NCBI GenBank assembly: GCA_039028335.1
Contig: JBCCIF010000003.1
Coordinates: forward strand, 19,349-83,348
From: Bacteroidota bacterium
Lineage (GTDB): Bacteria > Bacteroidota > Bacteroidia > Flavobacteriales_D > JABDKJ01
Direction: 5' to 3'
Length of the DNA: 64,000 nucleotides
The stretch's first letter is position 1; each line of letters starts with the position of its first letter. This document shows positions 1-64,000 of this stretch, piece by piece. The position numbers and the translations under genes were made by a program. The notes below the pieces were generated by a model. The model saw only the letters and a program-made list of their open reading frames with translations. It was not told where the DNA came from and searched no databases.

Positions 1-3000
1 AAGCATGAATATATCTTCATCCATAGAGCTAAATCCATCTGGACCAGTCCAATTTATGATAAATGGAGCCATCCCATTGTTAATCGTCAAATCAATACTT
101 CCATCACTTGCGTTTTTGCACAGCGCATCTTGAATGTCAAAACTAAAATCCAGACCAATCCCATCGAGAATTTCTATTGTGGAATCCGCCATGCACATAT
201 TCGCATCATTCACCGTAATGGTATAAGATCCAGGTTCCAGATTAGAAATGTCCTCATCTATTGAGGTAAACCCATTCGGCCCTGTCCAAGAAACAGAATA
301 AGGGTCGACAGCATTATTTATTGTAATATCTATTGCTCCGTTTGCGTCTCCAGCGCAAGCTATTTGACTAATATCAGCCACTATTTCTATCGGATCCAAA
401 ACAGGCACCTCTAACAATAAGGTGATATTGCATAAGGCCTGATCGATGATATCGACTGTATACATCCCTTCTTCAAGATTGAAAATATCTTCATCCATAG
501 AAGTGAATCCGTTAGGCCCTGTCCAAGTTATGTCAACAGGTGGATCAGCTGTCATTATGTCTAATTCTATGGAGCCATCGTTGCCCCCGGGACAAGTAAC
601 CGGAGTTATGGTTTCGGTGACTGTTGGAGTTGGGTGGTTAATGGAAATGGTATCTCCATTCATACAATTGTTACCATCTTCGACAACAACAACATAAATA
701 CCTGGGCCAAGATTATCTATCAAGGCATTGGTAGAGATCGAAGGGCCCATAAACTCAAACCATTCAATATCATAAGGCAAAGTCCCTCCTGAAGGAATAA
801 CTTCAATAGAGCCATCATCAAAAGGACAGGTTGGATTGACGATGTCAAAGGTCAATTCTAGTAATGCAGGTTCCATAATCTCAAAAGTCCCCATTTCATC
901 GCATCCGATAAAATCGGTTACGGTCACGTCATATATTCCAGGTTCAAGATTTGAAATGTCTTCATCCATAGACATAAAGCCATTTGGCCCGGTCCACGTA
1001 ATGGTATAAGGCATGGTGCCACCATTGATTGTGAGATCAATAGATCCATTGTCATCACCGTTACATAAAATATCTGCTACATCAGCTGAAATGGTTAGAT
1101 CCGGCAAAGCAGTTATTTCATAAGTCGCAGTAAACAGACAATTGTTATCATCGAGAATACTCAAATCATAAAAACCGGCTTCAAGCATGAAAATGTCTTC
1201 GTCCATTGATGTAAAACCGTTTGGACCTGTCCAGGTGACGGTGTAAGGTTCCGTTCCTCCAGTAATTTCTATACTAATAGCTCCCGACATTGGACCGAAA
1301 CAGGTAATGTTTGTTATGACTTCGTCAACACTTATTACATCCGGTTCTAGCACATCAAAAACCGCCAATTGTGTGCAATTATTTGCATCAATCACATTGA
1401 CAAAATAGGTGCCTGCTTCCAATCCCGTGATGTCTTCATCTGTAGAATTAAATCCATTTGGGCCTGTCCACATCACATCATATGGGTCAACTGCATTCAG
1501 GATAGTCAGATCAATTGCTCCTGAAAAGTCAGCGTTGCATTCGAGATCTGAAACTATTCCATCAATAACAATTTGGTCGGGATCAATAATCTCAGCACTG
1601 CCTACCTGAATACACATAAGCGCATCAGTTAATGTTAGAAAATACGTGCCTGCTGCTAAGCCATTGATGTCCTCATCGTTCGACATAAAGCCCCCTGGTC
1701 CAGTCCATAAATAGGTGTAGTTCATTACACCACCTGTTACTGTTACGTCTATTGCTCCATTTGCTTCCCCAAAGCAAGCAGGTTGGGTAATGTCAAAGTC
1801 AAACTCAATGCTGTCATTCTCCAAAACATCGATATCTACCGTTTCTTCGCAGAGATTAGCATCAATCACATTCACTGTATACGTTCCGGCAAAGAGCATA
1901 GAAATATCCTCATCCATAGAAGTGAATCCATTGGGACCTGTCCAGTTGATCGTTATGGGATCCAAAGCATTCGTAATTGTCATATCTATGGCTCCTGTGT
2001 TTTGTCCAAAACAGTTCACTGGTGTGAGATCAAAATCTAATGTGAAACCGTCAATTTCTGTGACTTCATATGTTGCCATGAAAGTGCACATATTTCCATC
2101 CGTTACCAGTAAATCATAGAAACCGACTTCAAGATTAAAAATATCTTCATCCATTGAAGTGAATCCATTTGGACCTGTCCAAGAAAAGTCATAAGGAATC
2201 GTACCTCCCATCACCTCAATTTCAATCGTGCCATTTGCCAATCCACCGCAGCTTGCTTGAGTTATGGTCTCATCCACCGTAATGGGATCTGGCTCTGAAA
2301 TTTGAACAGTTATAGATTCCGCACATAAATTATCGTCTGTTACAACCACTGTATACGATCCTACTTCAAGACCAAAAATATCTTCGTCCATAGAACTAAA
2401 ACCATTTGGGCCGGTCCATGAAATATCGAAAGGCATCGTTCCACCCATAATGGTTAAATCGATTGAACCGTCCATGTCACCAACGCAAGAAACTCCTGTC
2501 GGAATTGCAGATAATATTAGCTCATCTGGCTCAATGATTGTAAAAGTTTCTCCAACTACACAATCGTTATCATCCGTAACGGTGACCGTATAATCACCTG
2601 GACCTAAACTCGATATATCTTCATCTATGGAAAGGAAGCCACCAGGTCCCGTCCAAGAATAAGAGTAATCAGGTGTGCCTCCTGAGACTGTAATATCAAT
2701 AGCTCCATCATTCTCTCCAAAACAGGAAATGTCAGAGACAATTTCATCAATCACTAATTCTATTGGACATAAAATGTCAACTGAAAGCACTGCCGTGCAC
2801 AGGTTATCATCGGTTAAGACCAAATCATAGGTGCCACATTCTAAATCGACTAAATCTTCATTTCCAGAAGTGAATCCGTTTGGTCCAGTCCAGACATAAT
2901 TATAAGGACCCGTTCCTCCGGTTACGGTGAGATCTATTTGACCTAAAGCATCTCCGAAACAGTCATTATCTACTTTATCGAAATTCAGGACTAAGGGGTC

Positions 3001-3215
3001 TGGCTCCATTATCTGAAAAGACTCCATATGGGTACACATATTATCATCTAAAATGCTCACTGTGTATGTACCGGGTTCTAAATTGAAAATATCTTCATCC
3101 ATTGAAGTAAATCCGCCAGGTCCGGTCCAGTTCGTCATATATGGAGGTGTTCCTCCATTAATAGTAATCTCTATCGATCCATTATCATTGCCATTGCAAT
3201 CTATATCTTGAATGA
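1..3215 (-). repeat. In-frame tandem array of 237-bp (79-codon) SprB-type repeats
   Basis: The conserved core (a/g)at(a/g)tc(t/c)tc(a/g)tc(c/t)at..., antisense of DEDI, recurs at 11, 248, 485, 956, 1193, 1430, 1667, 1904, 2141, 2378, 2615, 2852 and 3089. Spacing is exactly 237 bp from 956 to 3089. The unit between 485 and 956 is degenerate and 3 bp shorter. Confidence 0.85.
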
Positions 3216-3819
3216 CTTCATCTATTTCAATTTCTTCCGGTGCATCATTGAAGACAAAAGTCGTATCAAAGACGCAACCGTTCATATCCGTAATGGTTAA
3301 AGTAAAGGGATCACAAAGCATTGTAGCTGCCGGGGTCATTTCTCCACTACTCCAATCAAACATGTTTCCTCCATTACCCCCAATTACTATAGGATTGGCT
3401 TGCGCATCACATGTGCCAAAGCAAGAGGGAGGAAGGGCATTCATGCTAAAAACAGTCAAATCTCCAGGTTCATTCAAAATCACATCTTCGCTGCAACTTT
3501 GACCTTGTCCTTGATCGACAATAATTACGGTATAGGTTCCTGCACCAAGACCATTCCAACATTGAGTCGCTGGTCCACCAACCCATTGATAAAGATATGG
3601 ACCAACACCATCAAGGGGTTCATCCACGCAGACTACTCCATCAATAAAATCATTACAGGTTGGTGCTGTTGTGGTGGAAAGTATTGTGAAGAAAGCACAT
3701 GTCCCGCTTGAATTCAAAAGAATGGAATCGACTTGCGACTGATTTAATTCATTTTGTTGGGCCGATAACCCAAAAACAACGAACAGCAAGCAAATTAGTG
3801 TTCCTATGTGGTGTTTCAT
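1..3819 (-). CDS. SprB-repeat giant cell-surface (gliding/adhesin-type) protein, N-terminal 1273 codons; C-terminus lies beyond the window start
   Basis: The minus-strand frame is open from ATG 3819-3817 to position 1. It has no stop, which explains its absence from the ORF track. My translation starts MKHHIGTLICLLFVVFGLSAQQNELNQ (signal peptide). It is followed by about 13 copies of a 79-aa unit, C.G..(D/N)G.I.....GG(T).PY.Y.W.GP.GF.S.DEDI..L..G.Y.V...D...C, matching the SprB repeat pattern. Confidence 0.8.
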   Translation of the reverse strand, partial: MKHHIGTLICLLFVVFGLSAQQNELNQSQVDSILLNSSGTCAFFTILSTTTAPTCNDFIDGVVCVDEPLDGVGPYLYQWVGGPATQCWNGLGAGTYTVIIVDQGQGQSCSEDVILNEPGDLTVFSMNALPPSCFGTCDAQANPIVIGGNGGNMFDWSSGEMTPAATMLCDPFTLTITDMNGCVFDTTFVFNDAPEEIEIDEVIQDIDCNGNDNGSIEITINGGTPPYMTNWTGPGGFTSMDEDIFNLEPGTYTVSILDDNMCTHMESFQIMEPDPLVLNFDKVDNDCFGDALGQIDLTVTGGTGPYNYVWTGPNGFTSGNEDLVDLECGTYDLVLTDDNLCTAVLSVDILCPIELVIDEIVSDISCFGENDGAIDITVSGGTPDYSYSWTGPGGFLSIDEDISSLGPGDYTVTVTDDNDCVVGETFTIIEPDELILSAIPTGVSCVGDMDGSIDLTIMGGTMPFDISWTGPNGFSSMDEDIFGLEVGSYTVVVTDDNLCAESITVQISEPDPITVDETITQASCGGLANGTIEIEVMGGTIPYDFSWTGPNGFTSMDEDIFNLEVGFYDLLVTDGNMCTFMATYEVTEIDGFTLDFDLTPVNCFGQNTGAIDMTITNALDPITINWTGPNGFTSMDEDISMLFAGTYTVNVIDANLCEETVDIDVLENDSIEFDFDITQPACFGEANGAIDVTVTGGVMNYTYLWTGPGGFMSNDEDINGLAAGTYFLTLTDALMCIQVGSAEIIDPDQIVIDGIVSDLECNADFSGAIDLTILNAVDPYDVMWTGPNGFNSTDEDITGLEAGTYFVNVIDANNCTQLAVFDVLEPDVISVDEVITNITCFGPMSGAISIEITGGTEPYTVTWTGPNGFTSMDEDIFMLEAGFYDLSILDDNNCLFTATYEITALPDLTISADVADILCNGDDNGSIDLTINGGTMPYTITWTGPNGFMSMDEDISNLEPGIYDVTVTDFIGCDEMGTFEIMEPALLELTFDIVNPTCPFDDGSIEVIPSGGTLPYDIEWFEFMGPSISTNALIDNLGPGIYVVVVEDGNNCMNGDTISINHPTPTVTETITPVTCPGGNDGSIELDIMTADPPVDITWTGPNGFTSMDEDIFNLEEGMYTVDIIDQALCNITLLLEVPVLDPIEIVADISQIACAGDANGAIDITINNAVDPYSVSWTGPNGFTSIDEDISNLEPGSYTITVNDANMCMADSTIEILDGIGLDFSFDIQDALCKNASDGSIDLTINNGMAPFIINWTGPDGFSSMDEDIFML

Positions 3820-3843
3820 GTTAGTTCGTTTCATTCAAAAGGC

Positions 3844-4788
3844 TCAATCATACGCTGAGCAAGGAACATATCCTCCACTTCTTCCTGGCCTTGGGCAACT
3901 TATGGCTCCTATAATGATCTCGTGCGTATTCGAGCTATTCAAATTTATTCTTGAAGTTGTATAGTCATAGGCATAAGCGATTGTAAAATAGCGCAAAAAT
4001 TTGAATTTTACCATTGCGGCAATAGCATCCACATTTCTATACGCCAAACCCAATGTTACCGCATCTTTAATATCTACGAGGGCATTTACATCAATGGCAA
4101 AAGGAGAAGCATTAGTCTTTTTAACCAATATAGATGGTCTAAACTGAATCTCTTTGGCGAGTTTCATGGCCTTTCCGTACGTTATGTAATAATGCGGTTC
4201 AAATCGCGTATCGAATCCCACATCTTTAATCCGACCACCCGTTAGATGGAAAATACTCGCTCCGAAAAAAGACTTCTCACTATAAATCCAAATTCCAGGG
4301 TTAAATTCAGGAATAACAAAAACATTTGCGGAAGAAGTTATAGCCGGGTCAGAAGGGTTCTCAACGGACAATTGAGAAGCGTCAAATGAAAACTGCGTCA
4401 ATCCTGTATACAATCCAATAGAGGCAAATCTATTTCTATTGATTGGAAAGTGATATGCATAGGCCAGCAACATGCTTGTCCGACCTAATGGATCTGTTCG
4501 ATCATTTTCTATCATACCTCCTATACCATGCTTGGTTTTATAGGAACTTTTATCCTTCACGCCCATAGGACCATTCAAACTGGCAATGGCTGTTTTAGGC
4601 GAACCTTCAAAGCCCACCCATTGGGTTCTATAACCCAATCGCATATCCATGCATTTCTTGGACCCTGCGACAGCAGGATTAATTGCGAAGTGATTAAAAA
4701 TGTAATGAGTATACTGTGGGGTTTGCTGCCCCATTGAAGCAGCACAAAATAATCCGCAAAAAATGGCTATTACTAAATTCTTCTTCAA
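3844..4788 (-). CDS. PorP/SprF-family type IX secretion system membrane protein
   Basis: 314 aa with a signal peptide followed by the family N-terminal signature QQTPQYTHYIFNHFAINPAVAGS. The length is typical for the family. The TTG start overlaps the upstream stop (TTGA, 4785-4788). Confidence 0.85.
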   Translation of the reverse strand: MKKNLVIAIFCGLFCAASMGQQTPQYTHYIFNHFAINPAVAGSKKCMDMRLGYRTQWVGFEGSPKTAIASLNGPMGVKDKSSYKTKHGIGGMIENDRTDPLGRTSMLLAYAYHFPINRNRFASIGLYTGLTQFSFDASQLSVENPSDPAITSSANVFVIPEFNPGIWIYSEKSFFGASIFHLTGGRIKDVGFDTRFEPHYYITYGKAMKLAKEIQFRPSILVKKTNASPFAIDVNALVDIKDAVTLGLAYRNVDAIAAMVKFKFLRYFTIAYAYDYTTSRINLNSSNTHEIIIGAISCPRPGRSGGYVPCSAYD

Positions 4789-5771
4789 TAGATAATGGTT
4801 ACTGATCCTGTAAATAGGTTCTCGTTTACTTCATCGTCATTCAATTCAATGACGTAATAATAATTTCCAGCAGTCAAAGCATTTCCATTTCGCGTTCCGT
4901 CCCAAGGTGTAGGATATCCAATTGATTTAAAAACCAATTGCCCCCAACGATCGAATACATTTACTGAACACTGAGGGAAATTTTCAATTCGGGTAATCAC
5001 CCAATCATCATTGAAACCATCTCCGTTGGGCGTGAATGCGTCATATACTGTAATGGGAGGAAAAACAAATACCCATACACGCCTTGTCACAACGCAAGGA
5101 CCATTGATAATTTCGACAGTGTACTCTGTGCTTTCTGTAGGAGAGGCAATGGGATCTGAAATAAAGGGATTGCTCAAACTCGCGGCCGGCAGCCAATTGT
5201 ATTGTGTCCCACCTGTTGCTCCTAATTGAGCAGATTGACCACTAATAATAAATTCATCTGGTGAAGCAGTATAATTAAATTCAACACCGTTACCCGATAA
5301 AGCGGGATTAATTCCACATTGAGCTGGATTTGTAATTCCAGGTCCATTTAAGTCTCCATCCACTTGCACATAATAGGTGGTGTTGGCATCTAAGCCTGTA
5401 GCAGAAATTGAAAGTGGGCCTCCACTTGCTGCATTACAGGCCAAATAAGTATAGGGACCATTGCACAAATCGGTAGTTTCGATGATTGCAATTTCTAAAT
5501 CCGTATCGTAGTTCACCGAATCAATACAATCTAAAATATCAATGTCCACGGTTACATCTCCTCCTATATCATTGGTAAAAAATGAAAAATAGAAACTGTT
5601 ATTGGCCGTAAAGCAAGGAGCATCTAATCCGCTTTGTGCGGAGTCCATTGTGTAATTGAGAAAATTATTTCCGAAACACAGCAACTCTGGATTATCACAA
5701 GTTTGAGCTCTGGTTTCAAATAGGAATCCACTCAAAAAAATGCAAAATGTTATACTTATTCTCCTACTCAT
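4785..5771 (-). CDS. Secreted protein with T9SS type B (gliding motility-associated, CHU_C-type) C-terminal domain
   Basis: Signal peptide MSRRISITFCIFLSGFLFETRAQ. The C-terminus FTPNGDGFNDDWVITRIENFPQCSVNVFDRWGQLVFKS...WDGT.NG..L..G.YYYVIEL matches the type B CTD consensus. It sits directly upstream of a PorP/SprF gene. Confidence 0.85.
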   Translation of the reverse strand: MSRRISITFCIFLSGFLFETRAQTCDNPELLCFGNNFLNYTMDSAQSGLDAPCFTANNSFYFSFFTNDIGGDVTVDIDILDCIDSVNYDTDLEIAIIETTDLCNGPYTYLACNAASGGPLSISATGLDANTTYYVQVDGDLNGPGITNPAQCGINPALSGNGVEFNYTASPDEFIISGQSAQLGATGGTQYNWLPAASLSNPFISDPIASPTESTEYTVEIINGPCVVTRRVWVFVFPPITVYDAFTPNGDGFNDDWVITRIENFPQCSVNVFDRWGQLVFKSIGYPTPWDGTRNGNALTAGNYYYVIELNDDEVNENLFTGSVTIIY

Positions 5772-5888
5772 CGTGAAAGAATCTAAATTAGAGATAAAGA
5801 AAATTCAGAAAGGACAATAGCCTTTTATTACAAACACAATCTTGTGAATGGTTGAAATTAGAAACGAAAAGCAGGAATGATTAGTCTT

Positions 5889-6140
5889 CTATGATTCGAA
5901 AACTTCGAATTCAAATTTTTCCATGATTTGGTTGGCTAAGAGCTTCTTACAGGCCTCATCAACTTTACTACGCGCTGCTTCTTCGCTCTCTGCTTCTATC
6001 TGCAAAGTGATATGTTTTCCTATTCGAACATTGCTGATTTCACTCAAACCAAGATTCCCCATGGATGCTGATACAGCTTTTCCTTGTGGGTCAAGTAGAT
6101 TGTCTTGAGGCATAACATCTATTTCAGCTCTAAATTTCAT
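5889..6140 (-). CDS. purS: Phosphoribosylformylglycinamidine synthase subunit PurS
   Basis: MKFRAEIDVMPQDNLLDPQGKAVSASMGNLGL...VRIGKHITLQIEAESEEAA is PurS-like in sequence and size (~83 aa). I prefer the ATG at 6140, which forms ATGA with the pssA stop, over the TTG at 6149 used by the ORF track. Confidence 0.8.
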   Translation of the reverse strand: MKFRAEIDVMPQDNLLDPQGKAVSASMGNLGLSEISNVRIGKHITLQIEAESEEAARSKVDEACKKLLANQIMEKFEFEVFES

Positions 6141-6892
6141 GATGACCAATTTTTAATCAATGATAAAACGATGTACAAAACTACGATAATTGGTAATGCC
6201 AACCACTTCAAAAATACCAACAAAATGAGAGCCGATGTTAACAGAAGGTATTTCCAGACATTGTCTCTGATTGATAAATTCTTGAATTTGAGTCCGAAAA
6301 TGGGAATGTTGGAGATCATTAATAATGAGAAGATCAAAGCTAGAAGGATGAAAAAATATCTTGGATCGGATAAAATCAGCCCAGTTCTTTCTAAAAAGGT
6401 TTTCGGAACATATTGAAAATAAAAGAAACCCGTTAAACCTGTCCAAAATAAAGCATTCGCAGGTGTAGGCAATCCCTTGAAATCTGTCGTTTGGTCTGTC
6501 GCCACGTTAAACTTGGCGAGGCGATAACAGGCAGCAGCAGCTAAACACAGTACTAAGCCGTTCGACACTATTGCGAGATTAAGCACACCCTGCTCTCCTA
6601 TCAAGAATTCATTATCCCATGATTCATCTATATCCGAAACTAAACGCAAAGCCATTAAAGCGGGCACGACACCAAATGTTACCATATCGGCAAGTGAATC
6701 TAATTGCTTACCTATTTCACTTTGCACTTTTAAAGCTCTAGCTACAAAACCATCGAAAAAATCAAAAATTGCACCTATTAACACAAATATAACCGCCAAC
6801 TCAGGACCTTCCGTGATGTAGCAAATCGCTATTACACCGCAAACTAAGTTACCTAAAGTGAAGGCATTAGGAATAAAAGCTTTCCCTTTCAT
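6137..6892 (-). CDS. pssA: CDP-diacylglycerol--serine O-phosphatidyltransferase (CDP-alcohol phosphatidyltransferase family)
   Basis: Carries the CDP-alcohol PT motif DFFDGFVARALKVQSEIGKQLDSLAD. It is a multi-TM protein of 251 aa with the N-terminus IPNAFTLGNL typical of Bacteroidota PssA. Confidence 0.8.
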   Translation of the reverse strand: MKGKAFIPNAFTLGNLVCGVIAICYITEGPELAVIFVLIGAIFDFFDGFVARALKVQSEIGKQLDSLADMVTFGVVPALMALRLVSDIDESWDNEFLIGEQGVLNLAIVSNGLVLCLAAAACYRLAKFNVATDQTTDFKGLPTPANALFWTGLTGFFYFQYVPKTFLERTGLILSDPRYFFILLALIFSLLMISNIPIFGLKFKNLSIRDNVWKYLLLTSALILLVFLKWLALPIIVVLYIVLSLIKNWSS

Positions 6893-7010
6893 TGAAGGCG
6901 AAAATAGAAATAGCTGTGCAATATTTACGGAAAATTGGAAGTTAAAAGAAAGTCTTTTTTGAAACTAAACCGTGTATTGAAAGTACTAATTTTAACTATC
7001 TTTAATCTTC

Positions 7011-8075
7011 ATGCAGAAGTTCAACTTATTATTCATAGCGCTCATTTTCATGAGTTCTTCAGTGCTGGCACAGGCACCCAAATACAGTAATGAATTTTTG
7101 AGTATAGGCGTAGGAGCCCGAGCCTTGGGAATGTCCAATGCCTATGTATCGACAGTAGATGATGTGACTGCAGGTTATTGGAATCCTGCTGGTCTTTTAG
7201 GCGTGAAAAGTGATTTTCAAGTTTCTGCGATGCATGCTGAATATTTTGCTGGGATTGCAAAGTATGACTACGCGGCAATTGCTAAACCTATTGATTCACT
7301 GCAATCATTCGGCATTTCTTTCATCCGATTTGGAGTAGATGATATCCCAAATACAACAGAATTAATTGATGCCAATGGCAATATTGACTATGATAGAATA
7401 ACAACATTTTCTGCTGCAGATTATGCTTTTATATTCTCATACGCTAGAAAGATCAAGAATTTAGATATAGGTGGAAACTTTAAAATCATCCATCGAAAAG
7501 TGGGAGACTTTGGAAAATCTTGGGGCTTTGGTTTAGATGGAGGACTGAAATACAACGTTGGAAAATGGAACCTTGCTTTGATGGCTAGAGATGTTACAAG
7601 CACCTTTAATGCATGGACCTTTGACCTTGATCAAAGCATCATAGATGCTTTTATCCTCACCAATAACGAAATTCCAGACAACAGTGTTGAGATCACATTG
7701 CCTCGTTTAATTTTTGGTGCATCGAGAAAATTTCAATTCAACGAAAATCTATCCCTACGACCTGAATTGAATTTAGATCTAACCACAGATGGTAAAAGAA
7801 ATGTATTGATCAAAACGGATTTAATATCTATCGATCCTCATTTAGGAGCCGAGTTAAATTTCAAAAACACTTTGTTCTTTAGAACGGGAATTGGAAACAT
7901 TCAACAAATTAATGAAGTCAATGGAGGGAAATCGACAACTTTCCAACCCAATCTAGGAATTGGCGTAAAACTGAATAGAATTTCTCTGGATTATGCCTTG
8001 ACTGATATAGGAGATCAATCTGTTGCTTTATACAGCAACATATTTTCCATGAAGGTGGATATATTCAGAAACTGA
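7011..8075 (+). CDS. PorV/PorQ-family outer-membrane beta-barrel protein (T9SS-associated); not assignable to canonical PorV versus a paralogue from sequence alone
   Basis: Signal peptide MQKFNLLFIALIFMSSSVLAQ, then FLSIGVGARALGMSNAYVSTVDDVTAGYWNPAGL, which resembles the PorV/PorQ family N-terminal motif. It is 354 aa. Its stop lies 3 nt before the PorU-like gene. Confidence 0.65.
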   Translation: MQKFNLLFIALIFMSSSVLAQAPKYSNEFLSIGVGARALGMSNAYVSTVDDVTAGYWNPAGLLGVKSDFQVSAMHAEYFAGIAKYDYAAIAKPIDSLQSFGISFIRFGVDDIPNTTELIDANGNIDYDRITTFSAADYAFIFSYARKIKNLDIGGNFKIIHRKVGDFGKSWGFGLDGGLKYNVGKWNLALMARDVTSTFNAWTFDLDQSIIDAFILTNNEIPDNSVEITLPRLIFGASRKFQFNENLSLRPELNLDLTTDGKRNVLIKTDLISIDPHLGAELNFKNTLFFRTGIGNIQQINEVNGGKSTTFQPNLGIGVKLNRISLDYALTDIGDQSVALYSNIFSMKVDIFRN

Positions 8076-8078
8076 TAA

Positions 8079-11000
8079 ATGAAAAATATACTGTCCATAT
8101 TATTTCTGGCCAGTTTTGTTAGCATCAGTGGACAAGACTACGGTAATGAATGGATCAATTATGGGCAAATTTATTATGAGTTTAAGATAGCCGAGGATGG
8201 AGTTTACCGTATTAATCAATCTACATTGCAAAATGCTGGCCTCCCTCTTTCTGCCGTTGATATAAGCAATTTTCAAGTCTTTGCTAAAGAAAAGGAGATA
8301 CCACTCTATGTTTTTGACGAAAACGGAAATGGCACTTTAGATCCCGGAGATTACATTGAGTTTTTTGGAGAACAAAATGACGGCTGGATCGAAGAGGGAC
8401 TTTACGGAGGAGCTGAACTTCAAAACAATCCTTATTACAGCTTATACAATGATACATTGCTTTATTTTCTCACTTGGAATGACACAGATTTGGGTTTGCG
8501 TTTTGAAGAGGAAAACAGTGACAATGTAGAAAGTTTTTCTCCCTTAAGTCATGTTCTCAAATATAGCCTTGTTGAATACACTCAAAATTATTACGAAGGC
8601 CAATTGGATAACGCCAATACCTCTTTGACTGAATACACTCCTGGCGAAGGATGGTCAGGAAATAGATTTGGCAAAGGATTGAATTTGATATTCGATGTAT
8701 CTGTGCCCACTCCAAATGCCTATTCAGGTGGAGGTGCACCGAATGCAATTGTGCGCTCTTCATCTGCGAGCCATTCGGACAGTGGAATAGATAATACAGG
8801 AAATTACAATCACTGGTTATTGGTCAAACATGGCAATACCGAAGTTGCTAATTTGCAATTCGCTGGATATCAATTGAACAATGTTGACTTTACCATTCCT
8901 GCCAATGCACTCGGGGACGCAAATACCACAATTAGGCATGAAGTAGTCGACACAGATAATGATCCCTTATGGACAGGGGTCATAACTGATTATCATTCCG
9001 TGAATTATGTTGACATTACTTATCCGCATACCTTGGATTTCTCAAACTCGTCCTATTTTGAGTTTCAGATTCCATTCAATTTTAATAATGGACTGAGTCG
9101 TATCGATATTGAAAATTTCAATGCCATTGAACCCATTATCTATGTGACATCGAATTCTCCCAAAAGGATTGAAGTAATCAATGACAATGGCATTTTCAAA
9201 GGACTTATTCCAAATCAAAGTGGAAGTATTAATTCGGAATGCGTAGTTATAGATGAAAGTGAGATCAAGATAATTAGTTCGGTAGAAAAAGTGAGTAGCA
9301 GTGGACTATTTACAAATTTTATCAGTAACGAATTAGATTCTGCATTCATTATCATCAGCCATAGTTCATTGATGACCTCTGCTCAAAATTATGCAGGGTA
9401 TCGACAATCTCAAGGACTTGATGTTCTGTTGGTAGATGCAAATGATTTGTATAAGCAATATGGAGGTGGAGTTGAGAAGTGCCCAATAGCCTTTAGACGC
9501 TTTGCCGATCAGTTAATTGACAATTGGTCAAGTTCTCCATCTCATTTGTTTCTCTTGGGCAAATCTATACGTCAAGCTCGAGAATCAACTTTGGGAGCGC
9601 GAAAAGATGAAATTCAATTTCATAAAAATCTCGTTCCCTCTCTCGGATATCCTTGCAGTGATATTTCCATAACGGCTGGCCTAAATTCCACAATACTTGA
9701 ACCGACTATTCCCACTGGAAGGTTGGCGGCTACAAACGATCAACAAGTTTTAGATTACTTATCTAAGGTGATAAAATTTGAGCAGCAGCAGAATGCATTA
9801 TGGAAAAAACACATTTTACATTTTGGAGGGGGGAACAACTTAGACGAACAAACTGACTTCAGAAATTATTTAGAAAATTTTGCCTTCACTGCAGCTGACA
9901 CCTTGTGGGGTGCCAAAGCATTTGGGTTCTACAAAGATTCTTCCTTGCCCATTTCGGTGAATACAAATGACTCTATTGAGTCATTGATTAGTGAAGGCGT
10001 TTCTTTGATGACCTTTTTTGGCCATGCGTATGCAGGAGGATTCGATCAAGATATCGAAAACCCTGCTAATATTGATTGGAATGACAAATTCCCTCTGGTT
10101 GTAGGAAACTCTTGTTTTACAGGTGATATTCATCAACCAGATGCTCCAAGCACAAGCGAAGAATTTGTTCTTTTGGCAGATAAGGGAGCAATTGGATTTT
10201 TATCCTCCGTAAAACTTGGTTATGCACTCAGTTTACAACAGTATACTGGAGAGCTTTATCAGCAATTTGCATCGAAATCTTACAATAAAAGTATAGGTCA
10301 ACAAATTCAGGCAACCATTAAAGAAATTCAGGGTTCAGGTCAAAATTTCTTTACAAAGAATGTGACGCAAAGTATGACATTGCAGGGTGACCCCTCTCTA
10401 GTTTTAAATACTGTACCCAAACCCGATTTGTCCATCTCACTCGAGCAAATTTCTTTTGAACCTCAATTGGTAACTTTACAAGCTGATTCATTTGACGTCA
10501 GAGTTGTGGTTCACAATATAGGTCGAACCACGAATGAAACATTTACAATCGAACTCAATCGTCATTTACCAGGGTCGGTGCAAACGGAGACTTATGCACA
10601 AGAGCTAAATGGCTCCTTCTATTCAGACACTGTCGTTTTTCGTTTGCCTGTTGATCAAGCCAATGGCACTGGAATTAATCTTTTTGACTGTTTCGTTGAC
10701 CTTCCTTCTGATGTTGTTGACGAAATGGATAATTTGAATAACAATACAGTCATTGGAAAGTCTTTAAACATTACGGCAGGAGGTGTCATTCCTATTTTCC
10801 CTTACAACTATGCCGTTTTTCCGAATAATACTGTGACATTGAAGGCCAGTACCGGAGATGTTTTTGCTTCGAATAAATTCTATACTTTTCAGTTGGATAC
10901 GAATGATACATATTCAAGTCCATCATTCTTGTCTTCTACACTAAGCCACCCAGGTGGAGTTATCAATTGGACTCCGCCAATCACATTAAGCGATAGTACA

Positions 11001-13139
11001 GTTTATTTTTGGCGCGTTGGAGAATTAGAAGATGGTCAAGTAGAAAATTGGATCGAAAGCAGCTTTCAATACATCCAAAATAAAGAGGGTTGGGGTCAAG
11101 CCCATTTCAAGCAGTTTAAGAATAACAGGTTCAATTTAATTGAACAAAATATTCCCGATAGAGAATTCGATTTTTTTGATGGAAATAAGGAATTGAATTG
11201 CACTGTTTTTGGCAATTCCATTTCATTAAGCACAGGTTACTCTATAGATGGAGAAGTGCAAGAATATGCCCTTTGTTTTCCTTTACCTGGAATTGCCGTT
11301 GCCGTCATTGATCCTGTAACCCTAGAACCATGGACAACCGGAGAATATAGTTTTGGGAATTTCAATACGTACGATCCCATAAGCGACCAAGGTGTTTGTC
11401 GAAATCGAGCTGAATTGTATTTTCTTTTCAGACAATTTGAAACTGATCAAATGGCTGGCTTAAGAGACATGCTCGAAGACTCTGTTCCTGATGGCCATTA
11501 TATCCTAATTTATTCTTTACGCTACATGAGCCAGGCTGACTGGAATGATCATGCCCCATTTATTTATACCACTTTTAATGATTTGGGGATGAATGAAATT
11601 ACTGCAAATCAGGATTCAGTCCCTTTCATTTTCTTCACGCGCAAGGGGTTTCCTGGAAGCGAATTAAGCGAAATTGGTCTAGAGACCAATTCAGTTATCG
11701 AACTTTCAGGACCACTTGAAATTTCTGGTGAGTTCGGTGACATAACCGCAATTAGTGCTGGACCCACAGCGAATTGGGAAAGCATGCACTGGAAATCTTC
11801 CACACAGGATATTATCAACGAAGACAGCCTAGGAATAGAACTTTTTGGAGTTAATACAAATGGAACAAATCTGTTGTTAGAGAGCTACAGTTCTTTAGCA
11901 GGAGAAGATCTCGATCTTCTTCCCCTGCAAAGCGGAAATCAAATGAGAGCATTTCTAAAAGCGAATATTGCTGATGACTTGAATATGACACCTGCTCAAT
12001 TGGAAAGCTGGCATTTGCTCTATGAATCTGCTCCAGAGTCCGCAATAAATCCTGCTATTTCCTTTGAATTTTATGGAGAAGAAATTCGTGAAGGAGAAGT
12101 TATTCGGTTTCATACTGCAATTGAAAACATTAGCAACAAAGACATGGATAGTCTCCTCGTAAATTATTGGATTCAAGATCAGTCAGGAACGAATCATCCA
12201 ATTGAATATCCGCGTCAAGCACCTTTATTAGCAGGTGAAATTTTGATAGATACCATTAGCGTCAATTCATTTGGTTATCCCGGGCAGAATACCTTTTGGA
12301 TTGAAGTCAACCCGAGAGATCTGACAACTGGAGAATTTGATCAATTGGAACAGTACCACTTTAATAATATTGCTCAGATCCAATTCAACGTTGATGAGGA
12401 CAAAACCAACCCATTATTGGATGTGACTTTTGACGGACTGCACATTCTCGATGGAGAAATAGTCTCACCATCACCTGAAATTCATATAGCATTGGACGAT
12501 GAAAATCCATTTCTCTTGATGAATGAAGAAGCAGATACTTCATTCTTTTCTGTATTTCTTAGTCCAGAAGGCAGCACAGAACCCATACCTATTCGATTCA
12601 GAAATAGCACAGGAGAAGAACTAATGCAATTTGTTCCGGCCAATTCTACAGCTAATAAATCAAGTATATTTTTTCAACCTAAGGAATTGGCTGATGGCAA
12701 CTACACACTTATTGTCATCGCATCAGATAAATCAGGAAATGAAAGCGGAGACATCAACTATAAAATCAGTTTTGAAGTGATCAATGCTTCGATGATTTCT
12801 GAGGTAATGAATTATCCTAATCCCTTTAGCACACGCACACAATTCGTTTTTACTTTGACTGGAAGTGAAATTCCTGATTATTTCAAAATTGAGATTATGA
12901 CAATAAGTGGAAGAGTAGTTAAAGAGATTTTTAAGGAAGACCTTGGAGACTTGCGTATTGGGCGAAACATTACCGACTACTATTGGGATGGAACAGACAA
13001 TTTTGGTGATCAGCTTGCCAATGGAGTCTATCTCTATCGTGTTATTACTCGAATGAACGATTCGGATGTTACTAAAATGGAGAGCAATGTTCAGCAGTTC
13101 TTCAATAATGGCTTTGGGAAGATGTATTTGATGCGTTAA
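8079..13139 (+). CDS. PorU-like peptidase C25 (gingipain-family) T9SS sortase homologue, long form (1686 aa)
   Basis: Has a signal peptide and an N-terminal YGNEWINYGQIYYEFKI..DGVYRI module. The C25-like core has candidate catalytic His (FFGHAYAGG, codon 10023-10025) and Cys (VVGNSCFTGD, codon 10113-10115). The C-terminal type A-like CTD (12807-13136) reads NYPNPFSTRTQFVFTL...NGVYLYRV. Confidence 0.75.
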   Translation: MKNILSILFLASFVSISGQDYGNEWINYGQIYYEFKIAEDGVYRINQSTLQNAGLPLSAVDISNFQVFAKEKEIPLYVFDENGNGTLDPGDYIEFFGEQNDGWIEEGLYGGAELQNNPYYSLYNDTLLYFLTWNDTDLGLRFEEENSDNVESFSPLSHVLKYSLVEYTQNYYEGQLDNANTSLTEYTPGEGWSGNRFGKGLNLIFDVSVPTPNAYSGGGAPNAIVRSSSASHSDSGIDNTGNYNHWLLVKHGNTEVANLQFAGYQLNNVDFTIPANALGDANTTIRHEVVDTDNDPLWTGVITDYHSVNYVDITYPHTLDFSNSSYFEFQIPFNFNNGLSRIDIENFNAIEPIIYVTSNSPKRIEVINDNGIFKGLIPNQSGSINSECVVIDESEIKIISSVEKVSSSGLFTNFISNELDSAFIIISHSSLMTSAQNYAGYRQSQGLDVLLVDANDLYKQYGGGVEKCPIAFRRFADQLIDNWSSSPSHLFLLGKSIRQARESTLGARKDEIQFHKNLVPSLGYPCSDISITAGLNSTILEPTIPTGRLAATNDQQVLDYLSKVIKFEQQQNALWKKHILHFGGGNNLDEQTDFRNYLENFAFTAADTLWGAKAFGFYKDSSLPISVNTNDSIESLISEGVSLMTFFGHAYAGGFDQDIENPANIDWNDKFPLVVGNSCFTGDIHQPDAPSTSEEFVLLADKGAIGFLSSVKLGYALSLQQYTGELYQQFASKSYNKSIGQQIQATIKEIQGSGQNFFTKNVTQSMTLQGDPSLVLNTVPKPDLSISLEQISFEPQLVTLQADSFDVRVVVHNIGRTTNETFTIELNRHLPGSVQTETYAQELNGSFYSDTVVFRLPVDQANGTGINLFDCFVDLPSDVVDEMDNLNNNTVIGKSLNITAGGVIPIFPYNYAVFPNNTVTLKASTGDVFASNKFYTFQLDTNDTYSSPSFLSSTLSHPGGVINWTPPITLSDSTVYFWRVGELEDGQVENWIESSFQYIQNKEGWGQAHFKQFKNNRFNLIEQNIPDREFDFFDGNKELNCTVFGNSISLSTGYSIDGEVQEYALCFPLPGIAVAVIDPVTLEPWTTGEYSFGNFNTYDPISDQGVCRNRAELYFLFRQFETDQMAGLRDMLEDSVPDGHYILIYSLRYMSQADWNDHAPFIYTTFNDLGMNEITANQDSVPFIFFTRKGFPGSELSEIGLETNSVIELSGPLEISGEFGDITAISAGPTANWESMHWKSSTQDIINEDSLGIELFGVNTNGTNLLLESYSSLAGEDLDLLPLQSGNQMRAFLKANIADDLNMTPAQLESWHLLYESAPESAINPAISFEFYGEEIREGEVIRFHTAIENISNKDMDSLLVNYWIQDQSGTNHPIEYPRQAPLLAGEILIDTISVNSFGYPGQNTFWIEVNPRDLTTGEFDQLEQYHFNNIAQIQFNVDEDKTNPLLDVTFDGLHILDGEIVSPSPEIHIALDDENPFLLMNEEADTSFFSVFLSPEGSTEPIPIRFRNSTGEELMQFVPANSTANKSSIFFQPKELADGNYTLIVIASDKSGNESGDINYKISFEVINASMISEVMNYPNPFSTRTQFVFTLTGSEIPDYFKIEIMTISGRVVKEIFKEDLGDLRIGRNITDYYWDGTDNFGDQLANGVYLYRVITRMNDSDVTKMESNVQQFFNNGFGKMYLMR

Positions 13140-13234
13140 TCTCCAATGCTCAAAGAGACCTTGAAATGGAGAATAAAAATGGATAGATAGAAATTCCATC
13201 TGTTTGAAATATATTTGAGGCCTATTATTTCAAC

Positions 13235-14185
13235 ATGTCGAAAATTCAACTCATTAATAATCCTAATGAATTAGGCGCAGGAACGCGAGGCTCTAGTATG
13301 GGATTCGATGCTCTTCAAATTGCCGCTTTGAATAAAAGGAGCACTTTTTTCAAGAGGTATGAAACAAATGCACTTTCTAATTATAAAGATCGATTAATCG
13401 ATGACAGTCCCTACCTAAATTCAAAATATATTGATGGAATCCAATTGATTCACAAGGAACTTTCTGAGCTCATCTCAAAGACCATTCAAGAAAAGAAATT
13501 TCCATTTATTATATCGGGAGATCATTCGAATGCCGCTGGAACGATAAAGGGGATTAAATCGGCATTTCCGGATAAAAAATTAGGCGCAATTTGGGTTGAT
13601 GCTCATGCAGATTTACATACGCCCTTTACGAGCCCATCAGGAAATATTCATGGAATGCCTCTGGCAATCGCACTTGGTTTGCAAGAAGAGGAAAATGCTA
13701 AGAATAAAATCTCTGACGCTGAAAAAGAACAATGGAACAGACTCATCGGAACTGCTCCTGGTATTCAAAAAGAGCATTTGGTATTCATCGGGTTACGAGA
13801 TACGGAGATAGAAGAAGATGATTTCATTAAAAACTCATCCATTAAAAATATTTCTGTGACGGAATCAAGGATTCAGGGGTTTGAAAAAACATGCCAAGAC
13901 ATTTTCGACTACTTGCAAGACATTGATTTACTTTATATTTCATTCGATGTTGATTCTATGGATTGCAATGCCGTTTCGTACGGCACCGGCACGCCTGTTC
14001 CTGGAGGATTTACGCGACAGGAAAGCGAAAAATTACTTTTGCAACTTATTAAGCATCCGAAATTATGTTGTTTTGAAATTACAGAAATCAATCCCTGCCT
14101 GGACAACAAAGGCAATGCCATGGCGGAGAACAGCATGGAAATCATAGAAAAACTTAGCCGTTCGTTAGATGAACTTCATGCCTGA
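13235..14185 (+). CDS. Arginase/ureohydrolase-family enzyme (likely arginase)
   Basis: Carries the Mn-binding motifs of the family: SGDHS, WVDAHADLHTP and SFDVDSMD. Length is 316 aa. Confidence 0.75.
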   Translation: MSKIQLINNPNELGAGTRGSSMGFDALQIAALNKRSTFFKRYETNALSNYKDRLIDDSPYLNSKYIDGIQLIHKELSELISKTIQEKKFPFIISGDHSNAAGTIKGIKSAFPDKKLGAIWVDAHADLHTPFTSPSGNIHGMPLAIALGLQEEENAKNKISDAEKEQWNRLIGTAPGIQKEHLVFIGLRDTEIEEDDFIKNSSIKNISVTESRIQGFEKTCQDIFDYLQDIDLLYISFDVDSMDCNAVSYGTGTPVPGGFTRQESEKLLLQLIKHPKLCCFEITEINPCLDNKGNAMAENSMEIIEKLSRSLDELHA

Positions 14186-15122
14186 GCAATGCACATCACG
14201 TATTGTGATGATTCGGCCAGCGGGATTTCGCATGAATGAACAAACTGCTTTCAACAACTATTATCAAAGCAATACGAGCAGCCTTAATTCCTCTGAAATC
14301 GTTCTTAAAGCTCTAGAAGAATTTGATGCTTTCGTCCTACAACTGCGACAAGCAGGAGTTGAAGTAAACGTATTCCAAGACTCGGAGTCTCCAAGTACAC
14401 CAGATGCTTTGTTCCCTAATAATTGGATGAGTTTTCATGCTAATGGAACTGTGGCGCTTTATCCTATGTTTGCTGAGAATCGGAGAAAAGAAAGGCGTAT
14501 GGACATTTTCGACTCGCTGAAAAAAGAGGGATTTGAAATTTCAGAATTTATTGATTTCTCGAGTAGTGAAGAAGATGAGAAATATATGGAGGGAACAGGA
14601 AGTTTAGTCTTGGACCGTAAAAATAAAATTGCCTACGCTGCACTTTCGGAACGAACACATAGAGAAATTGTAGAAATGGTATGCCAAAAATTGGGCTTTC
14701 GTCCCGTTCTATTTACCGCCCTGCAAACGGTCGCTAGTAAGCGACTTCCGATTTACCACACGAATGTAATGATGTCAATTGGAAATGAATTGGCAATGAT
14801 CTGTTTAGAATGTATTGATGACCTATATGAAAGAGAAAGTTTAAAAGGAAGTTTAATTCAAAGTGGTAAATCGATTATTGAATTGAGCGAAGCTCAAATC
14901 AATGCGTTTGCAGGCAACATGCAGCAACTCAAATCGAAGTCAGGTAAAGATCTAATTGTAATGTCTAGCCAGGCCTACAAATCCCTTAAGGCGGATCAAA
15001 TCTTCAAGATTGAATCAAAAGCCTCGATTGTTCACAGCCCGCTATACCTTATCGAAGAACTAGGAGGTGGCAGTGCACGTTGTATGATTGCTGAAAATTT
15101 CCTTCCGAAGAGAATTAAATAA
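14169..15122 (+). CDS. ctlX: Guanidino-group-modifying enzyme superfamily protein, CtlX-like (citrulline utilization hydrolase / arginine deiminase-related)
   Basis: N-terminus IVMIRPAGFRMNEQTAFNNYYQ and C-terminal nucleophile motif GGGSARCMIAENF. It overlaps the arginase-family gene 3' end. The start could instead be the ATG at 14178. Confidence 0.65.
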   Translation: MNFMPEQCTSRIVMIRPAGFRMNEQTAFNNYYQSNTSSLNSSEIVLKALEEFDAFVLQLRQAGVEVNVFQDSESPSTPDALFPNNWMSFHANGTVALYPMFAENRRKERRMDIFDSLKKEGFEISEFIDFSSSEEDEKYMEGTGSLVLDRKNKIAYAALSERTHREIVEMVCQKLGFRPVLFTALQTVASKRLPIYHTNVMMSIGNELAMICLECIDDLYERESLKGSLIQSGKSIIELSEAQINAFAGNMQQLKSKSGKDLIVMSSQAYKSLKADQIFKIESKASIVHSPLYLIEELGGGSARCMIAENFLPKRIK

Positions 15123-15205
15123 AATCGCCTTTATCTTCCTTTTCTTAACCAAGCTTTTAGAATGGCCATGGCACACTATTTGAATTAGCATTCTAAAGTT
15201 TAGCC

Positions 15206-15997
15206 ATGAAATATTTTTACCTATTTGTTCTAATGATGCTTTCTTCTTCCATTCATGCTGAAAAATATGAAAGGTCTCTTCAAGAAATTGCACAAGAAAT
15301 TGCCCTTTTGGTCGAAAAGCGAGGTTTTGAAAAGGTCGCCATATTAAATTTTCAGTCTATTAATGACAGCCAAGAACATGTCTCTAAACCATTGACCGAA
15401 GATTTTTCGGTGCATTTTACGAATGCAACACATTCACTCAAAATTTATGATCGACAACATATAGAAGCTTTGACGAACGAACTTAAATTGCAGCAAAGCG
15501 GATTGATGGCCCCTCAAACTGCCAAGAAAATTGGCTCTTTCACTGGGGTAGAGGCCATCGTGATCGGCAATTATGCAGTGCACAAGAACAAAGTGAAGCT
15601 ATGGATAAAAGTTATTGAAACCGAGTCTGCTTTTCAGATCGCTATGAAAAACGCACTGCTCCCTTGGCAAGCTAAGAATTACAAAAGCCTCAACAATGAG
15701 AAAGCATCAATTCATTCTTCGAAAATCAACAGTCCCGCAAAAGGAAAAGGAAAACTCAAAATAATCAACCGCAAGGCTTCGCATTTGAGACTAATTCTGA
15801 CAAATGATGAATTTTCTAAAGAAGTAAAAGTCGGCAGAAAATCTGCCATTGAGGTTCTCAACATACCAAGGGGAATTTATTCCTGTGAAATCTATTTTCA
15901 ATCGGGCGATTTATTTCAAAAATTCGATGTGAAAGTGAGTAAAAAAATGGAGCGAATAAAAATTCACGGTTACAGTATTTTTAGCACGATCTACTAG
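15206..15997 (+). CDS. Hypothetical secreted protein (N-terminal FlgO/LpoB-like fold suspected)
   Basis: Has a signal peptide. The pattern VAILNF......SKPLTEDF...IYDRQHIEALTNELKLQQSGLM...AKKIGSFTGVEAIVIGNY resembles FlgO/LpoB-type periplasmic domains. This is weak recognition only. Confidence 0.4.
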   Translation: MKYFYLFVLMMLSSSIHAEKYERSLQEIAQEIALLVEKRGFEKVAILNFQSINDSQEHVSKPLTEDFSVHFTNATHSLKIYDRQHIEALTNELKLQQSGLMAPQTAKKIGSFTGVEAIVIGNYAVHKNKVKLWIKVIETESAFQIAMKNALLPWQAKNYKSLNNEKASIHSSKINSPAKGKGKLKIINRKASHLRLILTNDEFSKEVKVGRKSAIEVLNIPRGIYSCEIYFQSGDLFQKFDVKVSKKMERIKIHGYSIFSTIY

Positions 15998-16049
15998 CTT
16001 AAAGAGTCTATTCTAAGAGAAAGCAGCAAAGATTGTGTTTATTCATGGT

Positions 16050-17699
16050 ATGAAATATTCGTTGGCACTTCTAATCACATTGTTAACAACAGGCATTTGC
16101 AGTCAAGTTCTTGATGGGAGGAAAGCAAAATTCGATCGACAAGACACCTTGAGAGGGAGCATCACACCAGAAAGAATTTGGTGGGACTTGACCTATTACC
16201 ACCTCAATATTGCTGTTGACCTCGAGAGCCGAGAATTCAAAGGTTTTGTTGATGTGCACTATAGGGTAATGTCGAAGCAAGACAGGCTTCAAATAGACTT
16301 GCAAGAACCCTTAGTGATCGACAAAGTCATTCAAAATGGAAAGAAATTGACTCTTGAAAAAGAGGGCAATGCACATTTTATTCTATTGAAAGAAGATCAT
16401 GCTTTGAACGATTTAAAGAGCTTGCGGGTTCACTATTCGGGCATACCTAGAAAGGCAATTCGGGCACCATGGGATGGGGGTGTTTCATGGACCAAGGATA
16501 ACAATGGAAAAGCATTTGTTGCAACTTCCTGCCAAGGACTGGGAGCCAGTGTTTGGTGGCCATGCAAAGATCATATGTACGATGAGGTTGATAGCATGCT
16601 AATAAGTATTAATGTGCCCGATCCTTATATAAACGTTTCTAATGGGCGATTAAGGACTACAGAAAAATTGAAGGATGGAACAAGCACATATCATTGGTTC
16701 GTAAACAATCCTATCAATAATTATGGAGTGAATATCAACATTGGTGACTATGTCAATTGGAATGAGAAGTATAATGGAGAAGCAGGTGAATTGGATTTGG
16801 ACTACTATGTTTTGAGAGACAATCTAAATGCATCTAAAGAGCAATTCAAACAGGTACCTCAAATGATGGAAGCTTTCGAACATTGGTTTGGCCCGTATCC
16901 CTTCTACGATGACAGCTTCAAGCTTGTGGAAGCTCCTTATTTGGGCATGGAGCATCAAAGTTCAGTTACTTATGGCAATGGATATCAGAATGGATATTTA
17001 GGTCGCGATTTAAGCGGCTCGGGTTGGGGACTTAAGTTTGATTTTATTATCATACATGAAGCAGGTCATGAATGGTTTGCAAATAACATTACTTATAAAG
17101 ACATAGCTGACATGTGGATTCATGAAGGGTTTACCGCATATTCGGAATCTTTGTTTGTTGAATATCACTATGGCAAAGAAGCAGGTGCTGATTATGTTGT
17201 CGGAACACGGAGAAGCATCAATAACGATCGACCGATTATTGGCGATTACGATGTAAATTCAGAAGGCTCGGGGGACATGTATTACAAGGGAAGTAACCTC
17301 CTTCATACCTTGAGACAAATTGTTGGAGATGATGATCTTTGGCGACAGACCTTAAGAAAAATGAACGAAATCTATCGTCATCAAACCGTGAGTAGTTCTG
17401 AAATTGAGCAGTTCATGGCGAATGAATTCAATCTTAAGCTCAACAAATTTTTTGATCAGTATTTACGAACCAATGACATACCTGTTCTTGAGTATTTCGT
17501 ACAGAATGGGAAAATTCATAGCCGATGGATGAATACGGTAAGGAGATTTTCTATTCCCATAGAAATTCAAGTGGGTAATGAGAATATGACTATACAACCG
17601 AAGAATTTTTGGACAATTGATGACCTGAATGGCGCTGAGGGAGAAATTAAAATTAACCGGGATTACTATATATATGCACGAAATATATTAGAGGGTTAG
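16050..17699 (+). CDS. M1-family zinc metallopeptidase (aminopeptidase N-like)
   Basis: HEAGHEWF followed by WIHEGFTAY gives the HExxH+E gluzincin signature. A signal peptide is present from the ATG at 16050 (MKYSLALLITLL). The ORF track starts at the GTG at 16035. Confidence 0.85.
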   Translation: MKYSLALLITLLTTGICSQVLDGRKAKFDRQDTLRGSITPERIWWDLTYYHLNIAVDLESREFKGFVDVHYRVMSKQDRLQIDLQEPLVIDKVIQNGKKLTLEKEGNAHFILLKEDHALNDLKSLRVHYSGIPRKAIRAPWDGGVSWTKDNNGKAFVATSCQGLGASVWWPCKDHMYDEVDSMLISINVPDPYINVSNGRLRTTEKLKDGTSTYHWFVNNPINNYGVNINIGDYVNWNEKYNGEAGELDLDYYVLRDNLNASKEQFKQVPQMMEAFEHWFGPYPFYDDSFKLVEAPYLGMEHQSSVTYGNGYQNGYLGRDLSGSGWGLKFDFIIIHEAGHEWFANNITYKDIADMWIHEGFTAYSESLFVEYHYGKEAGADYVVGTRRSINNDRPIIGDYDVNSEGSGDMYYKGSNLLHTLRQIVGDDDLWRQTLRKMNEIYRHQTVSSSEIEQFMANEFNLKLNKFFDQYLRTNDIPVLEYFVQNGKIHSRWMNTVRRFSIPIEIQVGNENMTIQPKNFWTIDDLNGAEGEIKINRDYYIYARNILEG

Positions 17700-18547
17700 T
17701 GAGCACTTACCTTCATATTTAAATAGCGTATAAGCCCTTGGACTCCAGATGTCATATGCGTCTCGTCTTTCAGCTTAAAGTAGTTAAAATCAGCACCAGA
17801 AGATTTGTCCTTTTCAATGAATTTTTTGACATATTTTACATCACTGATATAATGAGCAATGTCCTTTTCAGCTATTCCCAGATGAAAAGATTTAAAATTG
17901 TAAATGTGTTGTTTGTTGCTGGCCAATGTTTCCATTTCTCTTAAGAGAACATAATCATCCCAAACTACGCTGGGACTAATGGAAATATAGTTGTCAAAAA
18001 GTTCAGGAGAATAGACAAGAAAAGAAAGTACACAAAGACCTCCCATAGAATGACCAAAGATGCTTTTATTGCGGAAATGAATATTAAATCGCTCTTCTAA
18101 AAAAGGAATGATCTCTTTGCTTAAAAATTCCGAGAATAATGGGAATCTGCCGGTAGTGGAGTACAATGCGATTTGTTCCTTGTCATCATTATTGGTCCAA
18201 TCTTGTTGACTAGGTGTATAATGAGAAAATCTGCTTTGAGTTGTGCTATGCAGTGCTAAAATGCATGTATTATCAAATCGCTGATCAAAATTATAGAGAT
18301 CGATAAAATCCGAAGCTATTCCCATGTATTCATCTCCATCAAGAAGGACAATCAAATTCACGATTGTGTCATCTTCTTTTTCTCTGAAGATTCTCGTTTC
18401 ATAGTACATCTCTTCATCGAGTATATACGAAAAAAATAGCCGTGTTGAGTCGCTATTATCTGATCCTAAAACTTGGAAATGAAAAAGGATACTAAAGCCG
18501 ATAATAAATATGGGATGTTGCCAATATTCAATTCCCGATTTGAACAT
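17696..18547 (-). CDS. Alpha/beta hydrolase, putative esterase family
   Basis: Nucleophile elbow GHSMGG in an esterase-like context (IFGHSMGGLCVLSF). The start is uncertain: the ATG at 18547 gives a hydrophobic N-terminus, while the track start is 18589. Confidence 0.65.
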   Translation of the reverse strand: MFKSGIEYWQHPIFIIGFSILFHFQVLGSDNSDSTRLFFSYILDEEMYYETRIFREKEDDTIVNLIVLLDGDEYMGIASDFIDLYNFDQRFDNTCILALHSTTQSRFSHYTPSQQDWTNNDDKEQIALYSTTGRFPLFSEFLSKEIIPFLEERFNIHFRNKSIFGHSMGGLCVLSFLVYSPELFDNYISISPSVVWDDYVLLREMETLASNKQHIYNFKSFHLGIAEKDIAHYISDVKYVKKFIEKDKSSGADFNYFKLKDETHMTSGVQGLIRYLNMKVSAH

Positions 18548-19613
18548 ATCCTTGGGTATTGACAACCTGCACCAAAGGCCCTTGACCATTACCTAGTTTT
18601 CCTTTGATACGCCATCTCTTATCTTCTCCTACTCCTTTGCTAATAATATCAAGCTGAGGATATTCATAGCTATCTGGATCATTGGTTAAATCCAGATCCA
18701 ATATTCCGTCAAAATACTCTGGTATACCAATGAAAATATCTGCTTTATTTCCTTCAACAATAACTTTTTCAGCCATTGCATCAGTTTCAATTATCCTAAC
18801 TGAACCCATCTTTAAGTTGGTACTCATATTGTTTTTTAGGACTTGAATCTTGGTATCACTCAGAACGAAGCTACCTTGTAATTCGTCAATCTCTTCAATA
18901 TAAATCTCATCGTGTTTTGAGCGGATATTTAGATTTTTAACTTCAGCGATTTCTATTTCACTAGAGCTAGACTCTATAATCAATTCTTCAGCTTCATCAA
19001 TATCTGCAGATTTTGCTCCGCCTAAAATAAGGTTAGCATAAGTGATTGATTTGACCTTAAGCTTTCCATATTTCACTTCAATTTTCTTTCCTTTTTTAAT
19101 TTCTCTTGCTCGAAAATCTCCGTAAGAAACAAATACCTCAAGTTCACCCTCATGTTTTCCAATGAAAACATTCCCAAATCGATTACTTATTTCGAGTGGC
19201 AACCATTTTGGAAGTCGAATAGTATAATTTACTTCTATTTTATCTTCTGAACCTAGTCCTTGTTTAATGTCGTACCCTTTTTTAGTAAAAAAGCTGACAT
19301 TATCCGACCAGTTGGTTTCAGCCAATACAAAAGAAGCTGAACTGGTAAAGTCAACATCAATCTTTTCCAGCATCTCTTCGAGATTCCATTGCTTTTCTGA
19401 TCGCGCAATGATTTCGATCTCAAAGGCAATTGAATCTTTGGCCCAATGCTCGATAATAATGTCCCCATACTTATTAGCTATCTCTGCATAGGATTCAGTA
19501 TTCAGGGGAAAGGACCTTTGAATGGTTTTTGATTTTTCGCTCATTTCTGAACCTATTAGGTCCCCAGAAATACAGACTAATATACTCAGGCACACTATTT
19601 TCAGCACTTTCAT
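18528..19613 (-). CDS. Hypothetical secreted beta-strand-repeat protein (DUF4097 / putative-adhesin-like, tentative)
   Basis: Signal peptide from the ATG at 19613 (MKVLKIVCLSILVCISG), 1 nt after the upstream stop. The long run of alternating short beta-strand segments (VEV..G.I.I-like periodicity) is typical of beta-helix 'putative adhesin' proteins encoded beside sigma/anti-sigma pairs. Confidence 0.45.
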   Translation of the reverse strand: MKVLKIVCLSILVCISGDLIGSEMSEKSKTIQRSFPLNTESYAEIANKYGDIIIEHWAKDSIAFEIEIIARSEKQWNLEEMLEKIDVDFTSSASFVLAETNWSDNVSFFTKKGYDIKQGLGSEDKIEVNYTIRLPKWLPLEISNRFGNVFIGKHEGELEVFVSYGDFRAREIKKGKKIEVKYGKLKVKSITYANLILGGAKSADIDEAEELIIESSSSEIEIAEVKNLNIRSKHDEIYIEEIDELQGSFVLSDTKIQVLKNNMSTNLKMGSVRIIETDAMAEKVIVEGNKADIFIGIPEYFDGILDLDLTNDPDSYEYPQLDIISKGVGEDKRWRIKGKLGNGQGPLVQVVNTQGYVQIGN

Positions 19614-19614
19614 C

Positions 19615-20148
19615 TTATTGTTCAATAATTTCATTGTCTTCTTGTTTTGATTCTTCAAAGGCATGTAAAAGGGATTCCAAAATTTCAAGGCGAAGTCTGT
19701 AGTTTTCTACCATTGCTTCAAGCACTATACCTGGATCAGCTCCGTAGCCCATCTCTACTTTCAACTCTTCAAATTCACTTTTCAAATCATTTATTTCCTC
19801 TAATAATTCTGGATCGACATCATACTCATTCAGGTTTCTTAGCTTGTCATTGACCTGCATTGAATAGTAATTTTCAACTTCGCCAAAATCCTCAACCAAA
19901 TTATCCTGTGCACTTTGGACAGGGTCTTCTGCTAAATTTTTGTTGTCTTTATTCAAAAAGAAAAAGACACTCAAAAAGATCATAATTCCTGCCGCTGCAT
20001 AGGGCAAATAGGGACGAATGGAAAACACCTTTACTTCCTTTTGATCCAAGTCCGATTCTATCTTATTCCATAAATTTTCAGATGGAAATTCTACATCAAA
20101 TTCCTCTTTGTTGCTATCTATGAAATTTTTAAGCTTGTCTTCTTTCAT
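19615..20148 (-). CDS. Single-pass membrane protein, putative anti-sigma factor
   Basis: It overlaps the ECF sigma gene 3' end by 20 nt. It has one TM helix (PYAAAGIMIFLSVFFFL). The call is by position, with no zinc-binding anti-sigma motif seen. Confidence 0.45.
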   Translation of the reverse strand: MKEDKLKNFIDSNKEEFDVEFPSENLWNKIESDLDQKEVKVFSIRPYLPYAAAGIMIFLSVFFFLNKDNKNLAEDPVQSAQDNLVEDFGEVENYYSMQVNDKLRNLNEYDVDPELLEEINDLKSEFEELKVEMGYGADPGIVLEAMVENYRLRLEILESLLHAFEESKQEDNEIIEQ

Positions 20149-20689
20149 TTGAATGCTCCATTAAAAAATTCCTAATCTTATTTTTAGCTCTATTGAGTTG
20201 AGATTTCGAAGTCGAAACAGAAATCCCTAGCTCATTTGCTATTTCTTTATGCGAATAGTCTTCAAACATGTAGAGGGTAAATACGACCCTAAATCCGTCT
20301 GGCAAGGATTTTAGTGCCTGTTTCACCTGCTCTACCGTTACGGGATACTCCTTAATCTCCTCAACTTCTTCAAATAATCCTATCTGCTCCTCTTGCATCT
20401 CAACGTATTTCAATCTTCTTTTCTTCAACTGATTGATTGAATGATTAACTACTATTCTCTTGAACCAAGCACCAAAACTTGATTTTCCCTGATACTTATC
20501 TAAGTTTTGAAACATCTTAACAAAACTTTCCTGTAGAACATCTTCCGCTTCATCTCTTCTATTCAAGATCCTCAAGGAAACATTAAACATTGCTTGAGAG
20601 TAGAGCCTGAAGATTTCGGCTTGAGCCCTTCTCTCCCCTCTCTTGCATTGTTCAATTAGTTCTTGGTGTATATTCAGGTGTTGGTTCAA
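20129..20689 (-). CDS. ECF (sigma-70 family group 4) RNA polymerase sigma factor
   Basis: Region 2 reads DVLQESFVKMFQNLDKY...AWFKRIVVNHSINQLKK. Region 4 HTH reads YSHKEIANELGISVSTSKSQLNRAKNKI. It uses a TTG start. Confidence 0.85.
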   Translation of the reverse strand: MNQHLNIHQELIEQCKRGERRAQAEIFRLYSQAMFNVSLRILNRRDEAEDVLQESFVKMFQNLDKYQGKSSFGAWFKRIVVNHSINQLKKRRLKYVEMQEEQIGLFEEVEEIKEYPVTVEQVKQALKSLPDGFRVVFTLYMFEDYSHKEIANELGISVSTSKSQLNRAKNKIRNFLMEHSNERRQA

Positions 20690-20707
20690 ATTGTTGGGTC
20701 AATAGGA

Positions 20708-21352
20708 TTAAAACCAACCTAAACGTAAGGATAAATTGGCTGATAATCCTTCAATATCGCTCGTTTCTATGCCCGGTATTTGGGTATCAGTTACAAACTT
20801 ATAACTCACTCCTCCCGTCAATCTCATGAACTTGAAAACATTCAGTTCTAGATTTACTCCAGGCTCTGCCATAAGAAACATATCGGTTCTATGAGGCTTC
20901 TGATCAAAAGCCGTTTCAACGCCATTAATGATATCCCCTTCCCAAAGTGGATCATAGGTTTCCGCTATTCCGCCAATCCCCAAAAATAATGGAGTAGTCA
21001 CATGCAAAACGGATTTAGATGCTATTACGGGTTCAATATTGACTCCGCCATATCCCATTTGGAGTTTATAAGCATCTCCATCATCATTAAATGTATTGCT
21101 TTCGATATCGCTCACAAGGCCCATACCTTTGACTCCAATGTTTAGGGAATGTCCAAGCACCATATTCAGTTCCGCACCGGTTAAGTAAGCCTCTTGACCA
21201 TTAATCTGAGCGGCCTGAGAATTCAGTCCAATAAATCCACCAAATCCTCGCTTATTTCCAAATAAAGTTTGCTGCTCATTGTTTTGGTTCTCCTGTGCGA
21301 ATAATAATGAACCTATCATTATTGCAATCGCCATTGTGATCATTCTTCTCAT
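20708..21352 (-). CDS. Outer-membrane beta-barrel protein (hypothetical)
   Basis: Has a signal peptide and an alternating amphipathic pattern. The C-terminus LSANLSLRLGWF ends in an aromatic residue, as is typical of OMPs. Confidence 0.55.
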   Translation of the reverse strand: MRRMITMAIAIMIGSLLFAQENQNNEQQTLFGNKRGFGGFIGLNSQAAQINGQEAYLTGAELNMVLGHSLNIGVKGMGLVSDIESNTFNDDGDAYKLQMGYGGVNIEPVIASKSVLHVTTPLFLGIGGIAETYDPLWEGDIINGVETAFDQKPHRTDMFLMAEPGVNLELNVFKFMRLTGGVSYKFVTDTQIPGIETSDIEGLSANLSLRLGWF

Positions 21353-21377
21353 GATTTCTTAATTTAAATTCATTCTA

Positions 21378-22085
21378 TTAAAGTGGCCCAACATCGCCAC
21401 TGCCGTTAATTTCTGTGCTTACAATAGGGCTTCCTAAATAATTTACATCTCCACTGCCATTAATTACAACATTCAATTCGTTGGATACATTTACAGACAC
21501 ATCTCCGCTGCCATCAATGAGAACACTGGCAAATTCCACTGGAAGGTCAAGTGCATCTATATCACCGCTTCCGTCAATATCAAAGTTGACTGATTCTCCT
21601 TCACCTGAAAGAACTATATCTCCTGATCCCCTGATTGATGCATCAACTGAATTTACTTCGAGAAAGCGCAAATCAATATCCCCTGAACCTCTTACATTGA
21701 TATCCATATCAGCTGACTCCAAGGCTTGCGCACTTATATCACCCGAACCGTCTAGATTAATTTTATCCAAAAATTCCTGGTCAATAAATACCTTAGTCTG
21801 TTTATCGTCAGCAACATTGTTTCTTTCTTCGTAAACGTATAATACCTCATCGATTACTTCGGTAACTATATGTTTTATTTTTCTGCTTCCAGTCTCTACG
21901 CGAACATCATAGCTGTCATTAGAAGTGATGATTACGTCTATATTCCCGTCTACATCCAGACCCGTATAAAATTCGGCTAAACTTCTGTCCTCTACGATTA
22001 AGTCTCCACTGTCCCACAATGCGCGTTCACATGAACTGGTTCCTATAATTAAAGCTAAAAGTGCAACAAGTTTAATGTGTTTCAT
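21378..22085 (-). CDS. Head GIN domain (DUF2807) lipoprotein
   Basis: Lipobox LIIGTSSC. It has repeated GSGDI/GSGDV motifs (at least 6) in a beta-helix-like periodicity characteristic of DUF2807/GIN domains. Confidence 0.7.
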   Translation of the reverse strand: MKHIKLVALLALIIGTSSCERALWDSGDLIVEDRSLAEFYTGLDVDGNIDVIITSNDSYDVRVETGSRKIKHIVTEVIDEVLYVYEERNNVADDKQTKVFIDQEFLDKINLDGSGDISAQALESADMDINVRGSGDIDLRFLEVNSVDASIRGSGDIVLSGEGESVNFDIDGSGDIDALDLPVEFASVLIDGSGDVSVNVSNELNVVINGSGDVNYLGSPIVSTEINGSGDVGPL

Positions 22086-22229
22086 GTCTTTGAATTTTCT
22101 GATTTCTAATCAAAAGACAAGCATTTTTAAAAAGGTTGCACCGACCAGGAAAAGAAATGCAAAATAAAAGGATGAACTAATCTTATATGCCTGGTTAACT
22201 GATAGTTACATTGAATTGAAAATAATGCA

Positions 22230-23480
22230 TTATTTTCTCCTTGTAACCACATTTACGCCTTCCCAAGATATTCCGGCTTCAGGAAAAATCTGATCTTTCA
22301 TTTCTTTCTCTTCATCAAAGCGCTTTAATTTCGGAATAGGACTTAGTTCATGAATTTTTAATTGATTTACTCCAAAAAAGCCCTCCATCTCAAAATTTGA
22401 CTTGGTATTCTTCTTCCATAGACGTTTATGGGTCATGTTTAGATTTACATTCATGTAAAGCTGATCCGGATACCATTGATTCCCAATTTCGCGATAATTG
22501 AGACGGACGTCATAACGTGGTTTATCTATTCCTAAACCAAATGCAAACAAAATTGGCTTAAGATAAGCAGGGATGATAAAATGTCCGTAGTACTCCAAAG
22601 AAGCAATGGCATAATTCTCGGCATCGATATATATTTTCCCTTTGGATCGCATATTCTCCAAATTTCGTCTTGCTTCAAAAGAGATGACGATAATTTCATG
22701 GCCATCGAAAAAAGTCCTTTGCTCCAATTCGTAATTGTACTTTTTAAAATGTGCGCTATCTAAGAACAGATGTGGGCGCTTTATGAAGTCCAAATCCAGA
22801 ATATTCTCTGGGCCATTAAGTGATTGCAAAATCTCAACCTCTTCTTCGGAAATTTCCCTTCCTTCTTTTTTTGCGCGTTTAATTTCTTTTCGCTCGTACT
22901 TTTCCCTCCTTTCCTTCATGAATTCAATTTCTTGAATATCATCCCTCTCACGATACAACATTACCTGATGTTGATTCTTCTTGTCACCTCTATAGTCTGG
23001 ATAGAATGATTTGAAAATGGCTTCGCTGTGCATGACATGCGCTCCGTTCTCTGTTATTTGCTCTCGATAAAAAGCCGTTGTACCGAAAGGAATATTGACA
23101 TAATTGGAATCTCTGTATATCTGAAATTGCTTGATATAAAATTCAGGCGGCTTTGGACTGATAACCACCTCCTGTATCTGATAGGCAAATGGAGGTAGAG
23201 CGATTTCTATATAGGTCGGGCAATCTCTTAGCGCAATCTTTAAGCTCTTATAACCCATAAAGCTGAAGTTCAAGCTGTCTTCGATTGATTCATTGGGAAC
23301 TAGTACTTTGAATTGACCAAATTCATTTGTCGTAGTTCCCGCATAGCTTTCCGTCAAAGAAATGCTGGCAAAGGGTAAAATCTCATTGGTCAAACTGTCT
23401 CTGACAATACCACTAATTTCAATTTGAGCATTCAGAGAAAGCACACACAGAATTATGACGCAGCTAAAGGATATCTTCAC
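22230..23480 (-). CDS. Carboxypeptidase-regulatory-like domain protein (hypothetical)
   Basis: After the signal peptide comes ISGIVRDSLTNEILPFASISLTESYAGTTTNEFGQFKV, a CarboxypepD_reg-like motif. It uses a GTG start. Confidence 0.55.
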   Translation of the reverse strand: MKISFSCVIILCVLSLNAQIEISGIVRDSLTNEILPFASISLTESYAGTTTNEFGQFKVLVPNESIEDSLNFSFMGYKSLKIALRDCPTYIEIALPPFAYQIQEVVISPKPPEFYIKQFQIYRDSNYVNIPFGTTAFYREQITENGAHVMHSEAIFKSFYPDYRGDKKNQHQVMLYRERDDIQEIEFMKERREKYERKEIKRAKKEGREISEEEVEILQSLNGPENILDLDFIKRPHLFLDSAHFKKYNYELEQRTFFDGHEIIVISFEARRNLENMRSKGKIYIDAENYAIASLEYYGHFIIPAYLKPILFAFGLGIDKPRYDVRLNYREIGNQWYPDQLYMNVNLNMTHKRLWKKNTKSNFEMEGFFGVNQLKIHELSPIPKLKRFDEEKEMKDQIFPEAGISWEGVNVVTRRK

Positions 23481-23542
23481 TATTCAAATTTCATTTATGA
23501 CGAATTAGAAAGAGAATTTGTTACTGAGTTAATCTAACTTAT

Positions 23543-24226
23543 TCAAGGACAAGTATCACAGAGATTCTTTGCTTCTAAAGGGAACTTTATTCCCACCAAT
23601 AATTGATATGCCGTATGAAACCCTTGCCTTTGCGGCAAAGTGGCGACATGGTGATTTTGAATACTTCCAGTATATCTTAACTCAATGGACCCTGCTAATC
23701 TATCAGCTAAGCTTGTTGAATAACCCAATCCGATGCCTGCTAAATAATCCTCAGGGCGAGTATTAGGTATGTTGGCAATTGCCGTATTCGTTAGCGTGCC
23801 TGCATTGTTCACTTTCATAACCTCAACATTGGATGTTAGGAGCGAATTATACTGAAAGAGAGCATTGGTAAAAATTCGATGTCCTCTTTGAATTTCATAC
23901 ACATATCCCAGCTTAACAGCAGCTCCGAAATGATCAAAATTCCAACGAAGACCATCTTCGAATAATTCTCCATTTACGATTTGATTTTCGTCTGTACTAA
24001 AGCCCTTTTGCTCATAGAGCACATCAAACCCAAAGAAAAAACCCGATTTCCAAACCAGACTATAATTAAAGCCTCCCGTGTAGTAAATACCTCTCTTGGC
24101 ATTGGGAACATAATTTTGACCGCTTATTCCAGTATTAGATAAACCAGAATAGAGTCCTAAATATGAATCTTGCCCGAAAACACTCAAGCACAGCATTAAG
24201 GTGAAAAGACTACTAATTTTTTTCAT
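23543..24226 (-). CDS. Outer-membrane beta-barrel (porin-family-like) protein with C-terminal CxxC tail
   Basis: Signal peptide, Gly/aromatic-rich amphipathic strands, and a C-terminal tail ...VGIKFPLEAKNLCDTCP. The start overlaps the tlpA-like stop by 4 nt. Confidence 0.5.
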   Translation of the reverse strand: MKKISSLFTLMLCLSVFGQDSYLGLYSGLSNTGISGQNYVPNAKRGIYYTGGFNYSLVWKSGFFFGFDVLYEQKGFSTDENQIVNGELFEDGLRWNFDHFGAAVKLGYVYEIQRGHRIFTNALFQYNSLLTSNVEVMKVNNAGTLTNTAIANIPNTRPEDYLAGIGLGYSTSLADRLAGSIELRYTGSIQNHHVATLPQRQGFHTAYQLLVGIKFPLEAKNLCDTCP

Positions 24227-24744
24227 TCGAGTTCTGACAAATATGCATCAATTTCTTGCAGGCTCGCTTTGACCAAAAGAAATTCTCCACTTGGACCTAT
24301 TAAAAATTTGGCGGGAATTTCATTCACTCCGTAAGGAGAAGCAATGTCAGACGTAGCAACAATTCTGGAAATATCAACAATCTGGTATTTCCAATTGAAG
24401 CCCAATTTTTCGGCTACTGCCTTCCAATTCCGATCATTTCTTTCCAAAGCAACACTCAACAATTCAAAGCCATTACCATCTTTAAAGGTTTTCCCCTCAT
24501 ATTTATTGTATAAGGCCAGGACATCTCCTGCTTCTCTATGGCATGGTCCGCACCATGAAGCCCAGAAATCAAGAATCACGTAATTGCCGTTGAGGTCGTC
24601 TAATTGAAATGCACTACCATCGATTAACTTCGATTGAATAGCTGGAGCCTGAGCATTTTCCTTGATCCCCGGTTTAGGACCAAATTTGTAAAATAAGTAA
24701 GCACCGATAACAAATAAAATAAGGAGAGGAATCATTTTTTTCAT
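24223..24744 (-). CDS. TlpA-family thiol:disulfide oxidoreductase (thioredoxin fold)
   Basis: Active site FWASWCGPCHRE with an N-terminal membrane anchor/signal. Length is 173 aa. Confidence 0.8.
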   Translation of the reverse strand: MKKMIPLLILFVIGAYLFYKFGPKPGIKENAQAPAIQSKLIDGSAFQLDDLNGNYVILDFWASWCGPCHREAGDVLALYNKYEGKTFKDGNGFELLSVALERNDRNWKAVAEKLGFNWKYQIVDISRIVATSDIASPYGVNEIPAKFLIGPSGEFLLVKASLQEIDAYLSELE

Positions 24745-24819
24745 GCTCTAATTTAAGTACTTGAAGAAATAATTGAGAATCTATTGTAACGGTGTAATGA
24801 ACTCCTATTCTTATTTATT

Positions 24820-25287
24820 CTATCCTTTCCCCAAAGTAATCTCCTCTGTAAAGTCTACAGGAATATCGAAATTGACTTTCATGACCTCCATGGTCACTGT
24901 TCCCTTATATTTCACATTGAGTTTCTTATTAGACAAAACACCTAAAAGTCCTCCAAGCAGGCCTTGATCTTTGAAAACCTTTTGAGGATTAAATTGAACT
25001 TCGAATGGCAATTCAAACTCTCCATTGGCCGGAACGGCAACGCTCAAGGGCTTCTCCAACTTTCCAACAGAAACTTCATCCACCCAAACTTCCATATTCA
25101 TCTTAACTAGGTTGCCACCAACTGGATTCGGGTTTTGATAGACAGAAATACCCGATACCTGGACATTGTCTAAGGATATAATTTTTGCCGAAAAATTCTT
25201 CATGTATTGAAACTCTGGTTCTTCCGGTGCAGAACAAGAAGCCAGGAAGAAGATCAACATTAACAGTATAGCGTGGTATAATTTCAT
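24820..25287 (-). CDS. Lipoprotein, LEA-2/NDR1-like (tentative)
   Basis: Lipobox FFLASC. Size and beta-sandwich-like pattern fit, but family recognition is weak. Confidence 0.4.
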   Translation of the reverse strand: MKLYHAILLMLIFFLASCSAPEEPEFQYMKNFSAKIISLDNVQVSGISVYQNPNPVGGNLVKMNMEVWVDEVSVGKLEKPLSVAVPANGEFELPFEVQFNPQKVFKDQGLLGGLLGVLSNKKLNVKYKGTVTMEVMKVNFDIPVDFTEEITLGKG

Positions 25288-25356
25288 ATATCAAAATTAC
25301 AATGGAACCTTAATTTTGTTCAAGGAGTTTTGAATTATGCTAACACGTCTGGGTAT

Positions 25357-25392
25357 AAAAAAAGCCCTCGCAACTAATTCTTTGCGAGAGCT
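25357..25392 (-). terminator. Rho-independent terminator downstream of the yegP-like gene
   Basis: On the minus strand GCTCTCGCAA-loop-TTGCGAGGGC forms a 10-bp stem with 1 mismatch (plus-strand arms 25364-25373 / 25382-25391). It is followed by a run of 7 T (plus-strand A-run 25357-25363). Confidence 0.7.
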
Positions 25393-25410
25393 CGTTCCAA
25401 AAGGATAAAT

Positions 25411-25740
25411 TTATACTGTAAGATCTACAATTTCTGCAGCTCCTGCCTTCTTTACTACGTCCATCCCATTTTTGCATCCATCGGAAGAGGCATACATTTG
25501 ACTAGTTCCGATAACTTGTCCGTTAGTTGATTTCAGATTGAAATAATCCTTTCCGTTTGACGCTTGTTTCATTTCGTAGCAATTGCTATCAGAACAATTT
25601 TTCATTACGGATTGCACTCCATTTTGTGCCCCGGCTTTTTGTGAATAACCTTCACTCGCCAACACCTTTTCTCCGTTACCCGCCTTTAATCTGAAGTAAT
25701 ACTCCTTGCTTTTTTCGCTTTGATAAATTTCGAATTTCAT
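25411..25740 (-). CDS. YegP-family (DUF1508, UPF0339) protein
   Basis: Two DUF1508-like half-repeats are present: YYFRLKAGNGEKVLASEGYSQKAGAQNGVQSV and YFNLKSTNGQVIGTSQMYASSDGCKNGMDVV. Confidence 0.8.
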   Translation of the reverse strand: MKFEIYQSEKSKEYYFRLKAGNGEKVLASEGYSQKAGAQNGVQSVMKNCSDSNCYEMKQASNGKDYFNLKSTNGQVIGTSQMYASSDGCKNGMDVVKKAGAAEIVDLTV

Positions 25741-25781
25741 GTTGAATAGAATTTAATTATTTGAAGAATAAAAGTACAATT

Positions 25782-26240
25782 TCAATTTTGAAAAACAATG
25801 TATGTATTCAGAGAAATAGCGATTAAAAGCCATATATAATAAGGCAATACAAGCCATTTCCACTTCTCAACTACTCGCTGAAATCTAAACATTAATTGCT
25901 GAACGATTACCCAAAGCGATACAATCAAAATAAGGGCAAGGGCCGTTCGTTGAAAATAAAAAAAGACCGGATTCCAAAGAATATTTAGAACGAATTGAAA
26001 TGCAAAAAGGCTCAGAAGCAACTTTCGATTCTTGACTTTTTCATATGCCAAAGCCATATAGAATGAGAATGAAATCATGATGATCGTCCATGCGGCACCA
26101 AAAATCCATCCAGGTGGAGTCCAAGGAGCTTTATCTAGTTGGACATACCACTCTGAAGCTACTCCGGGTCTTGTAAAAAATGACCCCATAGCCAAAGCCC
26201 CAAAATTCAAAAAAAGGAAAAGAAGTAAGCGAACAATCAT
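25782..26240 (-). CDS. tspO: TspO/MBR family tryptophan-rich sensory protein
   Basis: Five-TM, Trp-rich 152-aa protein carrying WYVQLDKAPWTPPGWIFGAAWTIIM. Confidence 0.8.
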   Translation of the reverse strand: MIVRLLLFLFLNFGALAMGSFFTRPGVASEWYVQLDKAPWTPPGWIFGAAWTIIMISFSFYMALAYEKVKNRKLLLSLFAFQFVLNILWNPVFFYFQRTALALILIVSLWVIVQQLMFRFQRVVEKWKWLVLPYYIWLLIAISLNTYIVFQN

Positions 26241-26440
26241 AAAGCAATTTTACTGCCTTTTGTATTTAACTCGACAGGTTTCCATACAATGAATATGCAC
26301 AATGACAATTTCGCCTTCCCAGCTGAAGCAAATCGCAAAAAATACATTGAGACAATTCCTAGATTCAATTATTAATTCGTTCAAGGAATTGGTTCCTTCA
26401 ATTGGACTATTTGAGCTGACATCTAAATTGCATAAATCGT

Positions 26441-28162
26441 CTAAAAGGTTAAGATTCTATTTTCCAATGAATCACCGCTCTCCAAGTTCATTTTCTTTCG
26501 CAATCTATATCGCGCCTTTTTTATTCCCTCTTGTGAGATATTCAGAAGATTGGCAATTTCTTTTGAATTTAATTGCATTTTTAGGAGTGCAATTAGACGC
26601 AAATCACCTGAGCTAAGTTCAGGGTGTTCAGTCAATAGTCGCTGCGTAAAGCCTTCGTGAACATTTTCAAAACGTTGTTTAAAGGCATCCCAGTTTGCAT
26701 CATCTTTGAGATTGAAGTCGATCGAGCGAATAATTGAATTCATTTCATTCGGGTTTTCTTCATTGGGCTTTAAGTCGACTAAATCCGTTTTCAATTTTTC
26801 CAAGACTTCGTTTTTATGTGCCAATTGCGTTGTATATGCCAATAGTTCCTTTTTCTTAAAATTAAGATCGCTCCTGACTTTCTCTTGCCGTATTTGCGCA
26901 GCTTTAGAACGCTGTCTGATCGCGATTACCAAAGCAAATACCAAAGCGATTAATAAAACTAATCCCGTCCAGAGACTTCTTTTTTCAGCTTCATCTATTT
27001 CCTTTTCCTTGGTCAATAAAGCGATTTCTGCTTCTTTTTCTTTTGCCTCAAATCCAATTTCCAATTCGTTGATATAGTTGATGTTTTCTTGTGAAAGAAC
27101 ATCACTATTCAAAAGGTGATAATTTTTATAGTTGCTCAAGGCAGCTTGATAGTCATTCAGGCCTTCGTAAATATCAGCTAAGACTTTATAATCATGTATC
27201 TGTTTTTTCTTGGTACTGAACTCTTCAGAACTCACTAATGATGCTTCTGCATATGGAAGGGCTTTCTGATATAAATTTTGCTTTAGATATAAACTGACCA
27301 AATGCCTTTTGACGAGTCCAGGCAAACTCTCTTCCCCATTTTGCTCCGCTAGTTTCAATGCCTCTAGATAATTGCTTTCCGACTGAATGTAATTTCCTTT
27401 ACGCCTGTGAATATTTCCTAAATGATCCAAAGCGCCTGCCAAGGAATTACTGTAGTTCTTGTTTCTACAATGTTCAATATATTCTTCGACTTGAGGTACC
27501 AAATTCAAAGTAGAGTCAATATGCTCCATGTTCATGACCTTCATATACTTGAGCTCCATGATATCATCAACATAATTCAAATCCTCATAGATCTCTAAAG
27601 CTTTATCGTAGTACTTGTTGGACTCTTCATAATTTTCAATATCACCCAGGGTATTCCCAATATTCCAATAGCTAGGCGCAATCGTCTCGGCAGGGAGTTC
27701 CATCTCCTTTTTTAGCTCTAGAGATTTCAAATGGCACTCTAAAGATTCCGTGAGCTTACCTAAATCGCGATAAGAATTCGCCATATTATTCAGCACCAGA
27801 CTCATCATCCTCTTGTCGTCTATTTGCTCATATAAGTCCAAAGCTATTTCAAGATCAACAAGAGACTCCTCAAAGTGCGAAGTCATATTATGTAGGATAC
27901 CAGATAAATTTTTGCCGGTTGCGATGTATTTAGTTTCTCCTAATTCCTCTGCTATCCCTGCATACTCATTGATTAATTCTCTTGATTTTTGAACATCATA
28001 ATACATGTACTCTATAAATAGCGAAACCAATACCTCTAATCTATTGGTATCCCTCTCTTGGGGAATAATAGAATAAAGCGAATCGATTGAAGCTTGATCC
28101 TGCGCTGTAGCCGTTTGAAAAAGTGAGAAGATGATAGCGAAAAAAAGTGCATGAGGTTTCAT
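26441..28162 (-). CDS. Membrane-anchored TPR-repeat protein with C-terminal LuxR-type HTH
   Basis: Signal peptide, multiple TPR-like repeats, a TM helix (WTGLVLLIALVFALVIAI), a coiled-coil, then the HTH LSSGDLRLIALLKMQLNSKEIANLLNISQEGIKKARYRLRKKM. Confidence 0.7.
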   Translation of the reverse strand: MKPHALFFAIIFSLFQTATAQDQASIDSLYSIIPQERDTNRLEVLVSLFIEYMYYDVQKSRELINEYAGIAEELGETKYIATGKNLSGILHNMTSHFEESLVDLEIALDLYEQIDDKRMMSLVLNNMANSYRDLGKLTESLECHLKSLELKKEMELPAETIAPSYWNIGNTLGDIENYEESNKYYDKALEIYEDLNYVDDIMELKYMKVMNMEHIDSTLNLVPQVEEYIEHCRNKNYSNSLAGALDHLGNIHRRKGNYIQSESNYLEALKLAEQNGEESLPGLVKRHLVSLYLKQNLYQKALPYAEASLVSSEEFSTKKKQIHDYKVLADIYEGLNDYQAALSNYKNYHLLNSDVLSQENINYINELEIGFEAKEKEAEIALLTKEKEIDEAEKRSLWTGLVLLIALVFALVIAIRQRSKAAQIRQEKVRSDLNFKKKELLAYTTQLAHKNEVLEKLKTDLVDLKPNEENPNEMNSIIRSIDFNLKDDANWDAFKQRFENVHEGFTQRLLTEHPELSSGDLRLIALLKMQLNSKEIANLLNISQEGIKKARYRLRKKMNLESGDSLENRILTF

Positions 28163-28455
28163 CGAGACAAGATAACAATTGGTTCAAAATCAAAACATGA
28201 ATTGATCATTTACAAAGAAATTGGCCAATGCCCCTAAATAAAGGTAATATCATAAAAGGCTTATTATAAAGGGGTATAATGCGAGTTAAACGTTTGTAAG
28301 CGACTACAAATGTATGTTAAACGCTTATCGTACGACTATAAATTTCATAAGGTCTTTCATTTGCATCGGCAATCGAAACATAGCTCGGTTTTGAATTCCG
28401 AGAAAAGAGAAAGCCAAAAAAGTAAATAAAAATTAAACAATTAAAATTTAGCATT

Positions 28456-28797
28456 ATGAGCAACATGAGAAACAAGGTACAGTTGATCGGAAGACTTGGA
28501 CAAGACCCTGAAGTAGTAAACTTTGATGGCGGAAAGAAAAAGGCCAATTTGAATTTAGCAACTAATTCGGTTTATTACGACAAGGCAGGTGATAAAGTAG
28601 AAGAAACGCAATGGCACAAAGTTGTGGCTTGGGGAAAGAATGCGGAGACGATAGAAAAATTCCTGCGCAAAGGACAAGAAGTCGCTATTTCTGGAAAACT
28701 AACGAGCCGTTCTTGGGAGGACGAAAAGGGGAGTAAGAGATACATAACCGAAATAATGCTTCAAGAATTTCTAATGCTTGGCAGAAAAGAAAGTTAA
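28456..28797 (+). CDS. ssb: Single-stranded DNA-binding protein (short form, no acidic C-terminal tip)
   Basis: OB-fold SSB signature: NKVQLIGRLGQDPEV...TQWHKVVAWGKNAE...KGQEVAISGKLTSRSWEDEKGSKRYITEI. Confidence 0.85.
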   Translation: MSNMRNKVQLIGRLGQDPEVVNFDGGKKKANLNLATNSVYYDKAGDKVEETQWHKVVAWGKNAETIEKFLRKGQEVAISGKLTSRSWEDEKGSKRYITEIMLQEFLMLGRKES

Positions 28798-28824
28798 GTC
28801 TGTATTCATTCTAAAATGTAAGAG

Positions 28825-28855
28825 GCCTCTCGAAGAATTTCGAGGGGCTTTTTTT
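28825..28855 (+). terminator. Rho-independent terminator after ssb
   Basis: GCCTCTCGAA (28825-28834) pairs with TTCGAGGGGC (28839-28848) in a 10-bp stem with one G-U pair. The loop is GAAT and a run of 7 T follows (28849-28855). Confidence 0.8.
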
Positions 28856-29264
28856 ATAGTAGACTTTCAAGCTGACCTTCTAATCTCCTGATGATCATTT
28901 GAACCATTCTTTTATTCAGCGCATTCTTGTTCTTGCGATAATACTCGTATTCATCAATGGTGAACAAAGAGACCACTGAAGCAATCAAAGAATTCTTAAT
29001 ACGCGGATCCTTTTTCATCACTTCTTCGATATAATCCATTTGTGCTTTTTGATTATAGGCATTGAAAACGGGCTTAAATTTCTCGAGGTAGGAATGGAAC
29101 TGGGCCAATAAAATCGCGTTTTGTAATTTGAGTATAGGACGAATGGTCGTGTTCTGAAAATTCTCTTCTTCTGAAAGGGCTTTTTCACAAGTAATAGTCG
29201 GTCGAATTCGAATGACTTTGTCGTCTCTTTCTGTTCTCAAATGATTGCTTTGATAACCTAACAA
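28854..29264 (-). CDS. Hypothetical protein
   Basis: 136-codon ORF with a TTG start, 18 nt downstream of the LTD protein stop and probably co-transcribed with it. I recognise no family. Confidence 0.4.
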   Translation of the reverse strand: MLGYQSNHLRTERDDKVIRIRPTITCEKALSEEENFQNTTIRPILKLQNAILLAQFHSYLEKFKPVFNAYNQKAQMDYIEEVMKKDPRIKNSLIASVVSLFTIDEYEYYRKNKNALNKRMVQMIIRRLEGQLESLL

Positions 29265-29282
29265 AGATAGGCATAAAAGAGT

Positions 29283-32200
29283 TTAAAATCTAGTACCTAC
29301 AACGCATGTCTTTTTAAATACGCTTAGGCTTCCTTCTAAATCAAAAATTTCAATAAATATGACATAAACACCTAATCGAGCCTTCGTATTCTCATCAGTC
29401 GTTCCATCCCACTTCACCGTTCCCGAAGTCGCCATAATTTCATTTCTCAAAAGTGATTTCACAGGAACGCCTCGACTGTCGTATATGTTAATGGAACCTA
29501 AGTACCCCGACTCATCAAAAACGTAATTGATATTTAAAAAATCATCAAATCCATCATTGTCAGGACTAAATAATTCAGGCTCTAAAGCGACTGAGCTTTC
29601 GGGAATACTTCCTTGAAAAAATTGAGAGTTTGGCAGACCTGGAGTTGCATTTCCAGAAATAGTAGATGCAGAATGCCAATTACTTGGATCATTTGTCACG
29701 CGCTCAAAATCAATCCGTTCCAAAGAAACGCCCTTTACCTCATCCAACAAATTGAAATGATAATCTTCCTGATAGGAGAACTCATCAGAAACTTGCGCGT
29801 CAGGCATCATAAGAATGACCGTTCCTTCATCATTGCTGTAAGTTGGAAAATTATCCAAAGAGAGGAACACATCTCTGTTGCCATTTGGATATGTGTTTTT
29901 AACGGCTTGCGAATCCTCAGATAGCAATACATATGTTCTTGGAAACAAGAGCTTACCCTCTCCTGAAATCAAATTTAAATCTCCTGGAATTCCATTGTCC
30001 ATATTGGCAATTCGCCAGTCTTTTAGACTCAATACCTTGTCTGTCCGGTTGTAAATTTCAACGAAATCTGTACCTCCTTCTGGTGGGTTAAACAAAACTT
30101 CGTTGATTATAACATCCCCGGGATCTGCTTCTTGTGGCAGGGCAAAGCGACCTGTATTTTGGTCAGAAATAATATTACCCAAACAATCGCTAAGCCCTTC
30201 AATACTCAAATTATATATAATTCCTTCTTGTATAGATGGAGCCAATGAAATCTGCAATCGCTTAAGGTCGCTATCTAGAATTTGAGGTAAAATTCCATTG
30301 AGTCCGTTATCAATTGAGATGCTGATAAGATCCGAATTGGCAGCCTCAAGAAATTCATCAAATACAAGGACTATACTTTGATCATCATTGACCAAAATAT
30401 CCAAGAGTTCTGGGCCTTGCAGGTCAGCCTCCTCGGTATAAACCGAATTGATTTCTCCAGGAGTCCCCCCTTGAAAATCAATTGAGGAAGACCAATTGGA
30501 AATTCCACGACACGCTTCATTTAAATTCATCATCTCAAGGCTCCAGCCTCCTTCGCGTTTGTTAGGAGCATGAGTCATCAGGTCATATGCAATTTCGTTT
30601 ATCAATTCAGCCTCTGTATTTAAAAGTTGCACTACTTCTCCAGAGTTGTTGAGGAAAGATGAAGACCAGGGTGTAGCTCCTACAAAATTTTCAAAGGCGA
30701 AAAAGGCCAATTGCTCTTGTGCACTCCCAACAATTAAATATTCGCCTGGTTCTATAAAAGTCCCCGTTGGGATAACAGCATCATTAATTTGGCAATTACC
30801 GAGATTAATAAGATGTGCACTAGCGTTATATAATTCTATATATTCTGCTTCAGGCAAGCCCACAGGGGGACTGGGATCTGACATAATCTCTGTAATCAAT
30901 ACATCCCCAAAAAATGGTTCGAAACCCAATAAAATTTCGACATTGATTGCTTCTGATTCGTTTCCTTCACAATCAAAAACATTTTCCACATTCAAAAGAT
31001 AGTTTGTTGATGGATCTAAACCCTCTGAGAGCCCTAAACGAATCCTGTCCTCATAATTTCCAACTAAGGTGCTTGAAAGTACATCTACTCCATTGTTCAA
31101 TTCATAGGAACCAAATTCGAGAGACAATACGTCCATCGCTTCATTGAATACCAAAACCAAGGATTGCGGACTCTCAAAAAAATAGGACGCTATAGAAGGT
31201 GCCGTGGAATCGGGTGTATCATCAAATACAGAATTTTGTTCGCCAGGTGAACCTCCTAATGAATTTGAACTCACTTTCCAGTTCTCTTGTCCTGAGCACA
31301 TTTTATTTGGGTTAACTCGTTCAAGTGAGAAACCTCCCATAATCGCTTCAGAATTCTCATACCATGAATCCTCATAGACCACGATATCTAAAACAAGGCC
31401 TGTTGAAGATCGGATAGTTAAACTGTCCCCGGTATTTGCCAAAGCAGTGAACGAGGGAATTCCAATTACAGAGCCGAATCCACTTAGTAAGTCTATTTGA
31501 TCTTGATCACAAAGCAGAACGTATTGATTCTGAGTTAATATATAGCTCGGCAACAATTTTTCAGTGCTGGAGTTCACTAGTACCCAATCCTCAAGATCAA
31601 ATACTTCTTCACTTCGATTATGTAGCTCAATGAACTCCACTTCGGGTAAGCCTTGACTTGGTGTCGGATCTGCAAATATTTCATTGAATATCACCGAACC
31701 CTCGTCTGGAATTCCCGGCACAAAAAACATGAATTCTTCGCTTGTACTTTGCATGAAATTTCCTGCAAGATCTGACAGACCGGAAATATTGATGATATAC
31801 GTTTGACCATTTACGAAGGCGGAAGAAAAACTCAAATCAATAACTTCTGGAAAACTCTGATTTACGTTATCAGGACTCCCTATGCCATCATTTACACTAT
31901 AATTATTCGTATTTGCTGCTGTGCTATTCTCTATGGCTTCGTTGAATTCTAGTCTCAATAATTGATTGTTAATCACTGAAATAGTATTTAACTCAGGTGG
32001 AATCGAATCAATAAAAGGGCTTCCAACAACTACAAATTCATCGAAATAAAATTTATCGGATCTAGTTGAAGTATAAGTACACGCCATACCAAAAGCGACA
32101 CACATTAAATGCGCTTCATCCTGAATACTTCCCTGAAGGGCAAAATCAAAATTCCCTAAAGGATCAGCAAACAAGTTCCAGTTACCTTCATCATCTCGTT

Positions 32201-32657
32201 CTGCTCGAACGCGCACATTCACCGAAGGTGTATCGAGAAGATCATCTACTCCATCTATTATCTCGGTCATGTCATTTTCATCTTGCCGATACAATGAGAT
32301 TTCGTCTTCTGTACCTCCAATTCTGACAAAATATCCATTAAGATCCTCAAATAAATTCGAATTGTCACTTACCAGATACACATCGCAATAATTTGAACCA
32401 GAAGGATTAAAATCCATGCGAACAATAAACTCCCATGAGGCATTGTTGATCGCTTCGCTAGAAGTACTTAAAAAAGATTGATCAGCTTGTGCTGGCGCAT
32501 TCAAGTGCAATTCAAAATTACCATCCACTTCAAAGTTTATTTCATCTCCGCTCCAACTTGGATTTTCGGTAAAATCACCATCTGAGAAATCATCTTCAAT
32601 TTGGGCAAGACAATATCCACTTATAAAAAGGAGAATAATTGACAGTGTTCTTTTCAT
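29283..32657 (-). CDS. Lamin-tail-domain (LTD) repeat protein, secreted, with FlgD-Ig/CTD-like C-terminal domain
   Basis: Has a signal peptide and three LTD signatures: VIFNEIFADPTPSQGLPEVEFIELHN, VLITEIMSDPSPPVGLPEAEYIELYN and VIINEVLFNPPEGGTDFVEIYN. Each is preceded by an Ig-like segment. The C-terminus reads FSPDNDGFDDFLNINY...INIYDSRGVPVKSL...WDGT...GVYVIFIEI. Confidence 0.75.
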   Translation of the reverse strand: MKRTLSIILLFISGYCLAQIEDDFSDGDFTENPSWSGDEINFEVDGNFELHLNAPAQADQSFLSTSSEAINNASWEFIVRMDFNPSGSNYCDVYLVSDNSNLFEDLNGYFVRIGGTEDEISLYRQDENDMTEIIDGVDDLLDTPSVNVRVRAERDDEGNWNLFADPLGNFDFALQGSIQDEAHLMCVAFGMACTYTSTRSDKFYFDEFVVVGSPFIDSIPPELNTISVINNQLLRLEFNEAIENSTAANTNNYSVNDGIGSPDNVNQSFPEVIDLSFSSAFVNGQTYIINISGLSDLAGNFMQSTSEEFMFFVPGIPDEGSVIFNEIFADPTPSQGLPEVEFIELHNRSEEVFDLEDWVLVNSSTEKLLPSYILTQNQYVLLCDQDQIDLLSGFGSVIGIPSFTALANTGDSLTIRSSTGLVLDIVVYEDSWYENSEAIMGGFSLERVNPNKMCSGQENWKVSSNSLGGSPGEQNSVFDDTPDSTAPSIASYFFESPQSLVLVFNEAMDVLSLEFGSYELNNGVDVLSSTLVGNYEDRIRLGLSEGLDPSTNYLLNVENVFDCEGNESEAINVEILLGFEPFFGDVLITEIMSDPSPPVGLPEAEYIELYNASAHLINLGNCQINDAVIPTGTFIEPGEYLIVGSAQEQLAFFAFENFVGATPWSSSFLNNSGEVVQLLNTEAELINEIAYDLMTHAPNKREGGWSLEMMNLNEACRGISNWSSSIDFQGGTPGEINSVYTEEADLQGPELLDILVNDDQSIVLVFDEFLEAANSDLISISIDNGLNGILPQILDSDLKRLQISLAPSIQEGIIYNLSIEGLSDCLGNIISDQNTGRFALPQEADPGDVIINEVLFNPPEGGTDFVEIYNRTDKVLSLKDWRIANMDNGIPGDLNLISGEGKLLFPRTYVLLSEDSQAVKNTYPNGNRDVFLSLDNFPTYSNDEGTVILMMPDAQVSDEFSYQEDYHFNLLDEVKGVSLERIDFERVTNDPSNWHSASTISGNATPGLPNSQFFQGSIPESSVALEPELFSPDNDGFDDFLNINYVFDESGYLGSINIYDSRGVPVKSLLRNEIMATSGTVKWDGTTDENTKARLGVYVIFIEIFDLEGSLSVFKKTCVVGTRF

Positions 32658-32756
32658 GAATAAGGCGAAACCTTCAATGGCCGTAAGAGGTAAATATACT
32701 AATTTTGAACTGCGTTAATACGCAGAATATTTTGTAAATCTTTAAATCGAAATTGA

Positions 32757-33746
32757 ATGAAAGTCGCAGTAGTCGGAGCAACCGGAATGGTAGGAAGGGT
32801 TATGCTTAAGGTCTTAGAAGAAAGGGATTTCCCTATTTCTGAACTCATACCTGTTGCCAGCAGCCGCTCTCTTGGTCAAAAAATCACCTTTAAAGATCGA
32901 TCTTTTGAGGTTGTTTCTATGTCAGACGCGATTGAACTCAAACCAGAAATTGCCTTATTTTCAGCTGGTGGAGGCACTTCACTCGAATGGGCACCTAGAT
33001 TTGAAGAAGTTGGATGCACTGTTATCGATAATTCATCAGCCTGGCGGATGAGTCCCTCACATAAATTAATTGTGCCTGAAATCAATGCTGCAGAATTAAG
33101 CCCCATTGACAAGATTATTGCAAATCCGAATTGCTCAACTATTCAAATGGTAATGGCATTGGCTCCGTTGCATAAGAAATATGGGATTAAACGCGTAATC
33201 GTTTCAACGTATCAGAGTGTTTCTGGAACAGGAAAAGCAGCCGTCCAACAAATGGAGAATGAGCGTGACGGTAATCACGAAAATAAAGTTTACCCCTATA
33301 CAATTGACAAAAACTGTCTTCCCCATTGCGACATCTTTTTGGATAATGGATATACAAAGGAAGAAATGAAGCTGGTGAACGAAACTCGAAAAATCCTGGG
33401 TGATGAGTCAATTATGGTTTCTGCTACAGCCGTTCGTGTACCAGTGGACGGAGGACATTCAGAAGCAATCAATGTTGAATTTAAGGAAGACTTTGATTTG
33501 AATGAAGTTAAAGAAATTCTTCGTCAAACAGATGGTATTATCGTCCAAGATAACACGGATGACAATAGCTATCCAATGCCTTTGTACTCAAAGAACAAAG
33601 ACGAAGTATTTGTAGGGCGAATAAGAAGAGATGAATCGCAAGCCAATACATTAAATCTTTGGGTGGTTGCGGATAATTTGAGAAAAGGAGCAGCAACCAA
33701 TGCTGTTCAGATTGCAGAATACCTTAATGCTAACAGTTTAGTTTAA
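32757..33746 (+). CDS. asd: Aspartate-semialdehyde dehydrogenase
   Basis: MKVAVVGATGMVG Rossmann N-terminus, active-site NPNCSTIQMV, and 329 aa. Confidence 0.9.
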   Translation: MKVAVVGATGMVGRVMLKVLEERDFPISELIPVASSRSLGQKITFKDRSFEVVSMSDAIELKPEIALFSAGGGTSLEWAPRFEEVGCTVIDNSSAWRMSPSHKLIVPEINAAELSPIDKIIANPNCSTIQMVMALAPLHKKYGIKRVIVSTYQSVSGTGKAAVQQMENERDGNHENKVYPYTIDKNCLPHCDIFLDNGYTKEEMKLVNETRKILGDESIMVSATAVRVPVDGGHSEAINVEFKEDFDLNEVKEILRQTDGIIVQDNTDDNSYPMPLYSKNKDEVFVGRIRRDESQANTLNLWVVADNLRKGAATNAVQIAEYLNANSLV

Positions 33747-34408
33747 GCAGGAACGGATTCGTTCTCTTCCAAATCTGGCGTGTCTTTGCTCTTTGGAAAG
33801 AAACGTTTTTGAAATAAAATAATAACGATCACACCTATCGAAATTGCAGCGTCCGCAACATTAAAAACAGGTGCAAAAATGTCCCTCCCAGCAAGGCCCC
33901 ATGGTGCATTATCAGGAAATTTGGGAAGGAAGTGGAACATATCGACCACATGGCCCATTAAAAAGGGCGCGTAGCCTTCTTCCATTTCAGCCAAGCCACC
34001 TCGGATATAAGGCATTTTATTCCAATCTCCAATGGTATCATCCCAAAGTAGTCCTTGATCGAAAATAAGACCGTAAAATGCGCTGTCTAAAATATTTCCA
34101 ATGGCACCGGCTAAAATCATTGAAACACAAATGATGAATCCTCCATGAGCCCCGGTGCGTACAAGTTTAATTAGGTAACGGCCAATAACAAAAACTGCGA
34201 TAAGTCGAATAACACTAAGAACTAGCTTCCCATATGGCCCCCCAAAATCTAGACCAAATGCCATACCTGGATTCTCAATGAATTTAAACTCTATTAAATT
34301 ATTGATGAGGAGCATTGAATCCTCATATTGGAAATTAAGTTTAATCCAAATCTTGAGTACTTGGTCTATAATCAAGACCAAGAAAAGTGTGATGAGTGCT
34401 TTCTTCAA
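33743..34408 (-). CDS. lspA: Lipoprotein signal peptidase (signal peptidase II)
   Basis: NPGMAFG, VVDMF and FNVADAAISIGV motifs, with a TTG start. It lies in the conserved ileS-dksA-like-lspA context. Confidence 0.85.
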   Translation of the reverse strand: MKKALITLFLVLIIDQVLKIWIKLNFQYEDSMLLINNLIEFKFIENPGMAFGLDFGGPYGKLVLSVIRLIAVFVIGRYLIKLVRTGAHGGFIICVSMILAGAIGNILDSAFYGLIFDQGLLWDDTIGDWNKMPYIRGGLAEMEEGYAPFLMGHVVDMFHFLPKFPDNAPWGLAGRDIFAPVFNVADAAISIGVIVIILFQKRFFPKSKDTPDLEENESVPA

Positions 34409-34419
34409 GTATTCCTGGC

Positions 34420-34809
34420 TTAGCTCATTTTGTTTTTGGCCTCAATACTTAAGGTAGCATGTGGAACCAACTTCAACCTTTCTTTTTTGATCAGTTTACC
34501 TGTCACCCTGCAAACGCCATATGTTTTATTGTGAATTCTCACAAGTGCATCTTCAAGGTGTTTGATAAATTTCTCCATTCTGGACGCTTGAAGTGCCGTT
34601 TCTTCTTTTGATAAAGTCTCTGACCCATCTTCCATCATTTTAAATGTAGGAGAGGTATCTTCAGTGCTGTTATCATCAGCGTGTGACAAAGACTTTTTTA
34701 ATTGATCCAAATTTATTCGAGCCTCGTCCAACTTTTTATTGATCAGCTTCTCGAACATTTTCAAATCTCTGTCAGAATATTTTGCTCTTTTGTTACTCTT
34801 TTTAGTCAT
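34420..34809 (-). CDS. TraR/DksA-family regulator
   Basis: 129 aa with a coiled-coil N-terminal half and the C-terminus YGVCRVTGKLIKKERLKLVPHATLSIEAK. It sits between ileS and lspA, as in many Bacteroidota. Confidence 0.7.
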   Translation of the reverse strand: MTKKSNKRAKYSDRDLKMFEKLINKKLDEARINLDQLKKSLSHADDNSTEDTSPTFKMMEDGSETLSKEETALQASRMEKFIKHLEDALVRIHNKTYGVCRVTGKLIKKERLKLVPHATLSIEAKNKMS

Positions 34810-34821
34810 GGCAATCTCATT

Positions 34822-37800
34822 TTAGTTCACCGCTTTCTCTATTGAGACTTCAACATTTAGACCGGTTTCAATATCTAATTCAACACCATCATTAATTTCG
34901 GCTTTCTCCTTGAAATCAAGACGATCGGCCAAAATTTCCGCGCAAATATAGTTTAAATTGTCATGTAGCGCCATACTTAATTTTGGATGATTTTGCACCG
35001 TTACATTGATTCGATCTGTTACATCGAGTCCTTTATCTTTTCTCAAATTTTGAATTCTATTCACCATTTCTCGTGCCAAACCTTCATTTTTGAGTGATTC
35101 ATTCAAATTTATATCCAAAGCAACAGTAATCAAACCTTCGCTGGCCACGGTCCAACCGGGAATATCTTCGCTACTTATTTCAAAATCATTGAGTTCAAGA
35201 TTCAGATCTTTTCCTTCTATATGCATCTGCATTCCTCCATTTCGCTCAATCTGACCGATCATCTCTTGATCAAATTGATTTACCTGTGCTGCAATGGCTT
35301 TCATATAAGCCCCGTACTTCGGACCTAAAGTCTTGAAATTAGGCTTGATCTTCTTCACTAATTTTCCCTCTGCATCTTTGAGGTATTCCAGTTCTTTCAC
35401 ATTTACTTCGGAGAGAATCAGTTCTTCTACCGCCTTTAATCTATGCTCAAAGGTATCATCCATTATAGGGATCATTACGCGCTGCAAAGGCTGTCTTACT
35501 TTTAATTTCTCCTTCTTTCTCAGACTAAGTACCAGAGAAGACACCTTTTGCGCAATGTCCATTCGTTCTTCCAAGTCAAGATCAATTGAGGCCTCATCTG
35601 GTTCTGGAAAATATGCTGTATGAACTGATTCTGACGCATTTTTATTTGAGACCCTGTTTAAATCTCTATATAATTTTTCTGAATAGAATGGCGCAATAGG
35701 GGATGACATAATAGCGACATCCATTAGACACTGATGCAATGTCTGATAAGCCGAAATTTTATCACGCTCATAAGATCCCTTCCAAAACCTTCTTCTCGAA
35801 AGTCTTACAAACCAATTGCTCAAATGATCCCCAACAAATTCTTGTATAGCCCTACCAGCCTTTGTAGGTTCAAAATCTGCATAGAATGCATCAACTTCTT
35901 TGATAAGTGAATTCAATTTTGATATGATCCATCTATCAATTTCCGGTCTTTCATCAACTGGTATATGTTCCTCAGTAAAATTGAAGCCATCTACATTTGC
36001 ATAGAGTGCAAAAAATGAATAGGTATTGTACAAGGTACCGAAGAACTTTCGCTTGACTTCGGTAATTCCCTCTACATCAAATTTCAAATTATCCCAGGGT
36101 TGTGCATTCGTGATCATATACCACCTAGTAGCATCCGGACCATGATTTTCAAGGGTTTCAAACGGATTGACTGCATTGCCCAATCTCTTCGACATTTTTT
36201 GTCCATTCTTGTCTAAAACCAAACCATTGGACATGACATTTTTATAGGCAACAGAATCAAAACACATGGTTGCAATGGCATGCAAGGTAAAGAACCAGCC
36301 TCTCGTTTGATCCACACCTTCGGCAATAAAATCTGCAGGGAAGTGCGATCCAGATTCTACCTTTTCCTTATTTTCGAAAGGATAGTGCAATTGAGCATAG
36401 GGCATAGATCCGGAATCAAACCATACATCTATTAAGTCCTTTTCTCTGAACATTTTTTCGCCACTTTCAGAAACTAAAACAAGCTCATCTACATAATTCT
36501 TATGAAGATCGAAAGTGTTATAGTTATCATCTGACATGTCAGAAGGATCAAAATCGCTTAAAGGGTTGGAAGACATAAAGCCTTTTGCAATACTCTTTTC
36601 AATTTCAGATTTTAATTCTTCAGCTGATCCAATGCAAATAGCTTCTTTTCCATCTTCCGTTCTCCATATCGGAATCGGGATACCCCAAAACCTAGAACGA
36701 CTTAAGTTCCAATCGTTCAAATTTTCTAACCAATTTCCAAAGCGACCCTCTCCGGTGGACTTGGGTTTCCAATTAATTGTATTGTTCAGAGCAATCAATC
36801 TGTCCTTAACCTTTGTAGTCTGGATAAACCAAGAATCTAGAGGATAGTAAAGAACAGGTTTATCGGTTCTCCAGCAATGTGGATAGCTGTGAACATATTT
36901 CTCAACTTTAAAAGCCTTGTTCTCTGTTTTTAGTTTTACCGATATTTCTACGTCAACAGATTTATCTGGCGCTTCATTCTCTGAATAGTATTCGTTTTTC
37001 ACATATTTCCCAGCTAATTCCTTCATATGAGAAGTGAATTTTCCTTGTAAATCAACCAAGGGAACAGGATTATCATTTTCATCAAGAACGAGCATTGCAG
37101 GAACACCTGCATCTTTTGCAACTCGGGCATCATCGGCACCAAAAGTAGGAGCTATATGCACAATTCCCGTTCCGTCTTCTGTGCTTACAAAATCACCTGC
37201 AATTACTTGAAAAGCTTGATCTGCATCTTTGTAGGGAAGGGTATAATTCAGCAGCTGATCATATTTCATGCCGATTAGATCTTCTCCTTTACAAATTCCA
37301 ATTTCTGTCCATGGCAACACCTTATTGCCGGGCTCAAAAGCATCAAAAGATTGTTCATTACCCTCTTCCTTGAAATATTTTCTTAAAAGGTCTTTAGCCA
37401 ATATTACCGTTTGTTTTACCGCTGTATAAGGATTCACGGTATTGACTATTGCATAATCAATTCGAGTCCCAACCGCTAATGCCGTGTTTGAAGGCAGGGT
37501 CCATGGAGTGGTTGTCCATGCAATCATATTAACAGGACCATGAGCACCTGAAATCAAACTTGAAATTTTAGATGATTCCGGATTTCGGATTGAAAATAAA
37601 GCTACAGCCGAAGTATCTTTTACATCGCGGTAACAACCCGGTTGATTCAATTCATGAGAGCTCAAGCCCGTACCGGCTTTAGGCGAATAAGGTTGAATCG
37701 TATAGCCCTTGTAAATCAAATCTTTATTAAAAAGCCTTTGTAAAAGGTGCCATACGGATTCAATATATTTATTTTCATAGGTGATATAGGGATCGTCCAT

Positions 37801-38241
37801 ATCAACCCAGTAACCCATTTTCTCCGTCACTTCATTCCAAAGATCTGTATATCTCATGACAGCTTCACGGCAAGCCTTATTATAATCCTCTACTGAAATG
37901 GTTTTTCCAATATCCTCTTTTGTTATTCCCAGTTCCTTTTCTACACCCAGTTCAATTGGCAAACCATGGGTATCCCACCCAGCTTTTCGCTCTACACGAA
38001 AACCTTTTAGTGTCTTATATCTACAAACAATGTCTTTTATGGCTCTTGCCATAACATGATGAATTCCCGGCTTTCCATTAGCCGAAGGTGGACCTTCATA
38101 AAAAACAAAAGGACGATCTGCATCTCTTGATTCAATGCTTTTTTGAAATGTTGAGTCTTCCTTCCAAAAGTTCAATATTTCTTGGGAAATTTCTGACAAG
38201 CTCAACGCCTTATATTCCCTATATTTTTGTTCCGAGGACAT
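34822..38241 (-). CDS. ileS: Isoleucine--tRNA ligase
   Basis: Class I HIGH-type motif PPSANGKPGIHHVMAR and KMSKS motif KMSKRLGN. At 1139 aa it has the type 2 IleRS architecture. Confidence 0.95.
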   Translation of the reverse strand: MSSEQKYREYKALSLSEISQEILNFWKEDSTFQKSIESRDADRPFVFYEGPPSANGKPGIHHVMARAIKDIVCRYKTLKGFRVERKAGWDTHGLPIELGVEKELGITKEDIGKTISVEDYNKACREAVMRYTDLWNEVTEKMGYWVDMDDPYITYENKYIESVWHLLQRLFNKDLIYKGYTIQPYSPKAGTGLSSHELNQPGCYRDVKDTSAVALFSIRNPESSKISSLISGAHGPVNMIAWTTTPWTLPSNTALAVGTRIDYAIVNTVNPYTAVKQTVILAKDLLRKYFKEEGNEQSFDAFEPGNKVLPWTEIGICKGEDLIGMKYDQLLNYTLPYKDADQAFQVIAGDFVSTEDGTGIVHIAPTFGADDARVAKDAGVPAMLVLDENDNPVPLVDLQGKFTSHMKELAGKYVKNEYYSENEAPDKSVDVEISVKLKTENKAFKVEKYVHSYPHCWRTDKPVLYYPLDSWFIQTTKVKDRLIALNNTINWKPKSTGEGRFGNWLENLNDWNLSRSRFWGIPIPIWRTEDGKEAICIGSAEELKSEIEKSIAKGFMSSNPLSDFDPSDMSDDNYNTFDLHKNYVDELVLVSESGEKMFREKDLIDVWFDSGSMPYAQLHYPFENKEKVESGSHFPADFIAEGVDQTRGWFFTLHAIATMCFDSVAYKNVMSNGLVLDKNGQKMSKRLGNAVNPFETLENHGPDATRWYMITNAQPWDNLKFDVEGITEVKRKFFGTLYNTYSFFALYANVDGFNFTEEHIPVDERPEIDRWIISKLNSLIKEVDAFYADFEPTKAGRAIQEFVGDHLSNWFVRLSRRRFWKGSYERDKISAYQTLHQCLMDVAIMSSPIAPFYSEKLYRDLNRVSNKNASESVHTAYFPEPDEASIDLDLEERMDIAQKVSSLVLSLRKKEKLKVRQPLQRVMIPIMDDTFEHRLKAVEELILSEVNVKELEYLKDAEGKLVKKIKPNFKTLGPKYGAYMKAIAAQVNQFDQEMIGQIERNGGMQMHIEGKDLNLELNDFEISSEDIPGWTVASEGLITVALDINLNESLKNEGLAREMVNRIQNLRKDKGLDVTDRINVTVQNHPKLSMALHDNLNYICAEILADRLDFKEKAEINDGVELDIETGLNVEVSIEKAVN

Positions 38242-38425
38242 GATTATTTTTGAGGATTGCGAAATTAAGAAATTAAGTTATCAGATGTATATAAACTCTT
38301 TGGATTTCAAACAATCCAACAAAGCTGTTTTAATGAATAGGATCAAATTAACCTTGGAATATGATAAAATCAGCTAATATTGTCTTAACTAGAGGTGATT
38401 TCACCATAAGTTGTTGAATTAATCA

Positions 38426-38917
38426 ATGAACCAACAAGAGTTTAGACAAACATTTGAGCAATATTTTGATGCCATTCGGAATTACGTTTATTTCATGAGT
38501 TCGGATGTTGATTTGGCCGAAGATATAGCACAAGACACCTTTGTGAAACTTTGGGATAATCGAGACACAATTATCTTATCTACGGTCAAGTCTTATTTGT
38601 ACACGATAGCTAGAAATCTCACTTTGAATCATATTAAGAGAGACAAGCTGAAATACAATTTTATTGCGCAAACTGAACTTAGACAAGATAATAATTCGCC
38701 AGAGTTTGAGTTGGAGCAAAAAGAGTTCAAAGAGAAATTAGAGGCAGTAATAGCCTCAATTCCAGAGGGCAATAGAGAAGTGTTTTTAATGAATCGAATA
38801 GAAGGAATGAAGTACGCTGAAATTGCAGAGCGATTAGGCTTGAGTGTGAAAGCTGTTGAAAAGAGAATGAGCAAGGCACTGAAAATAATCAGAGAAGAAA
38901 TCGAATTTAAAATTTAG
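38426..38917 (+). CDS. ECF sigma-70 family sigma factor (Bacteroidota FecI-like)
   Basis: Region 2 reads AEDIAQDTFVKLWDN...YLYTIARNLTLNHIKR. Region 4 reads MKYAEIAERLGLSVKAVEKRMSKALKII. Confidence 0.85.
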   Translation: MNQQEFRQTFEQYFDAIRNYVYFMSSDVDLAEDIAQDTFVKLWDNRDTIILSTVKSYLYTIARNLTLNHIKRDKLKYNFIAQTELRQDNNSPEFELEQKEFKEKLEAVIASIPEGNREVFLMNRIEGMKYAEIAERLGLSVKAVEKRMSKALKIIREEIEFKI

Positions 38918-38936
38918 AAGGCAAAGCGCTATTAAA

Positions 38937-39764
38937 ATGCTAGAAGAAGAAAATAAAGATTGGCTTGAAATTACAAAGACGCTAAGCACTCCGTTTACTG
39001 GCGGCAATGAAGATTCTTGGAACGCGATTCAAAACAAGATTCAATCTACTCCAGTCTATTCTCTTCAAGATTATCCCAAAAAGCCTAAGAGAACTTGGCG
39101 TTACTTGACCGCTGCAGCTGCTATTCTTCTTTTTGGTTTCGCTTTGTTTTTCATGAATTCAAAAGGAGAAAAATTCATCGCTCAAGAATCGACTTCAATT
39201 GTATTACCGGATCAAAATAATGTATTCTTATTCAAGGGTTCTGAAATCAAATTTGAAAAGAGGGATGAACAATCATTTATCCAGCTTTCTGGAGGAGCAA
39301 TTTTTGAAGTTGCAAAAGGAAGCGATTTTGTCGTTGAAACAAGCAAAGGAAAAATCAGCGTCTTAGGAACCGTTTTTTCAGTCGAAGAAGGGCTAGAGCA
39401 TATCTTCGTAAATTGTACGGAAGGAAAAGTGAAGTTTGAAGACGCTGAGCGATCAGAAGAAATTGAAAAAGGAGAAGGCCTGAGCATTGGACCCAAACAT
39501 ATGACGAAACGTTCGCTCAATTTGATGGAATTAGAATCACGCAAAAAGGGCGAATTGTTCTTCAGCGAAATGCCCCTAGAGGAAGTTATCTTTCAACTAG
39601 AAAGAGCCTACGACATTAAAGTTCAAAGCAGTATTAATTTAGCTGGGAAAAAATATTCGGGTAATTTTAGCACGAGCAATCTTAAGCAAGCTTTAGAATT
39701 GGTTTGTTTTCCCATGAATTTAGATTACAAAATAAATGGTTCGGTTGTCAAGTTGTATGAATAA
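38937..39764 (+). CDS. FecR-family anti-sigma factor
   Basis: One TM helix (YLTAAAAILLFGFALFF) and the FecR domain pattern LSGGAIFEVAKGSDFVVETSKGKISVLGTVFSV. Confidence 0.8.
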   Translation: MLEEENKDWLEITKTLSTPFTGGNEDSWNAIQNKIQSTPVYSLQDYPKKPKRTWRYLTAAAAILLFGFALFFMNSKGEKFIAQESTSIVLPDQNNVFLFKGSEIKFEKRDEQSFIQLSGGAIFEVAKGSDFVVETSKGKISVLGTVFSVEEGLEHIFVNCTEGKVKFEDAERSEEIEKGEGLSIGPKHMTKRSLNLMELESRKKGELFFSEMPLEEVIFQLERAYDIKVQSSINLAGKKYSGNFSTSNLKQALELVCFPMNLDYKINGSVVKLYE

Positions 39765-39770
39765 AGAAAC

Positions 39771-42422
39771 TTGAAAATAACCAAACAAATATTAGCCTTT
39801 CTTTTTCTATTCAATGCCTTTCACCTCAACGCCCAAGAGACCTACTTAAATGGAAATTACAAGGGCACAATCCCTAAAATTCTAAAAAAATTAAGAAACA
39901 AGCACGAATTGAAGTTTGCTTTCGATTACGGAGCCCTTAAAAACTATAAAGTCGACCTATTTCTATCACAGTCTCCTGTCGAAGAAGCATTGATTTCAAT
40001 ACTCGAAAACACAAACTATACATTTAAAAAAATTGACAATACTTATGTGATTTTTCCTATTGCTCAAAAAGAGATTCTGTCGATGAGCCTTTATGGAAAA
40101 GTAGTCGATCAGTCCAACGGTGAACCTTTGCCATTTGCGAGTATTGGTTTTAGTCAATCTACGCAAGGAACCTTTAGCAATGACGATGGGTCTTTTTCTT
40201 TGAAGAATATTGAAAACATGGAAGACAGTTTAATCATTCGATTTCTAGGTTACCGATCTTTCCAGAAACCAATCAAGGCCTTTGTCAATGGCTCCTTTAA
40301 CCTAATTGAATTGGAGCAAATACAACAATTCCTTCCTACTGTGCAAATCACAAGTCAGAAATCACTTTCCATTTCAAGTGAAAAAGAATTGTCCAGCTAC
40401 AATGTCAATGCTCAGAAAATAAATGAATTGCCGTTCACCGGAGCACCCGATTTGTTCAAATCCTTGCAACTGTTTCCTGGAATCAATGCAGGAAATGAAA
40501 CCAGCTCTGAGCTCAATATTCGAGGAGGAAGGTCAGATGAAAATCTCGTGCTATTGGATGGTTTTAAGCTTTACAACCTCGATCATTTTTTCGGCATCTT
40601 CAGTACGATTAATCCCGATATTATCAAAGACATCCGTGTATTTAAAAGTGGTTTCGATGCGAAATATGGATCACGGGTTTCGGGTGTAATTGATCTTTCC
40701 GGAAAAGAGGGAAATGCCAAAAGACCTTCTGGTTCTTTATCATTCAATACTATCAACATTACAGGCTTGATTGAGACTCCAATCGTCAATCAAAAACTCA
40801 CTTTTATTACAGCTATTAGGCGAGCGCATTCAGACATTTATCAAAATCCTATTTATCAAAATCTCTTTGGAAGTGCCTTTGATACAAGCGCCAACTCAAG
40901 AAATCAAGGCCTTGATCTAGACGGAGAAGAAAGCCCCGATTTCAATTTCTATGATGTTTACTCAAAGCTCACCTTTAAACCTGACTTGGAAAACAACTTT
41001 TCCTTGACATTTTTCCGCGGCCAAGATAATTTCTCTGTTAGAGATACAAGCAACTTTAATGGAAACCAACTATTGCGTATCAATCAAAATGACTACAATT
41101 TTGATTGGGGGAACATAGGCGTAGGAGCATTGTGGACCAAACAATGGGACGATAATGTATTCTCAAAAGTCACCATAGGACAATCCAGCTTTAATCGAAA
41201 TTATCATCGTCTTTTTCAGATTATAGATCGGGATGAAAATACGGGGGCCGAATCAAGAGACATTTATTCAAATGCCGAACGCAGCCAACTACAAGATTTC
41301 ACCCTCAACGCAAATGTCTTCGTTAAGAGAACAATAGATGAAGAAATTGGGTTCGGATATGAAGGAACTGTCATTTCAATTGCGGGTATAAATAACAGTA
41401 TTGATTCAATAGAACGTTCGACACTGAACTTTGATTTGCAGGGTATTACACATAGTCTTTGGACTAGTTACAATCGCGAAATGGGTGATACCAAGTTCAA
41501 GTTAGGTCTTCGTGCTACGCACTACTCAATAACAAATGAATTCTATATATCACCTCGTGTAATTATCACACGAAAAATAGACGATAACTTCACACTGCAT
41601 GTAAATGCTGGGCGCTATTTCCAATTTGTCCGAAGAACCAATCGACAGAACATTTTCCTTAACCAACCAGAAAGATGGCTGATTGCAAATAACGATTCCA
41701 TACCTGTACTCATTTCCACACAATTTAATGGGGGAATTCGTTATTCCGAAAAAGAATGGGTCATAGAATTTGAAGGCTTCATCAAGAACATGGAAGGCAA
41801 CATCCTCAATAGAAATGACATCTTACTCCTAGAACTTGTTGAGCAGACAAATTCAATTGCAAAAGGAACAGCCAATATTGGGGGAATAGAGTTTTTCATT
41901 CAGAAAAAAAGAGGTCGACATACTGGATATGCGAGCATGTCTTTTAGCCAAGCACTTGAATTCTATCGTGAAAGTGGAAATGAAATCAATGACGGCAATC
42001 CCATCTTTAGTCCAGACAACAGAACATATGACCTTAAGACTGCGTATCAATACAACTTGACAAATTGGCAATTTTCCACTAACTTCCTATGGAGTAGCGG
42101 TACTCACTTTACTCCACTTTTGGGAGTTTTTCAAGTTAATGGCCCATTTGGAATTCCTTTTACAAAAGCCGAATATGCCGAGGAATTCAGTGCCACATTA
42201 CAAGACTATCTTACACTAAATCTGGCTGTTAACTATAGAAAATTTTTTAATTGGGTAAAAATGGATTTGGGAATTTCTGTAAACAATGTAACGAATAGAA
42301 AAAATGTAAAATCTCTGAATTATATTCCTATATTTGAAAATGGTGAATTGTCTGATGTTGTAGAGGATCGTATTTCTCTATTAGGAATTACACCAAGCCT
42401 TAATTTGAAATTAAGTTTTTAG
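39771..42422 (+). CDS. TonB-dependent receptor with N-terminal STN-like and CarboxypepD_reg domains
   Basis: Uses a TTG start. It has an STN-like segment (ELKFAFDYGALKNYKVDL...EEALISILENTNYTFKKIDNTYVIF), YGKVVDQSNGEPLPFASIGF, a plug motif (ELNIRGGRSDENLVLLDGFKLYN), and a C-terminal barrel ending in ...LNLKLSF. Confidence 0.8.
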   Translation: MKITKQILAFLFLFNAFHLNAQETYLNGNYKGTIPKILKKLRNKHELKFAFDYGALKNYKVDLFLSQSPVEEALISILENTNYTFKKIDNTYVIFPIAQKEILSMSLYGKVVDQSNGEPLPFASIGFSQSTQGTFSNDDGSFSLKNIENMEDSLIIRFLGYRSFQKPIKAFVNGSFNLIELEQIQQFLPTVQITSQKSLSISSEKELSSYNVNAQKINELPFTGAPDLFKSLQLFPGINAGNETSSELNIRGGRSDENLVLLDGFKLYNLDHFFGIFSTINPDIIKDIRVFKSGFDAKYGSRVSGVIDLSGKEGNAKRPSGSLSFNTINITGLIETPIVNQKLTFITAIRRAHSDIYQNPIYQNLFGSAFDTSANSRNQGLDLDGEESPDFNFYDVYSKLTFKPDLENNFSLTFFRGQDNFSVRDTSNFNGNQLLRINQNDYNFDWGNIGVGALWTKQWDDNVFSKVTIGQSSFNRNYHRLFQIIDRDENTGAESRDIYSNAERSQLQDFTLNANVFVKRTIDEEIGFGYEGTVISIAGINNSIDSIERSTLNFDLQGITHSLWTSYNREMGDTKFKLGLRATHYSITNEFYISPRVIITRKIDDNFTLHVNAGRYFQFVRRTNRQNIFLNQPERWLIANNDSIPVLISTQFNGGIRYSEKEWVIEFEGFIKNMEGNILNRNDILLLELVEQTNSIAKGTANIGGIEFFIQKKRGRHTGYASMSFSQALEFYRESGNEINDGNPIFSPDNRTYDLKTAYQYNLTNWQFSTNFLWSSGTHFTPLLGVFQVNGPFGIPFTKAEYAEEFSATLQDYLTLNLAVNYRKFFNWVKMDLGISVNNVTNRKNVKSLNYIPIFENGELSDVVEDRISLLGITPSLNLKLSF

Positions 42423-43213
42423 TGCCAAAACAGCTCTTAAAATATTGTTTAGCTTTTGCTCTGTTGTTTATATTTCTTTCTTGTGAGAAAACAGTTACGC
42501 TTACAGAATCGAGAAATAAGACATTAATTATTAGTGCTTTTCCAGAGACTGGACAGAGTATTTCAGATTTTTCAATTCGCAAATTCAATGACAATGGCTC
42601 TTTTACAATTCCAGTCAATGATGCCAATCCGAGAATTATCTGGAAAAACAACAGTTTTGGACTTATCCCTTCTGAAAATCAAGATGGTCTCTATCGATTG
42701 GCTGCAGATAATTTTGAATTCCTTCCTGGAAACGACTATCGCCTTGAATTGAACTACAAAAGCGAGTTCATTACCGGACAGACTTCAATGCCAAATGAAA
42801 TAAACGAATTTGAAATTGCATCGTCCATCATTCAAATTTATAATTCTGAAGGCTTACTTAATCCAGGTACAAATATCAATTGGCGAAAAGAAGACAATAC
42901 AATTTACTCCGTAAGTATTACTCCTTTGGAAAAAGAAGGTGAGAATTTAATTTCTTTTCCTGAACTAAGTCAAAATCAAATAGACGATGCAAGAAATAGT
43001 CTTGACAATCCCTTTTCATCTAGTGCTTTCACTATTCCTGCAGCTGCATTTGAATACTATGGAGACAATGTGATTGAGATTATCGCAGTAGACGAGCGTT
43101 TCGAAGAGTTTTTCGATCTCAACGAGAACGGGACCACTTTTTCCAATATCAAAAATGGGAAGGGATATTTTATTGGCATCAGCAAGTTCAGTGTCATTGT
43201 AAAAGTCGAGTAG
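42422..43213 (+). CDS. Lipoprotein, DUF4249-like (called mainly by context downstream of the TonB-dependent receptor)
   Basis: The GTG start overlaps the receptor stop by 1 nt (TAGTG). It has the lipobox FIFLSC. Its position in the sigma/FecR/receptor cassette is typical for DUF4249. Confidence 0.5.
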   Translation: MPKQLLKYCLAFALLFIFLSCEKTVTLTESRNKTLIISAFPETGQSISDFSIRKFNDNGSFTIPVNDANPRIIWKNNSFGLIPSENQDGLYRLAADNFEFLPGNDYRLELNYKSEFITGQTSMPNEINEFEIASSIIQIYNSEGLLNPGTNINWRKEDNTIYSVSITPLEKEGENLISFPELSQNQIDDARNSLDNPFSSSAFTIPAAAFEYYGDNVIEIIAVDERFEEFFDLNENGTTFSNIKNGKGYFIGISKFSVIVKVE

Positions 43214-43311
43214 CACTTTTCACCATTTTCCTTTGAATAATTTAAAAACTGCCTCCTGAAGACTCCACAAGGGTTTAGTTATTTTGTTTAGATAATCTAC
43301 ACCCTAATCAC

Positions 43312-46300
43312 ATGGATAGTTTTTTCCGATTCCAAAAAACACTCTTTTTAGCAATATCATTCCTCTGCTCTTCTCTCATGGCCCAAGAAATCTGTGGAGA
43401 TGGATTAGACAATGACTCAAATGGACTGTTCGATTGCGCAGATGGTGCATGTTCATCTGATGCGGGTTGTGCAGATGCCTTTACCTGTTTACCGGGATTT
43501 TATGCCGTGCACGGCACTCAACTAAAGGAACTAGATTTTAATACGAACACATACATAGATATTGGAACCGCACACACTCATAATATAAAGGCTTTAGCCT
43601 ACAGTGTGCGAGATGGTTTCTTTTACGGTCTTCGTTCCAACACAAATGAACTCTTGCGCATTGGCCAAAGTGGCGTGACTTCTTTAGGGGCGGTGACGGG
43701 ATTACCAAATCAAAATTACAATGCCGGGGATTTTGGGCCTGATGGCTTGCTTTACGTAAAAAGATCAAGCTCTGTGAATGAACTTTATGCAATTGACGTC
43801 AACGGAATCTCTGCAACATCACTCGCATTGTCTGCAACACTTTTAAGTGTGACCGATATGGTCTACCATCAATCTACAGATAGAATGTATGGCATTCGAG
43901 ATAATGTGTTGTATGAAATTGACTTGGCAACAGGTGACTTGATGGATTGCACACTCACGGGTGACACTGAAAATGGAGGATATGGAGGCCTATGGGCGAC
44001 TACTGATCCTATGATTATTTATGCTCAAAATAATTCGGGAGAGATCTATGAAGTAGATTTAAGTGCATGCACGCAAACAAGCTTTGAAACTTTTTCTGCT
44101 CCGACCGCCAATAATGGTGCTTCCTGCATGTTGGCACTGAGCCCTTTCGCTTCGACCTCCGGAGGGCCTTTAAGTGATGGAGATCTAGATGACGATGGTA
44201 TTCCAGACAACAACGACATCGACATTGACAATGATGGAATTCCTAATGACATAGAAAACAATTGCGGAAGCCCCTTTGATTTAAATTGGGCCGATTGGCA
44301 AGGAACCGCAATAGATGCAGTCACTTTCGATATCAATGAACCCATTGTTGAAGATGGCGTGACCATCGATTTGAGTTCAGATGATCCTTCAAGTATTAGT
44401 GGTTCTGACTTTGAGACGATTAAAGCCCAGAATATAGGCGGAAGCACGCCTGTATTGTATTATTCACAGGACGCGAATACACAAGCTGAATTCACAGATG
44501 TATGGATAACATTTAGCGAGCCATTGAAAGACGTATCATTCACCATTGTAGATATAGATTTTGTCTCCAATGGCTGGGCAGACTCTCTTGCTATACTCGC
44601 TTATTTCCAGGGCAATATTTATGACCTTACCAGCACTGAAGTTAGCTTGGCCAACCCAGCAAGTGTTGCTTTTAATGATGCTTTAAACTCTTTGATCGGG
44701 CTGGGGAATAACAATCCACAAAGTAATAATAACGGCAACGCAACTCTCAGTTTTAATAATCCTATCGACTCTTTGTGTATACGCTACGGAAATGGACCAA
44801 ATGCACCAATTAATCCGGCTCCTCAGATAATCGGTATTAGTGGCTTCACGGGTGAAACACTTTGTGACACCGATATGGATGGAATTCCCGATATGTACGA
44901 CCCTGATTCAGACAATGACAATTGTTTAGACGCCATCGAATCAGGCAGCGGCTATACTATTCAAGCGGATAGTACAGTTACTGGACCTTATGGAACAAAT
45001 GGTTTGGCCGATGCATTAGAAGACCCAGACGATTCAGGAATTTTAATATATACACCTTCTGATAACGGTTCCATATTTGACTTTCAGAACAATGCAGTAG
45101 ATAATTGCGATACTGAAATTTGCGGAAACGGGTTTGATGATGACAATGATGGTGATGTTGATTGCGATGATAGCGATTGTTCTCCTCTCATAAATTCTGT
45201 CACTTCAGTCGATCCAATATGCCCGAATCTAAATAGCGGGTCCATAACCATTGATGCTACATTCACTGGAGCGGGTGCAATTGAATACAGTATAGATAAT
45301 GGGTCAAATTACCAAAGCTCAAACGTATTCAACAACTTAATACCCGGTAGCTACACAATTGTTGTTCAGACAGAAAGCGGTTCATGTGCAACTGTATATG
45401 TAAGTAATCCAGTGAATTTGATTGATCCAGGATGTGGAACGGCACCTGATGCAAATACCGATAATGAAAACGCTATTGAGGACGAAGGGCCTTACATTTT
45501 TGATCCACAGGAAAACGATACTGATGCAGAAGGAGATCCCTTAACAACAACGATTATTTCTGGTCCCACAAGTGGTGGTTCGGTTTCGGTTCTAAACGGA
45601 GACAGCATTTCTTATTCTCCCGGTTTAAATTTCTGTGGAATTGACACGATCGTTTATCAAATATGTGATCCTATTCTATGTGATATAGACACTATCTTTA
45701 TTGATGTCGCTTGTGTCCAAGATGCACCCGATGGAGGAAATGAAAATGTTTCCACAAACGAAGACACACCTCTAGGGGGGATAGACTTGGACGACAACAA
45801 CAACGAGCCAGATGGTGATCCTATAACTATTATCGTTCCTGCCGGATCAGGTCAAGGAGGAACCGTCAGTTCTAATGGAGATGGAACCGTAGACTATATT
45901 CCTCCGCCAGAATACAATGGAGCTGATACGGTCATTTACTTGGTTTGTGATGATCAAATCCCGCCTAACTGCGTGTCCGATACACTTTTCATTGATGTAT
46001 TACCTGTTAATGACATCCCTGTTGTCACAGGAGCCAATGGAAGCCCAGCGATTAACGATACTGTAACCGTCAATACTGTCTTAGATACGCCTATTCTAAT
46101 TTGCCCAGATGCAAGTGATGCAGATGGTGATCTAATAGATGTAACTGCTGCAACATTAAGCCCCAATAATGGAATACTAAGCGGTCTCTCTGATGGAGAC
46201 ACTTGTTTTACATATACGCCTGACTTGGGCTTCTTGGGCATGGATACGGTCACTGTTATTATCTGTGATCCAACACCGGAGTGTGATACTTTAACGGTGA

Positions 46301-49300
46301 TCATCAACGTCATTCCAAACAATGGAACTCCTGACGCGAATACAGACAATGTAACCGTAGATGAGGATAGTGACTCAAATGTAATTGATGTCCAAGACAA
46401 CGATACCGATCCTGAAGGTGACCCGCTTACCACAGATATTTTGAGCGGGCCTAGCAGCGGAGGAACAGCTGTCGTTATTAATGGCGATAGTATTTTATAT
46501 GCTCCGGGACCAGATTTCTGCGGAACGGATACTATTATCTATCAGGTTTGCGATATGTTCTCTTGTGATATAGACACCGTATTCATTGAAGTAATCTGTA
46601 TTCAAGATCCTCCAGATCAAGGAAATGAAACAGTAAGTACGAACGAAGACACTCCCTTAGATGATATTGATCTAGACGACAACAATATTGATCCAGACGG
46701 AGATCCTGTAACAGTAACAAGCCCAGGAGTAACAAGCCAGGGAGGAACGATTATTGACAATGGAGATGGAACGATAGACTATATTCCACCTCCAGATTAT
46801 AATGGAGCCGACACCCTAATTTATGAAGTCTGCGATGATCAAATCCCCCCCAATTGTGTCACGGATACACTTTTCATAGATGTGCTTCCGGTTAATGATG
46901 TTCCAGATGGGACTGGAGTCAACGGTATACCAACTAGCAATGACACAATAAATGTTGTTACCGGTCAGGACATTCCTATCGAATTATGCGCGAATGTCAT
47001 TGACATAGATGGCGATCCCGTTGATATCACCTCTGTTATTCTCAGCCCTTCAAACGGAAGTTTATCCGGAATAGCGGATGGCGACTCTTGTTTTACTTAT
47101 ACACCGGATCTTGGATTTTTGGGATTCGATACAACGACTGTTATTATTTGTGATCCTGGACTTCTTTGTGACACATTAACGATTATTATAAATGTAGTCC
47201 CTCCTATTGATACAGATGGGGATGGCATTTTGGATACAGTTGATTTGGACGATGATAACGATGGCATTCCAGATACGGTTGAAGAGGCTACTGCAAGTAA
47301 TGGAGGCGACACCGACAACGATGGAATTCCAGATAGCCTCGATTTAGATTCTGACAATGATGGTATACCAGACATTGTTGAGTCGGGTGGAATTGACACG
47401 GATGGAGATGGAATTGTTGACGATCAACTTGACGCAGACAGAGACGGTATTCCCGATGCTGTTGATGTTGATTTTACGCTCGGTACCGATGCCAATATGG
47501 ACGGGATTGATGACAGCGCTCAAGGAGGCACAGATTCAGATGGGGATGGCATTCAGGACACGGACGATCCTGACGCGAATGGAGATGGTATGGATGACGA
47601 TGACAATGTGCAAAATCCAGTGGATTTTGATGGGGATGGCACCCCTGATTTTCAGGATTTGGACTCGGATAATGATGGTCTGAATGATGTCATAGAAGCC
47701 AATGATGGGGATGCAAGCATTGATCCAGATGGCGATGGAATGATAGGAACAGGAGCAATTTTTGACAATGACTTTGATGGTTTTGCGGATGTTGTAGATA
47801 CCGATGACAACACAACAGCTGCACCGGGAGATGGATTTGGCAACCCACTGCCAAGTCCTGATAGCGATGGAGACGGAACACCTGATCACAATGACCTTGA
47901 TTCAGATAATGATGGTATTCCAGATGAGATCGAAGGAGATATTGATGGCGATGGAGAACCCGATGATTGGGACAATGACGGAGTTCCGAACTATCAAGAT
48001 TTAGACTCGGATAATGATGGAATTTCAGATGTAGTTGAGAGCGGTGGTGATGACCCTGATGGAAACGGCATTGTTGGAAGTGGTGCAATTACGGATGCAG
48101 ATGGAGATGGATTGGAAGATAGTATTGACAATGATCCAAATGATGGAATTAATTTAAACAATGAAAATTTAGTTGACTCTACATCATTGCTTTGGGACAA
48201 TGATGCCAATGGGTCGAACGAAGATGACAACGATACAGATCAAGATGGAAATCCAGATTATTTAGATCTCGACTCTGACAATGACGGTTTGCCAGACATA
48301 ATAGAGGCAGGAGGAACAGATATGAATGCAGACGGTCAAGTTGATGGATTTGAAGACATGAATGGAGATGGCTGGGATGACAATGGAAGTATTCCATTCC
48401 CAGAAGATACAGACGGAGACGGTGTTCCAGATCATCAGGATTTGGATAGCGATAACGATGGCATCAATGATATTATTGAAATAAATGGTGGTGACACCAG
48501 TGTTGACAGCGACAATGATGGCATGATAGATGACTTCTCTGATCCGAACGGAAACGGATGGGATGAATTGAATGAAATCAACCCCCCAGATAATCCTGAT
48601 ACTGATGGAGACGGCATATCAGATCATGAAGATCTCGATTCAGACAACGATGGTATACTTGATGACTGGGAAAATGATCCGAATGAAGATGGAAGCGGAC
48701 CAGATGATTTCGATGGCGATGGAGTTCCCGACTATTTAGACTTAGATTCTGACAATGACACTATGCCAGATGTTGTAGAGGCTGGCGGTGTAGACGAAGA
48801 TGGAGATGGCACGATAGATAATTATAATGATGGCAACGGTGACGGGGCAGATGATGATGACATCCAGACTGATCCAGATGATACCGATATGGATGGAGCC
48901 CCAGATCATAACGATATTGATTCTGATAATGACGGAATAACGGACATCATCGAAGCCAATTCAGGCGATGACACCTTAGATACGGATGGAGATGGTATGG
49001 TGGACATCTTTATCGATGACAATGGCGATGGATGGGTAGACGACATAGGTGTATCTGATCCTCCAGACTTTGATGGCGATGGAGAGTCTGACTATACTGA
49101 TCTGGATTCAGATGACGATGGGATATCGGATGAAGATGAATACGATGTAAATGGAGACGGAGATGGCCCAGATGACTCTGATGGTGATGGAGCACCCAAC
49201 TACATAGATTTTGATTCGGATAATGACGGCATCGTTGATATGGAAGAGTACGATCCAAATGGGGATGGGATTCCTGATGATTGCGACAATGATGACATCC

Positions 49301-49599
49301 CTGATTGGCTCGATCCTGATGATTGTAACATAGGCCTCATAATTCCTCAAGGGTTCTCTCCAAATGGAGACTTGAATAATGACATTTGGGTGATTGATGG
49401 ATTGGAAAACTTCCCGAATAATCAAGTCTATATATTCAATCGTTGGGGAACACCATTGGGTGAGTTCAGTCCATATCAAAATGACTGGGATGGCACCTAT
49501 GACGGAAAGGCACTTCCAACGGGGACCTATTACTATATGTTGTACACAGAACCCGGATCAGAACCAATTTCAGGTTGGGTTTATATAATCAATGATTAA
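43312..49599 (+). CDS. Giant (2095 aa) multidomain T9SS type B CTD surface protein (adhesin-like)
   Basis: Domain order as read from the sequence:
- Signal peptide.
- Two Cys/Asp 'ICG.G.D.D..G..DC.D..C' motifs.
- A beta-propeller-like module.
- One SprB-like repeat.
- Six cadherin/Ig-like ~95-aa domains, arranged as a duplicated triplet.
- A ~706-aa Asp-rich TSP3-like array.
- C-terminus [32 protein letters not shown]...[19 protein letters not shown], a type B CTD at 49339-49596. Confidence 0.9.
45445..47208 (+). repeat. Intragenic tandem duplication of a ~885-bp (295-aa) three-domain block
   Basis: Unit 1 starts with [15 protein letters not shown] at 45445 and unit 2 with [15 protein letters not shown] at 46330. 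The units align colinearly at roughly two-thirds amino-acid identity by eye. An example of a shared segment is DYIPPP(E/D)YNGADT(V/L)IY(L/E)[11 protein letters not shown](S/T)[12 protein letters not shown]. Confidence 0.85.
47209..49326 (+). repeat. Asp-rich thrombospondin type 3-like (calcium-binding DxDxDG) repeat array
   Basis: At least 11 copies of D(L/I/F)DSD(N/D)D(G/T)..D..E are present (e.g. nt 47341, 47655, 47893, 47998, 48266, 48440, 48632, 48739, 48913, 49100, 49209). They are interleaved with D.DGDG.PD motifs, giving roughly ten 35-60-aa super-repeats. Confidence 0.85.
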
Positions 49600-50542
49600 A
49601 CAAATGAAAAAGCTAACAATCATGAAGAAGTTAACGACTATTTTAATCGCGATTATCGGCTTTGGAAGCATTTCCTTAGCGCAACAAGATGTTCAATTTA
49701 CCCAATACTTTTGGAACAAACTGCTCTTGAATTCGGGTTATGCGGGCAGTCATGACAATGCTTCCTTTACTTTGATCCATCGTGATCAATGGATGGGAAT
49801 TGTTGATGATGGACGACCTGTATCTTCTGCTTTTTCATTTCATACACCCTTGCGCAATGAAAAAATCGGAATTGGTTTCAGCGCACTGAGAGATAATTTA
49901 GGGCCTACAGAGAACACGACATTGGCAGCTGACTTCGCTTATAGAATTCGTATAGCTGATGACTCCAGATTGGCCTTTGGCGTGAAAGCCAGTCTTGATT
50001 TTTTCGAAGCTCAGTTAGTCGGCTTAACAGGAACAAATGGTGATCCAGCATTTGCACAAAATTTTGGAGGAAATACTTTACCCAATTTCGGGGCAAGTCT
50101 CTACTACTGGAGTGGAAATGCATTTCTCGGGGCAAGTGCACCGCAACTTTTAGAAAATGAACTCGCTGAGAGCAATAATACACTTCAGGGAATAGAAAGA
50201 AGGCATTACTTCATTATGGGAGGCTACGTATTCGATATCAGCCCTTTGTTCAAATTCAAACCTACATTCATGGCAAAATTAGAAAGTAGCTCTCCTGCTT
50301 CCTTTGACGCCACTGCAAATTTCCTTTTCAAAGAAAAGCTATGGTTGGGGGCTGCCTATCGTTCCGAAGATTCTTTTGACGCCAATATTGCATATCTATT
50401 CAGCTCTTCTTTTAGAGCCGGATTTGCTTGGGATTTTACGACAAGCGAACTCAGAAATGTGAATGATGGCTCATGGGAAGTCATGTTGGGATATGACCTC
50501 AATTTCAATAAGGAGAAACTGATGTCTCCAAGATATTTTTAG
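49592..50542 (+). CDS. PorP/SprF-family type IX secretion system membrane protein
   Basis: Signal peptide followed by [23 protein letters not shown], the family signature. The ATG at 49592 overlaps the giant gene by 8 nt. Alternative starts at 49604 and 49622 ([22 protein letters not shown]) are equally plausible. Confidence 0.85.
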
Positions 50543-50568
50543 TCCAGGAAACCAAATACGAATTAAAG

Positions 50569-50596
50569 GCCTCGCACTTGCGGGGCTTTTGTTTTT
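50569..50596 (+). terminator. Rho-independent terminator after the giant-adhesin/PorP-SprF pair
   Basis: GCCTCGC (50569-50575) pairs with GCGGGGC (50580-50586) in a 7-bp stem with one G-U pair. The loop is ACTT, followed by TTTTGTTTTT (50587-50596). Confidence 0.7.
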
Positions 50597-50732
50597 GGAT
50601 TCCTTGAAAGAAGATAATACAGCCAATTAAATTTCAAGCTTTGTCATAATTTATCCGCAAAAGCTCTGGACTCAGCTTGAACTCGGCAGCAAATGTCGTA
50701 ACTTCCGGCATTAATTCGCTTCATGCTATTTT

Positions 50733-52670
50733 ATGAACTGCAAGAAACTCTGTATAAATAGAATTCTTCTCCTCGTTTTTCTTATTACTGCATCAGCTAT
50801 TTCCTTTGGTCAATGCAATTGGACCTCAGTTGACTTCGAAGGATTTGAATACACGGAAGAAAGTCCAGATTTAATTGAACCTTATCTCATCTTTCATCCT
50901 AATCCATCAACCTATAACAATTTACAGCATAGCGGAGCAACCTACCTTTACATGAATTTCATAGATAATCTAGCTCCGGGTTCATTGGTTTACGAGCGCT
51001 TCTATGATGTTTGCATAGGTCAGGAATATCAAATTTCAAATTGGTTTCAAGGAGCCAATAATAGCTTTAGCAATATCACCTTCAATATTGTGGATGCAAA
51101 TGGTGTAATACTGGATACTTGGTCTGGCGCTTCAATACCTGGTGTATGGACCAATTTTATTTCCAATCCAGTCATTGCTACAACCAACAGCATTAGTTTT
51201 CAGTTAATCTCGGACTTTGCACCTGGAAATAACGATATGGCCTTTGACGATTTGGAGCTTCTTCAATGCATTAACCCTCCTTTTGACGATGGCCAGGTCG
51301 GTGCATGTGGCAATACCCCAATTGATCTCTATAATTCTATAGTTTCTGTTTCGGGAACCACGGGCACATGGACAGGTCCTTCAGTTTTAGGAAATGGTCA
51401 TTTAGGAACATTTACCCCAGGGCTGAGTATTTCAGGCATGTATACCTATACTATCTCCAATATCGCACCTTGCCCTGATGAAGTAGTTTCTTTAACAGTA
51501 AATGTATTTACCCAACCGAACATTGATGATTTGCTCGATGCTGAGGCATGTAATGAATTTGTTCTCCCTGCTATTACTGGAACAAATCTCTCAGGAAACG
51601 AAAGCTATTATTCAGGTCCGAATGCAACCGGAATTGCCTACGATGCAGGAGACATCATTAGCACCTCTGGAGATATTTTCATATTTGATGGACAGGCTCC
51701 ATGCACTGATGAACAGAGCTTTAATCTCACAATATACAATGCGGAGGCCGATCTTGGTCCAGATTTAGAATTGTGCGAAGGTGAAGTCGCAATGTTGGAT
51801 GCTACTCATCCAGATGCGACATATCTTTGGCAAGACAACTCAACTTCAAGCTCTATTGAAATCATTGCTCCTGGCATCTATTACGTCACTACAACTGTGG
51901 GAATATGTTCTGACCAAGATAGTGTGATCGTCAATTACAATCCTTTGCCAACAGTGAATCTTGGTGAAGACATGAGTATTTGTGAAGACGAAATATTGAC
52001 TTTAGATGCAAATAATACTGGTGCCTCCTTCTTTTGGCAAAATGGAGCACAAGCTGCTACATTTGACGTCTCCGAAGCAGGGCAGTACTATGTAGACGTC
52101 ATTTTTGACTTAACTTCATGTCAAAATAGCGACACAATTAATGTAAGTGAAATACTATTGCCGCAGCTCGATTTTGGAAATGACACGATGGTATGCCAAA
52201 ATGAAGTTTTTCAGCTTAATCCTGAATTTGCATTTGCAGATTCTATCGTTTGGTTCAACGGAAACACAGAAGATTCTTATCGTCCAATTGCACCCTCAAC
52301 GTATCATGCAACGGTGTTTAATGAATGCGGAATTGCCTATGATGAGATAGAATTGGAATTTATCGATTGCTCGTGCAACATCTACATCCCCAATGCAATT
52401 AGCGCAAATGGCGATGGCATAAATGAAACCTTTAAACCGGTCATTGACAATTGTGACTTCTACAATTATGAATTCACGCTCATGGATAGATGGGGGCAAA
52501 TAGTTTTCAGCACGAATGAACCCGAAGAAGAATGGGATGGAAGTGTTTTCAGCTCTGAACCTTATTATTCAGAAGGAGGAATTTATGCCTGGGTGATGAC
52601 TTTTGAAGCGGTTGTGAATGGAAATATCACCTCTGAAAAAAGAACAGGACACGTTTCGCTTTTGAGGTAA
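50733..52670 (+). CDS. Secreted protein with T9SS type B CTD (645 aa)
   Basis: Has a signal peptide and three ~70-aa Cys-containing repeats (51747-52376). The C-terminus reads CSCNIYIPNAISANGDGINETFKPV...LMDRWGQIVFST...EEWDGS...GIYAWVM...GHVSLLR. Confidence 0.85.
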   Translation: MNCKKLCINRILLLVFLITASAISFGQCNWTSVDFEGFEYTEESPDLIEPYLIFHPNPSTYNNLQHSGATYLYMNFIDNLAPGSLVYERFYDVCIGQEYQISNWFQGANNSFSNITFNIVDANGVILDTWSGASIPGVWTNFISNPVIATTNSISFQLISDFAPGNNDMAFDDLELLQCINPPFDDGQVGACGNTPIDLYNSIVSVSGTTGTWTGPSVLGNGHLGTFTPGLSISGMYTYTISNIAPCPDEVVSLTVNVFTQPNIDDLLDAEACNEFVLPAITGTNLSGNESYYSGPNATGIAYDAGDIISTSGDIFIFDGQAPCTDEQSFNLTIYNAEADLGPDLELCEGEVAMLDATHPDATYLWQDNSTSSSIEIIAPGIYYVTTTVGICSDQDSVIVNYNPLPTVNLGEDMSICEDEILTLDANNTGASFFWQNGAQAATFDVSEAGQYYVDVIFDLTSCQNSDTINVSEILLPQLDFGNDTMVCQNEVFQLNPEFAFADSIVWFNGNTEDSYRPIAPSTYHATVFNECGIAYDEIELEFIDCSCNIYIPNAISANGDGINETFKPVIDNCDFYNYEFTLMDRWGQIVFSTNEPEEEWDGSVFSSEPYYSEGGIYAWVMTFEAVVNGNITSEKRTGHVSLLR

Positions 52671-52674
52671 TGAC

Positions 52675-54744
52675 CTAAGCCACCACCGACCAATCCTTGT
52701 TTCTTTGCTTTAGCAAATTGAAATGATTCAAAACCATTTGATGTTCATCCTTCGCCAATTCAGGGTCCTTATCAAGCAAATCGATAGCGGCATTTCTCGC
52801 CTCTTTCAAAATATCTTGATCTTCTAAAAGATTTCCAATACGCAATTCTGGAATTCCGCTTTGTTGGGTTCCCATAATATCTCCCGGTCCTCGAAGTTGT
52901 AGGTCAACCTCGGAAATTTCAAATCCATCATTTGTGCGCACCATGGTTTCCATCCGCACCTGAGCATCCTGCGACAATTTATAGGAGCTCATCAATATGC
53001 AATAGGATTGTTCTGCTCCTCTTCCCACTCTACCACGCAATTGATGCAACTGAGAAAGTCCAAATCGCTCAGCACTTTCAATCACCATAATGCTTGCATT
53101 GGGTACGTTGACACCTACCTCAATGACAGTGGTCGCAACCATAATCTGTGTTTCTCCTTTTACAAAACGCTGCATTTCAAAATCCTTGGCTTCTGGTTTC
53201 ATTTGACCATGAACAATGCTGATTTGGTACTTGGGTTTTGGAAATCTTCGGCTAATTGCCTCAAAACCATCCATAAGATCCTTGTAATCGAGGGTTTCTG
53301 ATTCCTCAATTAAAGGGTATACAATATACGCCTGTCTGCCCTTTTCAATCTCTTTCTCTAGAAAATCAAAAACCTGCAATCGTGCCTTTTCAAATCTATG
53401 AGAGGTTGAGATCTTTTTCCTACCAGGAGGCAACTCATCAATAACAGAAACATCTAAATCGCCATATACAGTCATTGCCAAGGTGCGCGGAATGGGTGTA
53501 GCTGTCATCACTAAGATATGAGGAGGATTTGCATTTTTCTTCCAAAGCTTTGCTCTTTGCGCTACTCCAAAACGGTGCTGTTCATCTATGACAGCAAAGC
53601 CTAAATTTTTAAATACAACTTTATCTTCCAATAAAGCGTGCGTGCCTACTATGATATCAATGTCACCACTTCTTAGACCTTCGTCAATTGCTCTTCGCTC
53701 AGCTGCTTTTGACGAGCCCGTCAACAGGGCTAGTTTCACATCCATGTCCTTGAGGTATTCCAAAAGTGTATTGAAATGTTGTATTGCCAGTATCTCTGTT
53801 GGTGCCATCAGACAGGATTGATAAAAATTGTCCTTTGCTAAAAGCATACAAAAAAGCGCCACAATGGTTTTTCCGCTTCCAACATCGCCTTGCATCAGAC
53901 GATTCATTTGATAGCCACTTTTTAGATCCTTTCTGATTTCTTTTAAGACCTTTTTTTGAGCATTGGTCAAATCGAATGGAAGATGCTTTCCGTAAAAGGT
54001 ATTGAAAACATCTCCGACTTCTGGAAATACTAAGCCTTTAAAGTGCCTCTTCGCTAATTTCTTTTGTCTTCCCAATTTCAATTGGAGATAAAGAAACTCC
54101 TCAAATTTCAATCGCCATTTCGCCTTTTTTAAATCATTTGTGTTCTGAGGAAAATGAATATCTCTATAGGCTTTCTGCCTATTTGGAAGGCCAAATCGCT
54201 CTATTAAATAGTCTGGCAAAATCTCTACTAAGTTATTCCCTGCATCCCGCAAAGCTTGTTGGCACAGCTTCTCAATACCCTTGCTATTTAACCCGCGATT
54301 GGAAAGCTTTTCTCCTGAATGATATACAGGTTGGAGTTTATTTGAAGTTGGAGCCTCTTGATGAGTAACTTTCTCCATTTCTGGATGAGCTATGTTCAAT
54401 TGTCCATTAAAAAATGAAGGTCGACCATAAATGAGATACTGATCTCTCGTATTTATAAACTGAGCAACCCAATTGACGCCTTTGAACCAAACCAACTTAA
54501 GCTGACCCGTTCCATCGTCAAAAATGGCTTCCAATCTTTTACCTCGTTTTTGTTTAATCTCTTTGAAAGTCGTAATCCTCCCCTTTAACTGATGGTTCTC
54601 GTCCATCTGTTTAATTTCAGAGATGCGATTAATCTTTGTCTTGTCTATATAACGAAAAGGAAAGTAGTTCAACAAGTCGAATAGTGTAAATACTCCGGCT
54701 TCATCCTTTAAGGTCTGCCCACGAGCAGGACCGACACCTTTCAA
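52675..54744 (-). CDS. recG: ATP-dependent DNA helicase RecG
   Basis: Walker A GDVGSGKT, DEQHRFGV box, QLRGRVGRG, and the N-terminal wedge-region motif YLKGVGPARG..L. The 5' end is uncertain: the TTG at 54744 is used here, but RecG-like sequence continues upstream (see findings). Confidence 0.9.
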   Translation of the reverse strand: MKGVGPARGQTLKDEAGVFTLFDLLNYFPFRYIDKTKINRISEIKQMDENHQLKGRITTFKEIKQKRGKRLEAIFDDGTGQLKLVWFKGVNWVAQFINTRDQYLIYGRPSFFNGQLNIAHPEMEKVTHQEAPTSNKLQPVYHSGEKLSNRGLNSKGIEKLCQQALRDAGNNLVEILPDYLIERFGLPNRQKAYRDIHFPQNTNDLKKAKWRLKFEEFLYLQLKLGRQKKLAKRHFKGLVFPEVGDVFNTFYGKHLPFDLTNAQKKVLKEIRKDLKSGYQMNRLMQGDVGSGKTIVALFCMLLAKDNFYQSCLMAPTEILAIQHFNTLLEYLKDMDVKLALLTGSSKAAERRAIDEGLRSGDIDIIVGTHALLEDKVVFKNLGFAVIDEQHRFGVAQRAKLWKKNANPPHILVMTATPIPRTLAMTVYGDLDVSVIDELPPGRKKISTSHRFEKARLQVFDFLEKEIEKGRQAYIVYPLIEESETLDYKDLMDGFEAISRRFPKPKYQISIVHGQMKPEAKDFEMQRFVKGETQIMVATTVIEVGVNVPNASIMVIESAERFGLSQLHQLRGRVGRGAEQSYCILMSSYKLSQDAQVRMETMVRTNDGFEISEVDLQLRGPGDIMGTQQSGIPELRIGNLLEDQDILKEARNAAIDLLDKDPELAKDEHQMVLNHFNLLKQRNKDWSVVA

Positions 54745-54804
54745 ATATTCTATGGGAGTTGATAAGTCCAGTTGATCATCTTTACTCCCATGAAATAAGC
54801 AATT

Positions 54805-57060
54805 TTATTCCAATTCAAATTCCAATATCTGGAGATCTCTCGAATTTGGACCAACCATTATATGGAAGTCTCCGGCTTCAGTTTTCCAGTCCCCATTATC
54901 ATTAAATGATCCAAGATTACTTTCATCGAGCGTAAAATTAATTGTCTTGCTTTCACCAGCCTTCAGCTCAATTTTTTCAAAACCCTTAAGTTCTTTGATT
55001 GGACGCGCTGGCCGTGCAACGAGGTCTCGGATATAAAGTTGAACAATCTCCTTTGCATCGAATTCTCCAGTATTCGTTACTTCTAAAGACAGGCTTGTTG
55101 TTTTTCCTTTTGCATTCGTGATTTTAGCTTTACCATATTCAAAAGAGGTATAAGACAAACCAAAACCAAAGGGATAAAGCGGTTCATTACTCATGTCACT
55201 ATAGTGTGACCAGAACACTTCATTTTTAGGACCTGGTCTTCCTGTATTCAAATAATTATAATAGATAGGCACTTGGCTTACTGATCTGGGGAAAGTCATT
55301 GTTAATTTTCCGCTAGGCACAGTCTTTCCGTACAGCACTTCAGCTATGGCATTGCCGGTTTCGGTGCCCAATTGCCAACATGCTAAGACAGCAGGTAAAT
55401 TTGCATCTGCCCATGAAAGATCTAAAGGTCTACCGCTCATTACTACCAGCACAATATTTGGATTTACAGCATAGATAGCGGATAGCATTTCTTGTTGAAA
55501 TCCAGGCAAACCTATATTACCTCGACTCCTTCCTTCGCCACTTTGAAAGCCGTGTTCTCCCATAACCAAGACCACTTTTTCAGCATTTCTGGCCAAGGCA
55601 ATTGCCTCATCTAATCCTTTCTTATTGTCCTCATTTACATTGATGTGCATATGAAACATGGCATCACCTGAAAAATAATCTGGACCTTTTTCGAAATCAA
55701 CTTTAGTCGACAAAGACTCCATCCCCTCTTTCAATGTAACTCCTGTAAAATTGTCAGATCCCAGTCGCCAATTTCCCAATGGACTATTATCATCGTCAGC
55801 CAATGCACCGATTAGCGCCACTTTCTTATCAGGGTCCAATGGAAGCATGTTCTTTTCGTTTTTAAGTAAGACTATAGATTCCTTGGCCATTGCCAGGGCA
55901 TCAGCCCTATTCTGTGCGCTGAAGACGTCCGTTTTTTCGCGTTCTTCATTACAGTATTTGTACGGATCTTCGAAAAGACCTAAATCCTCTTTCACTTCTA
56001 ATATCCTTTTTACAGCATCATCTATATATTCCATAGGCACAGCTCCATCTTCAACTGCTTTTTGCAAGTGATTTACAAAAGCATATGATTCCATATCCAT
56101 ATCAGAACCCGCATTCGCGGATAGTTCCGCAACCTCATCCATATCTTTCGCATAGCCATGGGCAATCATTTCCGCACCTGATCCCCAATCTGAAACAATA
56201 AAACCAGGGTAGTTCCATTTTTCCTTTAAAAGGTCTCTTTGTAAAAATTCATCCGCAGTAGCTGGAATTCCATTGAGCGTATTGAAACTATTCATAAATG
56301 TCTTCACATCGCTTTCAGCCGCAGCCTTGAACGGAGGCAAGATCATATTGTGCAATGTGTTCAATCCAACATCAGCCGTATTGTAATCCTTACCCGACTC
56401 TGCAAAACCGTATCCAGCAAAGTGCTTTGCTGTTGCTGCAATCGTATGTGGGGCACTGAGGTCATCTCCCTGAAAGCCTTCAACGCGGGCTTTTGCAATT
56501 AAGGAACCTAAAAAAGGATCTTCTCCTGCACCTTCCATAACTCTACCCCATCTTGCGTCCCTAGAAATATCCACCATTGGTGCGAAGGTCCAATTGATTC
56601 CCATTGCACTTGCTTCTCTAGCTGCCATAGCAGCCGATTTCTTCATCAAGTCTAAGTTCCAAGAACAACTCTCCGCCAAAGGAATAGGGGCTAAGGTCTT
56701 GTGTCCGTGAATAACGTCATAGCCAAAAAGCAAGGGAATACCCAATCGCGTTTCGTTTACGGCCATCTCTTGCCACTTTCGAGCATCTTCTACGCCATGG
56801 ACATTTAGAACAGCACCCAATTGACCATTCTTTAGATGATCGTACTTCATCTTCGCGTCTCCACCTATTGGTGCAGGCCCAGTCAAAGACCAAAAGCTCG
56901 AATAGAGGTTCATTTGTCCTATTTTCTCCTCGAGGGTCATTTTAGCCATCAAGTCATCTATGCTTGAGAACACTCTGTCTTCCCCTGTTCTAGAATCATT
57001 GAAACAACCTGAAAAAATCAAAACCAATCCCAGGCAAAACAAGATTAAATTCCTTTTCAT
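54805..57060 (-). CDS. bglX: Glycoside hydrolase family 3 beta-glucosidase (periplasmic BglX-like)
   Basis: Lipoprotein-like signal (LIFSGC), EEKIGQMNL, a GH3 nucleophile region GFIVSDWG, and the C-terminal fibronectin-like domain motif ELKGFEKI. Confidence 0.85.
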   Translation of the reverse strand: MKRNLILFCLGLVLIFSGCFNDSRTGEDRVFSSIDDLMAKMTLEEKIGQMNLYSSFWSLTGPAPIGGDAKMKYDHLKNGQLGAVLNVHGVEDARKWQEMAVNETRLGIPLLFGYDVIHGHKTLAPIPLAESCSWNLDLMKKSAAMAAREASAMGINWTFAPMVDISRDARWGRVMEGAGEDPFLGSLIAKARVEGFQGDDLSAPHTIAATAKHFAGYGFAESGKDYNTADVGLNTLHNMILPPFKAAAESDVKTFMNSFNTLNGIPATADEFLQRDLLKEKWNYPGFIVSDWGSGAEMIAHGYAKDMDEVAELSANAGSDMDMESYAFVNHLQKAVEDGAVPMEYIDDAVKRILEVKEDLGLFEDPYKYCNEEREKTDVFSAQNRADALAMAKESIVLLKNEKNMLPLDPDKKVALIGALADDDNSPLGNWRLGSDNFTGVTLKEGMESLSTKVDFEKGPDYFSGDAMFHMHINVNEDNKKGLDEAIALARNAEKVVLVMGEHGFQSGEGRSRGNIGLPGFQQEMLSAIYAVNPNIVLVVMSGRPLDLSWADANLPAVLACWQLGTETGNAIAEVLYGKTVPSGKLTMTFPRSVSQVPIYYNYLNTGRPGPKNEVFWSHYSDMSNEPLYPFGFGLSYTSFEYGKAKITNAKGKTTSLSLEVTNTGEFDAKEIVQLYIRDLVARPARPIKELKGFEKIELKAGESKTINFTLDESNLGSFNDNGDWKTEAGDFHIMVGPNSRDLQILEFELE

Positions 57061-57166
57061 ACTGGAAATTTAAAATTTCTCCTTTAAATAGTGTCACAAA
57101 GACACTAATAAATTAATTGGTTGAACGGCCTTAAAAAGTGATAAGAAACTGCCAGCTGAACTGCAA

Positions 57167-58048
57167 TTGGTTATTTTTGGATCAGCATTTGAAGAAACCT
57201 TGAAGCTTAAGTACGCACACTTTTATTTGATATCCCTCTTGCCTTTTTGGGCACTAAATGCGATCGCGCATCTTGCTTTCTTCTTCTTATACTATGTATT
57301 TGGCTATCGCAAAAAAGTAGTACTTGAAAATTTGAAAAGTTCTTTTCCAAATGAATCAAAAAAACAAATAGTAAGCACTGCCAAAAAATTTTTCAAGCAT
57401 TTTTGCCGCTCCTTTATAGAAAGTTTGAAGCTTTTGACTTTGTTAAAAAAGAAATTTGGAGATCAATACCATTTGACCAACCCAGAGGTATTGACCAAGA
57501 GTTTAGAGGAAGGGCGCAGCGTCATGCTTTACGGTTCGCATTTTGGAAATTGGGAATGGATGACTTATCTGCCTTCACAAATTGAATGCGCCATGTTTTC
57601 TTTTTATCGGAAAGTAAGTAATGGCTATTTCAACGACTTCATGATCCATATGCGCCAACGCTTCGGAAATATATGCATAGAGTCGGAAAAAGGTCCACGA
57701 ACGATTATACAGAATCAACGCAAGAACGTGGCAGGTCTTTACTATCTGATCGGAGATCAATCTCCGAATAAGTCAAGTAGTTTTAAATGGTTCAATTTCT
57801 TGAATCAAGAAACGGCCTTTTTGATGGGTGCGCCTAAATTGGCCAAGCGATTTGAAATGGACTCTTTCTATGCCCAAGTGAAAACTGAGAAGACTTTTCA
57901 TTATGAAATTACTTTCGTCCCATTTCCAAAAGAAATTAGCGAAGATGAAATGGCCGAATTTTATGTCAAGGAATTGGAAAAAAATATTCGCGCCCAAAAA
58001 CATTTGTGGTTGTGGTCGCATAAGCGGTGGAAGATGAAAAAAGAATAG
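57167..58048 (+). CDS. Lysophospholipid/lipid A (LpxL/HtrB-like) acyltransferase family protein
   Basis: The N-terminal region reads ...YLISLLPFWALNAIAHLAFFFLYYVFGYRKKVVLENLKSSFP and the HX4D-like region reads YGSHFGNWEW. No ATG start exists. Candidate starts are the TTG at 57167 or 57200. Confidence 0.65.
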   Translation: MVIFGSAFEETLKLKYAHFYLISLLPFWALNAIAHLAFFFLYYVFGYRKKVVLENLKSSFPNESKKQIVSTAKKFFKHFCRSFIESLKLLTLLKKKFGDQYHLTNPEVLTKSLEEGRSVMLYGSHFGNWEWMTYLPSQIECAMFSFYRKVSNGYFNDFMIHMRQRFGNICIESEKGPRTIIQNQRKNVAGLYYLIGDQSPNKSSSFKWFNFLNQETAFLMGAPKLAKRFEMDSFYAQVKTEKTFHYEITFVPFPKEISEDEMAEFYVKELEKNIRAQKHLWLWSHKRWKMKKE

Positions 58049-58096
58049 AATTGTAAATCTATTGGCATCTTTCCTTAACTTCCCAAAAAAAAATCC

Positions 58097-59635
58097 ATGT
58101 TAGTAAAAACCTTTGGCTGTGCTGTGCTCGGCATCGATGCCACATTGGTCACCATTGAAGTCGATGTTAGCAAAGGCGCATTTTTTCATCTAGTTGGCCT
58201 GCCGGATAATGCCGTTCGTGAAAGTCACAAACGAATCAATGCCGCGCTAGCCAATATAGGCTATAAATTTCCACGAAAAGGAGTGACCGTAAATATGGCT
58301 CCTGCTGACATTCGCAAAGAGGGTGCGGCCTATGATTTGGCACTAACCATGGGGGTGCTAGCCGCTTCCGGGCAAGTGGAACATGAAAATATTGCTGAAT
58401 TCATTCTCATGGGAGAGCTTGCTTTAGACGGGGGGTTGCGTCCCATTAAAGGCGTGTTGCCCATTGCTATTGAAGCCAAGAAACATGGCTTCAAAGGGAT
58501 TTTCCTTCCGGAGGAAAATGCCATGGAAGCGGCCATAGTCAATGATCTTGAAGTCTATGGAGTCAATCATCTGAAAGATGTAATTGACTTTTTCAATGAA
58601 GATTCCAATTTGAGCAGAGTAGAGTTCGACACACGTGCGCGATTCTTTGACCGTATAGAAAATTACCCAGTAGATTTTGACGATGTCAAAGGTCAAGAAA
58701 ATATTAAAAGGGCATTTGAAATTGCGGCAGCAGGGGGCCATAATATTATCCTCATAGGACCACCCGGTGCGGGAAAAACAATGCTTGCCAAAAGATTACC
58801 TACCATCCTTCCACCGCTTAATCTAAATGAAGCCCTAGAAACAACAAAGATTCATTCCGTAGCGGGAAAGATGAAAGATGAAGATGGACTTATTTCAGTC
58901 AGACCGTTTCGATCACCTCATCATACGATTTCGGATGTTGCTCTGGTGGGAGGTGGAAGTTTTCCTCAGCCTGGAGAAATTTCTTTAGCGCACAATGGGG
59001 TCTTATTTTTAGACGAGCTACCTGAGTTCAAACGCACTGTATTGGAAGTGATGCGACAACCATTGGAGGATCGAACAGTGAGCATATCGCGCGCACGATT
59101 TGCTGTAGATTATCCAGCAAGCCTTATGCTTGTAGCTAGTATGAATCCCTGTCCTTGTGGGTATTATAATCATCCTGAAAAAGAGTGCATGTGTCCTCCG
59201 GGAATGGTACAAAAGTATTTGAACAAGATCTCAGGACCTTTGCTCGATCGAATTGACATTCATATTGAGGTCACTCCTGTTTCCTTTGAGGAACTGTCCG
59301 ATACACGACCTACCGAAAAGAGCAACCGTATACGCTCTCGGGTTATGGAAGCGAGAACTATTCAACACGAGCGGTTCAGCGGTATTTCTAAGGTCCATGC
59401 CAACGCTCAAATGGATAAGAAACAGATTCTCGAGTTTTGTCAGATTTCATCGTCTGGCAAAGAGCTGCTGAAAAAAGCAATGGATAAGCTTGGATTATCC
59501 GCTAGAGCTTATGACCGCATCTTAAAAGTTTCACGAACTATTGCGGATTTAGAAAAATCAGAAAAAATTGAAAATAATCACTTAGCCGAAGCGATTCAAT
59601 ATCGAAGTCTTGATCGAGAAGGTTGGGCAGGATGA
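58097..59635 (+). CDS. comM: YifB/ComM-family Mg-chelatase-like AAA+ ATPase
   Basis: N-terminal Lon-protease-like domain, Walker [23 protein letters not shown], and 512 aa. Confidence 0.9.
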
Positions 59636-59651
59636 CCTAACCATGGCTTGA

Positions 59652-62600
59652 CTATCGTATGACTGTAATATGACCATGCATGTCGACTGTATTCTCCAAA
59701 GGCTTATAATACCCACTAAAATTTAATCTCCATACATAAATTTCGTTCGCTACGTAATACTCTTCATTCACATCCATAGAAGCATTCCATCCTTTTTCAG
59801 GGTCATCAGTTTCAAATACTTTTTGTCCCCATCTATTCCAAACCTCTAATCTATAGTCTCTAACAGGGCAAGTTATAACCGGGAGAAAAACATCATTCAG
59901 TCCATCCGCATTTGGAGTAATGGCATTTGGACTATAGATATCACATGAACAGGGTAAATTCTCAATTTCAAAGCCTTCTTGAAATTGACCACAGGAGTTT
60001 TCTATTTGATACCAATAAGGCCCTTCCTGAATGATGTAAATAGAATCTCCTCTATTACCATTGCTCCAAATAATCGAGTTCAAAGCGGCATCTATATTGA
60101 GCTGAACAAGGAGGGTATCATCATCACATTTCACAGGGGATAAATCCAAAATCGGAAACACAAAATATTGAACACTAACTTCATCGCTTGAAATGCAGCC
60201 TGAAATTAAATCTTCAACAATTAGCTCATAAGTTACATCTTGGTCAATTGTCACTTCTGGATTTGAGATCCCTGAATTATTCAAACCCGCAGAAGGATTC
60301 CAACTGTATTGCATATCAACTATTGGAGAGGAACCTAACTGAAGAAACTGCCCTTCGCAGAGAAGTGTATCATTTCCTGCATTAGCCAAAGGCATTGGAA
60401 AAACATTCACGAATAAAGATTCTGTGAATTGGCCGCAATCGTCAGATACATTTAAACTAATTTCAATTTGCCCGGTTTGATTTGGCTGAAGTAATGGAGG
60501 AGTAGGGCCTTCAAATGTTGAAGGCAAAAAAGCATCTCCAAAATCCCAGTTATATGTAGCCATACCATTAGCATTCGTGGTATTTACTATCTCTAAGAGT
60601 TCATTCGCACATATATCGGGATCAAATTCAAATGACGGAAAAGTCAAGCAACAGTCTTCATCCACGTCTATTTGAACACTTTCTGTTCGTGTACAATTTC
60701 CATTTGAAATTGAAACGGAATAAAGTGTAGAGGAAATAGGCGCAGCCATTGGATTTTGAACAAAACTTGAACTCAGGCCAATTGAAGGTGACCAAAAATA
60801 TGTGGAACCACCACTTGCATTAAGCTGGGCACTATCATTCTGACAAATCTCAATGGACGGACCTATAGAAGTATTTAAAATATCAACTTCTATGGTATCG
60901 GAAAACAGATCAAAACACTGCTCATCTTGAGCAATAAGAGAGATTTCAAATAATCCATTTTGATCAAAGAAATATTCAAAATTCAAAGTACTGTCAACCG
61001 TAATCCCATTTACTGCCCAAAAGTAATTCTCTGCATTTACACTTGAATTATTAAAACTTAAAGCGCCAGGCTCGCACAAAAATTCGATAGTACTTATGAA
61101 TGAAGATTCCACCGAACATGTGTCACCACAATCTGTGGTGCAAAATTCAACTATTTCAAAACTGGGTTCAATAATACTTGTATTCAAATCGGTTACAGTT
61201 ACCGGAGGGCTCGAAGTAGAAATTGGCCAATCTGAACTTGTCCAAATCAAAGGTTCCATATTTGGAGTCCATTCGGAAGTCAAACAAGAATTAAAGTCCA
61301 AATCAGTATGTATGACAACAGCATCTCTTTCACCAAATCCTTGCGCAATTGGATCGACAAATCCAGAGAACACAAGCGAATTAGAACCTCCATTGTTATT
61401 ATACTTTAAGCGTCCACCTTGAACGTCATCCAACCTTTTCGAGTAAATAATATTCCCAACAAGATCCATTTTCAAAACATAGGCTTTTGTGAATGCCCCA
61501 TCATTTTCTCTGACTATGAAATAGATATTGCCATCATCATCATCAATGACATCATAGCCTAAATTCGGATCAAGTGGAAAATCAATCTCGAAGGACCATT
61601 CGTGATTCCAATCACTATCCAATTTAGACACAAAGACATCTTTATCTCCTGATTGCCCCGTTTGCCCGCAGATGGCAATACCACCATCTTGAGTTTGTGT
61701 TAATCGGGGATTATCATCCCAGATTGTTCCGGTATCAAATTCTGCTTTTTGTATAATATTACCATCCGTATCATAATGGATTAAGAAATAGTTGCCATTT
61801 CCACCGACTGCATGTGCCCCTCCTGTAATATAACAGCCGCCATCTTCATCTGGCTGCAAATCAAACATTTGATCATCGAGTTCGTCCATGACTTCGTGCC
61901 AAATTATGTCACCATTGCCATCGATCTTCATCAATAATACATTGTCGGAACTACCACCGGCACTTGTCCATGCACATACGAAATACGTGTCGCCAAGAGA
62001 AGGACAAATTTTAGGATACCGATCATATGACAACTCATACTTTTTGTCCCAAAGGATGTCGCCATTTGGATCCACCCGATAGACGTGTATATCTCCTTCA
62101 ACAGGCAGAGAACGGTGCATTACAAATATCAAGTCGCCATTTGGACACCTGACCATGCTCGTAGCAGAGATTCCAGTGCTGTATCCTTTGACCCAATCTA
62201 AACTTCCATCGGTATTGATATGGGCGAGTACTCCGTTATCACTCTCTCGACCTACTGCATAGATAGAGTTGTCAATTGGATTAATAACATTGTCTATAAA
62301 ATGATTGTCCGAACTGTTTCCATATAGATTACTATAAAAACATTCAAAAGCAGCAGGTTGAGGCAATACAGTAATTATGGCCTCTCCTATTCCAGAGCCT
62401 GCGCAAGATTGATCAGCAAAGTTCAATATGTTATATGAAGCAGAAGAAACGGGTTGGACGGCAATCTGGAATGGATTATCATATATTCCTGTAAATAATT
62501 GAGGATTTGTTCCATCAGATAGCTCAAATGAGAAAGGTGGATTTCCTTGGAAATTTACATTCAAGTATGCGGTCATACCATCGGTGATTATAGCTGACCC

Positions 62601-64000
62601 TCCCAATTCTGCTGAAGGATAGTCAACTGTAATAAAGTCCGCGATAATAAGTTCATCCGATCCGTCTGGATTAGAAACGACAAGTTCGACCCCGTATACA
62701 CCAGGATTGTTATATGTTACAAATGGATTTTGTAATGTAGAGGAGGCAGGAGAACCGCCAGGAAATGTCCAATTCCAGCTACTGGGGTCATTTGTACTTA
62801 GGTCTGCAAACGCAACCTGATATCCGGGACAAACAAAATTAATATCCGCTTCAAAATCAGCAGAGACTATTGGAGCGCATGCCAAGGCACCTTGTGCATT
62901 AACTCTTCCAGCACCAATTTGACCTACGAAAGAAGCGTTTTGAGCGTCAATATTGTCGCAAGAGCTTTCGAGGCAATATTCTACATCTTCTGGGCTCATA
63001 CCAGGATTATTTGAAATCATTAAGCCACATAAACCAGAGACAAATGGACAAGCCATAGATGTTCCACTAAGCTCGCCATAACTATTTAATGATCCAGCCA
63101 AACAACTCAATATATCAACGCCCGGAGCCATTACATCTATCGCATTTCCATAATTGGAAAAGCCAGCTCGCACATCGTTCGCATCAGTCGCTCCTACGCT
63201 AATCACATGTTCATAGCTAGCCGGATACATAGGCACGCTGGTATTGCTATTTCCAGCAGCAGCAACACAGACTTTTCCTTGATTATGAGCTACTTCAAAA
63301 AGCAATTGATAGGTATTTGAAAAAGCACTTCCGCCCCATGACATAGAAATGATTTGAGCATCTGTTGCAAGCGCGTAGTCAATTCCGCTATATGCACTTG
63401 GAAGTTGTCCACTTCCATTGCTCGCTGCTTTAATAGGTATGAAGGTGCAGTTAAACCCTATAGAAGCTATTCCAATTCCATTGTTCGTGGATGCCGCTGC
63501 AATTCCAGCTACGTGCGTTCCATGCGTCCAAGAATTATTGCTAAAAATATCCGGATTGGGGTCATTGTCATTATCAGATGCATCCCAACCATTTATATCA
63601 TCAACATATCCATTGCCATCATCATCAATTCCATTTCCTGGTATTTCAGCAGAGTTTATCCAAATATTCCCTGTTAAATCCTCATGATCCATGCGAAAAG
63701 CATCATCGACAATTGCAATTTTTACATTTGGATTACCGGTACTAATATCCCAAGCATTTTCTGCGCTTGTAATTGACACATTGTATTGTCCGGAATTTAA
63801 GTCATTTGGAGATAAAAACAACCCATAAGATGGGACTTTCTCAATGTATTCAATAGCCTTAAGTCCGCTATAGGCAGATTGATAGTCCTCAAATGAGCCC
63901 TCAAATTCTATCAAAAAAATATGCTGTAATGAAGTATCAGGAAATTTAAAGGCTGATCTAAAAGCAATTAAAGGAAAAGTCTGTTCTAACTCATGCAGTT
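59652..64000 (-). CDS. Subtilase (S8) fused to PKD, beta-propeller (SBBP-like) and T9SS type B CTD; N-terminus beyond the window end
   Basis: The frame stays open upstream of the track's TTG (63914) to the window edge (...LHELEQTFPLIAFRSAFKFPDTSLQHIFLIEFEG). The catalytic triad context is IAIVDD (about 63707), HGTHVAGIAAA (63524) and GTSMACPFVSG (Ser codon 63057-63059). PKD-like segments are present. Repeated D.(D/N)G(D/N)IIW motifs occur at about 61200-62350. The C-terminus reads CSCDIYSPNAITPNADGLNDVFLPV...VWNRWGQKVFET. Confidence 0.85.
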   Translation of the reverse strand, partial: LHELEQTFPLIAFRSAFKFPDTSLQHIFLIEFEGSFEDYQSAYSGLKAIEYIEKVPSYGLFLSPNDLNSGQYNVSITSAENAWDISTGNPNVKIAIVDDAFRMDHEDLTGNIWINSAEIPGNGIDDDGNGYVDDINGWDASDNDNDPNPDIFSNNSWTHGTHVAGIAAASTNNGIGIASIGFNCTFIPIKAASNGSGQLPSAYSGIDYALATDAQIISMSWGGSAFSNTYQLLFEVAHNQGKVCVAAAGNSNTSVPMYPASYEHVISVGATDANDVRAGFSNYGNAIDVMAPGVDILSCLAGSLNSYGELSGTSMACPFVSGLCGLMISNNPGMSPEDVEYCLESSCDNIDAQNASFVGQIGAGRVNAQGALACAPIVSADFEADINFVCPGYQVAFADLSTNDPSSWNWTFPGGSPASSTLQNPFVTYNNPGVYGVELVVSNPDGSDELIIADFITVDYPSAELGGSAIITDGMTAYLNVNFQGNPPFSFELSDGTNPQLFTGIYDNPFQIAVQPVSSASYNILNFADQSCAGSGIGEAIITVLPQPAAFECFYSNLYGNSSDNHFIDNVINPIDNSIYAVGRESDNGVLAHINTDGSLDWVKGYSTGISATSMVRCPNGDLIFVMHRSLPVEGDIHVYRVDPNGDILWDKKYELSYDRYPKICPSLGDTYFVCAWTSAGGSSDNVLLMKIDGNGDIIWHEVMDELDDQMFDLQPDEDGGCYITGGAHAVGGNGNYFLIHYDTDGNIIQKAEFDTGTIWDDNPRLTQTQDGGIAICGQTGQSGDKDVFVSKLDSDWNHEWSFEIDFPLDPNLGYDVIDDDDGNIYFIVRENDGAFTKAYVLKMDLVGNIIYSKRLDDVQGGRLKYNNNGGSNSLVFSGFVDPIAQGFGERDAVVIHTDLDFNSCLTSEWTPNMEPLIWTSSDWPISTSSPPVTVTDLNTSIIEPSFEIVEFCTTDCGDTCSVESSFISTIEFLCEPGALSFNNSSVNAENYFWAVNGITVDSTLNFEYFFDQNGLFEISLIAQDEQCFDLFSDTIEVDILNTSIGPSIEICQNDSAQLNASGGSTYFWSPSIGLSSSFVQNPMAAPISSTLYSVSISNGNCTRTESVQIDVDEDCCLTFPSFEFDPDICANELLEIVNTTNANGMATYNWDFGDAFLPSTFEGPTPPLLQPNQTGQIEISLNVSDDCGQFTESLFVNVFPMPLANAGNDTLLCEGQFLQLGSSPIVDMQYSWNPSAGLNNSGISNPEVTIDQDVTYELIVEDLISGCISSDEVSVQYFVFPILDLSPVKCDDDTLLVQLNIDAALNSIIWSNGNRGDSIYIIQEGPYWYQIENSCGQFQEGFEIENLPCSCDIYSPNAITPNADGLNDVFLPVITCPVRDYRLEVWNRWGQKVFETDDPEKGWNASMDVNEEYYVANEIYVWRLNFSGYYKPLENTVDMHGHITVIR

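Follow-up and report, generated by a model that had tools for sequence, protein, structure and literature searches.

[quoted passage not shown]

The adjoining genes porV2 and porU2, found in the 64-kb stretch of Bacteroidota DNA analysed here (the window), are assigned by their profile scores to the widespread NCBIfam PorV2/PorU2 family, from which the pair differs in nothing material, and sequence comparison indicates that PorV2-PorU2 is a true paralogous module beside the canonical porU-porV pair. The family is known at the database level, and the idea of a second module is not new, as the models NF052324 and NF052325 and the RefSeq names already say so. We suggest that PorV2 most likely holds PorU2 on the cell surface by way of the highly conserved PorU-type CTD of the latter. 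The features of the window are collected in Table 1.

Table 1. Features of the window that bear on the porV2-porU2 pair
Feature	Coordinates	Strand	Remarks
PorP/SprF gene	3844-4788	-	within window
Type B cargo gene	4785-5771	-	firm
purS	5889..6149	-	86 aa; member of conserved purS / pssA-like / porV2 / porU2 block
pssA-like CDP-alcohol phosphatidyltransferase	6137..6892	-	divergent from porV2; TIGR00473 95.1 bits, cut-off 107
Divergent intergenic region pssA-like/porV2	6893..7010	.	118 bp, AT-rich (72%)
porV2	7011..8075	+	354 aa; PorV/PorQ (FadL-like) superfamily outer-membrane beta-barrel, N-terminal signal peptide
porU2	8079..13139	+	1686 aa; secreted C25-family cysteine peptidase, PorU paralogue
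C25 peptidase catalytic domain	9345..10406	+	aa 423-776; Pfam PF01364 Peptidase_C25, E 2.5e-55
His649 codon	10023-10025	+	in GHAYAGG; codon verified
Cys679 codon	10113-10115	+	in VVGNSCFTGD; codon verified
PorU2-specific insert	10536..12398	+	~aa 820-1440; beta-sandwich (Ig/macroglobulin-like) array and one small alpha/beta element
C-terminal Ig-like domain and PorU-type CTD	12399..13136	+	aa 1441-1686; CTD ~aa 1576-1686, nt 12804-13136
Type B cargo gene	29283-32657	-	near threshold
Type B cargo gene	43312-49599	+	firm
PorP/SprF gene	49592-50542	+	within window
Type B cargo gene	50733-52670	+	firm
Type B cargo gene	59652-63914	-	near threshold

Family assignment and relation to the canonical pair

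The porV2 product, which carries FLSIGVGARALGMSNAYVS...YWNPAGL, matches the PorV/PorQ family model (112.8 bits, cut-off 90) and scores 519.5 bits against NF052325 (cut-off 325), but stays under the canonical cut-offs for PorQ (79.2 against 220) and PorV (43.1 against 250). Likewise, the porU2 product reaches 689.8 bits with NF052324 (cut-off 450, residues 5-888), but only 229.4 bits with the canonical PorU model NF033707 (cut-off 420). NF052324 and NF052325 are curated equivalog models, over the full length of which both window proteins score. The profile-HMM classification proposed as a check in the first-pass annotation has both proteins pass as PorV2 and PorU2 and fail as canonical PorV, PorQ and PorU. 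The two models are entitled 'putative type IX secretion system sortase PorU2' (NF052324, PorU_rel_Nterm) and 'putative type IX sorting system protein PorV2' (NF052325, PorVQ2), the family function thus being labelled putative, and RefSeq and UniRef already apply these names to homologs in Brumimicrobium, Fluviicola and Fulvivirga. An NCBI MAG protein (P0001) is 100% identical to the porU2 product, and the window's own NCBI records still go by the earlier, less specific names 'C25 family cysteine peptidase' and 'PorV/PorQ family protein'. A search of the accessible literature for PorU2 and PorV2 found neither name, nor an experimental paper on the family.

The chromosome of Fluviicola taffensis DSM 16823 (CP002542.1), the one genome in which co-occurrence of the two pairs was observed, carries porV2-porU2 and canonical porU-porV ~100 kb apart, each pair scoring cleanly with its own model. 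In F. chungangensis, both PorV2 and canonical PorV are present. Across genomes, end-to-end identity among PorU2 proteins is 37-52%, whereas comparison with the canonical PorU of the same genome gives only a 28% HSP of 229 aa. The pair had been read initially as possibly a paralogous module and not the canonical one, a reading borne out by the failed canonical cut-offs and by the two pairs of F. taffensis. The canonical arrangement given with it, porU followed by porV with a PorU of ~1150-1300 aa, is indeed that of the Fluviicola loci (porU 1288-1299 aa, then porV 420-423 aa).

The pair shares with the canonical PorU-PorV of the T9SS attachment complex (P. gingivalis PG0026/PG0027, F. johnsoniae Fjoh_1556/1555, F. 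taffensis Fluta_2550/2551) a predicted C25 peptidase with aligned His and Cys, PorU-like N-terminal domains, a PorU-type C-terminal Ig-like domain and CTD, a PorV-fold 14-stranded barrel as partner, and adjoining, co-oriented genes. It differs in its reversed gene order, with the barrel first, in the length of the barrel (354 aa against 420 for canonical PorV), in a ~600-aa beta-sandwich insert within PorU2, in the unconserved equivalent of PorU Arg722, in scores under the canonical cut-offs, and in its neighbours, which are purS and the pssA-like gene at the window locus and gldJ and porP at the canonical locus.

Architecture of the barrel and the peptidase

The AF2 model of PorV2, of moderate confidence (pTM 0.70, pLDDT 69), is closest among solved structures to the PorV chains 8gl6_F and 6h3i_F (E 5e-12, TM 0.62), followed by FadL, and PorV is the only match of the PorV2 family profile in the PDB (E 3.3e-4). 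The model thereby shows the porV2 product as a predicted outer-membrane barrel of the PorV/FadL fold. BamG, the FadL-like barrel of the Bacteroidota BAM complex (PMC12578637), likewise has a 14-stranded FadL fold and is widespread in Bacteroidota, but its structural likeness to PorV2 is weak (9hiv_F and 9hjm_F, TM 0.44-0.47) and the PorV chains match better; the family profile finds no sequence relation to BamG even at E up to 10, and an identity of PorV2 with this BAM subunit was rejected. PorV2 is PorQ-sized and scores slightly better with the PorQ model than with the PorV model (79 against 43 bits), and in the PorZ-PorQ sub-complex of the attachment complex a dedicated PorV-family barrel keeps hold of one specific CTD protein whose CTD stays uncleaved (PMC10202324), the principle proposed here for PorV2-PorU2. 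However, PorU2 is a predicted peptidase and not a beta-propeller A-LPS carrier, its insert yielded no propeller match, PorV2 lies under the PorQ cut-off, and genes of their own for PorQ and PorZ exist in F. taffensis.

The candidate residues first picked out in GHAYAGG and VVGNSCFTGD hold up: His649 and Cys679, 30 residues apart within the catalytic domain of PorU2, are unchanged in 120/120 homologs, and the solved P. gingivalis PorU (PDB 6ZA2) has its GHGG His and its ITATC Cys at the aligned positions. The catalytic Cys of PorU is taken here as Cys690, a number derived from the position of Arg722, 32 residues after the catalytic Cys (PMC4560394). By this alignment, porU2 encodes a predicted C25 cysteine peptidase whose His/Cys pair is intact and homologous to the pair in PorU. 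Gingipains (RgpB, Kgp; MEROPS C25) have the Pfam Peptidase_C25 domain, the His/Cys dyad and a T9SS CTD as export signal in common with PorU2, but the domain architecture and dedicated barrel partner of the latter are PorU-like, and a search of the PDB with the PorU2 family profile returned only the solved PorU (6ZA2, E 5e-15) and no gingipain. Arg722 has been proposed as a sortase-like hallmark of PorU (PMC4560394); its equivalent in PorU2, K712 (10212-10214), is not conserved (K in 78, D in 23, E in 5 and Q in 4 of 120 homologs), and transpeptidase chemistry is therefore not assured.

PorU2 exceeds canonical PorU in length because of its beta-sandwich insert, which BLASTP against the PorU of F. 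taffensis leaves unaligned. For aa 780-1450, the mean pLDDT of the AF2 model is 89, and Foldseek against the PDB yields only generic multi-beta-sandwich arrays (TM < 0.2) and no propeller. The first-pass annotation had put the extra length at ~400 aa; the long form is real, but it is family-wide and not peculiar to this locus, full-length PorU2 representatives having ~1600-1810 aa. The C-terminal module shares 30% identity with residues 1075-1291 of F. taffensis PorU (BLASTP), and its CTD aligns to the CTD region of 6ZA2. The CTD had been described as type A-like, and the type A model TIGR04183 indeed scores 24.5 bits over residues 1579-1664 against a cut-off of 23, a borderline match yet above threshold. 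Mean identity is highest in this module (61%) and amounts to 36-46% in the N-terminal, catalytic and insert regions.

Conservation of the locus

The porV2-porU2 junction reads TGA TAA ATG with a gap of 3 nt, and both the junction and the ORF coordinates agree with the initial description of a 354-aa barrel gene and a 1686-aa peptidase gene 3 nt apart. The two genes are co-oriented and near-abutting in most lineages: porU2 lies immediately downstream of porV2 on the same strand in 65/93 observable loci, including 24/27 in Flavobacteriales, 8/8 in Chitinophagales and 5/5 in Cytophagales. The remaining 28 of the 93 (~30%) have no adjacent porU2, among them 14/17 in Bacteroidales, and the neighbours of porV2 there are housekeeping genes.

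Upstream, the pssA-like gene is adjacent and divergent to porV2 in 47/97 sampled PorV2 loci, with the same arrangement at loci L001-L005, L126 and L253. Its place beside porV2 is conserved, any functional tie between the two genes being putative, and the intergenic region between the two presumably holds the promoters of both. Pfam PurS genes occupy the equivalent position at L001, L003, L004, L005 and L253, and purS HMM matches occur in 44/120 sampled PorV2 chunks.

Proposed role of PorU2 and competing explanations

We propose that the C-terminal module of PorU2 serves as T9SS export signal and as docking domain for PorV2. The PorU-type C-terminal domain would direct the export of PorU2 through the T9SS and would then be retained and dock on the cognate barrel; the long-stalked cysteine peptidase would thereby be held at the cell surface, where it would cleave some of the T9SS cargo, or other proteins of the surface. 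Precedent is provided by P. gingivalis, where PorU and PorZ are retained on their cognate barrels, the CTD of PorU docking on PorV and that of PorZ on PorQ (PMC10202324). The 61% identity of the C-terminal module and the unusually high identity among PorV2 homologs (61-85%) are as expected for a retained interface. We lean modestly towards the proposal as a whole, with which acceptor transfer, as by a sortase, and hydrolysis alone may both be compatible.

It is unlikely, in our judgement, that PorU2 is not a sortase at all, but a surface-displayed hydrolytic protease for nutrient acquisition, or for maturation or shedding of surface proteins, with PorV2 only as its tether. The C25 family does include true proteases (gingipains), the PorU-specific Arg that has been proposed to favour an amine nucleophile lacks conservation in PorU2, and a long beta-sandwich array is typical of surface enzymes held off the membrane. 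However, the overall homology of PorU2, in its N-terminal domains and C-terminal module, is to PorU and not to gingipains, as is the only PDB match of the profile, and, as in the attachment complex, the peptidase is strictly paired with a PorV-family barrel dedicated to it. Orders of very different lifestyles have also kept the family, which argues for a housekeeping envelope role and not for nutrition.

A rather improbable alternative makes PorV2 the primary conserved unit, with an envelope or lipid role tied to the divergent pssA-like gene, and PorU2 a lineage-specific passenger anchored on it. PorV2 is far more conserved than PorU2, the orphan barrels at loci with no adjoining porU2 still exceed the PorV2 cut-off, the pssA-like neighbour persists in Bacteroidales (11/17), also at loci that lack porU2, and in Flavobacteriales (23/28), and FadL-fold barrels are channels for lipids and hydrophobic substrates. 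Yet pssA linkage is found in 0/7 Cytophagales and 4/10 Chitinophagales loci, where porU2 is always adjacent; gene order may stay conserved without a functional link, the orphan genomes may encode porU2 elsewhere, and PorV2 is not BamG. Since porV2 often stands without an adjoining porU2, the barrel may nonetheless have a PorU2-independent role beside the anchoring of PorU2 that we favour.

The first-pass annotation saw in the pair a candidate for the missing machinery of type B CTD processing or attachment, acting with PorP/SprF-like partners, which we consider very unlikely. Of the context on which it drew, the two porP/sprF genes stand, while the 'at least four' type B cargo genes resolve into three firm and two near-threshold ones (three to five in all). 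Upstream of porV2, on the far side of purS and pssA, a cargo-porP pair lies at a distance of ~1.2 kb, and the PorU2 CTD has a weak, sub-threshold match to the type B Pfam CHU_C (18.5 bits, cut-off 27). The linkage is not conserved, however, with type B CTD genes at 2/120 and PorP at 0/120 sampled PorV2 loci, and with neither in the precomputed Pfam annotation of six PorU2 loci of 20-25 kb. Rather, the window holds several cargo genes because cargo is dense in the lineage: F. taffensis has ~230 CTD proteins in 4.63 Mb, so that a 64-kb stretch should carry 3.2, with P(6 or more) at ~0.10. The premise of a missing enzyme is itself weak, given that PG1035, with its CTD in place, is anchored by PorP with no need of PorU/PorV (PMC9143113) and that type B CTDs are probably uncleaved according to a review (PMC10202324); published work thus points to PorP-like proteins as the anchors of type B cargo. 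In addition, an arbitrary sample of 120 PorV2-bearing species contains no named Flavobacteriaceae genus (one record is titled 'Flavobacteriaceae bacterium'), and the Fluviicola locus that a porP/sprF gene adjoins is that of canonical porU-porV. A link of PorV2-PorU2 to type B cargo is not supported.

That the pair is simply canonical porU/porV with a lineage-specific insertion and inverted gene order is extremely improbable: the domain order is PorU-like and the N-terminal and catalytic regions and C-terminal module are homologous, but both proteins fall under the curated canonical cut-offs, PorU2 orthologs from different orders resemble one another far more than they do the canonical PorU of their own genome, the long form is the family norm, and the F. 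taffensis chromosome, with both pairs clean under their own models, refutes this explanation at the family level.

Family assignment and paralogy with the canonical pair

The barrel protein and the C25 peptidase belong to an already known, NCBIfam-curated equivalog family, whose model names carry the same functional guess as the first-pass annotation. The barrel scores 519.5 bits against NF052325 ("putative type IX sorting system protein PorV2"; cut-off 325), with residues 8–351 aligned to positions 8–353 of the 354 in the model, and the peptidase scores 689.8 bits against NF052324 ("putative type IX secretion system sortase PorU2"; cut-off 450), an N-terminal model of 879 positions, of which positions 4–879 are covered by residues 5–888. 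In contrast, both proteins fail the canonical models, the barrel reaching 79.2 bits for PorQ (NF033711; cut-off 220) and 43.1 bits for PorV (NF033710; cut-off 250), and the peptidase 229.4 bits for PorU (NF033707; cut-off 420) in a match confined to positions 7–759 of 1095. The profile-HMM classification that the first-pass annotation had suggested is thereby answered in favour of PorU2 and PorV2. Their assignment also agrees with the intact C25 His/Cys dyad and adjoining PorV2 barrel gene of PorU2, and with the PorV/FadL-type outer-membrane beta-barrel fold that is predicted, with moderate confidence, for PorV2.

Both open reading frames lie exactly where they had been placed from the sequence, separated by 3 nt (TGA TAA ATG), and the barrel protein contains the PorV/PorQ-type motif quoted at that stage. 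A scan for sigma-70 promoters and terminators yielded counts no higher than expected from shuffled sequence, and the sigma-70 consensus is in any case unsuited to Bacteroidota. Identical proteins are deposited at NCBI from a "Bacteroidota bacterium" MAG, and the names PorU2 and PorV2 are already used by RefSeq and UniRef for homologs from Brumimicrobium, Fluviicola and Fulvivirga. A literature search for PorU2/PorV2, also as PorU-like or second PorU, retrieved nothing relevant, and PorV2 motifs do not occur in the PeerJ T9SS data sets.

Features of the window
Feature	Position	Strand	Length	Remark
purS and pssA-like genes	5889–6892	-		
porV2	7011–8075	+	354 aa	
porU2	8079–13139	+	1686 aa	
Codon of PorU2 K712	10212–10214			Arg722-equivalent
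Antisense ORF	12732–13199	-	155 aa	overlaps porU2 3' end
Signal-peptide protein gene	15206–15997	+	263 aa	downstream of arginase and ctlX
Lamin Tail Domain protein gene	29283–32657	-	1124 aa	three Lamin Tail Domains, Big_5 Ig-like domain
ORF	38426–38917		163 aa	candidate ECF sigma factor
FecR-like anti-sigma gene	38937–39764	+		
TonB-dependent-receptor-like gene	39771–42422	+		STN, CarbopepD_reg, Plug domains
Type B cargo gene and porP/sprF partner	43312–50542		2095 aa (cargo)	

The canonical genes of F. taffensis are Fluta_2550 (PorU), Fluta_2551 (PorV), Fluta_2759 (PorQ) and Fluta_1377 (PorZ) (PMC7323717, supplementary data). An exact-cluster look-up with a Fluviicola PorV2 identified AEA44445.1 as the F. 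taffensis PorV2 on the same 4,633,577-bp chromosome, and both pairs thus coexist in the chromosome of strain DSM 16823 (CP002542.1). The second pair lies at 2.83–2.85 Mb in the order purS(-), pssA-like(-), divergent porV2 (367 aa) and porU2 (1732 aa), and the canonical locus (L254) at 2.94–2.96 Mb (2,939,332–2,956,594) in the order murF(-), gldJ-like(-), porP/sprF(-), divergent porU (1294 aa) and porV (420 aa). Each of the four proteins passes only its own model (PorU2 709.8, PorV2 482.1, PorU 1216.4 and PorV 404.9 bits). Across genomes, PorU2 proteins are alignable over their entire length (37–52% identity), whereas PorU2 and canonical PorU of one genome share a single HSP of 28% over 229 aa; judged from these alignments, the two are old paralogs rather than the outcome of a lineage-specific insertion. 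The earlier proposal of a paralogous module instead of the canonical pair is therefore right at the family level, as seen in one complete genome, that of F. taffensis, and is already stated in databases. The gldJ-like gene beside the canonical porU–porV of Fluviicola (L254 and the retrieved loci L247 and L249–L252) encodes an FGE-sulfatase domain, and this block adjoins murF.

Architecture and active site

BLASTP against the F. taffensis PorU reveals three homologous parts in PorU2, namely the N-terminal domains (PorU2 residues 22–506 versus PorU 168–624), the catalytic region, where the His and Cys are aligned, and a C-terminal module of Ig-like domain and CTD (1441–1671 versus 1075–1291, 30% identity). 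A PorU2-specific insert of ~600 residues separates the catalytic domain from the C-terminal module; its confident AlphaFold model (pLDDT 89) consists of beta-sandwich domains in a row and a single small alpha/beta element. Foldseek searches with the insert returned generic macroglobulin/Ig-type arrays alone (TM <0.2), with no propeller and no recognisable catalytic or carbohydrate-binding module; a fused PorZ-like beta-propeller is ruled out, the insert consisting of beta-sandwich domains only. The additional ~400 aa, which had been regarded as distinctive of this pair, are the family norm, since the best 150 representatives of the PorU2 search (50% identity) are all of PorU2 type and the full-length ones span 1600–1810 aa.

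Conservation, expressed as mean identity to the PorU2 of the window, is highest in the CTD (61%), followed by the preceding Ig-like domain (50%), the catalytic domain (46%), the insert (39%) and the N-terminal region (36%), such that the CTD is about as strongly conserved as PorV2 (61–85% identity among homologs). The type A-like CTD ascribed to the large protein is borne out by a match to TIGR04183 over residues 1579–1664, although a borderline one (24.5 bits, cut-off 23), and is specifically PorU-CTD-like. The antisense ORF at the porU2 3' end is most likely spurious, because it falls within the CTD-coding region, where conservation of porU2 is highest.

The AF2 model of PorV2 is a beta-barrel of moderate confidence (pTM 0.70, pLDDT 69), and its top Foldseek matches are the PorV chains 8gl6_F and 6h3i_F of F. 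johnsoniae translocon complexes (E 5e-12, TM 0.62), followed by FadL. A FadL-like barrel, BamG, is also present in the Bacteroidota BAM complex (PMC12578637). BAM chains rank low in the fold-match list, and an identity of PorV2 with BamG is ruled out, as the PorV2 profile finds only PorV, and neither BtBamG nor PgBamG, among all PDB sequences up to an E-value of 10.

The Pfam Peptidase_C25 match spans PorU2 residues 423–776 (E 2.5e-55). Within it, the His and Cys picked out by the first-pass annotation correspond to His649 and Cys679, which are 30 residues apart, invariant in 120/120 of the closest homologs and placed by family-profile alignment on the GHGG His and the ITATC Cys of the P. gingivalis PorU structure 6ZA2 (E 5e-15). 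The ITATC cysteine is deduced to be the catalytic Cys690, because Arg722 of PorU is published as lying 32 residues past the catalytic Cys (PMC4560394). This conserved arginine has been proposed to set the sortase-like active site apart from that of the gingipains (PMC4560394). In the PorU2 of the window its equivalent is K712, in an alignment that may be off by 1–2 positions, and the corresponding column of the 120 homologs contains K in 78, D in 23, E in 5 and Q in 4 (Lys 65%, Asp/Glu 23%), and an invariant Arg is also lacking within ±7 residues. The absence of a counterpart to Arg722 reduces our confidence in a sortase chemistry for PorU2, and the residues found at this position suggest that the family may be split into sub-types of different active-site chemistry. 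The catalytic motifs themselves diverge (GHGGE...T.TC[ED]F in PorU versus FFGHA...GN[SGA]C[YF][TS]G in PorU2), and a single DNA pattern for both is impractical.

Gene neighbourhood and distribution

A block of purS(-), the pssA-like gene(-), divergent porV2(+) and porU2(+) is conserved in the window and in seven independent homologous loci (L001–L005, L126 and L253), with variable outer flanks. The pssA-like gene encodes a CDP-alcohol phosphatidyltransferase that falls just below the cut-off of the pssA model (95.1 versus 107). Across 120 sampled PorV2 genomes, the pssA-like neighbour tracks PorV2 rather than PorU2.

Genes adjoining porV2 in 120 sampled PorV2 genomes (HMM-aligned coordinates; denominators count the loci in which that flank of porV2 could be observed)
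Group	porU2 immediately downstream	pssA-like divergent and adjacent
All sampled loci	65/93	47/97
Flavobacteriales	24/27	23/28
Chitinophagales	8/8	4/10
Cytophagales	5/5	0/7
Bacteroidales	3/17	11/17

Orphan porV2 genes, which lack an adjacent porU2, account for 28/93 loci and occur mostly in Bacteroidales MAGs (14/17); they include loci L130, L165, L179, L183, L187, L197, L206, L210, L211, L215, L239 and L242. By sequence inspection, the genes that follow them are housekeeping genes (deoC-like, serine acetyltransferase-like, lnt and alcohol dehydrogenase), and the three orphan barrels that were scored (L130, L187 and L239) all pass the PorV2 cut-off with 465–495 bits. Together with the pssA-like neighbour, which accompanies PorV2 rather than PorU2, the Bacteroidales orphans are compatible with a role of the barrel that does not involve PorU2.

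The search with PorU2 yielded 1722 cluster representatives (50% identity) that contain the PorU-homologous region at E ≤1e-30, a count that includes canonical PorU. An exact, PorV2-specific DNA motif gave at least 120 matches in a collection of species-representative genomes and was fully specific, as 120/120 of the matches listed encode PorV2. Among these are Flavobacteriales of the Crocinitomicaceae (Fluviicola, Crocinitomix and Brumimicrobium), Cryomorphaceae, Vicingaceae and Parvicellaceae, as well as Chitinophagales, Cytophagales (Cyclobacteriaceae, Rhodocytophaga and Fulvivirga), Sphingobacteriales and many Bacteroidales MAGs; the PorV2/PorU2 family spans at least five orders. PorV2 genes were also found on contigs of MAGs labelled Verrucomicrobia (L159), Comamonadaceae (L164) and Oscillospiraceae (L186), which are more likely to be mis-binned Bacteroidota contigs than true occurrences outside the phylum.

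Proposed surface anchoring and the suggested link to type B cargo

The pair thus consists of a PorV-fold barrel gene and a tightly linked gene for a PorU paralog, whose His/Cys dyad is intact and whose CTD is of PorU type, and it co-occurs with the canonical pair in F. taffensis. In the attachment complex of P. gingivalis, the CTD of PorU stays on PorV and that of PorZ on PorQ (PMC10202324). By analogy, PorU2 would leave the cell through the T9SS and keep its CTD, which is exceptionally well conserved and would dock on the equally conserved PorV2, and the beta-sandwich array would then keep the peptidase domain above the membrane. We lean slightly towards this model of a PorU2 retained on PorV2 through its CTD, with the peptidase displayed at the surface. 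Should PorV2/PorU2 constitute a second complex for sorting or processing at the cell surface, two PorU-type enzymes would operate in many Bacteroidota of environmental and rumen origin, and the P. gingivalis- and F. johnsoniae-based models of T9SS cargo maturation would be incomplete. The large, experimentally uncharacterised family is a reasonable target for knockouts, an opportunity already flagged by the NCBI names.

It is far less probable, and in our estimate a long shot, that PorV2–PorU2 represents a second cargo-attachment system with an acceptor other than that of canonical PorU, for example an aminophospholipid supplied through the pssA-like enzyme. Here, the candidate acceptor would be phosphatidylserine or phosphatidylethanolamine, with the divergently encoded enzyme involved in its synthesis, and the FadL-fold PorV2 would present the head-group amine of the lipid to the surface peptidase PorU2. 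Such an arrangement may be likened to the archaeosortase ArtA, which depends on PssA/PssD, and, if true, would account for the anchoring of T9SS cargo in lineages devoid of P. gingivalis-type A-LPS.

The link to type B cargo is the one new element of the first-pass annotation, which saw in PorV2/PorU2 a candidate for the missing step of type B processing or attachment; it fails the available tests and is not supported. Within the sampled PorV2 chunks, HMMs of limited sensitivity, built from the window's own sequences, detected type B CTD genes in 2/120 and PorP/SprF genes in 0/120, and six loci of 20–25 kb with independent precomputed Pfam annotation contain neither type B CTD nor PorP/SprF genes. 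In Fluviicola, a divergent porP/sprF gene adjoins the canonical porU–porV locus, not the PorU2 locus. No named genus of Flavobacteriaceae is among the 120 PorV2 species listed from the motif search, where a single record carries that family name; with an exact motif and a listing of this length, this is no more than suggestive. The window itself does contain the two porP/sprF genes claimed for it, and its type B cargo genes comprise three firm cases and two further ones near threshold. About 230 CTD proteins in the 4.63 Mb of F. taffensis correspond to 3.2 expected per 64 kb (P of 6 or more ~0.10), so the cargo cluster of the window is about what the cargo density of the lineage predicts.

Published work likewise weakens the premise, speaking against proteolytic processing of type B CTDs. 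In P. gingivalis, the type B protein PG1035 retains its CTD, carries no A-LPS modification and is anchored by PorP without requiring PorU/PorV, and SprB binds SprF (PMC9143113); a 2023 review considers type B CTDs to be probably not cleaved (PMC10202324). The window adds nothing distinctive to the PorU2/PorV2 family, and the question of type B anchoring is no more testable through it.

Several further genes of the window were noted. The 263-aa signal-peptide protein shows weak CsgG- and FlgO-like matches (23.4 and 20.4 bits) and belongs to no family in an NCBIfam search. Likewise, the 1124-aa protein with Lamin Tail Domains has no NCBIfam match; its C-terminal CHU_C (type B CTD) match lies slightly below the cut-off (26.1 versus 27 bits), and it probably represents a fifth type B-like cargo of the window. 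The FecR-like and TonB-dependent-receptor-like genes, within 38937–43213 (+), immediately precede the gene for the 2095-aa type B cargo protein with its porP/sprF partner, and the 163-aa ORF may encode the matching ECF sigma factor, as a candidate only.
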